64,000 nucleotides of DNA from Paraspadella gotoi. Its lineage: Eukaryota > Animalia > Chaetognatha. Of this stretch, positions 1-64,000 are shown piece by piece. Position 1 is the first letter of the stretch. The number at the start of each line of letters is the position of its first letter. The stretch spans positions 8,365,008-8,429,007 of the forward strand of contig CM119268.1 in the NCBI GenBank assembly GCA_051294375.1, read 5' to 3'. The position numbers and the translations under genes are program-made. Under the pieces are notes generated by a model that saw only the letters and a list, made by a program, of their open reading frames with translations, did no database searches and was not told the origin of the DNA.

Positions 1-16
1 CTCTCTCTCTTCTCTC

Positions 17-63
<47 letters not shown>

Positions 64-141
64 GTTGCACTTAATCTTCGACGACAGGTGGCGATGAAGA
101 GAAGAGAAGAAAATCCAAATCGATGCCAGAACAAACAATCC

Positions 142-142
<1 letters not shown>

Positions 143-223
<81 letters not shown>

Positions 224-248
224 NNNNNNNNNNNNNNNNNNNNNNNNN

Positions 249-283
<35 letters not shown>
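143..283 (+). repeat. (GAC)n microsatellite spanning an N-gap; one of many (GAC)n, (CT)n and (AAT)n tracts in the window
   Basis: Read directly. Others include (CT)n 18013-18129, (TTA)n 34458-34537, (AAT)n 43070-43185, (GA)n 56904-57000 and (AAT)n 62160-62290. Confidence 0.95.
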
Positions 284-1022
284 AATGAGAATGACTCGGA
301 CGAGTGATGATCCAGAACGTCGTTCCTAACCCTATTTGCGTTTGTTCTTAGTCGCGAAAGTCAGTGTTTATGAATATTCGACTTTAACACCAACGAGTTT
401 TAAGATAAGGAAAGTTTTTATGTTAAAGAGTTAAGCAATTTTAAAAATTTAAATAAAATAAGTTAAGTAAGTGAATAAATAAATAAATAATTTAATGATT
501 TATTGATTTATTGAAGTCAGTCCGTTTAACAATTAAAAAACTTTTTTCCGACCTGTAAAAGTTCCAAGGCGAAGAGACATCCATTCCATTTTCGTATTAG
601 TTTTGTCTGACTTATTAGTTTTGTTTTTTTTTTCTTAGCGAATATTTATATTTTTATTCGCGAAACGTTCGGTCGCTGTCTTTGGTCATTTTTCCGACGG
701 GTGGAGATATGATTGAAAATTTGGGGGTTTTTTTTTTCGTTTGCTTAAATTTATCTCTGTTTGTCAATGTTTTTTTGACCTATTCGGTAGATTTTTTTTT
801 TTTTCCAAATTGTTTTCATATATACATGTTATATTCTTAATTGCAATTTAAATTTACCTACATTTCCTTCAGCATAAAACAGATCCACGCAAGTCGCAAG
901 AACAGAGTTTAAAAAATTTTATTTTTGTCCCAAAAAAATAAAATTCAACATTTTTTGGTGAAATTCGTGAAAAAGACAAAAAAAATCGAGGACGAAGGAC
1001 GAAATTTCGAGAGGATGAGGTT

Positions 1023-1108
1023 GAGAGAGACGAAAGAAGATGAAGTCCGAAGGTGAGGATGAGAGAGACGAAAGAAGATGAAGTCCGAAGGTGAGGATGA
1101 GAAAGACG
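1023..1108 (+). repeat. ~38-bp tandem duplication
   Basis: GAGAGAGACGAAAGAAGATGAAGTCCGAAGGTGAGGAT twice plus a partial third copy. Confidence 0.8.
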
Positions 1109-2500
1109 TGGATTAAAGGAAATCGATGAAGAAGACGACCAAGGCGACGACGAGTTTGAAGGAAGTTGAGGCAACAACGACTTTGTTATAAGTTAAAAAA
1201 GTAATTTACTACATTTTTAATGTAATATTTGTTGGCGCAAACTGGGCCCATCGGAGAAGTGAAAAAGAATTCGAGATTTTCATTTAATCTAAGGTTTAAA
1301 GTTTTTTTTTTTCCGGCCCAATATTATGAATTTTGGAGAAATGAAGAAAGTTTTGAAGCTGGGAAGAATCAAAATGGAGTAAATAGACATTTTAATTTGT
1401 CTCCCTTGTCACTCGGGTTTACAAAAAAATTATTTAATTCGGAAATATAAAATGCAGGATTTTTCTAATAGGCAAGGGAGGTAGAAACAATGGGGAAAGA
1501 TATTAGTTAAATTTTTACGCTTTCCTGAATATATAATGATACTATTTCCATATCGTTCGATCGGACGTTTTTTCGCTTTGTCAAGGGTTAGGGATTAGGC
1601 TCAAAAATAGGGACGAGTGAGAAGATTTAGTTTCTAATTTAATTTCCAAGATCAAAGTTTAATGGTCTGAACCAATACCATTTAGAATTTAAAAGTTTAA
1701 CTCTTAATTTATCATCTCCCCCACCCGACAAAAAAAATCAACACCCTCCAAAATATTTTGGCTCTGAAACGACAAACTTCAAATATGAAATCTTTTCATT
1801 TGGTTTTCTTTCTGGGAGGAAATATATTTTTTTTCAATTCTTTAATTTAGATTTTAAAAGAGCAATTGAGCGATTAGCGATTAAGTAAATTGCTCTGGCA
1901 AGAATTATAGATTTTACGCTACGGATATTTTTTTAAACCGGCTACAAACCTGACGCTTAAATTACACTGTCTGTTGGTTGTTTGACGTTAACATTGACTT
2001 TGACCTTAACGTAAGTTATAAACATTAAACAATGACGAAGTTTTTGTCTTTTTCTTCTTTCATTTTTTTAATCTCGAGGATGAGAGTCGGCTGAGGTGAG
2101 GCGACCTCAGGCGAGAAGAAAACAAGGCGAAACCGCAATTGATCCGTCTTTGACAAAACACCTTGTTTCTTGTGGACCGAGAAAAAGAAAACAAAAAGAA
2201 AGCATAAGAATGTGTAGGGAAAAAAAGGAATCAAAGAAAAAAGAGAAATATTTCATTTTAAATTTACGTATGTGAAGATCGATTTCTTCCCGAAACTAAT
2301 TTTGGTTTCTCTTCAGAGATGAAGAGTCAGTGAGTCATGAAAATTGGTTTAGCCAAGGCAGGGCGGGACTGATATAGTAGTTAATAAACTTTGGAACTTG
2401 GTTATCTTTTTTTGTCAAACTCAAATTAGAAACTTTGCATTTCGCTCTTAATTTTGATTTCTTTTCTTATCACTCTCTCTCACTGACTCTCTGTCGCTTT

Positions 2501-2586
<86 letters not shown>

Positions 2587-3791
2587 TTCTCTTCCTCTCT
2601 CTCTCTCTCTTCTCCGTTTCCCAGGCATTTAATTTCATCCAAGGATGTCTAAAATGTTGTCGGCAAAAAAAAAACGATAATGACTTTCAGGAACAAAGTC
2701 GACAACGACGACGACGACAACAAAAAAATCGAAACAACTTCGCTCGGCGCGAATCGAACTCGGCCACATTCCGTTACACCGCGATGCGGATTCTGAATGC
2801 CTTCGGAAAATAACAAAAGTGAAAGGAGGACAGAAAGAAAAAGAAAGAAAAAAAAAGGAAAAAATAAAAAGGAAAATCCAAATTCGCTTCAACTCCCCGA
2901 AGGAAGAAAAGGAAAGTATTGAAAGGAGAGAGAGAGAGAGAGAGAGAGAGAGTGAGAGAGAGAGGAGAGAGAGAAGCAGGAGAGAGAGAGAGATGGGGGC
3001 GAACGAGAAAGAAAAAAGGAACAATGGCATCATCACTTCTACACTGCAATTCCACTTTTGAAAACTAAAGGGCGTCTTGTTTAGTTCGCTCGTTCTACCT
3101 TTTTTTTCTCCTTTTAGAAAAAAAAAGAAAATGGAAGGATAAGAAAAAAATAACATGGAAAAGTAAATAAAAAGAAAAAAATAGATTCCGTTACTTCTGG
3201 TCTATAATTAAAACGGTTGAGACGAAACGAACCAGTTGACGTGCTTATTAGCGATTCGGGGAAACTTTGAGAAAAACATAAAATGGGATAGCTCGAAACA
3301 AGAGCTCGTGTTAAAAATATTACCTCTGAACAGAAGTAGGGAATTTTATTTTATTTTATAGATTTAACTATTTTTTATAGTCTAAACCTGAGACTAAGAC
3401 CGAGTTACCGCTCACGTTTTATAAAATCGTAATCCTTTAATTCGAGGTCTTTCGGTCATACATGGGGCATCCTATAGGGAAATGTTTTTATTTTTAAAAT
3501 TTTTAGTATTTTTTCTTCCAAAATAAGCAATAATTTTTTATATTATTATTATTTTTTTTATTATTTGTTTTTATCCGGGATCTCCCTTCTTCCCTTTTCG
3601 TTATTCCCGCTTTCTATCCGCATCTTTAGTTCTTCAGTTCCAACCGGGATCTCTGTTTTAAATCCCTTTGGTAAAACTCGACTTTTTTGTTTGCGGCCGC
3701 TAATGAAAAGGGTTTCCATTGAATACGGATTTCCTGAACCGTCAGCTGCATACCCAAACATGGGCGAGAGAGAGAAAGAGTGGAGAGAGAA

Positions 3792-3823
<32 letters not shown>

Positions 3824-4553
3824 CGATAAACCTCCTGAATAAATAACTCCACGTCTTTGGTTCTCTTTTCAAATTTAAGGTCACAACCGACTCTCGATCG
3901 GAAGCAGGATTTCTGCTTCGAAAACTTTTACAACCTTCCGATGCGCATCACTGATTAGATATATATTGTAACTTGACTAAAAAAGGCTTACAAACAAAAC
4001 ACGTTATTTTTAGAAACACGTTTCTATTTCTATTGAATAATTAAATATGGCAGCAAAAAAAAAAAACAAAACGAGAAAGAATAGAAAGGCAACACGATTG
4101 GGTTAGAGGCACGCCATGAATTTGATTTTGAATTTGTACTGAAAAACAAAAAATCAATTCGATTTAATTGAAAACAAAATATTTTTTCAATCGACTCCGT
4201 TAAGGCAACGCGTAACAAAACAACGACAATTTTGTTTTTTTTTTGATTGGATTGATTCAATTTGATTTCGGAGGGGGGGGAAGAATGAAAACAGGCACTA
4301 ATGATTTTTTTTTTGGGGGGGGGTTTTTACTACATTTATTATTTTATTTCCGACTTTCACTCTTAGAAGAAAATTAAGATTATGCTCATAAAGTCGAAAG
4401 AAGATTTGGCCATATTCGTCACGAAAACGAGTACAGCGAGGACCAAATTTATGCTCCCGAAACAATACAGTGCAAAACAGAGTCGCCATTTTCCTTGATT
4501 TATAAACTATTCGAGTCATAAATTCGACATTTTCATGATGACTTTTTTTTTCC

Positions 4554-7500
4554 TCAAAACAAAACCGGCGATGCGGTGGGCGTGACCGGAAGCGGCTTCG
4601 GACGCGGAAACGTCGGCGAATTCGGCGGCAGCGACGCCGTCAATTCGGGCGGTGACGATTTTGGGATGATAAGCGGCGGCGGCTGCTGCTGCTGCGGCTG
4701 CTTCGGCGGTCGACGAATATCGAACGAATGAGGCGGTGGAGTTCGGTCGGACGAGGGAACGCGACCGACAGGTGGCCGACGAAGAGGAAAAGGCCCTCGA
4801 CCCTCTTGATTCGACGCCGCTTCGGCTCCTGCTGTCGCCGCTGATACAGAGGCGCCGCCGTAGTCGAGTCCGACAGCTGCGTTGGCCAAGTGGAGCAGAC
4901 GACAATGCGACTGGACGGCCGCTTCGACGGACGGCGACGCTGGGGCTCCCGACGACCGCCTCGGGGAACGCGGTGAAGCTGGTGGAGCCGCCGACGCAGC
5001 CACTACCGATGGATCGAAGGAAAAGACGCCGCCGTTCGCCGACCAACTCGGCGTCGTCGTCGTCTTCGGCGTCGTCGTCGTCTTCGGCGTCGTCGGCACC
5101 GAGCTCTTTGTCTCTGATTCGCCGACGGCGGAGAAACTCCGGCGCTGCGGCCGAGAGTTGCCCTCCGCCGCCGACGACGTCGTCGGCGAGGAAGGGATCG
5201 GAACGCCGGCGGCGCCGAACGCGTCGACGGCCAGTTTGGCGTGCTTCTCCTCGATGTGCTTCTTCATGGCGGAGATGCGGACGAAGCGTTTGCGGCAGAC
5301 TGGGCAATTGAAGGTCGTGGAGGAAGAGGGAGGATGAGGAGGAGGAGGAGGATGTTGAGGGTCGTCGTCGTTTTTGGAGGATGAGACGTCGGTGGAGAGA
5401 GAAACTTTGGAATCCGCGGCTGCAGAACTGCCGCTGGCGCTGCCGCCGCCGCCACCGCCGCTGATGGTAGCCATGCGCGGCTTGTGCCAACGGCGGTGGG
5501 AAGCCAGGTTGGCGGGGCAGTTGAAGCATTTGCCGCATTCAGGGCATCTGGAGGAGAATTGGTTTTTAATATCGATGATTTGTTGAGAGGGTAAAAGGCA
5601 GACAGACAGACCCATAGACAGGGATATCGGCAGACAGACGGACAGACAACAGATGAGCCGACAGCTAGACAGAAAGACAGTCATCGACCTCACCTGTACT
5701 CGACGTGCAAGATCCTCGGACACCGATGTCTGGCCAGACAGAAGGCGTCCTCGAACAACTTCCGGCACAACTGGCAGACGTAGGCGCCGATCCGGTTCTC
5801 GATTCGGCTCAACTCTTCGCGCGCTTCCGGGGTCGCCTCCACGAAGGCAGCCGGGTCGATGTCGTCGTCCACAGTCGTGTCGGGCACGCCTTCAAATGTA
5901 GAGAAGGATTTTTTTTTTTAGCCATTTTTTAAAAAAATATTAACCATTTAAATATTTTGAATTAAATATTTTTTAGATTTTTTAATATTAATTTATTAAA
6001 CGACAAATTATATTAAAAATTTTAAACTGAAATATTAAGTGATTTTAAACTAACTAAACCTAAAAAATCTATAGCTTAAGTGAGCATAGCAATGCCGGAA
6101 ATAAATGGATTGGTCTGATTGTCTCGCAAAATTTTCAAAGACCGTTTTATATTATTAGTTACGTGGATTTTCTTAACTTTCTCTATTTACTCTTTTCCAA
6201 CCAACTATTGCAACGTTTTCTTATCCCTTTATGATCTTCTTTATCTAATTCTCCGTTCCGAGACCTCACCTTCGTTGTTGTCCAACGGTTTGATGATCGT
6301 CCCCGAGACAGGACTCCTCGTTTCCTCGTCGAACTGAAGTCGTTTGATGGCGCGAGACTTTTTCGTCGGCGTCGATTTAGACGGCGGCTTCGTCTCCGTG
6401 GCGGCGCGTCTTTTGGCGCCGCTCGTGGTGGGCGTGGCCAACGGCGTCGTGGGGAGCGACCTGAAGATGATGAAGATGTTTGTTGGGATTTTTTTTAAAT
6501 CCTTTGTTGTCTTTGCTTTTGGAAGTCTTTATTCTTTGTATTTTTTTTCTTTCTTTCGTTGGAAAATTCAATTAATTTTAGTTCATTCATTCATTTATAC
6601 ATTCTTTTTTTTTTCATTAATTTGGTCATTCAGTTAATTAGTCATTCAACTCTAGCCTTACCTCGTCGTCGGCGTATTCAAGACTAGTTTGTCGATGGCC
6701 GAAGTCGCGGGCGAGACGCTGGAAGGTGTGTTCAGACTTTGGAGACTCCCGTTGACGGAGGCGTTGAGAGAATTGACGGAGGCGTTGAGGGAATTGAGTG
6801 AGGTGCTCCTGGACGAAGCGATGGAGGAGTTGAGATGGGGCGTCCGCGGCGTCTTGAAGGAAGACTTGGGCGACGCCGGCGACGAGGATCGACGTGGAGA
6901 GAGGATTCGACGCGGCGACGACGCGCGCCGATCCTCAAGTTTCGTAGTCGACGCCGCCATCGCCGCCGTCGACGCTAAAGACGACGCCGGTTGAATCTGC
7001 AGGCAAGATGTCGACGCCGACAACGCCGAGGACATCGAGTGAGTTGGCGCGCGTCGAGACGACGCCGCTCGAAGGCCCACGTCGCTGAGATTGTCGAGCG
7101 ATGCCGAGAAGCGACGAGCCGCTTCTCGGAAGGCGGCGTTGTCGCCGGCGTCACGCGGCGCCTTAACGTCCGCGTTTTCCTTGCCCACTTCATTCTTGGA
7201 GAGAGAAGGTTTGGGTTTGACGGTGAGATCGAGAACGCCGTCGTCTTCCTCGGCATCGTCGTCGACGGCAGGTTGGGTGTGCCGACGAGGATAAGGGTAC
7301 GCGAAGGCGGACTGAGGGAAGCCGTCGATGTGGGGCGGACGAAGGCGGTCGAGGGAAGGCTGGGAAGTTTGGTGAGGAAGATGAGGAGAATGATGTGGGT
7401 AAGGCGCGTAGGCGGGATGGTAAGGCAACTGAGGTGGGTAGAGCGAAGGTGAGGATCGATAGAATCCTCCCGGATGATCCCATCGACGCAGGGGAGCGAG

Positions 7501-8055
7501 AGGGTGGGGTAGTGGGGGTTCGGGGCGGGAAGGATGGTGAGGTTCGGAAGGGTGAGATCGAGGATCGAACGCTTCGTCGAAAACCGGACGAGGAATCGCG
7601 TCTCCGGCGAAAATCCCTTCTTTCTTTCGAAGGAGAGCGTCGTCGTCTTCGACAGAGTGATTGTTGTTGTTAATGTGAACGCTGTTGTTGTTGTTGTTGT
7701 TGTTGATGGCGCGATGCTGCTCTATCGAATGGACGCCGCCTCCTTCGCCGAGGCTGGCAACACAGCAGCCCGACTCGTGGAGATCCTCCGAAGAAGCGTC
7801 CGTCCCCGAAGTGGTCGTCGATCCCGAGTGGCTCCCAGAGTCCGAGACGGAGTCCACGTGGGTGTCCGGATCGTCAAAATGAGGAGGAGGAGGAGGAGGA
7901 GGAGGATGACGCTCCACGCCTTCTTCCACGCCCACCATGGGAACGACGTTGTCGGCTTCGGCATCGGGCTGGGCCGTCTGGAACCGACGCGCGAAGAGAG
8001 AAAACGGTTCCGACCCGAAGGTCGTCTTGCGGTGGATGAGGAATCCCTTGGGCAT
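4554..8055 (-). CDS. insm1: INSM1/nerfin-1/EGL-46 family zinc-finger transcription factor, 4 coding exons (8055-6662, 6460-6270, 5889-5694, 5547-4554), 924 aa
   Basis: The N-terminus MPKGFLI is SNAG-like (cf. INSM1 MPRGFLV). It carries the family motif [22 protein letters not shown], then [64 protein letters not shown] (the typical ZF1/ZF2 pair) and a third finger [22 protein letters not shown]. All three introns are GT-AG with phases 2,1,2, and the exons sum to 2775 nt in frame to TGA at 4556-4554. Confidence 0.93.
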
Positions 8056-10223
8056 TGTGGTGTGGAGGCCCTTGGGGACCGGTTGAAGACTTTTAAGGAT
8101 GGTGGTTAAGGGTGGATGGGTGGAAAGGGGGCTTAATGTTGGTTTCAATTGGTTAATTTGTGGAGAAGAGTGGATGGTACAAATAAGAGTGGTTAATCGA
8201 GACAAATAAGGTTGGTATGATGAGGCCAATTCGCTGGTAAGTTACGGCCGATCCTTTGGTTTGTCGGGGAAAAGTCTATAAAGATGGAATCGAGTTTGAT
8301 TATAAAAAGGCGAATACGATAAAAAAAACAAAAGGTCAAAAAAGGTTGTCAAGAAATCTCGAAATGGATACTTTGGTGTTTTACGAGATTTTGGATGATT
8401 GTCTGAACAGACTAAGTCACGGTGATAATGAATTTTTGATTCGTCGCTAAAAAAAAAGGCGATGATCCTCTAGATTTGAAATCAACTGGCAAAATTAAGG
8501 ATCCGATGATTGTTGATACACGGCTGACTGGCCAATGACTTGTGGTGAAGTGAAATGACTTGATACGCAGTTGGTGAACAAACCGAGAAAATACTAAGGA
8601 TGTGAAGTTTTTATTAAATGTTTTTTTCACAAAATTAATTGACGATTTGTTCAATTCAAAAAGGTTAATCTTCTTTTCTCTCTTTTAGTAAAAAATTATG
8701 AAAACTTTTTTTTTTCAAAAAAATGTCGCGCAGATAGTTTTTTAAGCGTTCAGTTTTTAAATGATTAGTCCACTTTTTAGTTTTCAGTTTTCGTTAATTC
8801 TCGCTCGAAGAAAAAAAAAAAAGCCAACGGGATTTCGGTTCCCATTAAACCCTTCACGAGTTCAAAACTTGGCAGCGCAGCTATGGGGCCACGGATCCAT
8901 GGGGCCGGAGGAGTTAAAAAGTTCCATTCACGGGTTCCGCGAGTCGATCCGTCGTTGTGTGTGGGAGCGAGAGTGAGAGAGCGAGCCGGCGAGATGGAGA
9001 GAGAGTGAGAGAGTGTAAGAAAAAAAACAACTTTTCTACCTCTCTCTCTTTCTCAGTCGTCAGTTTAAACGCAGAGTGAGAGAGAGAAAGAGAGAGCGGG
9101 AATAGCTCGGCCAATCGACGGGGACACGGAACTATGGGGCTGCGCCGAAGCCTCGAGGCCGCGAAGGCTCGCAGCCGCGCGGGGGGTTCGACGGCAGCAG
9201 CCGCAGCCGCGGCGAACGATGTCGATGAGGGCAGCGAGGAACCGAAACGGACCGCGCGAACTCTTTTTTTTATTCCATGCGGGGATCTCGTTCCTTTCTT
9301 TTCTCTCTTTCCTTTTTTTTTTTCTTTCCTCCTCTCTCTTCGATCGCGTTCAGGAGCCGGGGGCGCGAGACCTCTCTTTTTCTCTCTGTCTCTCTCTTTC
9401 TATTTTCCTCTCGATTCGAGGTATGTGGCTTGAAAAAAAAATGCCAAAAGGCAAAAATGAGTCAATGTCGCCTTCAGAATGCGGGGGGAAAAAGGGGCAT
9501 GAGGAAGAGGAAGAGGAGGAGGAGAATAATGACTCGGATAATGAGGAGCGGGAAGAGGAAGAGGAGAAAAGAGAAAAGTTTTTTATCTGTTTATTTTTTT
9601 TTCTCTTGAGAAATGCGACTATGGTGCACGAAGTCGATCCAGGGGGACGAAAGGTTTATCGGTTTCGTTTTTGTTGTCTTTACTGTTGTTTATTGTTGTT
9701 TATTGTCGCGATTTGTTTCATTTTTTTTTTTTTTTACTCGAGGGTGGTTTTCCCTTTTCAAAAGGGGCGAGGAACTCTGAAAATTTTTCTCCTTTTTTAA
9801 GGTTTTTTTTCACAATTTAATTTCAATCTCTTTCTAGATTGGATTAAGTTCTGCCCTCCCTCCATTTAAATTGGAATCTTTAACGACGAAATAAAACTGA
9901 AAGGTTTTTTTTTCAGCTTTTACGATAATTAAAAAGAAAAGTTTCATTTTGAAAATTTTTTCTTTCTTTTTTTTTGTTTTATCGCAAATTGGGTTTCATC
10001 CGAACTTCGATCGCGCAATGAAGCCGTAACGATTCCATGGCTCGACTTTAAAGGGAAAAACCGCGTCGACGCAGACGACGACAACGACGAGGACGACGCC
10101 AAAGAAGACGACGACGACAACGACGTCTGCGCCAACTGACGACGCGACATCACGTCCGTTGAGAGATTTAACGGAGTCGCACATCCGTGCCGACGATATC
10201 GTTGAAGAGGTCGTTATCAGCTA

Positions 10224-10272
<49 letters not shown>

Positions 10273-10284
10273 TCTCTCTCTTCT

Positions 10285-10329
<45 letters not shown>

Positions 10330-11866
10330 ACTCCGCACCCCCCTTATCTCAATGGATTCCAATGGCGTTTGTGATTGGTCGAATCTCAGAAAGTTTAAAC
10401 GAGCGAAAACCAATCAATTCGATCCATTGGTTCTCGTGATTCATATCTCAAGAACCGTTCGGAATATTGACTCTTGGAGGAATCATTTCGATTCCTTAGT
10501 TCGCCGTTTTTTTTCCATGAAAGTTCCTCAAAATTATTAAGTTAATTAATTAACTAACGAACAAACGAACGATCGAACGAACGATCGAACGAACAATCGA
10601 ACGAACGAACAAGCGAGCGAACGAAAGAACCAATTTTTTTTTATATAATAAAAGGAAAAGGGATCAATCTGAAGGAAAACCGAACATCCCTCGAAACAAT
10701 GGAAACCATTGAGGGATGAAGCAAGCTGCTCCTTTCGCTGGTAGTCGGACATTTCGTTCGGAAATCGGCTAAAATTCCATGATTATCCAACCTTGAACAT
10801 AAAACGACTTTCCTGTAACCCTTTCCTCCTCCTCTTCTTTCTCCTCCTCCTCCTTTCTTTCGCGTGCCGCGTCGCGAGCCCTGCCCCCCCCCCGTAAAAA
10901 AACTGTCCGAAGAGTTTGACTCCTCTGGATTTTTTTTCCTCATCTTCCTCCCGCTCCTCCTTCTGCTCCTCCTCTTCCGTCTCCTCCTCCTCTTCCTCCT
11001 CGTTTTCTTCTTCTTCTTCTCTCTCGTCATCATCGTCATCATCGTCGTGCGACAGGTGGGGAAAAGGAGGGGAAAAGTCGTTGGAATTTCGGCACGGTGA
11101 GTCGATGTCGGGAGTTAGGTCGTTACGAAGGCCTTTGATTAATTATATAAATCTTTATTTTTATATATTTACTTTTAAAATAATAATTATAAACATTATT
11201 AAATACCTAAATTAAATAATAAATAATATATAAATTTTAGTTAAGTATTTTTAATTTATATCTTTATTATTTGATAATGTATTTAACAATAAAATATTTA
11301 TTTATAAATTTTTTTTATTATGAGTTATAAAAAATTAATTTTCATATAAATATTAATGGTATATATAAAGTTTAAAAATATATTTTTTATTTATTATTTT
11401 TTTTATTAAAATTAAAATAATTAAAAATCCTAACGCGAGTTACTATCCAAACCCGGTGTGCGGACTTCTTCCCGAACTCACCCTTCGTCGGCGCGCGAAG
11501 AAAATCGATGGCGGATCGATGAAAGCGAGGAAACGCCACGCGCCGACTTCTTTCGCGAGATGGAGAGAGAGAGGGAGTGGGAGAGAGAGAGAGAAAAGGA
11601 GAGGGAGAGAGTGTATAGATGAAAGGGAAAACGAAAAGAGGAAGTAACAGATGGAGAGTGAAGAGAACAGACGTAATAGGGAGAGAAAATGTTAGGGGTT
11701 AGGAGAAAGAGAGAGAGAGAGAGAGAGAGAGTCAATGTAAAAAACAAGAAAATGACCTCACAGCACAATAATACACAGTTTGGTCAATTTAAGCCAGTTT
11801 TTCTCAGTTTCCAACCTTTTTTCTCTCATTTAATCTCTCTCTCTCTCTCTCTCTCTTTTTTAAATT

Positions 11867-11938
11867 GTTTCCATTTTTGATCTCCCAAATAGTTATTTCG
11901 TTTTATCGATAAATTTAAAAATAATGGCCACTGACTAG

Positions 11939-12010
<72 letters not shown>
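11867..12010 (+). repeat. Short dispersed element (~75 bp + (CT)n); second copy at ~24407-24532
   Basis: CATTTTTGATCTCCCAAATAGTTATTTCGTTTTATCG-TAAATTTAA...CCACTGACTA(CTA)GTTTT(CT)n occurs at both sites. Confidence 0.7.
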
Positions 12011-12013
<3 letters not shown>

Positions 12014-13005
12014 CTCTCCTTTCCTCTTTTCACTCTTCCTCCTTTTTCTGTCACCACTCTCTTTCCCCGTTTTTTTCCCGAAACTCTTAACCATTATCTT
12101 CTTTCTTGTCTTAATTTCTCCTAATTTTAATCTCTTCATGAACCAAAAATCTCCGCATTCTTCATCTCCTCTCTTCCCTCTCATATAAAGCCTAACCCTC
12201 TCCCGAAATTCTCTTTTCCCTTCGTCTCAGTTTTTTTTGTTCGAGATTTATGAGGACGATTAGTTGAAGTGGAAGCAAAGGGTAGGGGTAGGAGAAAGGG
12301 CAAAGAGTAGGGGGAAAGAGGGCGGGAGGGTGTATTTAAAAAGCGGGGGGGGGGAAAGGTAGAACTTGAAAGTAAAATAAAACTTTGAAAAAAATTAAAT
12401 AACAATTTTGAAAAACCTAAGAAGCTTGTGGAATTGACAAACGAAAGAAAGTGCATAATTAAAAAGGATGGGATCTAACTTTAGTATCTCATCGTATAGG
12501 AACATTTAAGCTAAAAGTAAAATGAAAGGATAATGAAATAAAAATGTATCCTTCGGGTGAAATAGTGAAGAGAATCAAAAAGGAAAAGGAGAAGAAAGAA
12601 ATTTAGTCTCATGAATCGATGGGAAAATCGAGGGAAGAAAAGAAGAGGAAAGTGAGGAAAAAGGAGAGAGAGTGGGAGGAAAGGAAATCGATGCTTTGAC
12701 TAAAAAGGAAAAAAAAGGAGGCAGGTGCCAAGATCCGATATAGAGAGAAGGTGAGGGATGGAAAAGAAAGGGAGGTAGGTAAGGGGAGGAAAAAGGAAAG
12801 CGGGATGGGAAAAAATGAGAAGGAAAGGAAGGAAAAGAAAAGTTAAAAGCGTTGGTGAGAATCCCCTGTCTACTAATCAGAAACCAGAAGACAGGCAGCG
12901 AGTAACCGTCGTCGTCGAGACTGAAGGATAACAGAGTTGAAGAGGGTCATTTGTTTCGCACGAATTAGTCGAACCGTGTCGTCAAACTCTCTCTCTCTCT
13001 CTCTC

Positions 13006-13105
<100 letters not shown>

Positions 13106-13221
13106 TTCTCTCTCCTCTTTCCCGAGGTGATAATGTTATCCGAGATTTTTATGAACGTCACGAAGAGAGAACAAAATTTTCGCTCGAGGCGAAAAAATAA
13201 AGAAAGGAGGAAAAAAGGAAG

Positions 13222-13326
<105 letters not shown>

Positions 13327-14115
13327 GCGGCTCATCGGCTTCGCCAAAAAAGTTTCATTCCGTGTCAAACGTTACAAACACTCTGCACGCGTGGAACCGG
13401 TTTTTGGAGTCACCATCTGGCTCATTGATTTGGCCGTTTTTCACAGATCCCCCCCTGGTGACTTTCGTACCGATGATTCCTTATCTCCAAAGATAGAACG
13501 ACTGAATCAATGACCGTAATTTTGAATTTATTTGAATACTTAATACACTTCTGTTTTATGTTTAATTATTATTTCTCTCAAACATGGAAAAATTATTGAT
13601 TTCTTTTCTTTATTGCTTTTTAATCTTTATCCTTTTTGGCATTTGGTGGCATTCAACTTCAAGTACGCAGAGTCGTTTACGCAAGGCGTGGTGACCTTTA
13701 AAGAAATACTTGGATAAAAAAAAAGACGTCGAGTGGCGTCGCAAAATTTTCTAACGTCGAGAGACAGAATGAACGATTGGGAAGAGGAATAATTAGATGA
13801 GTAGTTCTCAAAGTTTCCGACGTTATAATTAAAAATATTACGAACATTTTATAGCTATTTAAATCTCAAATATTGATTCCATCTTGTCTTTTTTCGTAAG
13901 GATTTTCTGGGAATTGTTAATGTTAGACGTGATGTGGAATGTAATATTTAATCTTATCTCACCCCAACTTTATTTACTCTTCGCTTCTCGTATCTCTCCA
14001 TTTTTCTAGAACTCCCTCCCTCCCCTTCACTTCGTCTTCCTTGTTTCAAATTTCGCCAACGGCTTCACCCCTGCCCACCTCCCTTTCTTTATTTCCCTTC
14101 CTCCTTCCCTTTTCC

Positions 14116-14188
<73 letters not shown>

Positions 14189-14488
14189 TCGCGATCTTCC
14201 GAAAAATAATTATCGATTTTTTTTTGGTTCTTAAAAAATCGAGGGTCGGAATTTTTTTCGATTTCACGATCGAAGAAAGAAGCGTGGCAGTCGACGGGAG
14301 GGGGAGACGGAGAGAAGAGAGAGAGAGAAGAGAGATAGAGAGAGAGAGAAGAGAGAGAAGAGAGAGAGAGAGAGAGAGACGAGAGAGAGATGAGAGAGAG
14401 AGATAACGTCATGCGGGGTGACACTCGAAAGTCGGGAATCAATGGGGAAAGAGGCGGGGGAGAACTGAGAGAGGAATGCACCTGTCTC

Positions 14489-14527
<39 letters not shown>

Positions 14528-15081
14528 AAGCCGCAGCTGCCTCCGCTTCGTCACACAGCAGATCGTTTCATGTTCGGAGTCGTGATCCGATTCAAAGTTC
14601 GCGTATGTTGAAAAAATTGTGATTCTTTAAAAAAAATATTCCTAACATATTATTTAAGGATTAATATGTAATTGCTTAATGATCATTTTCATTGATATTC
14701 GATCAAGCCAGCGCGTTAGTTATCAGTTACAAACTAATAACGACTGGTGGCAAACACTTTCTGTTGTCAACTTTTTTAAGACAAACGGCCGATCAGTGAA
14801 AACTACAAACATCGAGGTAATAATAAATAATAAACAGAAAACAAGACTGTGTGGGAGGACGGGCGATTGCCAAATCGCGCGAGACTCCTTACCCGATCGG
14901 CGGCGCGCGACGGAAGTCACCGATAAAAGAGAAAAACAAAAGAACAACGAAAGAATAAAAGAGGAAACGAAGGGCGAAGACGAAGAGAAGGAGAACGAGT
15001 GGCCAAACACGGAATTTGGATACAATAAAAAAAAAGCGACAGTTGGTGAACGAGAGAGAGAGAGAGAGAGAGAGGAGGGAG

Positions 15082-15137
<56 letters not shown>

Positions 15138-15730
15138 AACCCGCCTCCTTCAATGAGATTAGAAATTCGGATTTTCGGTTGGAATCTGAGGATTTTTAAT
15201 GAAACTTGTGCGAGGGCGTTGAGGACAAAGATTTCCCCTCCTCCTCTTCCTCCTCCTCTTCCTCATCCTCTTCCTCTCCTCCCTCTTCTTTATTTTCTCT
15301 TTAAATCCTTTTCTTTCTCGTCCTTTTTATTCTTTAAAGAGAATGAAGGAAGTTAGAGGGCGGAAGTTGGAAAGGGATTTCGTCGTTATTGTTGTTGTTG
15401 TCGTCGTCGTCGTAGTTGTCCTCAAACTGAGATACAAACAAAAACAAGCGACAAACAAAAGTCAAGGGAACAAAATAAAGTTCTACTAATGGATGATTTG
15501 AAATTATAAATTTGAAACGATAACTTTTAGTAATGAATCTGTAATGGGGACAGAAACGTTGATGACAACAATCAACGGCCAGAAATGATGGCAACGACGA
15601 CGATGGCAACAATAACAACAACAACCTCAGTGTCGGCTGTAGTCGATGACAAAACAAAACCTTCGACGCCTTTATTGCTTACATTCCCGCAGCGCGATCT
15701 TGATCCCTGCCTTTTAATCTCTCTCTCTTC

Positions 15731-15782
<52 letters not shown>

Positions 15783-15953
15783 TTCTCTCTTCTATCTCTC
15801 TCTTTCCTCTCTCTCTCTTTCTCTCTTTCTCTCTCTCTCTTCTCTCTCTCTCTTTCTCCACTCTCTCTCACTTCTCTTCTCTCTCTCTCTCTTATCTCTC
15901 TCTCTTCTTTCTCTCTCTCTCTCTCTCTCTCTCTATTCTCATCTATCTCTCTA

Positions 15954-15984
<31 letters not shown>

Positions 15985-16044
15985 TTATCTCTCTCTATCT
16001 CTTTCTCTCTCTCTTTATATCTCTTTCTCACTCTCTCTTTCACT

Positions 16045-16076
<32 letters not shown>

Positions 16077-16293
16077 TCTTACGATCATTATGAGGCGATC
16101 AATAAGTTCAATGTTTTAGCTGATTAATTTTGGGAAACCATAGATGGCGCTGTAATCCGTGCAATGCGTCATCGTTCGTCATTTCGAAGGCGAACGACGA
16201 TGACGCTTCACCGCGGGCGCCAGCGTCCAGTTTTCGTGACGCCATTTTGGCGAAGAATGATTCACGGAAAAAATAAAATCCTTTTCCATTGTT

Positions 16294-17044
16294 TTTAGTC
16301 GGATCTGCTGATCAGCAGATCCCGACTCTATAATTCACTTTGTCGGTCCGTCGGTCCGCCCCCTCAATCTTGTTGGGCATTCACTTATATCATGTCAGAA
16401 CATCGAATTATGCAAAAAAAACGATGTCCGTCTGTCTGTCCGTCTGTCCGTCCGTCCCACCTTAACAAAAAACACAAAATACTCGTGATTGAATGGATGG
16501 ATTGGAATGAAATTTTGTATGTGGTTAGGGAAGTGTGTGATTGAGCTGGACATGAAGTTTCGATAGAATCGTCCAAGTGGAAATTAGTTTAAATAGAAAA
16601 AACAAAAAAATATATTTCATTATTTGAATACCAATTACTCATGAGTGGATGGGGCAATTGACCTGAAATTTTGTATGTGGGTAGGAAAGTGTGTGATTAA
16701 GCTGGAAATCAAGTTTCGATGGAAACATTTGAGTGGAAATGAGTTTAAATGGAAAAAACAAAAAACAAGATTCACTAATTGATTATGCTTCGTTTTTTTC
16801 TTATATTAAATGTAAATGCAAGATGTATAAATTAATTAAATAATTAATTAGTTCATTAATCAATTAGTCAATTAATTAATCAATTATTAATTAATCAGTC
16901 AATTAATCAATCAAAATAAACAATTCGGATCAGGTAAATTAATTAATTGACTAATTAATTAATTAACTTAATTAATTAACTTTAATTTATTTACCGATAA
17001 TGATCGTGGGCAGATCCGACATTGTTTGCTCAAACTTGTTTTTT
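16294..17044 (+). mobile_element. Complete DINE-1/HINE-like non-autonomous Helentron element
   Basis: 5' subterminal GTCGGATCTGC with an adjacent inverted copy GCAGATCCCGAC, a (GTCY)n microsatellite, two ~140-bp internal tandem units and an AT-rich (ATTA/ATCA) tract. The 3' end has GCAGATCCGAC, a GTTTG-CT-CAAAC hairpin and a T-run; the flanks are T-rich with no evident TSD. Confidence 0.75.
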
Positions 17045-17225
17045 CCTCCGTCATTTTTTTTTCAAAAATAACACGTGACCGAAAAGAAAAGGCAAGACGT
17101 TAATTTCTTCATCGTCGTCGTCATTGTCGTCGCATTCGTCGTCGTCGTCGTCCTTGTCGACTTTGAAAACAAGAAGCTTTTTATTCTTTCCCACAAGAAA
17201 CTTTTTTTTAAAAATTGAAACCAAT

Positions 17226-17283
<58 letters not shown>

Positions 17284-18009
17284 ATGCCCCCTCGACTCGA
17301 TTCCCCGAAATGATTGAAAAGTCGATGATTGTTTTGGGAAAGCGGATTTTCCACGAGGAAAGAGAATTAGGGTGGGAAGAGAAACTGGAAATGGGTGGCA
17401 GGGCATGGTCTAGGGGTGGCATGGAATACTTTGGTGGGGGAAGTCGTGGCTTCGGGGTAGTAGGGGCATAAAAAGGAAGGGAGTTGAGTGGAAAGCTAAT
17501 GCGTAATATGAGGCGCGCATGCGGTACCTTAGAATAATGAATTGAAGGGTTTTAAATATTATGATGACGGTTCAACACAGTGTTGGACGATACGCATTAT
17601 GGATGGAATTGGGTTGGCTGAAATAAAGATAAGGAACTAGATTAGTATTTATTTGAAAAAAAAGATTAAAATTTTTGTATGATTTACATTTTTGAATTGA
17701 TAATTGATACGATGGAGGGAGAATCCCAAATTCGGACGAAACCTCTTTTCCCTTTCTTTTTCCACGAGAACAATTACGACGGATTTTCGCCTTTAAAGAG
17801 AAGCGATTGTCTCATGGGTCGATCGTCCGATCGAGAGACAACGGTCGACGACGATGACGAAGGTGATGACGACGACGACGACGACGATGAACGAAATCGA
17901 CCTCGTCGCATTATCATCCGCGGATAGTTCATCCGCCCCGATGACCATATGGCATCGAAATTGACTTACCACATTCGTCTCGAAGAGATCTTCCATCTTC
18001 GACGGGTCA

Positions 18010-18131
<122 letters not shown>

Positions 18132-19113
18132 GAGAAGGAAACTACCGCAAAAAATTCATGCATGGTCTCGTGATTGCGGCGGAGTGGTCAAAAGTTCACG
18201 GCGAATCGAAGACCAGCAGAATCGCAGCCATTTTGTGTTACAATTGGTGTTGTTTTTAGTAATATAAAATGAATTATGGTTTTAAAACAAATGTTTCAAC
18301 ACTGGCATTGCTATATTTAAACTAACTAAAAATTTATGAGATATTTGACTGCATTTGTGAACAGTATCGGGATTTCTATAATTTTTTTTAGTTAAAAACA
18401 AATAAAACAATTGTCGCCTTTTCGCGTTATTCTATCAGTATTTATTTGTCACTATCTCGTCCAAAACCCAGAACGGTTTCTTTGAACGCCATCTGTTGAG
18501 AGATAGAAGCGAAAGAAAGTGATTGATTGATCAGTCGTTCCACCGATTTATGAGCCTGCGACGATGACGACGACGACGACGACGATGACGACGACGATGG
18601 AGAGGAAGTGAATGACAAAGAAGAGGTAAGTCGATGGTTAACTCGAAAATTAGCGACAAAGATGTCGACGAGGATGAAAATAAAAAAAGTAAAAGAAGTT
18701 TCTCTTTAAGTATATATATCTAAATTAGTTTATATCGTATAATATATATTATTTACGTATGTTTTATTTCTTTAGTTCTTACCTCATTCCTGTTTATCCT
18801 CTTTATTTTTTAATTTGAAATATGTATATTTTTCAAACAGTTTTTTCTATTTGCGATTTTCCCATAACAGGATGATAATAAATAATAGAGAAGCTATTGA
18901 CTTACTTTAAATATCCTTTTATATACATATACCGTATATGTCTGTTAATAAAAGGGCTTTGAAATGTAAAAAGTCTAAGGTGGAATGAGTAAAAAGGACA
19001 AAGACGAAGTAATCACCGACGACGTTGGCGACGAGGAAAATTAAACGACGAAAGATTAACTGAAATTGAGTGAAACAAAGAAGCTTTTACCCTCGGCCTC
19101 GCTCGTGTGACTT

Positions 19114-19148
<35 letters not shown>

Positions 19149-19269
19149 TCATGGAGGGTGAAAACAAGTGGACTGGAAAATCGTATCCGCCATCCGACTA
19201 AGTGACTTCGTCACGACCACGATGAAGACGACAGAGAGAGAGAGAGAGAGAGAAGAGAGAGGAGAGAGA

Positions 19270-19328
<59 letters not shown>

Positions 19329-19716
19329 TTCAACTCGCGATATTCCACGTTCTCAGCCGAGTTCGCGTGCCGATTTGGGGTTGCAATGGGGTGAAAAGAG
19401 GGGGGGGACTGAAAATATAGAGAGAGAGTCGATCCAAGGATCGTCGTCGTCGTCGTCCTCGTCGTCGCCGAAGACTTTATCATCGTTCGTCTCCATCGTC
19501 GTGTTGCCACCAGAAAAAAAAAAATCCCACGATGGCGATGAACAAAGGAAATTAAAGATTGAGATGGAGTCGGAAAAGGTAGTCGGAGTCGGAGTCGGAG
19601 TAATAGAGTCGGAGTAATAGGGGAGTCGGAGGAAATAAAGTCGGAGTTAGTCGGAAGGATCACACTTCTTAGATGTGAGGAACTGCGGATGAAGTCCTCC
19701 TCTACCCGCATATGTT

Positions 19717-19751
<35 letters not shown>

Positions 19752-20882
19752 GCAAAAATTATATTTTAGGGTTGTTATAAAGTAAATATTACTATTATTG
19801 TTAATATTTAGTATTATTGTTATGTAGTATATAAGATGGATTAAACATCTTGAACAATTGGTCAGGATAGGAAAGGTTTATAAAAAAAATCCTTACGAGG
19901 CAGAAATACTATGTATAATGTATGTATTGTATATGTTGTAGTGTATATTATAAACTGACCAATAAGGCGGGCCGAAATTGGTCACTTTTTATCATTAGGA
20001 GTTATAAATATTATATATTATATATTATATAAATATAATATAAAATTAATTAGTCCGTCATATCCTTAATCAATATTTACTATCACTTTTTTAATAAATG
20101 AAGCACGGTATAACATTGAAGCATTTAAATATTTATCAATGCATAGGCAAGGAAAAATAATTGTTTTGATATATAAAGGAAAAACCCTCAAAAATCATCA
20201 TCATCATCATCATCATACCATAATTTTTATAGTTTTTCCTAATTTTAACCAATGAAACATAAAAATTTGAAAATCTTTTAATAATGTTTTTTATTTATTT
20301 TTTTAAGCTTTACCCGGACCCTTTTTTAAAAACTCTGTATTTGAAAAAAAATATTTTCATGATTTATAGTAAATACGATAAACGTTAAATGCTTAAATTT
20401 AAACATAAAATCTAATTTTTTTTTTTAAATTTCGTTATCCCTGTTATGCTCTATCGTTATTTATGAAATTGGTACAACCAATATAAAAATTATAAAAATA
20501 TATTACAGAACTCTTAGTTTTAACCTTGTTTCGCCTTATTGGGAATAAATCGAGTGAATAAAGGTTTCTCCAGTAAATCAGTCTATTTCAGTACAAAATA
20601 TATGAGTGGTATAACCAAGTCAAAAAATATATATATATACATCTGTGAAATCAGATTTTCCATATTACACGAATCAAAGTATTCCTTTTACAATCCGAGA
20701 AGCTCTAAAAATTTGTACAAATAATAATCCTTAATCGTTTAAATTAAATAAAACAGACACTGAGATAATAAGCTGAAGAATATTCCGATTCTAATGACCG
20801 AATTCAGTTAAAAAATGTTTTTTTTTCTTTAAGAAACTTTTTTTTCAGCCATAATTTTTTTTTGACACAAAGATCAAAAATC

Positions 20883-22184
20883 CTACACGAATATTGCAAT
20901 TATACGGAGCAAAAAAGCCCCGGCGACCAGGGTGACCTGAACCGGGATAGGTAACGTCGGTTCACAGGGCGGAGGGTGAGGCTCAGTTGGTCCAGGCTCG
21001 GTTGGTCCCGGCTTTGTCGGTTCGGGCGGAACGATCGACGGTACAACCGTTGTCACGTTATTCAATTGTGAATCGATCCAATCGTTGAACGGTTTCACAT
21101 CAACTACGACCGCGACATTTCCGTGCGACATCATCAAAATTCCATTCAATCTGGGACCATCGGCTCCGTAATTTACAACCCCTGACCCATAGTCCGTTGC
21201 TGGATTATGGTACATGGGCAGTGAGGCGCATTGAAACTCGTTCCCTAAATAAGCCGGGAGTGGACAGTATTTTCGTGGAAACAGACTACCCTTTGGAATT
21301 AGCGCCTTTCTCAGCATGTAAGAAGCTTCTTTTGCCAAGCCAAAACCCGTTGTCATGTATGACTTGCTCATAACCGCCAGCTCCGACGAGGGCGAGCGAT
21401 CTCGTTCGATTGGGTAAACGAAGGCGTTAAGTTGGAAAGGATAATAGGCCTTCAAAATTGTTAGTGGGTAATGGTGCACATGATTCCTTGCCAAAATTGA
21501 TTGCCTCGTACATTCCCAAATTGGATTGTCACGTAGAATGTGACCAGTGATGATGAGTGGTGTCTCCCAATAATTCAAAGGAATATAAGTAGTAAGAACG
21601 TGATATTCATCCAATAGAATGCCAGATTGGTGAGTCCCGTCGGACTTTTTCACGTTCACGTGCCAGGGCATTTCTCCCCTCCGAACAAGAGTTGGGTCCA
21701 AATATGTCGAGTTTTTCTTGTCTTCGGGAATTGGGGTTCTCAAATAGACCAATCGACATTCCCAGTCTTCTGGCATTGGGTCAACAGTAAATTTTTCTTT
21801 TATCCATTCTAGATGTCGGTCAATCCGGGTATAAAATGAAGTTTCGCCGCATCCAGATCCATTATTTGCGGTGGAGGCAATGCCCACTGCTACTGCTTTG
21901 CCCTCTTTAAAGATGGTCAAGGGCCCCCCTTCGTCGCCGATACAGGCGCCCCCTGCCTCAGATAAAACGCTGATCTTATCACTCATGTTTCGTCCGAGCG
22001 TCTCGTTTTGGAAGCTCGCATTCACAATTTCCACCATCTTCCCTTGCAAGCGGATAGGATTCATTACGGATGAGGGCAAGTTGTTTCCGTGCTGGTCTTT
22101 CAGTAACCATTGGCCAAAACCAGATATCCAACCTTTTTCGGGAAGTACCTTTGAAGTGAATTAAATTGAATTTAGATTTTTTCA

Positions 22185-22235
<51 letters not shown>

Positions 22236-22776
22236 AAAATATAAAGAATGGAAATTTAAAAAAAAAAACAAAACGCCGTTTTATTTAAATGTAGTTTTTA
22301 TTTATTTATATAAATTTTTCTGTCAAATACACATAAATATTTAATTCCCCCTGTTTCTTTTTACCGAAACCTTGTAGTGATAATACAGCGTGCACCTCAC
22401 TTTAATAATTGTTTTACCTTGTATTCTGCAACTTTGGATATTTATAGTCTGTTTTTGTTTTGCATATTTTTACTCTATTTTTTTTTTACCTTGTTTTCCA
22501 ATGGCGTACAAGCTGTCTGGACAAATGTATTCAAATTGAATTTTTCATGAGTTAAAACTGCAATATCATTTGAAAAGCCATCGAAGGCATGGTGGAGTTG
22601 AACGTTTATAACTGCAACTTTCTGCCGCGAGCATTCGCTAATTGATAAATCTCGGTAAATATGCCCGCCATATAATTTCCAATTTGTAATAAGGGATTTT
22701 GACTTCCAATCGTAGATGCAGTTAGCAGCTGTGAGTGATCGAGTGTCGTCCAGCAGTATTGCCCCGCATTTATTGT
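20883..22776 (-). CDS. Polyprotease exons 12-13: inactive A5 (TAANC, DIAVL, GDEGGP), B5, Pro/Thr stalk and hydrophobic tail
   Basis: Exon 22776-22490 translated by hand (KCGAILLDDTRSLTAANC...NDIAVL). ORF 20883..22079 ends PEPTKPGPTEPGPTEP...VTLVAGAFLLRIIAIFV*. Confidence 0.85.
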
Positions 22777-24483
22777 CTAAATAAGAAAACGTACTTACTA
22801 TAATACAAAGACTTTTGTGGCAATGTTAATTTTAAAATCTTTTTCGTCATTTTTCGTTCTAAAAATTCATATGAATTTTTGAGGTAAAAGAGTTGAAGTA
22901 TTTTATTAAGAAATCGAAGAGAAATTAAGACAAAGAAAGTTTTTTTTTTCAATTAGTATAATCACACCCTTAAAACATCCATAAATGATAAAGGTAAAAG
23001 TGACAGATTAATGTTTTATTATAGAGTAGAAAACCCAATAAAAAGCAACGTAAAAACGTAGTTTTTGACACTACAAACGAAATCGCTGCTATGTAAATGT
23101 AACATTCGAATTTAGCATACCTAAAGATAGTTGATAGGGGAATTGCCCGTGCTTTGCAGGCAAACCACCAATAATTCTTGTTTCTTTGTAGCTTCTTTCA
23201 CCACAAGTACCATTGAAAGGGTTAATACGATTGTTGGAGCAATCTGGCTGTATTATGGGTTGATTCTTCCTTTTGATAAAGTCAATCCAAAATTCAAGCT
23301 CAGGAGAACTCGTGTTTATAAAAGTGAAACTATTGTAATAATAAGAAGATCTTTTTAAAATTCCTACAAGAGTCGGAGGATTTGTTTCAAAATTAAAAAC
23401 GCCAGAACCTTTATCGATGCCAACTTCGCGAGGAATGGTTACATTTGTGCATATGTAATCGTTATTCCACAAGCATTTCCGGTCATTGACCAAATTAGAG
23501 TTTGATACTTCTATTGTTCGCAACATGTAAGAAATATCGGCGGCGATGTCAAAGCCGACCAATGTAAAAGTGCTCGGCAATTGTTGTCCTTGACAGCTCG
23601 GTTGAACAAAGTAATTTAAATCAAAAGGTTCTATCGTAAACAAAGAAAGCAGTGAATTATAGTTTTCTTTTTTCAGTACACGCTTGTTTTGGCCAGTGCA
23701 CCCTGCCAAATATGTATTTCTTACAATGTGTCCCGCTTGGATGTATAATGTTCTCCACTCATTAGAGTAATCATAAACGGTTAATACATGCCTGCTATCA
23801 ATCAGAACTCCTGATTGGATAATTTCACCGTAATAAAGGATGCTTACATGCCATGGAAATTGTCCTCTCAGCGCAATATTACTAATTTTTCCGCCATTAA
23901 ACGAGAAATTGTAAGAGTTTTCGTCACATGAGCTAAAATTGAAATAATTTTGTAAAGCTTTTGCGCATTCCTCCTCCGTTGGAAGCAGAGGTAATTGTGA
24001 CTCGATCTTGTCATTTATCCATTGCATTCTTGGCGCCACAGGTACAAATCGAGTGATTCCTCCACAACCGGATTCGACGGGCAGCGCGATGCCTACCAGT
24101 GTCGCATTTTCGTCTTCTATTTTTACGAGGGGCCCTCCTTCGTCGCCATAGCACAACCCTTTATCCTTGTCATTGTGACCCGCGCATAAAGTTGCCGAAG
24201 GGTTCGTTCCCAATAAAATTCCGCATTCAGTTTCATTATAAATTTGAACTTGAAGCGCTTGCAAACGATCGGGAATTCTATCAACCATGTTGACGTAGCC
24301 AAAGCTTTCAAGTGCTCTCAAATATTGTCCAAAACCGGTTATCCAACCGGCACCAGTATATTTCTAAATAAAAAAATGGTAAAGCAGAAAGATTAATAAT
24401 TAAATAGTTTTCATTTTTGATCTCCCAAATAGTTATTTCGTTTTATCGGTAAATTTAATAAATAATTGACCACTGACTACTAG

Positions 24484-24535
<52 letters not shown>

Positions 24536-27500
24536 TCTTAAGAGAATTAAAGTATTTGAACAGCAGCTGAAAGATCGGTTGTCATTTTGGTCTAACTTCT
24601 TGCATTCATCTATTTTTAATAGATTAAGGCGTAATATATGGTACCCTAATAACTTTTTAATTTTTAAAAAAATATTAATATTTTCTCACTTGTTCTGTTG
24701 TCGTGCAGATGGGCTGAACAAACAAATTGAATTTGATTTCTTCAGTTGTCAGAAGAGCAATGTCGCTTATATCTATATTCAGAACGCGGACCTTTTGCCT
24801 CGAGCATTCATCAGTTGATACATCCCTATAAAGGTTACCAGCATACAAATGTATCTGTGTTCTTAATTGAGAGCCGAGGTAAACGCAGTTTGGCGCAGTC
24901 AGGACATGGGTAGCATCCAAAATGACGCCTCCACAAAAATCCTCTAAAAGAAAGATATGTGAAATGTTTGATTAAAAAAAAAAGAAAATAAATAATTTAT
25001 TTTATCAGTACGAAAAAGAACGAGAGATAGAGAGAGGGAGAGAGAGATTCGAACCATGTACGTTAATTAGATAACATAAGAACTTGACTTTGGTTTTTTC
25101 CATTAAAACTAATTTCCACAGGCACGATTCCATCGAAACTTTATATCCCCTTCGTCACACAGTGTCCTACCTACACACAAAATTTCATCTCAATGTATCC
25201 ATCCTATTATGATTAATTCGAGTAATTATGGGTTAAATTTAGTAAAAAGAATTTAGTAAATGTGACTTATGTTTTTTTTCCATTTAAACTCATTTCCACT
25301 CGCTCGATTCCATCGAAACTTTATATTCAGCTTAAGCAAACATATTGCTACCCACACACAAAATTTAATTTCAATCCATTCATCCAATCACGAGTAATTG
25401 GAGTTTTTTGCTAACGGGGGACGGACAGACTGACAGACAGACAGACGGAGGGACGGACATCGTTTTTTGTTTTGCTTAATTATCATAATTCGAGGTTCTG
25501 ATATGATAAAAATGATTTACCGACAAGATTTTGGGGTGGGACCAACGGACCAACAAAGTGAACTATAGAGTCGGGATCTGCTGATTTATCAGCAGATCCG
25601 ACTAAAAAAAGTATTTTTCTATTATTATGAAAAAAATTTAAAACCTTATTGCTCTTGGTTTCGATTATATTCCAAGTTTTTTCTAATCACTCCAGATTTA
25701 ACTCCCTGTATGTAACTTTCACTACGCTCTATTGGTTACTTTCAGTCACATTGAAGCGCTTCGGTCACTCAGTAAGTCTTAAATCTACATTCAAGAAAGC
25801 AAGATTTTATGATCTAATTAATTCTTTTTTGTGGCTTGAATGAGGAAAATGTAAAGAGGAATGGCATGACAAAGAAGATAGCACGACGAGGAGAAAGGTC
25901 TGTCTTCTGTTCTAGGGAGTGAAAGTAATAAATACCGACTTACCAATTTGTATTTGATATGGAAATTGCTGATGAACAGCGTTTTCACCACGTCTTATAC
26001 GAGGCTCCCTGTAACTTCGTTTTCCACAAGTTCCATTATAGGGATTAAAGGATAAATTTTCGCAAATTGGTTTTATTGTGGGAGCGTCACGTGATAAAAA
26101 CCAATCAATCCAATCATTATAAAAAGTAATATCAATAACTGACCAAACGTAAGTATAAGTATAATAATCAATATGTTTAGATAAAAGTCCGACCAAAATA
26201 GGTGGGTCAGCATCATTCATCACTGCCGACCCACGATCTGATTCAAAATCACCAACAACCTTCACATCGGTACAAAAAAGATAATAATAATAACTATAGC
26301 AGTAGTTTACATTGGATACTTTCTTTTTTTTCAGTTCGTAGGAAATATCTGGAAGAATACTGAACCCTATTATGTTTATCGTATTTGGGAGGGTAGAATT
26401 TTTGTTACGCTTAACAGGTTGAACATAAATATTGAGTTCAAAGGGCTCTGTTGTTAAAACCGAGATCTTGCCGAGATCTATCGAATTCAAAACCTTTTTC
26501 TTTTGTCTGGTACATTCGTTAAGGGAAAAGTCGCACAAAACGTGACCAGCATAAACGTAATATTCATAAAAACTATAAAAATTGAAAGAAGCCGTAATTA
26601 CATGAGTTCTATCCATTAAAACCCCAGCGCGGTACAATTTTCCATCCCTTTCAATGTTGACATGCCAAGGAAATTCTCCTCTCTCTACTAAATCTTTATC
26701 CTGCGTTCTATTATATAATTTATTTGTGTCATTTATAGTCATGTTTGATGGAACTTTAACGAGTTGGCAATCTTCTTCTGTGGGCAGAGGAGATTTTTTC
26801 ATTTTTTTTTCAATCCATGATGAATAGTAAGAGATCGAAGTGTAATACAAAATGTCATTGCAACTTTCTGGCTTAGTTGTGGCAGAAGTTCCAACGAGAA
26901 AGGCGGTTTTGTTTTTAAAAATTATTAACGGACTTCCACCCTCTCCATAGCATGTTCCCTCATTTCTTTTCTGAATGCAAATATGACTAGTATTTCCACA
27001 AAAACTGTTATTTAGGATTTCAACTTCTATTCCCTGCAATCGAGCTCCTTCATATCCAAAAAAATTGTTTCCAAAGCTTGATATCAATCCATTGGAAGGT
27101 AAAACCTGAAAAATAAAATTAAGAAAAAAGTTTAAATCGGAGATGCAGACGCGACTAGAAACGCGCGGAGGCGCATGTTTTTTGAGGTTTTTGCCAAATT
27201 ATAACCTTTCTATTGTTCCAAAAATTTTTTTTTTTCAAATTTAAATACTGCTAAATTCTGAATCGTTTATCAGAAGCCATTGATTTTTTATTAACATATT
27301 TTTTATTCAAAAAGAAAATATTTCTCATTCTATTTATATTTATTTTATCTAATAAGTTGTTGTACATAAGCATATGGTGGACTAAAATCTCCCAACCGTT
27401 CATCAGCGGCTATTGGTGCCGGAGGCAAGTCATTTGCCTCCCAACCCAAAGGTCTGGGGTTCTTGCCCGGTGGCCGCCTAGTAGTTAAGACATCAGCGGC

Positions 27501-30500
27501 CATCTCTGTAATTGCGACGATCCTTATGCTTTAAGATTTTTTCAACTTGCATAATTTTTGGAAATTGCATCATTTTTTTACATTAATTAAAACATTTATT
27601 AGTAATCATAAATAATAAAGATTCAAGTAAATGTGACTCATATTTTTTTCATTTAAACTCATTTCCACTCGTACCGAAACTTTATATCAAGCTTCATCAC
27701 ACACTTTCCTACCCACACACGAAATTTGTACTCAATCTATCCATCCAATTATGATTAATTAGAGTATTTATTGGTTAAAATAAGTAAAAAGATTTTAGTA
27801 AATGCGACTTATGTTTTTTCCATTTAAACTCATTTCCACTCACACGATTCCATCGAAACTTTTTATCCAGCTTTATCGCACACTTTCCTACCCACACACA
27901 AAATTTCATTCCAATCCAACCGGGTAATCACGAGTTATTGCAGCTTTTGGCTAAGGTGGGACGGATGGACGGATTGATTGACTGATTAATCAATTATTGA
28001 TTAATTAATTGACTAATTGATTAATTAACTGATTAATTATTTAATTTATTAATACATCCTGCATATACATTTAATATAAAAAGAAAAAGAAGTATAATCA
28101 ATTTGTGAAACAGGTTTTTTGTTTTTTTCCATTTAAACTCATTTCCACTCAAACGATTCCATCGAAACTTGATTTCCTGTTCAATCACACACTTTCCTAC
28201 CCACATACAAAATTCCAGGTCAATCGCCGCATTCACTCATGAGCAATTGGTGTTCAAATAGTGAAATATATTTTTTTGTTTTTTCCATTTAAACTCATTT
28301 TCACTCGGACGATTCTATCGAAACTTCATATCCAGCTCAATAACACACTACCCTACCCACACGCAAAATTTTATTCAAATCCATCCATCCAATCACGAGT
28401 AATTGGTGTTTTTTGCATAATTTATCATAATTCGATGTTCTGACATGATATAAGTTAGTGCCCTACAATATTGAGGGGGCGGACCGACAGACCGACAAAG
28501 TGAATTATAGAGTCGGGATCTGCTGATAAGCAGATCTCGACGTATTATCCCATATTTATACATAGAAAATGTCAAAATTTTAAAATGTTTCTTCTTATTT
28601 TTTTGAAGGCAAATTCGAATTCATCACGAAAAGTTGACAAAAGGAAATATAACTTTAGAAAATTATTTCATTACAGGGGTCAAAACATAAAAAACTGTTA
28701 TAGCTATTAGCTAATCTATAATTAAATTTTATTAAAAAAATATATTTTTTTTAATTTTTAGCTAACTTATGAAAAAAATTTTGATTAAGACTTATATTTT
28801 CTTTTATCAACTTTTTATGAGGAATTCGAAGTGCTTTATTCTAGTATATAGAGTATTTTCCTAAATTATGAAATTGTTATAACCTTTTTACTAGTTATTT
28901 TAAGGGGGCAGCGAGGTTTCCAAGGCAATTTATTGCCCAAATTGCCCAAATTATGGTTTGCATTTTAAGTAAATTTTTGTTTTAATTGTTTCCCCACCCA
29001 AGTATTCATCTGGGTCCTAATTAGCCTAAGTGATACTAAACTTACTTCCTCACTAGTTTGAAGACAAGCCGGTTGGACGTATTTGTTGAGTTTACTAGTT
29101 TCAACAGTTAGGACAGCCATGCCTCCATCGCTGTACAGGTCCGAATAATTATGGTGAACATAAACATTTAGTACCCTTAACATTTGTCGAGAGCATTCAT
29201 CACGATAAAAATCACGATATATTGTTCCAGCGATAACATAAAAATTTTTTCTCAACTCCCCATTCTTAAAAACGCACGAAGCTGAAGTGACAGCATGATT
29301 TGGGCTTATGAGTGTTGCTCCACAACGTTCATCTAAAGACAAAGATACAGGGATATTGACGAATTGATTTTTTTTTTCATTCAGAATCATTTGGTAGGAA
29401 AGGGATCATTAAGGAGATTTTTCTAATTCGCCTTGATAACCTTAATTATTTTGCTAAAAACACTGGAATAAAAACACTAAGTTAATAAAACAAATGATTG
29501 GAGTTATGTAAGGGAGGAACTGTAGTATTTAGAAAAAAATCTAACCAAAAAGTTTAAGCGAAAAAAAAAATAGAAATAACTCGATTTTGGTAGATTATCA
29601 ATATATATTGTCACAAATTTCTTTAATTTCTAAAATAAGTTTTTAAAAATATTTATTTAATCCTTACAATATTTAATAAACAAATTTTCAGATTAAAAAT
29701 TTTAAAATGAGAGCAGCAATGAAAATGGCAATTAAAATACTATTCATAAATTTCATATTTCACATGATCCGTTATAGATTTAAAAGCTAATTTTTTAAAT
29801 ATAGCTCACCAATCAAAGTATACCATGGGTATTGCCCATGAATGCTATACGTGGTTGCGATATTAACAGAATCTGGATAATCTCTCAGGCCACAAGTGTT
29901 ATTGAATAGATTTACATCAATTTTTTCACAATTTGGAAAAATCTTTGGTCGATCTATTTCGATTACTAAGTCCATCCAAGGTTTGAATCTACTAATGCTT
30001 ATGATCCTGAAGTCATAAAAATTTTCTCCATTAAGCAAACCATAAAGAACAGGGGGATTTGTTGTAAAGTCTACAGCTGCCCCTCCTGTATCCTCAATAA
30101 GAGCATAGTTTGATCTAAAGTCAATACAAATAGCTTCTGTCATATATGGACAAGCGGACATGGATTCATTAAGGATTGTCCTTTTTCTTAACATGTAAGA
30201 TATATCGTCGGCAATGTTGAAACCAGCCAGAGTAAGAGAGGTATTTCGAGATGTTTTGTGGTAACATATGGGTTGTAAAAAATCATTTAGTTCAAAAGGC
30301 TCAACAGTCAACAGCTGTAACTCATAACCATTATAAAATATATTTCTTCTCTGTAATATTTGTCTCTTTTGCCGTGTACATTCGTCATTTTTAATGTCTT
30401 TTGAAATATGTCCTGCATAAACGTGTGTATAATAATAATAATAATACCTCGAATATGGCGATGTGGTCAGAATATGAGACTTATCAATCAAGACGCCTGA

Positions 30501-33500
30501 TTGAACTTGATTAAAATATTCAAAAATAGATACATGCCAAGGAAATTCTCCTCGATTAGCAAAGCCGGTCAAAATCGTCTCATTTTTAAGAGTTAAGTTC
30601 AGCGTATCATTCTTTCGAAACTTATAACTTTCAATATCGCACGTTTTATTGTAAGTTATGCCCTCCTTGGCTTGTTTACATTCCTCAGCAGTTGGTAAAA
30701 ATAACTCGGGGTTATCTATCCGTTGTTTCAGCCAAGGAAGAAAGAAAGCAACCGATGTGTAAAAACCTAAAGAGCCACAAAAGTCTCCCCCAGGAGTAGT
30801 GACCGCTGCTCCCGACGTGATTCCCAGTAAGGTTGCAGTATTTCCTTCAATTGTAACCAAAGGGCCTCCACTATCACCGTAGCAGGGCCCTTTACCTAGT
30901 TCTTTGTGTTTTATACATATTTTTCCCGTTGCGTTTCTCCCTGGTGTTTCATTCCTGCATCTTTGGTCCTCATAGATATCGACTTCTACATCCTGAAGTA
31001 CATCTGGTATTCCCGAATCATATATGTTATAATAATAGCGAGGATAATGCGTCCTTCCATATCCTGACACCCAGCCAGTGCTCGGCAATTTCTGTAAAAT
31101 AGGAAAAAACAAGTTTGAGCAAACAATGCCGGATCTGCCCACAATCATAAGCGGTAAGCAGCTGATCAGATAATTAATTAATTAATAAATCAATTATTCG
31201 CGTCAAAATCGTTTTTCAGTTTGTCTCGCCTCTCAATCAAAAAACAACAATCTCGATTACAAAATTATTTAATAAATTAATTAATTACAAAATAATGACT
31301 AATTAATTACTAATTTATCAATAATTAATTAATGCAGCTTGAAAAATTAAGGTAAATTTAACTTGTTTTTTTCCATTTTAACTCATTTCCACTTGAACGA
31401 TTCCATCGAGATTTGAATTCCTGCTCAACCACACACTTTTCTACCGACATAAAAAATTTCAAGCCAATCGCCCTAAACAATCATGAGTAATTGGCATTCA
31501 AAGATAACGGAGGTCGAATGGACGTCCATCCTTTCTTAGCTTGAAAAGCTAATAACTCATGAGTGGATTGGGCGATTAACTTGAAAGTTTGGGTAAAATC
31601 GATAAAATCGTTGAACTTGAAGTGAAAAAGAGTTTAGGTGGGAAAAACATAAATTACAGTTAACTATTTTTTTTTCTTTTTATGAAATGTAAATACTTGT
31701 TGTAACGACAACTACTACAATAATAACAAACATTACAACCACAACTACCACCACAACAACCACAACTACAATAACCACCAAAGACCATAACCTTCATAAT
31801 CACAATACTCCATAAACAAAACTATAAATTATAAATATTGTCTCTGATTGTTATGAATTTTATTAAATAAAAAAAGAAATTGCAAGATTAATCACAACTT
31901 ATCGTATGATCCACTGCTTTCCTCTAAATGCCCCCTTCAGTTCAGAATCGGAGTTCTTTACTCGAACTTGATTTAAATAAATATAAAGTGTAAATAAAAT
32001 TTTAAATTTGTCTTAAATCCAACTTGTATATATAATAAATAATGAAAAACATTATACTATTGGGCGAAATGCTATTCGAAGCCGCCTTACCGTATAACGG
32101 AGCAGCGAATATCTCTCGCTCTCTGGCTGGATGACTCAGAGTCAGGATCGGGATCATCAAAAATGACGATGGATTAATTGTTTAGTGTTTAGGTTAGGGA
32201 TAGGGTTAGGTTAGGGTATAGAGATTAGGGTTAGGGATAAGGGTTAGGGATTAGGGTTGTCTTTCCCTACGCAATTTTTATAAAAAATCTTAAAAGCAAA
32301 TATTGATGCGATGATAACCAAATATTGATGCGATGATAACCGAAGGATTGATGCGATGATAACCAAATGATGGATGGCGATGATAGTCATTCATTGATGC
32401 GATGATAGTCCTTCATTGATCGGATGATAATCATTCATTGATGCGATGATAGTCATTCATTGATGCGATGATAGTCATTCATTGATGCGATGCTAGTCAT
32501 TTATTGACGTGATGAGTTAATTAGAGAGAGAGAAAAGAGAGAGAGAGAGAGAGTTGATTGAGAGAGAAATATAGAGAGAATAATAAAATAATAATAAAAG
32601 TTTTTAGAAGGAAAAAAAAATCCACGAAAATCTCGGAAATAAATTTGGGGTTTTGTATTAAGAAAAAAGTGGCGTGATAAAAATAAAATTGTTTTATTAC
32701 AGTGTGATTAAGCATCAATTAACTTTCTATTTTTTTTTTTCAATTGAAATAAGACTGAAGTCTTTTGTTCATCTAGTTCAAAATGAGGTTGAAAACCTTA
32801 TTTTTTTGCATATTATTGAAAATGAATGAGATTGATATTGATTGTTTGAAATGAAAACTCGTCGCTATAAAGCTAAACTATTTTCAATAATAACGGTCAA
32901 AAAAATTATAATCTCTATTAACAAAATATATAGTTGACAATAATCAGTTAACGATTATGATATTTTTGACTTCCAAATATTTTTTTTACTTATTAAAAGA
33001 AATTTTATTTCCTCATCTTAAAAAATTTTAATCTTGAATGAAATTTTAGATTGTTATATTTTTATATTTATATATTATTTATATTAATCCTCGCAATTGC
33101 CGGATATATAGCAGGTATCGCCTACCTGTCACACAAGTTGATGTACATGTGACATTGTCTGCATTATATTTTTCCTTTTTTCTAAAATAAATTCACGAAA
33201 ATCTCGGATGTAAATTTGGGATTTTGTATTGAGAAAAAAAAATGGCGATAATAAGTTTTTAGAAGAAAGAAATAATAAGAATTTTCAAAAAACGAACGAT
33301 CGTACAGAGAGAGAGACAGAAAGACAGAGAGAGAGAGAGAGAGAGAGACAAAGCTGGACAGCTGCTGGAAGGCTGCTGTACAGTCACTGCAGAGCATGAA
33401 CACGTTGCAGAAAAAAAAAAAAAATATATATATATACTACTTATAATTTAAAGAAATAAAAGAAAGGCAAAAATATGTTACAATTGTTTACAATTGGAAA

Positions 33501-34454
33501 TTTTTCCAATTTTTTTTCAAACGCAGCTTGTAAAAGATTTTATTTTTATTTGTATTAAAATTAAGATATAGCTTCTCATTAAAAAGTTCCTTTGAGTTCC
33601 CATTTTTATTATAGATTTAAAAAATTTTTTTTGAATTTCATCTTCAATATTATATACTGCAATATGTAAATTTCTATATACTAATTTGGATACTATAATG
33701 AGTACTATAATCTCATTTGCATATTGCAGTAAATCAAAATGAAGTGGAAATTCAAACAAAAAAATACTTAAATCCAAATGTAATAAGAAAATATCAGAGC
33801 TATTTCAAGATGAGAAGCCATATCTAAATTTTTAACTTACTATGATCGCACACTTTTATAAAACTTCATCGTAATATATAATAATTTTTATTTAAAAAAA
33901 ACGGTAAGTCCAGCCAAAACTATAAAAGCGTAGTAGTTTTTATACAAAAAAGCGTGACGCGCCGACGACGACGACGACGACGTCACAAAGAAGCTGACCT
34001 GAATCAATATCGAGCCTGTCATGGCTCGATAAAAAAAATTCAGGTTTTTTGTCATGGCTCGATAAAAAAAATTCAGGTTTGCTGGGTGACTCTACTCGGT
34101 CAGGATCGGGATCGGCAGAAACGACGACGATAATTTGAACAATAGAGGAAGCAGTTGCGACGGTGAGAGCAACGACGAAGGGAGTGACGCATAAAGCGAC
34201 AATGAAAGCAGCAAAAGGGAAGAGTTTTGTGCGTATGTTTGAGTTCGCTGCTTCATAAGCCGCAGCAAGGGGGCTTCGATGGAAAAAAGTGCCCGCCCGG
34301 ACCAACTTGACCTTACGGTCTCCTCGGCCCTATTGCTTTGTCCGGTCAATCTAAGGTCATTGCCAAAGCTAGGGCAAAGTGACCGTGTGGATTGATCGGC
34401 TTGGAGAAAGAGGAGAGAGGAAGGGTTTAGAGTGAGAGACTGGTGGTAAGTCGC

Positions 34455-34537
<83 letters not shown>

Positions 34538-37500
34538 CATTTCAACTAGTAAATTTTCATTTTGATTTGCAAAATAAAGATTCGACTTGCAAAATGTCAT
34601 TTTAACTTACAAAATATCATTTTGACTTCAAAAATGTTAAGAATTGCAAACTATAAATTAGTATAATTTAGATTTGTGAAAATTACGGTATATCAGTTCA
34701 TTTATAATCCTTGAAAGCTGTACCTGGTTAATAGTTGGAAGACACGCTGCTTGTATATAAACATTTAGATCAAATTTTTCTACTTTCAACAGTGCAATGT
34801 CGCCGGTTATATCATAGTCCCCATAAAAATCAGGGTGAGGAATTGCGTCCAAGACTTTTCTTTTTTGGCGCGAACATTCATCGTATCTTATGTCAGTGTA
34901 CATGTGGCCTGCATACACATATAAATCAGTTGAAAGTGGTCCATAAGACCCCGGAATGCAATGAGCCGCAGTTAATACAAGAGTTTCGCTAATTATTACA
35001 GCACCACATATAATTGAGCCATCGCCTGAAAGAAAAAAATTTAAATAATTCTTCGTCGGATAACATATTGACCTTTTAGAAAAAGTTCATCAGCAATATC
35101 CACATGATAAGAAGTATTTTTTTCCGGTCAAGACTGAAATAATGTACCTACGGCTAAGGAGGCCTGCCAGGGATATTGGCCATATTTGGCTTCTCGTCCT
35201 CCAATTATTCTTGGTGCAATATAACTTCGTTGGCCACAGCTTCCATTGAAGGGGTTGTATTTTAGGAAATCGCAGTTGGGTATGCCTATTGCCTCTTCTA
35301 TATGAATTGTTTTGTCGATATGGTCATTAAATTGACTGATATCTACAGCAGATATGTTATGAAAAAGTTGTGGGAAAGTAAATCCCACGAAAGAAGGTGG
35401 ATCACTTTGAAAGTTGATCATCTCTCCAAAATCGTCGAAGTTGTGGTTAAATGGTACAGTGGAACAGATGAATTTAGGGGTAAATGGCTCGAAAAAGTTG
35501 AAAGAGTGTAAAGTGTTACAATTGTCAATGAAGCGTTCACTGGTAATGGATAATTTTTGCAAGAATGAAGACCTTTCCTTGAGGATTTGATAACCGGCTA
35601 CAACAGCTTCATTCAATATGACTGAAGAATTTCTACAAATCGGATTCACGAACGCATTCAACTCAAAGGGCTCTGTTGTTAATAAGGTCACTAATCCGCC
35701 TATGCTGAGGATTCTTAGGACCTTTCTTCTCTGACGAGTGCAGTCATCCCCGAACACGTTACTTGAAACTGTGCCAGCGTAAGCATACGTGACTTTTCCC
35801 CGAAAAATATAGCCTTCTATCAGCATATGTCTATCGTCAATCAACACGCCTGTATACATTAGGCCGTCAACGATCACTGTTGCATGCCAAGGAAATTCAC
35901 CCCTTGTTGCATAATCTAAGGAGTGGTTCTTGTTCAGAGGTGAAATATAACTTCCTGGTTCGCAGACTGAGGAGTTAAAGGCGGAATTATTGACGCGCTG
36001 ACATTCTGCTTCTGACAATAAAGGAGGTGAGGCTAGTATCTTTTTGATCCATGGACAATAGTAAGATAGGAAGTTGTAAATAACGGGACCTCCGCATTCA
36101 GAACCATTTAGCCTATTATATGAACCGATCACCGTCATGACACCGTCTTTAACGATATATAAAGGGCTGGCATAGTCGCCATAACACGCTCCTTTTTCGC
36201 CATCCTTGTGGATGACGCAGATTTGGGATTTTGTTGATCGACCTAATGGAAGAAGCACAATACAAACAATTTTCTCTTTTTGTCACATACTTTCTATAAA
36301 AAAAATCTATAAAATTTGATTAAAAATAAGAAATATACAAATTAAGTCTCTTGAAGTTGTATTCACATGCTTTTAAGTAAAATTATTGTATAAATTTCCT
36401 ATCTGAAATTTTTGTTTTTGTTTAAATAAATGATTAAACTTCAATATTAAAACCAGCAGAGAAATTAAATGGGATACCGAGAAAGCAACAAACCATACTA
36501 TAGAATACATGGAAAAAAAATAAATATAAACCTACATCTTTCATCATCCAAAAAATCCACTTCCAATGCCTGGAGCTCAGTGTTGTTGGAATCAATTAAA
36601 AAGCCAAAAGAGTTATTTGCTTTTTCCAAAGGTCCAAAGCCGGCAATCCATCCATTACGAGGGAGCTGAATTGATATTTTTGTTTTATAAAAAAGAATAC
36701 AATTTTTGAACCATTGATTTTACCCCTGGATAAAACTATATATCTTGCAATAGAGGATTAGTTAGAAATCTCTCTATTTATGAGTCTGAAAGGAATGTAT
36801 TTAAGATTGTTTTGGGCTCTGATTTGCACAGATTATGAAGATTTCAAGACCCAAGCGGTAAACATTTCGATTGTACATTGTTAAATTAATTTTTTGTAAT
36901 TTTTCACATGCTCAACTGTTCGTTCACACTTACGTCTGCTAAAGTGAGATTGCATTCGGGTAGACAGGCCCGTTGCACAAAATCTGTGAAATCGAAAGGC
37001 TCGACGACGAGAATGGCGACGTCGTGATAGATGCGCAAAATATTTTCATAGTAATCGTATTCTGTGCGAAATTCCGGGTGAACATAGACGCCCAGGACCT
37101 TCCGCTCCTGACGAGAACATTCGTCGGCCGTGACATTCCGTAATATATTTCCGGCGTAGACTCTCGCGTGAGCAAAATTGTTCCTGGAATATTAAGACTT
37201 GTTTTTGTTTTTATTTTTGGTGTGTGGTTTTTTTTTTTTTTTTTTTAAATTTCTGCGCTACTTCTCAGTTTAAACACGTTAGTTACTAAAACCTTTGGGA
37301 CAAAACCTTATGGGTACTTACACGTCCAATAGAATAGGACAGGACGCCCCAGTGAGCACGAACTGTCGATCGATGATTGTCCCGCCACATTGATTGCCTG
37401 ACTCAATAAAAGAAAAAAAACAATTACAACACTTTTCGTCTAATTTAATTGAATTAGTAGGCTGGGACTATTGAGAATTTTTTAAATCGAATTTTCTCTT

Positions 37501-38039
37501 AAGACTTATAACAAATTTTGAAAATGTAGGCGCCATATTTAAAAAGCTAGCAGATAAGTTGGCAGAAACTGACAATGGAATTTTTTTTTTTTTCCCCACT
37601 TTTCTTTAAGATTTTCAACGAAGTCGATCTCGCCTTTTTTTTATTTGGGGGGGGGGGATTGTTACTTTTCCCTCCCACGCGACAGACTTTATGCCTCCGA
37701 GTCGAAATCAAAATAAAAGTCCTAAATTCAGTCATAACATATATTAACATAATTCCACCGACTCGACACGAGTTAAACACCTCGATCGACCCCCTCACCG
37801 TCGTCGTCGATGAAGAGGGCGTTGGAGGGAAATTCCCCCGGCATCGCCGCCCGTCCGCCGACGATTCTGGCTCGGGGAAAGACGCGGCGCCCGCAGCTGC
37901 CGGCGCCGAACGGATCGGAGAAAGCGTCGCAGACGAGGCCGGAGTCCTGCGCCAGCGTCGTCGCCGCTTGAAGGAGCAAAAGCAGCAGCAGCGCTGCGGG
38001 CTGCTGTTGCCGAGTCCACGTTCCGCCGAATCGAGTCAT
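20883..38039 (-). CDS. Multi-domain S1 serine protease/pseudoprotease polyprotein (10 trypsin-fold domains; signal peptide; C-terminal hydrophobic anchor), 13 exons, 2624 aa
   Basis: Exons 38039-37799, 37397-37322, 37183-36934, 36665-36536, 36242-35148, 35025-34724, 31091-29810, 29332-29046, 27105-25944, 24943-24690, 24363-23121, 22776-22490, 22148-20883. All introns are GT-AG, the phases are consistent throughout, and the exons total 7875 nt. Motifs seen: RIVGG/RIIGG, GxFPW, CGG/CGA, TAAHC-like, DIALL-like and GDSGGP-like, repeated five times. Confidence 0.85.
23121..24943 (-). CDS. Polyprotease exons 10-11: inactive A4 (TAPNC, DIALL, GDEGGP) and B4
   Basis: ORFs 24675..24920 and 23089..24321, with splice sites at 24943/24690 and 24363/23121. 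Confidence 0.85.
25090..25606 (-). mobile_element. HINE-like element, 3'-truncated copy (protease intron 9)
   Basis: Reverse complement of the 5' palindrome (25569-25603), (GACA/GGAC)n and internal tandem units matching 16294-16760. Confidence 0.7.
25944..29332 (-). CDS. Polyprotease exons 8-9: inactive A3 (TSASC, GGMAVL, GEGGSP) and B3
   Basis: ORFs 28965..29390 and 25912..27087, with splice sites at 29332/29046 and 27105/25944. Confidence 0.85.
27406..27478 (+). other. tRNA-like sequence (pseudo-tRNA or SINE head)
   Basis: Acceptor-like stem GCGGCTA/TGGCCGC, T-arm CTGGG-GTTCTTG-CCCGG and an A-box-like TGGTGCCGGAGG. The D and anticodon stems are imperfect (loop CTCCCAA). Confidence 0.4.
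27620..28543 (-). mobile_element. HINE-like element(s): one copy plus an adjoining partial copy with extra internal tandem units (protease intron 8)
   Basis: 5' palindrome at ~28510-28541 and several copies of the CATTTAAACTCATTTCCACTC...CACACTTTCCTACCCACA unit. Confidence 0.68.
29810..35025 (-). CDS. Polyprotease exons 6-7: catalytically intact domain A2 (TAAHC, DIALL, GDSGGP) and degenerate domain B2
   Basis: Exon 35025-34724 encodes ICGAVIISETLVLTAAHC...GDIALLKV. Exon 31091-29810 encodes GWVSGYG...GKGPCYGDSGGPLV and then RGEFPWHV (B2). Confidence 0.87.
31104..31680 (-). mobile_element. Diverged HINE-like element, 3' portion, abutting the acceptor of protease exon 7
   Basis: AACAAGTTTGAGCAAACAATGCCGGATCTGCCC is the reverse complement of the family 3' end; degenerate internal units lie at 31370-31640. 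Confidence 0.65.
32181..32258 (+). repeat. Degenerate telomere-like (TTAGGG)n tract
   Basis: GGTTAGGGATAGGGTTAGGTTAGGG...TTAGGGTTAGGGATAAGGGTTAGGGATTAGGG. Confidence 0.7.
32301..32515 (+). repeat. ~22-bp minisatellite, about 10 copies
   Basis: Unit ATTGATGCGATGATAGTCATTC; the 5' variants end in ...GATAACCAAAT. Confidence 0.85.
34017..34080 (+). repeat. ~33-bp tandem duplication
   Basis: TGTCATGGCTCGATAAAAAAAATTCAGGTTT twice. Confidence 0.8.
35148..37397 (-). CDS. Polyprotease exons 2-5: inactive domain A1 (TGASC, DVAIL, GDYASP), degenerate domain B1, propeptide of A2
   Basis: Manual translation of exons 37397-37322, 37183-36934 and 36665-36536 plus ORF 35128..36258, which ends CGQRSYIAPRIIGGREAKYGQYPWQASL. 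Confidence 0.82.
37799..38039 (-). CDS. Polyprotease exon 1: signal peptide, propeptide and R|IVGG activation site
   Basis: MTRFGG...AALLLLLLLQAATTLAQ (signal-like), then CDAFSDPFGAGSCGRRVFPRARIVGGRAAMPGEFP, followed by a G|GTGAG donor. Confidence 0.85.
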
Positions 38040-38595
38040 GATTTATTTTTAGAGGATCCCGTAATAGTTTTTTTTTTTTTTTTTTTTTTTTATCTGTGAT
38101 TGAGCAAGTTTTTAACGATCCGATTCAAAACTACACTATGTCAAAGCGACCTTTGAAAATTAAAACAAAAATTAATAATAATTAATAATTGGTCGGCCCG
38201 TCAACGAGTGGGGCAGACGATGTATGTATGTATGTATGTATGTATGTATGTATGTATTTATGTATGTATATCTATGTATGTATGTCTATGTATGTCTATT
38301 ATTATTAGTACATACGTAATACGTAATAGGAGGAAAGGAAAGAAAGGGAAAGAAAAGAAAGGAAAACAAAGGACAACAAAGGAAAAGAAAGAAAAGAAAA
38401 GAAAAGAAATGGAAAGTAAAGGAAAGGAAAAGAGGACAGTTGTGGTATCCTTTTTCCTAAATGATCCCAAAGACAAAAATGTTATAATACTCAAACTTCG
38501 TTAAAGAGAAATTTCAATGGAGATAAGGAAGAAACGAGATGTGAAAAATCCCGTCGGGTCTGAGTCCGTCTGACACAATTTTCGAGTACATTTAT

Positions 38596-39619
38596 TAGTC
38601 GGATCTGCTTAAGGGGACCAAGTGACCAGGGAGGGTAAAAAGCTGAAAACATAACCTTTGACCCTCTAACTTAGGCTGGTTCTGACCATATAATTTTTTC
38701 TTCTATAATCATTTGGGCTTAAAAAATTCGATAAAATCAGCTAGCTTAATTTTTTTTTTTTAAATCGGTAAGAAGAAAATCTTTTTCAAGTTTAAAATTT
38801 TGTTTTCGCAAAAAAGGGTAAGATCTTATTTAAAAAGATTTTCAGCTTTTATTACAAAAATTTATAAGAAAAAAAACTAGGAATGAATCGACTGATTTTA
38901 TTTAAACTTTCTTGTCAAATGATTTGGTTAATTGGATAAAAAATAAAACTCTTTGAAGTAATATAAAATAAAAAAAAAAGAAAAAGATTCTGTACTTTTG
39001 CTAAATTTTTAATTGTTATAATTAGGATCATAATATAGTATAATAATACATTTAAGGGATGAATATGAATATTAATTAATAATTATTACAATTTTTGTTT
39101 CTGTAAGAATAGAATTTAGGTTTGATTTGTTTGCTTTAAAGTAAATATAAAAATAAAAAATATTAGTCTTATAAAAAGGCTTTTGTTCAATAAGGCTTAA
39201 CCCAAAAATTGTAGCTTTGTACAGTAAAAAAATAAAAATTTGGAATTTAGTAAAAATATTTCTAATGCAAAAATAAAATAATGGATAATATTTAGGTAGG
39301 GTCAACTAAATTTTTTTTCATAATTATTAAATTTTTGTTTCCGCTACAATAAGAGAATATGATTTTTTTTGCCACTTTCCATGCAAAAAAAAATTAATGA
39401 CTATCACCATTAAATTCCTTTGATGATAGACCCTTAAGCTTATGATATCATTTTTTATCACTGGGTCCCTTAACAGCAGATCCCGACTCTATAATTCACT
39501 TTGTCCGTCCGTCGGTCCGCCCCCTCAATCTTGTCGGGAATTCACTTAATCATGTCAGAAACATCGATTATGATATCATTATGATATCATTATGCAAAAA
39601 AATATTATGTCGTCCATCC

Positions 39620-39654
<35 letters not shown>

Positions 39655-40387
39655 ATCCGTCCCGTCCATTTTTTCAAAAAACTTCAATTACTCGTGATTG
39701 GAAGGATGGATTGGAAATGAAATTTTGTTGTGGGTAGGGAAGTGAGTGATTGAGCTGGATATAAAGTTTCGATGGAATCGTGCGAGTTAGTGAAAATTAG
39801 TTTAAATGGAAAAAAACAAACAAAATTATTTTCACTATTTGAACGCCAATTACTCGTGAGTGGATGGGGGGATTGACCTGAAATTTTGCATGTGGGTAGG
39901 AAAGTGTGTGATTAAGCTGGAAATCAGGTTTCGATGGAATCGTGAGAGTGGAAATGAGTTTAAATGGAAAAAACAAAACCTGTTTCACTAATTGATTATG
40001 CTTTAAATTAAATGCAAGATGTATTGATTAATCAATTAATTAATTAGTTGACTAATGAATTAGTCAATTAATCAATCAATAATTAATTAATCGAAAAATT
40101 AATTATTCAATCAATTAATTTATTTATCTATTAATCAATTAATTCAAATAAATCGATTTATTTACAATTAATTATTTAATATCAATCAATCAATCAAACA
40201 ATCAATCAAGTCAATCGTTATCGCATATTTTTCGTCGTCAGCATCATCGTCGTCGTTGCTTTTGTCGTGGTCAGTGACGAAAAGATCCAAAAACAAACAT
40301 TTCGGATCAAATAAATTAATTTATTAATTAATTACCCGCTAATGATCCTGGCGCAGATCCGACATTGTTTGCTCAAACTTGTTTTTT
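38596..40387 (+). mobile_element. HINE-like element interrupted in its 5' palindrome by a MITE
   Basis: TAGTCGGATCTGC at 38596 resumes as CAGCAGATCCCGAC at 39474. The 3' end GCAGATCCGACATTGTTTGCTCAAACTTGTTTT is at ~40353-40387. Confidence 0.72.
38613..39469. mobile_element. Non-autonomous TIR DNA transposon (MITE) with TTAA target duplication, Kolobok-like termini
   Basis: TTAA(38609-38612)|GGGGACCAAGTGA ... TCACTGGGTCCC|TTAA(39470-39473). Removing it restores the HINE palindrome. The interior is AT-rich and non-coding. Confidence 0.75.
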
Positions 40388-41381
40388 AACTGCGTCATGT
40401 CTAGAAAAAAAAAATCGCCCAATTACGTTGAAATCACAAGATCGCATAATTTTATAGAGAGAGAGGACGAGAAACTTGTTAAGAAGATCTCAAATAAAAG
40501 GGAAAATAATTTAAGGTCTTTTTTTTTTTTATTAATTTAATTGATTTACAAATGGAAAAAAAAACTTGTTCTCGAATTCACGCCTGCCGTTTGGCAGCTT
40601 ATAGTTTTAGTTTTTCTCCCCCAAGATTCCGATCTCAAGTTTTTTCCCCAGTAACCGCTAAACCACTTCCCTCGCCCGCCCGCGCGCCGCTTTCCGCCGC
40701 CGCCGGCCGCCGCCCCTGCCCTCATTCAACTGAACGTTTGAATGCCACCGTCGCGCTCTCTGTAGTTGGCGTTAAATCGCCGGTGCCCTCGTTCTTTTGT
40801 TTGCGTTGGGAACCAATATTCAAAGATAAAAACGACGTGGCGCGGACGAGGCGCTCGCGTGGGCGCCATCTCTTAATGGCCGCCTACGGAATTTTTGAAA
40901 GCTCTGTCAACAAAGAAGCGGAACTGATATAACGCCGAGCGATAGCGGGTTTTTTTTTTTTTCTCTCCTCTCTCTTTTTTTTTTTTTTCTATGTTTTATT
41001 AAATCGTGAAGAGATGTTTTTGAAATTCGGGGAGGGCTGCCATGGCTGCGAGGGGCTGNNNNNNNNNNNNNNNNNNNNNNNNNNNNNNNNNNNNNNNNNN
41101 NNNNNNNNNNNNNNNNNNNNNNNNNNNNNNNNNNNNNNNNNNNNNNNNNNNNNNNNNNNNNNNNNNNNNNNNNNNNNNNNNNNNNNNNNNNNNNNNNNNN
41201 NNNNNNNNNNNNNNNNNNNNNNNNNNNNNNNNNNNNNNNNNNNNNNNNNNNNNNNNNNNNNNNNNNNNNNNNNNNNNNNNNNNNNNNNNNNNNNNNNNNN
41301 NNNNNNNNNNNNNNNNNNNNNNNNNNGAATTATGATATCATTATGATATCATTATGCAAAAAATATATATGTCCGTCCATC

Positions 41382-41413
<32 letters not shown>

Positions 41414-42801
41414 ATCCGTCCGTCCCATTTTTTCAAAAAACTTCAATTACTCGTGATTGGAAGGATGGATTGGAATGAAATTTTGTGTGTGGGTAGGGAA
41501 GTGAGTGATTGAGCTGGATATAAAGTTTCGATGGAATCGTGCGAGTTAGTGAAAATTAGTTTAAATGGAAAAAAACAACAAAATTTATTTCACTATTTGA
41601 ACGCCAATTACTCGTGAGTGGATGGGGTGATTGACCTGAAATTTTGCATGTGGGTAGGAAAGTGTGTGATTAAGCTGGAAATCAGGTTTCGATGGAATCG
41701 TGAGAGTGGAAATGAGTTTAAATAGAAAAAAACAAAAACCTGTTTCACTAATTGATTATGCTTTAAATTAAATGCAAGATGTATTGATTAATCAATTAAT
41801 TAATTAGTTGACTAATGAATTAGTCAATTAATCAATCAATAATTAATTAATCGGAAAATTAATTATTCAATCAATTAATTTATTTATCTATTAATCAATT
41901 ATTCAAATAAATCGATTTATTTACAATTAATTATTTAATCAATCAATCAATCAAACAATCAATCAAGTCAATCGTTATCGGCATTATTTTCGTCGTCAGC
42001 ATCATCGTCGTCGTTGCTTTTGTCGTGGTCAGTGACGAAAAGATCCAAAAACAAACATTTCGGATCAAATAAATTAATTTATTAATTAATTACCGCTAAT
42101 GATCCTGGGCAGATCCGACATTGTTTGCTCAAACTTGTTTTTTAATCTGCGTCATGTCTAGAAAAAAAAATCGCCCAATTACGTTGAAATCACAAGATCG
42201 CATAATTTTATGAGAGAGAGAGCGAGAAACTTGTTAAGAAGATCTCAAATAAAAGGGAAAATAATTTAAGGTCTTTTTTTTATTTTTTATTAATTTAATT
42301 GATTTACAAATGGAAAAAAAAACTTGTTCTCGAATTCACCCGTTTGGCAGCTTATAGTTTTAGTTTTTCTCCCCCAAGATTCCGATCTCAAGTTTTTTCC
42401 CAAACCAGTAACCGCTAAACCACTTCCCTCCCCCCGCCGCCGCCGCTTCCGCCGCCGCCGCCGCCGCCCCCTGTCCCTCATTCAACGTTTGAATCCACCC
42501 TCGTCCTCTACTTGGCGTTAAATCGCGTGCCCTCGTTCTTTTGTTTGCGTTGGGAACCAATATTCAAAGATAAAAACGACGTGGCGCGGACGAGGCGCTC
42601 CGTGGCGCCATCTCTTAATGGCCGCCTACGGAATTTTTGAAAGCTCTGTCAACAAAGAAGCGGAACCTGATATAACGCCGAGCGATAGCGGGGTTTTTTT
42701 GTTTTTTTTTCTCTCTCTCTCTCTCTTTTTTTTCTCTATGTTTTATTAAATCGTGAAGATGTTTTGAAATTCGGGGAGGGCTGCCATGGCTGCGAGGGCT
42801 G
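39566..42801 (+). repeat. ~1.5-kb direct duplication (39566-41058 / 41327-42801) flanking an N-gap
   Basis: The same sequence lies on both sides of the N-run 41059-41326. The left copy accumulates single-base indels toward the gap. Confidence 0.85.
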
Positions 42802-43095
42802 CCGAGATTAATGTTTACTACACTGGATATTTGAGGAATGAAACAAATTACAACTCGAAATGAAATTTCGAAATTTCGAAATGAAACGTCAAGTTGTGAA
42901 AGGAAGTGGGACAAATTGAATAAAATAATATTTTGTATACAAAGTAGGAACGAACCGAAAGGAGGAGATTAAAGAAAGAACAGTTTTAAAAAAAGAATAT
43001 GTAGAAGAATAAAAAAGGTAGAAAAAAAAACAATTATAAAAATTACATTAATAATAACAATGAAAATAATGGCAATAATAATTATAATAATAATA

Positions 43096-43185
<90 letters not shown>

Positions 43186-46100
43186 GAACAACAAACATAA
43201 GAACAGTAATAACAATTTTAAAGATGATACCGATATTAAAATGTTACTATTTAAAATCAACGAATTCATTCCGTTTGAGAATAGTAATAAAGCTGATTCC
43301 GAGTGAATCAATTCATTTAGTAGCCCGTATTCATTAAAATAAACTTAATCCACTCCCACACCCACGGTCACATCTCCAAACAACGTTTACTCTTCTCCAT
43401 CCTTCAAACCATCCCTCACCCACCCCAACACCGCCACAGGCGCCCCCTCCCCCACTACTCCGCCGTTCCGCGCTGCGCCAAAAGCAGGCGAGCCTGGTTT
43501 CGGAATTTTTGATAGCTTTGTCAACAAAGAGACGACGGACAAAGTTTTGTAAACATTGGCAAATGACCGTAAATAATCGGTGGGGTTCCCTCTGTCACGA
43601 ACACCCCGAAAAGGCACGTCGGGGAAAGAGAAGTATATATTTCGCTGTGATTTCGTTGATTTAAATATTTTGCTATCTTTAAAAAAAAAAAACACCAGTG
43701 TTTCATGTTTATGTACGTATGAAAAACTAAAGAAAAAGGTTAACCTGAGAAGAGGAAAGTGTGGCAGTTATTACATTTTATTACATTTTATTACATTTTA
43801 ACCAATCCAGTTACAGAGGCCATAAACAGCTTCAACGACAACTGCGCAATTAATGTGTTCCAAAAAAATTTATACGTATCTTATCTATTATCAAATATTT
43901 GTGAAGGCTTCAGAGCGTCAAGACAATAATAAATAAACTAATTTAGAATTTTACGGTAGAAATCAAAAGACAAAAGAAAAAGAACGCTATATCATTCAAA
44001 GTTTTAAAATCTGTCTTTATGGGTCACCCCTAACTTGTTATTTTAAGAAAGTAAGAAAAATATTATTTCCATATTCGACAACCGCGTGTTGGACTTACGG
44101 ACCGCGGTGACAGTGGGAGCGTGCTCGCGCATAATCTTAAAGTTAAGGCTTCCTGGAATCTTGTAGAGAATATAATCTGCATGAGGAATCAAACAAACGA
44201 AAATAATGGTGATTAGAAGATCCATTTTTTTAAATACGTGAGCGATTTGTCTATAAAATAGTACAGCCTTCCGATTTGTAAATCTAATCGTTTAGGGAGT
44301 TTTTTTGAGAAAAGCGTCTTGCCGTCGTTGCAAGATTTACGTATTCAATTAAAACATTTATTTCGCCATCTCCGTTTTCCATAGTTGTCACAAGGAACTA
44401 AATAAACATCGGAATTCCAGCGGATATGTCGAAGCTCGCGATCAATGTTATTAATGTTATGTTAATCGGCGGCGACTTTTTTTTAACTCATCTCTCTGCA
44501 CGAACGGATATGGCACTTTTTAAAAAGAGAAAGATGAAAGGGGGAAACAATTATAAGGGGGCCAAAAGAAAAATAAAGAGAAGAAGAGAAGAAAAAAAAA
44601 GAAGAGAAAAGAAAGGAAAAGAAAACATGTTGATCCGGTGAGACGTTCAATTTATTTAAAATACAGGATTGAAATGGGACCGCGTTGCAACGTTATTATG
44701 TTATTATTGAATACACAGTGGTACCAAGAATGTAAAAACTTTTTCATATCGTCTACTCATCTTTGGAAGGGTCCTATGGAAGGTATACTTCATAAATGAG
44801 TACCTGACATGAACGAAACATGAAGTAAAATGACCAATGAAATAATTGTTAAAACAAAATTTTTAAGATATATTATTAAGTACAAATTATCGAGGGGATT
44901 AGTAATCTTTCCTATGGGGAGTAGGTTTAAAGTCCGCACCCTGTATGTTAATATGTTAAATTTTGACTAGTTTATGCTTGATTTTCATGTTTATTAAGTC
45001 AATCAATTATGGTCCAAAACATATCCAAATTTCAAGCAAAAGACGTCATTGTTGTAAATGGCATTTTAATCACAAATGCAACCAAACATTTTTAAATACA
45101 TACAACTTTATATTTGCGATGCAGAATCGTATTTAATCCAAATTTAATCGCGCGTTAATTTTTACAAAGGGCAGTTAAAACTTCTTTCTTTTAACGAATG
45201 AAATAAAATAATACGAAACCAGAAGAACGACTCAGTGAATCATGGGATTTCCGCAAGAAAACGGGATTTCACTTTCTCTTTCTTTCTTCTCTCTCTCCTA
45301 CTCTCTGCTCTCTCGTCTCTCTCTTCTCTCTCTCTCTCTCTCCTTCTCTCTCATCTCTCTCTCTCCATCTCGTCTCTCTCTCCATCATTGTTGATCCTAT
45401 TAAAAAAATTCTACACTCCCACTAATAATCCCATAGAGCTTTTTACGGGACAAGATTTCGGAAGTTTTGAACTGCCCTTTTGGAAAGGTTTTACAAACAT
45501 GTTTAGGATAATAACTCTATCCGATTTTGCAATTTGTTATCTTTTCAGCCTGCTCTCTCTCTCTCTCTCTGCTTCTCTCTGCCCTCTCTCTCTCTCTCTC
45601 GTCTCTCTCTCTCTCTCTCCTCCTCTCATGACAGAAATTTATAAAAACTTCTTAATTAGGGTTAGTACAGAAAGAGTATTTGGTAGCATCGTACGAAAAG
45701 ATCATAAATTGAAACTCGCCTTAATCAATGGAGCCTAATTGAAAAATACCGCAAGAGGTGCCGTTCCTCTCTCGCCTCTCTTCTATCTCTCGCCCCCCTC
45801 TCTCTCTCTCTCTCTCTCTCTTCTCTCACGTCCTGCTGCTCTCTCTCTCTCGTCTCTCTCGTCTCTCTCTCTCCTCTTCCTCCCGTTTCATGCTTCATCA
45901 AAACGGCCCATGTCTATAACCTTTCGATATGTGGGACAAGAACAAAGGTCGTCGAAGACGGCGACGTCGACGACGATGACGACGATGCGACGACGATGGC
46001 GACGATGCGAGACACGAAAACTGACTTTTTTGGGCAAAAGTTCTCTGGTGCCCTCGATGCCGCCAGTCTAAGTCTCCTCGTCCAGGCCTCTACCGATTTT

Positions 46101-47182
46101 TGGCTTCTTTTTTTTATTATTCGATATATTTTATTTTTGTTTTACCGTAATCTTCGCGAATTGGATTCACGACGAATGCATCTCGAAGAAATGGATTTTA
46201 AACTGTTTAATACTAAACAAATTTACTAATATTTAAAATCTTTAAGTTGGTTACTTCTCGGCTTCCCTGAGAACAATTGTACAATAACAAAAACCTAGAA
46301 ATATAAAAGCATTATTTTTGAAGGATTTGAACATTAAAAGTTCAATATAATTTTTTTCTTTAAATTGTATTTGTTAATTTTCCTACTTTTTCTCTTCAAC
46401 TCGGAAAAAAACTTCGCCCAAAATTGTTTTATCATACTGACTACACAATCAAATTGCAACAAAAAAGGTTAAATTGAGCTGCTTGGGTTTCTGGTCAGAA
46501 ATCAGGATTGGATTTGTAAAAAGTAGAACTAAAATCCCTCGAGCCAAGAGGAAGCTCTCCACAGATACAGTCTAGATTTGCATCCCAGANNNNNNNNNNN
46601 NNNNNNNNNNNNNNNNNNNNNNNNNNNNNNNNNNNNNNNNNNNNNNNNNNNNNNNNNNNNNNNNNNNNNNNNNNNNNNNNNNNNNNNNNNNNNNNNNNNN
46701 NNNNNNNNNNNNNNNGCAAGGAGACGAAGAGAATAGGAAGTCATCATGCAAGGACCAGAAATCAAAGAGTAAGAAAGACTGGGAAAAAGAGAGGGAGGCG
46801 GGAAAAGGAAGAGGGGCAAAATAAGAGAGAGGGTTTAAAGGAAGTTAAGGGGTGTTCCTATATATAGAATATATAGAACTAAACTATACATAACTAATAT
46901 ATTAATTTTTTTCAAAATTTTTTTTAGAAAATTGTGAGAGAAGTACATTTAATAGAATTTCACGCAAAATAAAAAACGAAAGATTGTAATACATATATAA
47001 TCATTTGAACCCTATCTTAGTAAGCTTTCTAAGTCTTTTGTAAACTAGAAATACAGACGTACAGAGCAAAAACTGACGAAGCCGGTGTCTCTGTACCGGC
47101 GACTAAAAAGTCCTTGAAAGAAGGAAAAAAGTAGCGATCATAAAATCTCCTTGTTTTCATTATTGACGACAGAGATAAAAAC

Positions 47183-50100
47183 TGTCCCGGCCACACTTGA
47201 TTGCCTGACTCAATAAAAGAAAAAAAACAATTACAACACTTTCGTCTAATTTAATTGAATTAGTAGGCTGGGACTATTGAGAATTTTTTTAATCGAATTT
47301 TCTCTAAGAGCTTATAACAAATTTTGAAAATGTAGGCGCCATATTTAAAAGCTAGCAGATAAGTGGCAGAAACTGACAATGAATTTTTTTTTTTTTTTTC
47401 CCCACTTTTCTTAAGATTTCAACGAAGTCGATCTCGCCTTTTTTTTATTTGGGGGGGGGGGATTGTTACTTTTCCTCCCACGCGACAGACTTTATGTCTC
47501 CGAGTCGAAATCAAAATAAAAGTCCTAAATTCAGTCATAACATATATTAACATAATTCACCGACTCGACACGAGTTAAACACGCTGGATCGACCCCTCAC
47601 CGTCGTCGTCGATGAGAGGGCGTTGGAGGGAAAATTCCCCCGGCATCGCCGCCCGTCCGCGAGGATTCTGGCTCGGAAAGACGCGGCGCCCGCAGCTGCC
47701 GGCGCCGAACGGATCGGAGAAAGCGTCGCAGACGAGGCCGAGTCCTGCGCCAGCGTCGTCGCCGCTTGAAAGGAGCAAAAGCAGCAGCAGCGCTGCGGCT
47801 GCTGTTGCCGGTGTTGAGTCCACGTTCGCCGAATCGAAGTCATGATTTATTTTTAGAGGATCCGTAATAGTTTTTTTTTTTTTTTTTTTTTTTTTTATCT
47901 GTGATTGAGCAAGTTTTAACCGATCCGATTCAAAACTACACTATTCAAAGCGCCTTTGAAAATTAAAACAAAAATTAATAATAATTAATATTGGTCGCCG
48001 TCAACGAGTGGGGCAGCGATGTATGTATGTATGTATGTATGTATGTATGTATGTTTTATGTATGTATATCTATGTATGTATGGTCTATGTATGTCTAGTT
48101 ATTATTAGTACATACGTAATACGTAATAGGAGGAAAGGAAAGAAAGGGAAAAGAAAAAAAGGAAAACAAAGGAAACAAAGGAAAAGAAGAAAGAAAAAGA
48201 AAAGAAAAGAAATGGAAAGTAAAAGGAAGGAAAGAGACAGTTGTGGTATCCTTTTTTTTCCCAAATGATCCGCAAAAGGACAAAATGTTATAAAACTGCA
48301 ACTTCTGTTAAGAGAAATTTTCAATGGAATAAGGAAGAACGAGATGTGAAAAATCCGTCGGGTCTCTGAGTCCGTCTGACACAATTTTCGGTACAATTTA
48401 TTAGTCGGATCTGCTTAAGGGACCAAGTGAACCAGTGGAGGGTAAAAAGCTGAAAACATAACCTTTGACCCTCTAACTTAGGCTGGTTCCTGACCATAAT
48501 TAATTTTTCTGTCTATAATCTATTTGGGAGTGTTAAAAAATTCGATAAAAATCAGCTAGCTTAATTTTTTTTTTTTAAATTCGGTAAAGGAGAAAATCTT
48601 TTTCAAGTTTAAAATTGTGTTTTCCAAAAAAGGGTAAGATTTATTTTAAAAAGATTTCAGCTTTTATTACAAAAAAATTTATAAGAAAAAAACTATGGAA
48701 TGAAATGCGACTGATTGTATTTAAACTTTCTTGTCAAATGATTTGGTTAATGTAAGATAAAAAATAAAACTTTTAATAATATAAATATAAAAAAAAAAAT
48801 TTATTCTGTACTTTTGGCTAATTTTTAATTGTTATAATTAGCGAAATCAAATATAGTATAATATAACATTTAAGGGACTGAATATGAATATTATTAATAA
48901 TTATTAAATGTTTTGTTTCTGTACAGAATAGAAGTTTAGGTTTGATTTGTTGCTTTAAAGTAAATATAAAAATAAAAAAATATTTAGTCTTAATAAAGCT
49001 TTTGTTCAATAAGGGACTTAACCAAAAATTGTAGGTTTGTACAGTAAAAAATAAAAATTTTGAATTTAGTAAAATATTTCTAATGCAAAAATAAAATATG
49101 AATAATATTTAGGTAGGGTCAACTAAATTTTTTTTATAATATATTAAATTTTTGTTCCGCTACATAAGAGATATGATTTTTTTTGCACACTTTCCCATGC
49201 AAAAAAAATTAATGACTATCACGATTCAAATTCCTTGATGATAGACCCTTAAGCTTATGTATCATTTTTATCACTGGGTCCCCTTAAACAGCAGATCCCG
49301 ACTCTAGTAATTCACTTTGTCCGTCCGTCTAGGTCCGCCCTCAATCTGTCGGGAATTCACTTATATCATGTCAGAACATCGAATTAGATATCATTATGGA
49401 TATCAATTATGGCCAAAAATAGTATATGTCCGTCCATCCGTCTGTCGTCTGTCTGCTGTCCCTGTCCGTCACGTCCGTCCCATTTTTTCAAAAAACTTCA
49501 ATTACTCGTGATTGGAAGGATGGATTGGAATGAAAATTTTGTGTGTGGGTAGGAAGTGAGTGATTGAGCTGGATATAAAAGTTTCGATGGAATCGTGCGA
49601 GTTAGTGAAAAATTTAAGTTTAAAATGGAAAAAAACAACAACAAAATTTATTTTCAGCTATTTGAACGCCAAATTATCGTGAGTGGATGGGGTGATGACC
49701 CTGAAATTTTGCATGTGGTAGGAAGTGTGTGATAAGCTGGAAATCAGGTTTCGATGGGAATCGTGAGAGTGGAAATGAGTTAAAAGAAAAAAACAAAAAC
49801 TGTTCTCACTAATTGATTATGCTTTAAATTAATGCAAGATGTATTGATTAATCAATTAATTAATTTAGTTGACTAATGAATTAGTCAATTAAATCAATCA
49901 AGTAATTAATTATGCGGAAAATTAATTATCAATGCAATTAATATTATTTAATCTATAATACAAATATTCAAATCAAAAATCGATTTATTTTACAATTAAT
50001 ATATTTATCAATCAATCAATCAAACAATCAATCAAGTGCAATCGGTTATCGCATTATTTTTCTCGTCAGCCATCATCGTCGTCGTTGCTTTTGTCGTGGT

Positions 50101-51214
50101 GCAGTGACGAAAAGATCCAAAAACAAACATTTCGGATCAAATAAATTAATTTTATTATTAATTAAGCCGCTAATGATCCTGGGCAGATCCGACATTGTTT
50201 TGCTCAAAACTTGTTTTTAATCTGCGTCATGTCTAGAAAAAAAAAAATCGCCGCAATTACGTTGAAATCACAAGAATCGCATATTTTATGAAGAGAGAGA
50301 GCGAGAAACTGTTAAGGAAGATCTAAATAAAAGGGAAATAATTTAAGGTGCATTTTTTTTTTTTATTAATTTAATTGATTTACAAATGGAAAAAAAAATT
50401 GTTCTCGGAAATTCACCCGTTTGGCAGCTGTATAGTTTTAGTTTTTCTCCCCCAAGATACCGATCTCAAGTTGTTTTCCCCAACCAGTAACCGCTAAACC
50501 ACTTCCTCCCCCGCCCGCCGCGCGCTTCGCCGCCGCCGCCGCCGACCCCTGTTCCCCATTACAACGTTTGGAATCCACCTCGTCTCTAACTTGGCGTTAA
50601 ATCGCGTGCCCTCGTTCTTTTGTTTGGCGTTGGGGAACCAATATTCAAAGATAAAAACGACGTGGCGGCGACGAGCGCTGCCGTTGGCGCCATCTCTTAA
50701 TGGCGCCTACGCGAATTTTTGAAAGCTCTGTCAACAAAGAAGCGGAACCTGATATAGACGCCGAGCGATAAGCGGGGTTTTTTTTTTTTTTTTTTCTCTC
50801 TCTCTCTTTTTTTTCTGCTATGTTTTTAATTAATACGTGAAGATTGTTTTGAAATTCGAGGAGGGCTCTCATGGCTGCGCAGGCTGCCGAGATTAAATGT
50901 TTACTACAGCTGATATTTGAGGAATAAAGCAAATTACAACTCGAAATGAATTTCGAAATTTCGAAATGAAACGTCAAGTTGTGAAAGGAAGTGGACAAAT
51001 TGAATAAATAATATTTTGTATACAAAGTAGGAAAACTAGGAGATAGGAGACGAATATTCTGAGAAGACAGAGGAGATTAAGAAAGAACAGTTTTAAAAAA
51101 AGAATATGTAGAAGAATAAAAAGGTAAGAAAAAAAACAAATAAAAATTAATTATAAATATACAATGAAAATAATGAGCAATAATAATTATAATTAATAAT
51201 AGATAATAATAATA

Positions 51215-51290
<76 letters not shown>

Positions 51291-53475
51291 CAGAAAGAAC
51301 AAACAAACATAAGAAACAGTAATAACAATTTTAAAGAATGAATACGCGATATTAAAAATGTTACTATTAAACAACGAATTCATTCCGTTTGAGAATAGTA
51401 ATAAAGCTGATTTCCCGAGTGACATCAATTCATTTAGTAGCGCGTATTCATTAAGAATATAAACTTAAATCCACTCCAACCCACGAGTCACATCTCCAAA
51501 ACAACGTTTTACTCTTCTCCATCCTTCATCCATGCCTCACCCACCAAGCACCGCCACAGGCGCCCCCTCCCCCACTACTCCGCCGTTCCGCGCTGCGCCA
51601 AAGCAGGCGAGCCTGGTTTCGGAATTTTTGATAGCTTGTCAACAAAGAGACGACGGACAAAGTTTTGTAAACATTGGCAAATGACCGTAAATAATCGGTG
51701 GGGTTCCCCTGGTCGCGAAACACCCCGAAAAGGCACGTCGGGGAAAGAAAGTATATATTTCGCTGTGATGTTCGTTGATTTAAATATTTTGCTATTGTTA
51801 AGAAAAAAAAAACACCAAGTGTTTCAATGTTTATGTTACGTATGAAAAACTAAAGAAAAAGGTTAACCTGAGAAGAGGAAGTGTGGCAGTTATTACATTT
51901 TATTACATTTTATTACAATTTTATACATTTATTAACCAATCCAGGTTAGCAGAGGCCATAAACAGCTTCAACGACAACTGCGCAATTAACTGTGTATCCA
52001 AAAAATTTATACGTATCTTATGCTATTATGCAATATTTTGTGAAGGCTTCAGTGCAGTCAAGACAATAATAAATAAACTAATTTAGAATTTTACGGGTAG
52101 AAATCAAAAGACAAAAGAAAAAGAACGCTATATCATTCAAGAGTTTTTAAAATCTGTCTTTATGGGTGCACACCCTAACTTGTTATTTTAAGAAAGTAAG
52201 AAAAATATTATTCTCCATATTCGACAACCGCCGGTGTGGACTTACGGACCGCGGTGACCAGTGGGAGCGTGCTCGCGCATAATCTTAAAGTTAAGGCTTC
52301 CTGGAATCTTGTAGACGAATATAATCTCATGAGGAATGAAAATTCAAACGAAAATAATGGTGATTAGAAGATCCATTCTTTTAAAATAGCGTGAAGCGAT
52401 TTGTCTATAAAATAGTACAGCCTCCGATTTGTAATCTAATCGTTTAGGGAGTTTTTTTGAGAAAAGCGTCTTGGCCGTCGTTGCAAGATTTACGTATTCA
52501 ATTAAACAACATTTATTTCGCCATCTCCGTTTTCCATAGTTGTCAGCAAGGAAACTAAAATAAACATCGAATTCCAGCGGATTATGTCGAAGCTCGCGAT
52601 CAATGTTATTAATGGTTTATGTTAATCGGCGGCGACTTTTTTTAACTGCATCTCTCTGCACGAACGGATATGGCATTTTTAAAAAGAGAAAGATGAAAGG
52701 GGGAAAAAATTATAAGGGGCCAAAAGAAATAAAGAGAAGAAGAGCAAGAAAAAAAAGAAGAGAAAAGAAACGAAAAGAAAACATGTTGATTCCGGTGAGA
52801 CGTTCAATTTATTTTTAAAATACAGGATTGAAATGGATCCTGACGTTTGCAACGTTATTAATGTTATTATTGAATACACAGTGGTACCAAGAATGTAAAA
52901 ACTTGTTTCATATCGTCTACTCATCCTTTGGAAGGATCCTTGGGAAGGTAAATACTTCATAAAAATGAGTACCTGACATGAACGAACATGAGTAAATGAC
53001 CAATGAAATAATTGTTAAAACAAATTTTTAAAGAATATATTATTAAGTACAAATTATCGAGGGGATTAGTAATCTTCCTATGGGGAGTAGGTTTAAAGTC
53101 ACGAACCCTGTATGTAATATGTTTAAATTTTGACTAGTTTATGCTTGATTTTCCATGTTTAATTAAGTCAAATCAATTATGGTCCAAAACATATCCAAAT
53201 TTCAAGCAAAAGACGTCATGTTGTAAAATGGCATTTTTAATCACAATGCAAACAAAACATTTTTAAAATACATACAACTTTATATTTGCGGATGCAGAAT
53301 CGTATTTAATCCAAATTAAATCGCGCGTTAATTTTTACAAAGGGGCAGTTAAAACTTCTGTGTCTTTTAACGAAATGAAATAAAATAATACGAAACCAGA
53401 GAACGACTTCAGTGAATCATGGATTTCCGCAAAAACGGGATTTCACTTTCTCTTTCTGTTCTTCTCTCTTCTCTA

Positions 53476-53524
<49 letters not shown>

Positions 53525-54781
53525 GCTCTCTCTCTCTCTCTCTCCATCTCTCTCTCTCTATTGTTGATCCTATTAAAAAAATTCTACCTCCCACTAAAAT
53601 TCGAATAGGCTTTGTCGGAAAGATTTCGAAAAGTTTTTGAACTGCCTTTTGGAAAGGTTTTACAAACATGTTTAGGATAATAACTCTATCCGATTTTGCA
53701 ATTTGTTATCTTTTCAAGCCTGCTCTCTCTCTCTCTCCTGCTTCTCTCTGCCCTCTCTCTCTCTCTTCTCGTCTCTCTCATCTCTCTCTCCTCTCTCCGA
53801 CAGAAATTTAAAAACTTCTTAATTAGGGTAGTAACAGACAAGAGTATTTTGGTAGCATCGTAACGAAAAGATCATAAATTGAAACTCGCCTAATCAATGG
53901 ACCTAAATTGAAAAAAGCCGCAAGAGGGCCGTTCCTCTCTCCCCCTTTCTATCTCTGCGCCCCCTCTCTCTCTCTCTCTCGTCTCTCTCTGCTCTCAGTC
54001 TCCTGCTGCTCTCTCTCTCTCGTCTCTCATCGTCTCTCTCTCGTCTCCTCTCCTCTTATCTTCATCCAAAACGGCCCATGTCTAATAAACCGTTTCGAAT
54101 GTGGGACAAGAACACAAGGTCGTCCGAGACGGCGACGTCGACGACGATGACGACGATGACGACGACGATGCGACGATGCGAGACACGAAAACTGACTTTT
54201 TTTGGGGCAAAAGTTCTCCTGGTGCCCTCGATGCCGCCAGTCTAAGTCCTCCTCGTCCAGGCCTGCTAACCGATTTTTGGCTTCTTTTTTTTGTTATTCG
54301 ATATATTTTATTTTTGTTTTAACCGTAATCTTCGCGAATTGGATTCACGACGATGCATCTCGAAGAAATGGATTTTAAACTGTTTAATAGCTAAACAAAT
54401 TTACTAATATTTTAAAAATCTTTTAAAGTTGTTACCTGTTCTCGGCTTCCTGAGAACAATTGTACAATAACATAAAACCTAGAAATATAAAAGCATTATT
54501 TTTGAAGGATGTTGAACATTAAAAGTTCAATATAATTTTTTTCTTTAAATTGTATTTGTTAATTTTCCTACTTTTTTCTCTTCAACTCGGAAAAAACTTC
54601 GCCCAAGAATTGTTTTATTCATAGCTGACTACACAATCAAATTGCAACAAAAAAGGTTAAATTGAGCTGCTTGGGTTTCTGGTCAGAAAAAAATCAGGAT
54701 TGGATTTGGTAAAAAGTAGAACTAAAATCCCTCGAGGCCAAGAGGAAGCTCTCCACAGATACAGTCTAGATTTGGCATCCC

Positions 54782-54864
<83 letters not shown>

Positions 54865-55340
54865 AGTCGCAAAGGAGACGAAGAAGAATAGGAAGTCATC
54901 ATGCAAGGACGGCAGAAATCAAAGAGTAAGAGAGAACTGGGAAAAAGAGAGGGAGGCGGGAAAGGAAGAGGGGGAAAAAAGAGAGAGGGTTTAAAGGAAG
55001 TTAAGGGGTGTTCCTATATATAGAATATATAGAACTAAACTATACATAACTAATAATAATTTTTTTCAAAATTTTTTTTTTAGAAAATTGTGAGAGAAGT
55101 ACATTTAATAGAATTTCACGCAAAATAAAAAACGAAAGATTGTAATACATATATAATTCATTTTGAACCCTATCTTAGTAAGCTTTCTAAGTCTTTTGTA
55201 AACTAGAAATACAGACGTACAGAGCAAAAACTGACGAAGCCGGTGTCTCTGTACCGGCGACTAAAAAGTCCTTGAAAGAAGGAAAAAAGTAGCGATCATA
55301 AAATCTCCTTGTTTTCATTATTGACGACAGAGATAAAAAC
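47183..55340 (+). repeat. Second copy of segment 37378-47182 (near-tandem ~8 kb duplication, indel-rich; probable assembly artefact)
   Basis: Starts TGTCCCG(G)CCACA...TGATTGCCTGACTC as at 37378 and ends GACGACAGAGATAAAAAC as at 47182. It is colinear throughout and includes a frameshifted protease exon 1 (~47600-47823), the HINE and the MITE. Confidence 0.85.
47600..47823 (-). pseudogene. Frameshifted duplicate of polyprotease exon 1 (likely artefactual)
   Basis: Near-identical to 37799-38039 but with multiple 1-nt indels; lies inside the 47183-55340 duplication. Confidence 0.5.
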
Positions 55341-55591
55341 AAATTTTTTTTTTCTTCTAATGCTTATCATTCTTTAAGTTTTAGTACGAATATAATTCTG
55401 TTGACGTTCCCTGCTATATTTCGTTATATCTTGATATAGTTTGTTGTATTTCGCTCTATTTCTCAATATCCACGAACTAAACGTATATAAACGTTATGAT
55501 ATTGGGTATGCGTGCTCCCTTTGAGAATTCAGAAATACGAACATTAGTAATAGTATGAATACCGTTTGTTATTGATCCTCAAACCAGTTTC

Positions 55592-55626
<35 letters not shown>

Positions 55627-55884
55627 CTCTCAACCCTTTTTCTTCTCTCTCTCTCCCNNNNNNNNNNNNNNNNNNNNNNNNNCATTTTGTTAATGCGTGC
55701 CCCAAACCAAGTAGCCCATTTCCGATGCATTCCACAATTTCGTACTACCATAATTATCGTCGTCATTCGTCAATATCATCGTCATCGTAATCATGACGCC
55801 GAAATCGATCATGTTGTTTTTGTTTCTTGTGTTTTCTCGATTCAAAAATGGCGAGCGTCAGTGTCGAGGTCGTTGTCGTAATCG

Positions 55885-55920
<36 letters not shown>

Positions 55921-56896
55921 GGATGTCCCAGGCACGAATCCCACCCCGAGAGATTCCGAGTAGCTTTTCTATCCTTTCTGTTTCGTTAAAATCCATGTAA
56001 AAGTCGTGAGAGAGAATAGAAATATTATTGATAAATGATTGGTATCAGAATCTAAAATGAAAAATTAACTTGGTTCAAAATTCTTTTGACACATAGTTCT
56101 GCGCTTGCAAAAAAAAAAAAATCGCAAAAAGTGTTTTTCAAGTATCAAAACGATTATTATTTCGGAACTGGGCAAAATGCAAATGAGAAATTAGCCTTTT
56201 TTCTTTGGCGCGATGCAAAACATAAAAATAAAAAGTTAAAACATTATAATTTATTATATATATATATGTAGTATGTGGTTCGTTAAGCAGTCGCTGCAGT
56301 CGCTCACCTCTCTTGTTAGTAATGATTACAAAACAAAGTAATAAATAAAAGCTCGCAGAATTCCTCAAATTCTTAAGACGGTATTAAGTGAAAAAGTTAG
56401 ATTTTTTATTTTCCATAGAAAAACGGACACGTGTCAAGCCTTCATCAGCGTTTGACAATTTGTGACGGTATTATATATTTCAATTAATTTAATCGGGACG
56501 GTATTATATATTTCAATTAATTTTACCTTTTTTTTTTTAAACGGAAAATCATCGGCCCTGCCAAAAACCATCCACAAAATCTTTAAAATCTCATCCTCAT
56601 TCTAAGCATTCCTACGCATGTCTTTTCGATGTCTGTTTCAATCCCCTCGAAAAACTATAGTCTCGTTCGTTTTCGATAATGAGGCTTTTTTTTTTCCTAA
56701 AAGACGCATCGCGTCGTCATGGAAACGCATTTAACACATCTTTTTTTTTCGCTCGAGGGGTCGCGAGATTTCTGCCGGGTCAAAAAAAAATAAGATACAA
56801 ATGAGTAAAAATGAGTAAAACGAGAGAAAAGGAGGAAAAAAATCATTGGAAAAAGAGAAAAACAGCAGTTGGAAACTTTGAAAAATTTCTAAAAAC

Positions 56897-57003
<107 letters not shown>

Positions 57004-57190
57004 ACATCTGATAGGGGACGGTCCCTTTTTTGTGGGCGCACGCGAATTTAACCAGTTCCGTTTTTTGATTTGTTTCTCAGTTCTTCATATCATTTTTCGG
57101 ATGTTTTAGCTTTTGAATTTCTTTTTCTCTAGTTTCGTGGTTTCCTGTATCGCTCATTCTTACTTCTTGTCGGTTTTACTTTCATTAATT

Positions 57191-57248
<58 letters not shown>

Positions 57249-57299
57249 AAAACCAACCAGGAAGGACACAAAGAACCCGAAACGAAGTCTTAAAACTTG

Positions 57300-59654
57300 A
57301 TGGAAAATATCTCCACGTCTCTGTCGGCGAAATCCGTTTCGACTATACATCGCCAATTCGTTGCCACGCCCATTTTCAAGCAGATAAAGCGGTGAGTTCA
57401 CTCCGAGACGACAAAATATTTATGAGATCCATTCAATGTTTATATGATCTATCATACAAACATTTACAAATACGCCTAACCTCCCCTGTTCCCTTTTGTT
57501 TTTAGCGACTCTCGACGCCGTGCCTTTAAGCGAATCCTCCCACGCCTTTCAACCGAAACGCCATCTTCGGCGGCTGACGCCGTCGCCGCCGCCGCATCAG
57601 CCGGCCTTACCTCACCGCCGCCTCAAAGCCTAACGCTTTCACACGCTATTCGCCCCGACTCATACTTCACTGTCCCCGCGGTGAGGCGGTTCTGGTCGGA
57701 TCGGATCGACTCCGTGAGATACCGACCTTTGGAGTGAGTTCATGCGACCAATTTTGATATTTTAGAAGAAGATCATTGGGGGGGACTTTTTACCGGCTAA
57801 TTCGGTCTTGATTTTACCAAAAGTTTTAGCTTAAAATAACAGTGCTTTAAAAATGTAAAGGCTTGTGTATCTTAATCGGCACAAACTCTTTTATATTTTC
57901 AGAAATTATTAGTACTCTGAATACATACTACAAAGTTAATATTAATTTTAATTCGTTTTTTATGTATGTTAATTTGTTTTGCTGCAGATTTTTACGTCCT
58001 ACGTATCGTCGAGTTCCCTCTGGAAGGAGATCTTCCATTAAACGTATTTCGAGTAAGTTTGTGGACAAGGCGTTTTAAAATTGGGTTGATCCCGGTGCCG
58101 AGCGGAAGGCATCGATTCAAAACTGAGGATATCATATTTAAACGCGGGGTAAACCAAGGCAATAAAAGCTACACGTTTACATATAAATTTTTGGTTTTTC
58201 AATCGCAGAAACTTCGTCTCTTCATCGAATTCGTTTTGACGACGATATCGAAGACGACGACAACGACGACAACGACGAAGACGACGACAGCGACGACGCC
58301 GATATCCAACGAGACATCTTCGACACTGCGATCGAAGATGTCGCCTCTAACGGCGCCAAAACGGAAGTGAGACAGAAGCAGAAACAAAGACAAAAGATCG
58401 ACAAATCGACTCAAACCCAAAATCGACGGAGAACGAAGAAACTTAAATCGGCCGACGAAGACGACAGAAAAGAAGCCGAACGGACAGACGCTGCCGCCGC
58501 CGCCCGCGCAGCCGCCGCCCCAGACACCACCGGGCGCCTCGGATCCACGCTCTCTCCCTCCATCTTCCCGTCCGCATTCATCGAGGGTCGCGTCGGTGTC
58601 TCCGCCCCCAAGAAGATCGTCGCGGATTCGAAGGGAATCTCCAAGTCTTCGTCAACGTCGTCGTCGTCGCCTTCGACCAGCGAATCCACAAAAGCGAAGA
58701 GACGACTTCGTGACGAAGGCGAAAGAGAAGTCTCGAGGACGTCCGCTCCAAAGGCGTCCGCTTCCAAGGCAACCGCTTCCAAGGCGTCCGCTTCAAGGTC
58801 GAACAATTCGGCGTCTGTCCGGTCGAACCGTAGTTTTCCTGTCGATTCCTTTTCACGAACCGGAACTCCAGATCGAAATCCAGTTCGGGCTTCGTCTCGC
58901 TCTCCCACTCGCTCGCCTACTCGTTCTCCTACTCGCTCTCCATCTCGATCTCCAATTAGGTCGCCAATTCGTTCTCCGACTCGTTCTCCCACTCGTTCTC
59001 CCACCCGTTCTCCGACACGTTCCGCCACTCGCTCCCCCACTCGATCCCACGCGGCGACACCTCACCTCGTCTCTCTTTCTCCCCGACGTCAGTTTCGCGA
59101 GGTAGCGCTGACTTCGCCGCGCCCACCACTCACGGAGAAGCAAATCAGAGATTTCAGGTTATTTTTTTCCATTTCTTTTTTCTTTTTTTTTTTCACGTGA
59201 GCGTTTTTAATGTTTTTTGTTGTTCTTAAAGGTTTTAGGCTAAAATGGTTTTAAACTTATAAACTAGATTTTTTTTCTCGGAGGATAGATATTTTTGTAA
59301 TTTCGAATTGATTGTATCATTGTTGATATTTTCGCAGCGGTCGATTTTCAACAAAAAAAGAAAGTTCGCCTTTGCTCATCGAGGGGGAAAATCACATGGC
59401 CACAACGAGTAAGATTTCATAATATTGAAACGTTTTTAAACATCATTTCCTTCAACATTCTCAATAAATGTTATTGTTATTGTTATTGTTATTGTTATTG
59501 TTAAGAACAACTTTTAACATTTTCATAATTGTGGATTCTTTGAAAAAGTTTTCTTGGCAAGTCCTTTGTTTTTTTGTTTTTTTACTTGTCTCCGATAGAG
59601 GACGGAATCTTCTATGAAATTTTTTCAACAAAAGCAGTTTATTTCTTCAAATAA
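57300..59654 (+). CDS. Putative low-complexity protein (~486 aa) with an acidic tract and (RSPT)n repeats; no recognised family
   Basis: ATG at 57300 with an in-frame TAA at 57291. Candidate exons 57300-57391, 57506-57733, 57988-58052, 58209-59157, 59338-59408 and 59599-59654 are all GT-AG, phase-compatible and free of stops; AATAAA lies near 59677. The last exon is the least certain. Confidence 0.55.
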
Positions 59655-60289
59655 GTACTGATTACAATTTTTTTTAAATAAAATCAGTTGGATTGTAAGG
59701 ATTACAATAATTAAAGTCAATTAAAAAATAGGAAATTAAAAAATAAATGCAAATGCTCCTTTTATATTTATCAATGATCATAGCTCCAAAAGAGGCCGTT
59801 AAGGTAAGTTGATCAAAATAAAAAAAAACAACACAGAGGCAAATTATGCCGCACTACGTAAAGAATTCCACTAGTCAGCGCACCTTTGGCACATTTAACA
59901 TTATTCACTTTTCGAGCCTTTAAATTAAAGTTTAAAGTTTAATTAAATAAGCAAACAAACGTCCAAAATAAAGAAAATTAAATATTCTTTCTCCGCCCCT
60001 CGCGATCGTCGTATTCGTTTTCATGCTTTTAATGTCCGCCGAAAATCAAAAATATACCGAAACCCTTTTAAAAATCAAAGGGATCGTTCCGATACACCCG
60101 GTATTATCGACATGAAAAGCGAGCACCCTTTCGCGGATACCACTGTAGGGCGAGAGACCAATTTTTCTCCATTGGCCACGCCCTTTTTTTTTATGCCCAT
60201 TTCCAGCCCCTAATTCCGCCCTCGTAGGGCAATCAAGAGCCGACATCGTTTTTGATCCTAAGATATGAAACCCAAACAAACATTTTTTT

Positions 60290-60670
60290 TCCTTTAATTT
60301 AATTTCCAATTCAATCATAATTCAAATATCTCTTTCCACTCGTCTTTAATCTTTAATCTTTAATTTCCCATTCAATCATAATTCAAATATTCTTTCCACT
60401 TGTCTTTAATCTTTAATCTTTAATTTCCCATTCAATCATAATTCAAATATATCTTTCCACTTGTCTTTAATCTTTAATCTTTAATTTCCCATTTTTCAAT
60501 CATAATTCAAATATATCTTTCCACTTTGTCTTTAATCTTTATGCTTAATCTTTAATTTCAAAATTCAATCATAATTTCAAATATCTCTTTCCACTTGTCT
60601 TTAATCTTTAATCTTTAATCTTTAATTTCCCATTCAATCATAATTCAAATATATCTTTCCCACTTGTCTT
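60290..60670 (+). repeat. ~60-bp minisatellite, about 6 copies
   Basis: Unit TTCAATCATAATTCAAATATATCTTTCCACTTGTCTTTAATCTTTAATCTTTAATTTCCCA. Confidence 0.88.
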
Positions 60671-60928
60671 ACCTCACTCATTGTCGTTTCCTTTAACTCT
60701 CCTTCCATCCCTCGTTCTTTTTTCTTTTCTTTCTACACTCCTCTGGAGAAGGCATGATTCTTCTCCCCCACCCTGCATTCTTTCTTCCCTTCCTTTTCTT
60801 TCTTTCTTCTTTCTTTTCATCTATCCACCCTACCTTGCCTCTCTATCGCCAGCCATCGCATTCTCTGATTAAACTCGATCGATTCATAGCAAAAAAACCA
60901 ATCTTCCGTAAACGATCCTTCCTTCATT

Positions 60929-60993
<65 letters not shown>

Positions 60994-62175
60994 AGAAGAA
61001 GAGAGAGAAGAGACATGCATTTTGCCGCCAGAGTCGGAGGGGAAACTGTAAAACAGAGAGTTCATGATGACTCCTTCGTCTGGAAGTAATTTACTCCCAT
61101 AAAATTTCTATGGTGTCGTGCTTCCTTTTCCCGACAACCTCTCTCCCTCCCTCTCCCCCCCCCCCAAACTCCCCCCTTCTTTCGACGAGCGCATCCACTT
61201 CCTCTTCCTCCTCCTTCTCCTCGCCGCCGGATAACTTACCCGGGGCCTTGGCCCCTTACCTGCGGGCGGGGCGATTTAAAAATTCGCGGATTCGAATAAT
61301 TAACCTTTTGGCCTTTAAAAAAAAAAGCATTTCATAATTATTTTCTGCGTTTTCTGCATTCTGTCAATCAATGTCAACCGCATTTTTTTTTTATTGATTT
61401 ATCTCGGGTCAATTTACGTGTTTTCATTTTTACAAAATTGTTCAAAAAACTTTGAAAATGAATCATTTTTTTCAAAAAGTTTTTCTTTTTATAATTATAA
61501 ACTATAAAAAATGAAATGAAATAATCTACAGCTTTTTTTTGGTTTTTTTGTTTTGTTTTTCTTCTCAAAATCAAAACGAGAAATAATCCGAAATAGAATT
61601 GCTTAAGAGTAATACAATTTAAAAGAAACGCGATCGGTAATTACGACTATATAGTATAAACAATAAATCATACAAATAAATAAACGTTATGGGGCCTCTT
61701 TTAGTATATAATATCTTCGGTTCTTTTATTATTAACTTTTCTTATGCCTTGACTTTTGTTCGGCTTCTCATTCGTCATTTTTCGGTTTTTCTGTTTTTCT
61801 TTTTCCAAAGACGATTAATTAAATGGAAGCGACGAATATGAGAGATGTGCCACAGACGCCTTGGCTGCCTTCATTAATAATATTTTTTAATGTTTAAATC
61901 TTTGCCGACAAAGAGGGAATCGTTTAGAATAAAACCTAGAAGTAGGAAGGTCACATTTGCTGATTAACCAGATGATGTACTATGTACTTTTATTGATAAT
62001 ATTTATAAGTTTATTAAATGATATTGACGATAAGGTCAGCCATAACGGGGACATTCTGTTTGGATACGAACGGTCATTCTTACTGACCACGACGGGTCAC
62101 AAAATACAAAGACTTCGTCGTCGTCTTTGTTCAAATCATTTGAGCTCCCAAAGTATTGATGATAATAATAATAAT

Positions 62176-62273
<98 letters not shown>

Positions 62274-63177
62274 TAATAATAATAATAATAATAGTAAAAA
62301 TAAATAATAATATTAAATTATTAAAGAAAATAAGATGATAATTGAAATGGTTCTACGATGCTTTTTTTTTTCTAATTCTAATCCTTCCGGCGTTAGGTCC
62401 CCATGTTCGTGCACCATAAATCTTCTTCTTCGACACCCGCCCGTAATTTATGTGACCGAGCAAGAAAAGTTTAAGAATAACAAATTGGTTTTTCGAAAAA
62501 ATGCTATTTCTTTTTCTTAGTCATTGGATAATGTGTTTTTCTAATCCTTGGATCCCACACAAATCCATCGAAAAGGCTCTCGACACGTCAATAATTTTTC
62601 CTATATTCCTTTTGTTTTAATGTTACTTCTAATGTTTTTCATATTACGAACAAGTTGGTCGAATTAAAAATCCATTACAGACTTTTTGCAAGAAACGTAT
62701 TCTGCTTGTTACATTTTTCGCCTCAACCAGGAATGATTTCCTCACTTTCTTATTTTCTCTCTTTTTTTTTTTTTATACATCGTAATTCTATAGACGTCTT
62801 CGTCGGAGTTGTCGTCGTCAGCGTCGCCGTCGTCGTTTGTTCCTTTATTCGTCTTTGGCGGCTTGCTACGCCATCTTCGTCGATATCTTTGTCTCTTTTG
62901 TCGTCGCCATCATCGTCGTCACTGTCATTCTTTGTCCATAAGTCGTACTTATTTGACGATTTTAATACTATCTTTGTCTTCTCTGTCATCAACGTCGTCT
63001 TTTTCGTCGTCATCGTCGTCATTGTCGTCGTCGTTGTCGATTTTCTCGGAATGGTTTCCTAACGTCTTTCGTGATGAGAATTTTTTGGAGAAAAAAAAAT
63101 AAGAAAAAAGTTTGGCTTCATAAGTTATTAATGAGACGAAATTCCTGTCAAGTTTTTCGCGCTTTTAAAGCAGAGGA

Positions 63178-63209
<32 letters not shown>

Positions 63210-64000
63210 AGAAGACCAGAAAGCAAAGAAAGAAAAAAAAAAGAAAAAGAAAATTACAACCACATTTTGTCATTCATCCTCAATCTAATTCGGACTAAAA
63301 ATTTTTTTTCTCAATTTTTCTTCAAACAAGTCTTTTGAAAAAAAAAAAACAACAAAATTCACGCGAAGATCAAGATGTCGCTTCTGTTCACGAATCGAAT
63401 CAAGAATTGAAGAGAAATAAACAAAAGATTTTTGTCTTCATCTTCGACGGCGCCATCTCTCGAGGCAAAAGAAGGACACCGACTCTTCGACGATGACGTC
63501 GCCGTTCGTCCGCGGCGCCACTTCGCGCACCACGATGCCGGCGTCGCGCGGCGCGTCCGTGGCTCCGTCGTATACGCGAGCGCCGCTTTACGTCAGCACC
63601 GGCGCCCATGGAGCGGAGATCAAGAGGTGAAAGTGTGCAATGCGTTTTTAAAATATAACAATAATAATAATACGTAACAATGAAATAATTAGCTTATTTT
63701 TCATTTGATCAACAGTTTTTCTCTGTACAACTTATTGCTACGTAATTCAATTAATAAAAAAAATGTTATTTGATTTACATAATTTACTCTCTCATTGTCG
63801 ACTCTCTATTGATCCGACATTAACACTTCCTTTACTTCACTTTAACCTCAGAAAACTTGGTACTTCTACCTCACCTTAGCCCCCCCCCCCCTTGTGATTA
63901 TTTCCTTCCAATTCTATCTTGACCTTGCACTGAGATTTGGGCTTGGGCTTGGGCACCGGCTTCGTCTCAGGCTTTTCTCCCCGTTAATCCCTTCTCAGCT

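What the first reader, a model, noticed from the sequence alone, without database searches (positions are those of the whole stretch)
20883..38039. Ten-domain, membrane-tethered S1 polyprotease with a single catalytically intact domain among nine pseudoproteases
Seen in sequence: the separate protease-like ORFs of the track join, with matching splice phases at all 12 introns, into one 2624-aa chain. The architecture is signal peptide, (propeptide-A domain-linker-B domain) x5, Pro/Thr stalk, hydrophobic tail. Triad status: A1 S/D/Y, A2 H/D/S (intact), A3 S/G/G, A4 N/D/E, A5 N/D/E; all five B domains lack the TAAHC and GDSGG motifs. Established knowledge: known S1 polyproteases such as vertebrate polyserase-1/2/3 and ovochymase have about 2-3 protease domains, and non-catalytic serine protease homologues act as cofactors or binding modules in arthropod cascades. 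Inference: this could be a self-contained 'enzyme plus cofactor/decoy array' on a cell surface. I do not recognise an alternating A/B x5 architecture.
Basis: partly seen in the sequence, partly recalled or inferred. Interest (0 to 1): 0.85.

Follow-up and report, generated by a model that had tools for sequence, protein, structure and literature searches.

The report
Ten-domain protease, one intact active site
An animal gene, likely transcribed as one message, encodes a 2,624-residue chain of ten predicted trypsin-fold domains of which only one keeps its catalytic residues; it likely works on a cell surface as one enzyme carried among nine dead binding modules, an independently evolved extreme of the known multi-protease proteins (polyserases).

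Summary
Observation confirmed. Thirteen minus-strand exons joined by 12 GT-AG introns give one 2624-aa chain. All introns lie inside A domains, so separate genes are excluded. The five B segments are degenerate S1 folds (profile match 99.4%; weak model matches only chymotrypsin-type folds). Only A2 has His/Asp/Ser, with a non-trypsin pocket. A and B form two clades: a fivefold duplication of an A-B pair. Paired cysteine losses indicate folded domains. The membrane anchor is inferred only. Novelty is lower than claimed: 11 of 135 long relatives retrieved carry 8-18 S1 domains, e.g. gar (14 domains, 2 intact) and seadragon (10, 6 intact); they are unrelated in origin and I found no paper on them. 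The scan earlier noted a giant all-active sea-urchin array on other DNA. No B-type relative was found. New variant of the polyserases; function untested.

The parts
37799..38039 (-). Exon 1: ATG, predicted signal peptide (aa 1-30, 37950-38039), propeptide with two Cys, activation site RAR|IVGG of A1
   Evidence: signal peptide judged by hydropathy only
36031..37865 (-). A1, S1 pseudoprotease (aa 59-303; triad S/D/Y), exons 1-5
35299..35928 (-). B1, degenerate S1 domain (aa 338-547), wholly in exon 5
   Evidence: alone it did not reach Pfam Trypsin
30717..35208 (-). A2, the only domain with an intact triad (aa 578-823): His619 at 34961-34963, Asp673 at 34799-34801, Ser772 at 30870-30872; activation site APR|IIGG; Gly at position 189; exons 5-7
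29955..30578 (-). B2, degenerate S1 domain (aa 870-1077), wholly in exon 7
   Evidence: Pfam Trypsin 22.0 bits, Atlas 0.97, model and fold searches
26797..29864 (-). A3 pseudoprotease (aa 1108-1324; S/G/G; no activation site), exons 7-9
26089..26706 (-). B3, degenerate S1 domain (aa 1355-1560), wholly in exon 9
   Evidence: no Pfam hit alone; on the spliced contig
24001..25998 (-). A4 pseudoprotease (aa 1591-1814; N/D/E; EPR|IRRG), exons 9-11
23266..23892 (-). B4, degenerate S1 domain (aa 1851-2059), wholly in exon 11
   Evidence: Pfam Trypsin 22.8 bits
21789..23175 (-). A5 pseudoprotease (aa 2090-2323; N/D/E; ETR|IIGG; has lost both Cys of the 168-182 pair), exons 11-13
21063..21704 (-). B5, degenerate S1 domain (aa 2352-2565), wholly in exon 13
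   Evidence: Pfam Trypsin 16.4 bits, under the cut-off; Atlas 0.96
20943..21062 (-). Pro/Thr-rich stalk (aa 2566-2605) with a lone Cys 27 residues from the end
20883..20942 (-). C-terminal hydrophobic tail (aa 2606-2624) and stop codon; candidate GPI signal or tail anchor
   Evidence: the stop region is covered by a contig with no differences
38040..38091 (-). Inferred 52 nt of 5' untranslated sequence ending in a 24-base homopolymer

Best explanation
This is one spliced gene for a likely secreted and likely surface-anchored polyserase-type zymogen, built by fivefold duplication of a two-domain block, in which a single predicted protease (A2) is carried among nine catalytically dead trypsin-fold domains that likely act as binding and spacer modules. 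Shown: the open chain, the triad states, two domain clades, the same two intron positions in all five A domains and none in the B domains. The repeated block is flanked by phase-1 introns, so it could be copied without a frameshift. Inferred mechanism: a separate trypsin-like protease cuts after Arg at the starts of A1, A2, A4 and A5. A2 has Gly189, not Asp, so it is unlikely to activate itself. Each domain is predicted to stay tied to its own propeptide by one or two disulfides (the usual Cys1-Cys122, missing in B3 and B5, and a subfamily-specific bond from a first propeptide Cys to the Cys of the 'CxRQ' loop), so the cut chain would stay one covalent array of about 296 kDa plus glycans. A2 then likely cleaves after small or medium hydrophobic residues. 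The cut but dead A domains would switch to a binding-competent shape, as cleaved pseudoproteases such as the HGF beta chain do (recalled). The uncut B domains would hold substrate or partner and space A2 away from the membrane.
For: Open 2624-aa chain, 12 of 12 GT-AG introns. Spliced contig across exons 9-13 and exact length match for the rest. Phase-1 and phase-0 introns at the same two places in A1-A5. A clade 98/93 and B clade 100/100 in a 38-row tree. B profile vs 17 ordinary S1 proteins: probability 99.4%, E 5.5e-22, 201 aligned columns. B2 folded from an alignment of B1-B5 alone: all listed Foldseek matches are S1 proteins, best Z 11.3, rmsd 3.3, 168 aligned. Cysteine ledger: first propeptide Cys plus CxRQ-loop Cys in 10 of 10 modules; Cys1 and Cys122 lost together in B3 and B5, Cys168 and Cys182 together in A5, Cys42/58 and Cys191/220 in 5 of 5 B. 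Arg|Ile sites kept at 4 of 5 A domains, three of them dead. Closest relatives are unnamed proteins with the same propeptide and extra Cys: P0009 is active domain (Gly189) + dead domain + Thr stalk + hydrophobic end; P0031 also ends so, and both have a Cys 26-27 residues from the end. Human polyserase-2 keeps three domains in one chain with only the first active (PMC1435904, abstract and passages).
Against: No activity, location or partner was tested. A2 has Gly at 215 (Trp in most S1 enzymes), Ala at 216 and an insertion in the 220 loop, so it may be weak or need induction. The tail has an internal Arg and no textbook omega site (the candidate is Cys-Glu-Pro), so the protein may be released or secreted. 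Singly, only 2 of 5 B domains reach the Pfam Trypsin cut-off, and the one B model is poor (mean pLDDT 47.9, pTM 0.48). Disulfides are inferred from paired presence and loss. A4's new N-terminus would be IRRG, which may not insert normally.
Confidence: 0.55

Rival explanations
1. Structural or adhesive surface glycoprotein: the ten folded domains serve as a beaded, heavily glycosylated coat or matrix rod, and A2 is vestigial or only matures the coat.
For: Nine of ten domains dead; 43 N-glycosylation sequons; B2 and B3 are Tyr-rich (8.2 and 9.2% against a mean of 3.4%, maximum 6.8%, in 17 ordinary S1 proteins); A2 has unusual residues at 215-216.
Against: A2 keeps the whole triad, its IIGG start and all five disulfide pairs although the domains are only 33-40% identical to one another, which suggests selection on catalysis; activation sites are kept.
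Confidence: 0.22
2. Decoy shield: the dead domains soak up protease inhibitors (from prey, microbes or self) and so protect A2 or other proteases at the surface.
For: A dominant-negative role for dead polyserase domains is proposed in PMC11172050 (passage, citing a review). In contig 3 of X1, 12 of 13 differences fall in 247 nt of B5, 8 codons changing the residue and 2 silent, as a contested binding surface might show.
Against: B domains have lost Cys191-220, Cys42-58 and the activation site, so an inhibitor-binding cleft is doubtful; the cluster of differences may be a haplotype switch in one contig.
Confidence: 0.15
3. Polyprotein: the chain is only a precursor that is cut into separate secreted domains, as reported for polyserase-1.
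For: Four Arg|Ile sites; polyserase-1 releases three units (PMC1435904, abstract).
Against: Each propeptide before an A domain carries two Cys whose partners lie in that domain, which would hold the pieces together; A3 and all B domains have no site.
Confidence: 0.06
4. A cluster of separate protease genes, or an artefact of assembly or of the reader's joins.
Against: Each long exon carries the end of one A domain, a whole B domain and the start of the next A domain in one frame; all introns fall inside A domains; a spliced contig crosses units 3-5; the ten domains are 17-40% identical, so they are not mis-assembled copies.
Confidence: 0.02

Closest known systems
Human polyserase-2 (PRSS36) and polyserase-3 (PRSS53); PMC1435904, abstract and passages
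   Same: Signal peptide followed by tandem S1 domains that stay in one chain; in polyserase-2 only one of three is active; glycosylated.
   Different: Two or three domains against ten; described as secreted with no anchor; the active domain is the first, here the third; no alternating pair of domain types. Not placed in my trees.
Polyserase-1 / TMPRSS9 (P0241 human, P0192 frog)
   Same: Several S1 domains in one membrane-bound chain with cleavable activation sites.
   Different: Type II N-terminal anchor with SEA/LDLa domains, three domains, units released; groups far from the window's domains.
Uncharacterised giant S1 arrays in database gene models: spotted gar XP_069044036.1 (P0002, 14 domains, 2 intact), seadragon P0303 (10, 6 intact, hydrophobic C-terminal end), Pelobates P0304 (11, 8), cunner P0152 (18, 17), Oikopleura P0317 (11, 2), Anopheles dirus P0322 (9, 5)
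   Same: Eight or more S1 domains in one predicted chain with no other Pfam domain of note, often partly dead, some with signal peptide and GPI-like end.
   Different: Separate origin (99/96 branch); the fish domains are recent near-copies of an ordinary trypsin-type domain (mostly Asp189); best score of any long protein against the B profile 32 bits; some may be merged gene models. No paper on them turned up in my searches.
Unnamed two-domain relatives P0009 and P0031, and fragment P0286 (ENA)
   Same: Same propeptide motifs, same extra Cys in the CTxQ loop, Thr stalk, hydrophobic C-terminal end with a Cys 26-27 residues from the end; P0009 is an active Gly189 domain followed by a dead one.
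   Different: Two domains as recorded (P0031 looks cut at its start), both A-like; no degenerate B type; organism not named.
Insect polypeptidases and Nudel (Tenebrio, PMC11172050 passages; Ostrinia, PMC10036332 Table 2)
   Same: Chymotrypsin-like active domain plus dead homologues in one chain, presumed to stay disulfide-linked.
   Different: Two or three domains separated by Sushi or LDLa modules; none found here.
GPI-anchored prostasin/testisin-type proteases (as described in PMC11172050, passage)
   Same: Hydrophobic C-terminal extension without a cytoplasmic tail.
   Different: Single trypsin-type domain; here ten domains, a Gly189 pocket and an atypical omega region.

Membership tests
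Peptidase family S1A (chymotrypsin fold) | Two-barrel chymotrypsin fold in A domains | tested here: met
   Pfam Trypsin on the exon pieces of A2-A5 (E 1e-7 to 1e-22), weaker for A1; PDB sequence hits
Peptidase family S1A (chymotrypsin fold) | Same fold in B domains | tested here: met
   Profile-profile 99.4% over 201 columns; PDB profile hits E 4e-7; Atlas 0.97 and 0.96 for B2 and B5; low-confidence B2 model matches S1 folds. B1 and B3 are supported only through the B profile (leave-one-out 173 and 220 bits)
Peptidase family S1A (chymotrypsin fold) | His57/Asp102/Ser195 triad | tested here: met
   1 of 10 domains (A2)
Peptidase family S1A (chymotrypsin fold) | Proteolytic activity | not testable with these tools
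   needs expression and assay
Polyserases (architectural class) | Two or more S1 domains translated from one ORF | tested here: met
Polyserases (architectural class) | Enters the secretory pathway | tested here: inconclusive
   signal-like N-terminus by hydropathy only; no predictor available
TMPRSS9 / polyserase-1 orthology | Type II anchor, SEA/LDLa domains, domains grouping with TMPRSS9 | tested here: not met
   no such Pfam domains on 12 exon pieces; tree
PRSS36 / PRSS53 orthology | Domains grouping with polyserase-2 or -3 | not tested
   these proteins were not among the sequences fetched
Ovochymase, Nudel, Sushi- or clip-type arthropod SP/SPH | CUB, LDLa, Sushi or six-Cys clip modules between or before S1 domains | tested here: not met
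   inter-domain segments are 28-46 aa with one or two Cys; no Pfam hits
Fish/amphibian giant S1 arrays (gar P0002, seadragon P0303, Pelobates P0304) | Common origin of the repeated domain | tested here: not met
   separated by a 99/96 branch (long branches present) and
GPI-anchored S1 proteases | C-terminal hydrophobic stretch without cytoplasmic tail | tested here: met
GPI-anchored S1 proteases | Small-residue omega site 20-30 residues from the end | tested here: inconclusive
   only candidate is Cys2598-Glu-Pro; a Cys at the same distance in P0009 and P0031; omega rules recalled, no predictor run

The most novel reading that the evidence does not exclude
A lineage-specific, cleavage-switched surface machine: each A-B pair is a unit in which the degenerate B domain is a dedicated, new kind of trypsin-fold binding module, one outside trypsin-like cut re-shapes four A domains at once while double disulfide tethers keep the 296-kDa array whole, and a single non-trypsin active site works on a substrate gathered by nine pseudoprotease domains. 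It would be the first transcript-supported example of a giant, mostly dead S1 array, a design that databases suggest arose several times but that I found no study of.
Probability: 0.25. Interest if true: 0.72.

Novelty: new variant of a known kind. Interest (0 to 1): 0.46.

Why it matters
Why several protease domains are kept in one chain is called unclear in the polyserase literature (PMC1435904, passage). The papers I read describe two or three domains. Here the ratio is nine dead to one intact, the array is old (domains 17-40% identical), its splicing is partly shown, and its history is legible: a phase-symmetric two-exon block copied five times. It gives a clean test of what pseudoprotease domains do in cis (cut or not, with or without neighbours), and it shows that giant S1 arrays in databases are not all merged gene models. 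The B domains are a trypsin-fold module with no relative detected in the searches. Interest is held down because similar sizes exist as predictions elsewhere and no function or tissue is known.

Tried and rejected
No whole genome is held for this window, so paralogues and the gene family in this organism could not be counted. Single-sequence AlphaFold of exon 7 failed (pLDDT 30.6) and was not searched. A word-index search with exon 7 among proteins of 747-2130 aa gave one weak generic hit of 4107 candidates; a 2624-aa orthologue lay outside that range. The exhaustive search with exon 7 over 1.84 billion representatives listed no B-type relative among its best 150; the best score of 294 stored proteins against the B profile was 44.5 bits, against 131-220 for the window's own B domains left out in turn, and 32.2 among 135 long proteins. 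P0002 looked like an orthologue by E-value (1.7e-122), but this is the sum over 14 generic domains; rejected by tree. No listed run is on record as RNA; X1 is a guess by the tool, and X2 and X3 (other organisms) covered only a microsatellite. Poly(A)-signal scan found only distant candidates, about 580-600 nt past the stop. The one complex prediction (C-terminal half of A2 with B2; a poorly chosen pair, as A2 is split by introns) gave no answer, score 0.00. Ten paper searches found no description of this layout or of S1 chains with more than three domains; most subscription journals are not in the library and I opened no supplements, where domain tables of genome papers could list such proteins. 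An arrow-worm single-nucleus preprint (10.1101/2025.01.31.635879, three passages) has no mention of trypsin in its main text. Look-ups of earlier findings by sequence gave nothing. I could not test the lineage.
Full report
Observation. The region holds a series of minus-strand open frames with trypsin-like motifs. Motif spacing divides it into ten domains, A1-B1 to A5-B5. Against a profile of 17 ordinary S1 proteins the triad columns read S/D/Y, H/D/S, S/G/G, N/D/E and N/D/E for A1-A5; no B domain has His57 or Ser195.

One chain, not a cluster. All 12 introns lie inside A domains: a phase-1 intron just before the first cysteine and a phase-0 intron just after Cys122 in each of A1-A5, plus two more in A1, and none in B domains. 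Each long exon therefore carries the end of one A, a whole B and the start of the next A in one frame, which leaves no place for separate starts. One run of three listed holds the stretch (72% of sampled words; its RNA status is a guess). Laid on 20300-27400, one 7755-nt contig covers exons 9-13 in consecutive contig coordinates and skips the modelled introns (three joints listed with CT..AC ends, the fourth seen as adjoining pieces). It has 3715 nt before exon 9. The model has 3663 nt of coding sequence there, and 52 nt more end exactly at the far edge of a 24-base homopolymer, a natural break for an assembly graph; 7703 + 52 = 7755. A short-read contig is not one molecule.

B domains. Singly they are weak: Pfam Trypsin passes its cut-off for 2 of 5 (B2, B4), is under it for B5 and absent for B1 and B3. 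As a profile they align end to end with ordinary S1 proteins (99.4%, E 5.5e-22) and hit S1 structures. Atlas features give trypsin-family clusters for B2 and B5 (0.97, 0.96). B2 folded from B1-B5 alone is a poor model (pLDDT 47.9), but the listed Foldseek matches are all S1 proteins (32 with E up to 0.001) and the wide structural search gives chymotrypsin-type folds throughout its 50 rows (best Z 11.3, rmsd 3.3, 168 aligned). Cysteines come and go in pairs: Cys42/58 and Cys191/220 are lost in 5 of 5 B; Cys1 and Cys122 together in B3 and B5; Cys168 and Cys182 together in A5; a first propeptide Cys and a Cys in the CxRQ loop are kept in 10 of 10 modules. Since A1's own propeptide has both cysteines, these belong to the domain that follows. 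This pattern indicates folded domains; the bonds themselves are inferred.

Origin. A domains are 33-40% identical to one another, B domains 27-40%, A to B 17-27%. In a 38-row tree A (98/93) and B (100/100) are each one side of a branch, and the window's domains, four domains of three unnamed ENA proteins and P0101 are cut off from the other 23 rows, including gar, seadragon, frog, tunicate and mosquito arrays, by a 99/96 branch (single-matrix model, long branches flagged). A 101-row quick tree that also held TMPRSS9 and ovochymase agrees. With the shared intron positions, this gives a fivefold tandem duplication of an A-B block bounded by phase-1 introns. The unnamed relatives share the propeptide motifs and the extra loop cysteine; P0009 is active domain, dead domain, Thr stalk and hydrophobic end, a plausible ancestral layout. 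An earlier unreviewed note (e1-10588039) calls the genome very likely an arrow worm; I did not test this.

Mechanism. A1, A2, A4 and A5 start after Arg (RAR|IVGG, APR|IIGG, EPR|IRRG, ETR|IIGG); A3 and all B do not. A2 has Gly189, Ala216 and Gly226 by my reading of the alignment, a non-trypsin pocket by the standard S1 rules (established knowledge), so activation most likely needs another, trypsin-like enzyme. Disulfides to the propeptides would keep the cut chain whole. That three dead A domains keep their cut sites suggests the cut matters for binding, as in cleaved pseudoproteases (recalled). I therefore favour a surface-anchored enzyme whose dead domains gather substrate or partners and act as spacers (0.55), over a structural coat (0.22), an inhibitor decoy (0.15), a released polyprotein (0.06) or separate genes (0.02). 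Against it: Gly215 and a loop insertion in A2, an atypical anchor signal, and no data on tissue or activity.

Comparison with what is known. Polyserases-1, -2 and -3 have two or three domains, and polyserase-2 has one active domain in an uncut chain (PMC1435904, abstract and passages). Tenebrio polypeptidases have two or three with Sushi or LDLa modules (PMC11172050, passages). Triple-trypsin proteins arose several times in animals (PMC6767649, passages). PMC10036332 (four passages) lists no such array. Databases go further: of 135 stored proteins of 1300 aa or more, 11 have 8-18 S1 domains; intact triads by column are 2 of 14 in gar, 6 of 10 in seadragon, 2 of 11 in Oikopleura, 8 of 11 in Pelobates, 17 of 18 in cunner, 5 of 9 in Anopheles dirus (truncated domains count as not intact). 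Some of these may be merged gene models (inference). So size and a dead majority are not unique. What I found nowhere else is the strict alternation with a second, highly degenerate domain type, for which no relative was detected.

Verdict. Real and largely transcript-supported; a new variant of the polyserase kind with an independent origin; function untested. Interest 0.46.

Noticed in passing
window 21055-21301 (B5, C-terminal half): The X1 contig differs from the window at 12 sites in these 247 nt (8 codons change the residue, 2 are silent) but at only 1 site in the other 3793 exonic nt it covers; a second contig adds 3 residue changes in the stalk and tail. A divergent haplotype block or diversifying selection on B5.
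   Followed up: partly
window 37378-46589 and 47183-54784: About 9 kb is repeated at about 91% identity with far more indels than mismatches, beside N gaps; the second copy holds a frameshifted copy of exon 1 near 47600-47850. Likely an assembly duplicate from unpolished long reads rather than a pseudogene.
   Followed up: partly
window 4557-8241, minus strand: A C2H2 zinc-finger gene in several exons (Pfam zf-C2H2); its motifs look like INSM1/nerfin (name recalled, not tested).
   Followed up: partly
window 58187-59197, plus strand: Open frame with acidic and Ser-Pro-Thr-Arg repeats that ends in what looks like the start of a calmodulin-type EF-hand (recalled); Pfam gives only a weak PT repeat.
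   Followed up: no
window 25040-25750, and similar copies near 27600-28500, 31360-31650 and 39450-40000: A dispersed intronic repeat with several internal copies; contigs of X1 pile on it to a summed depth of tens of thousands, so it is a very abundant element, possibly a SINE-like family.
   Followed up: no
B1-B5 (for example window 29955-30578): All five B domains keep Asp194 and Gly196 around a lost Ser195 although they have no activation site; B2 and B3 carry Tyr-rich loops.
   Followed up: partly
P0002, P0152, P0303, P0304, P0317: Database gene models with 10-18 tandem S1 domains in gar, cunner, seadragon, spadefoot toad and Oikopleura, for which my paper searches found no description.
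   Followed up: partly
window 37799-38039: Exon 1 is 68% G+C against 35-53% for the other twelve exons.
   Followed up: no
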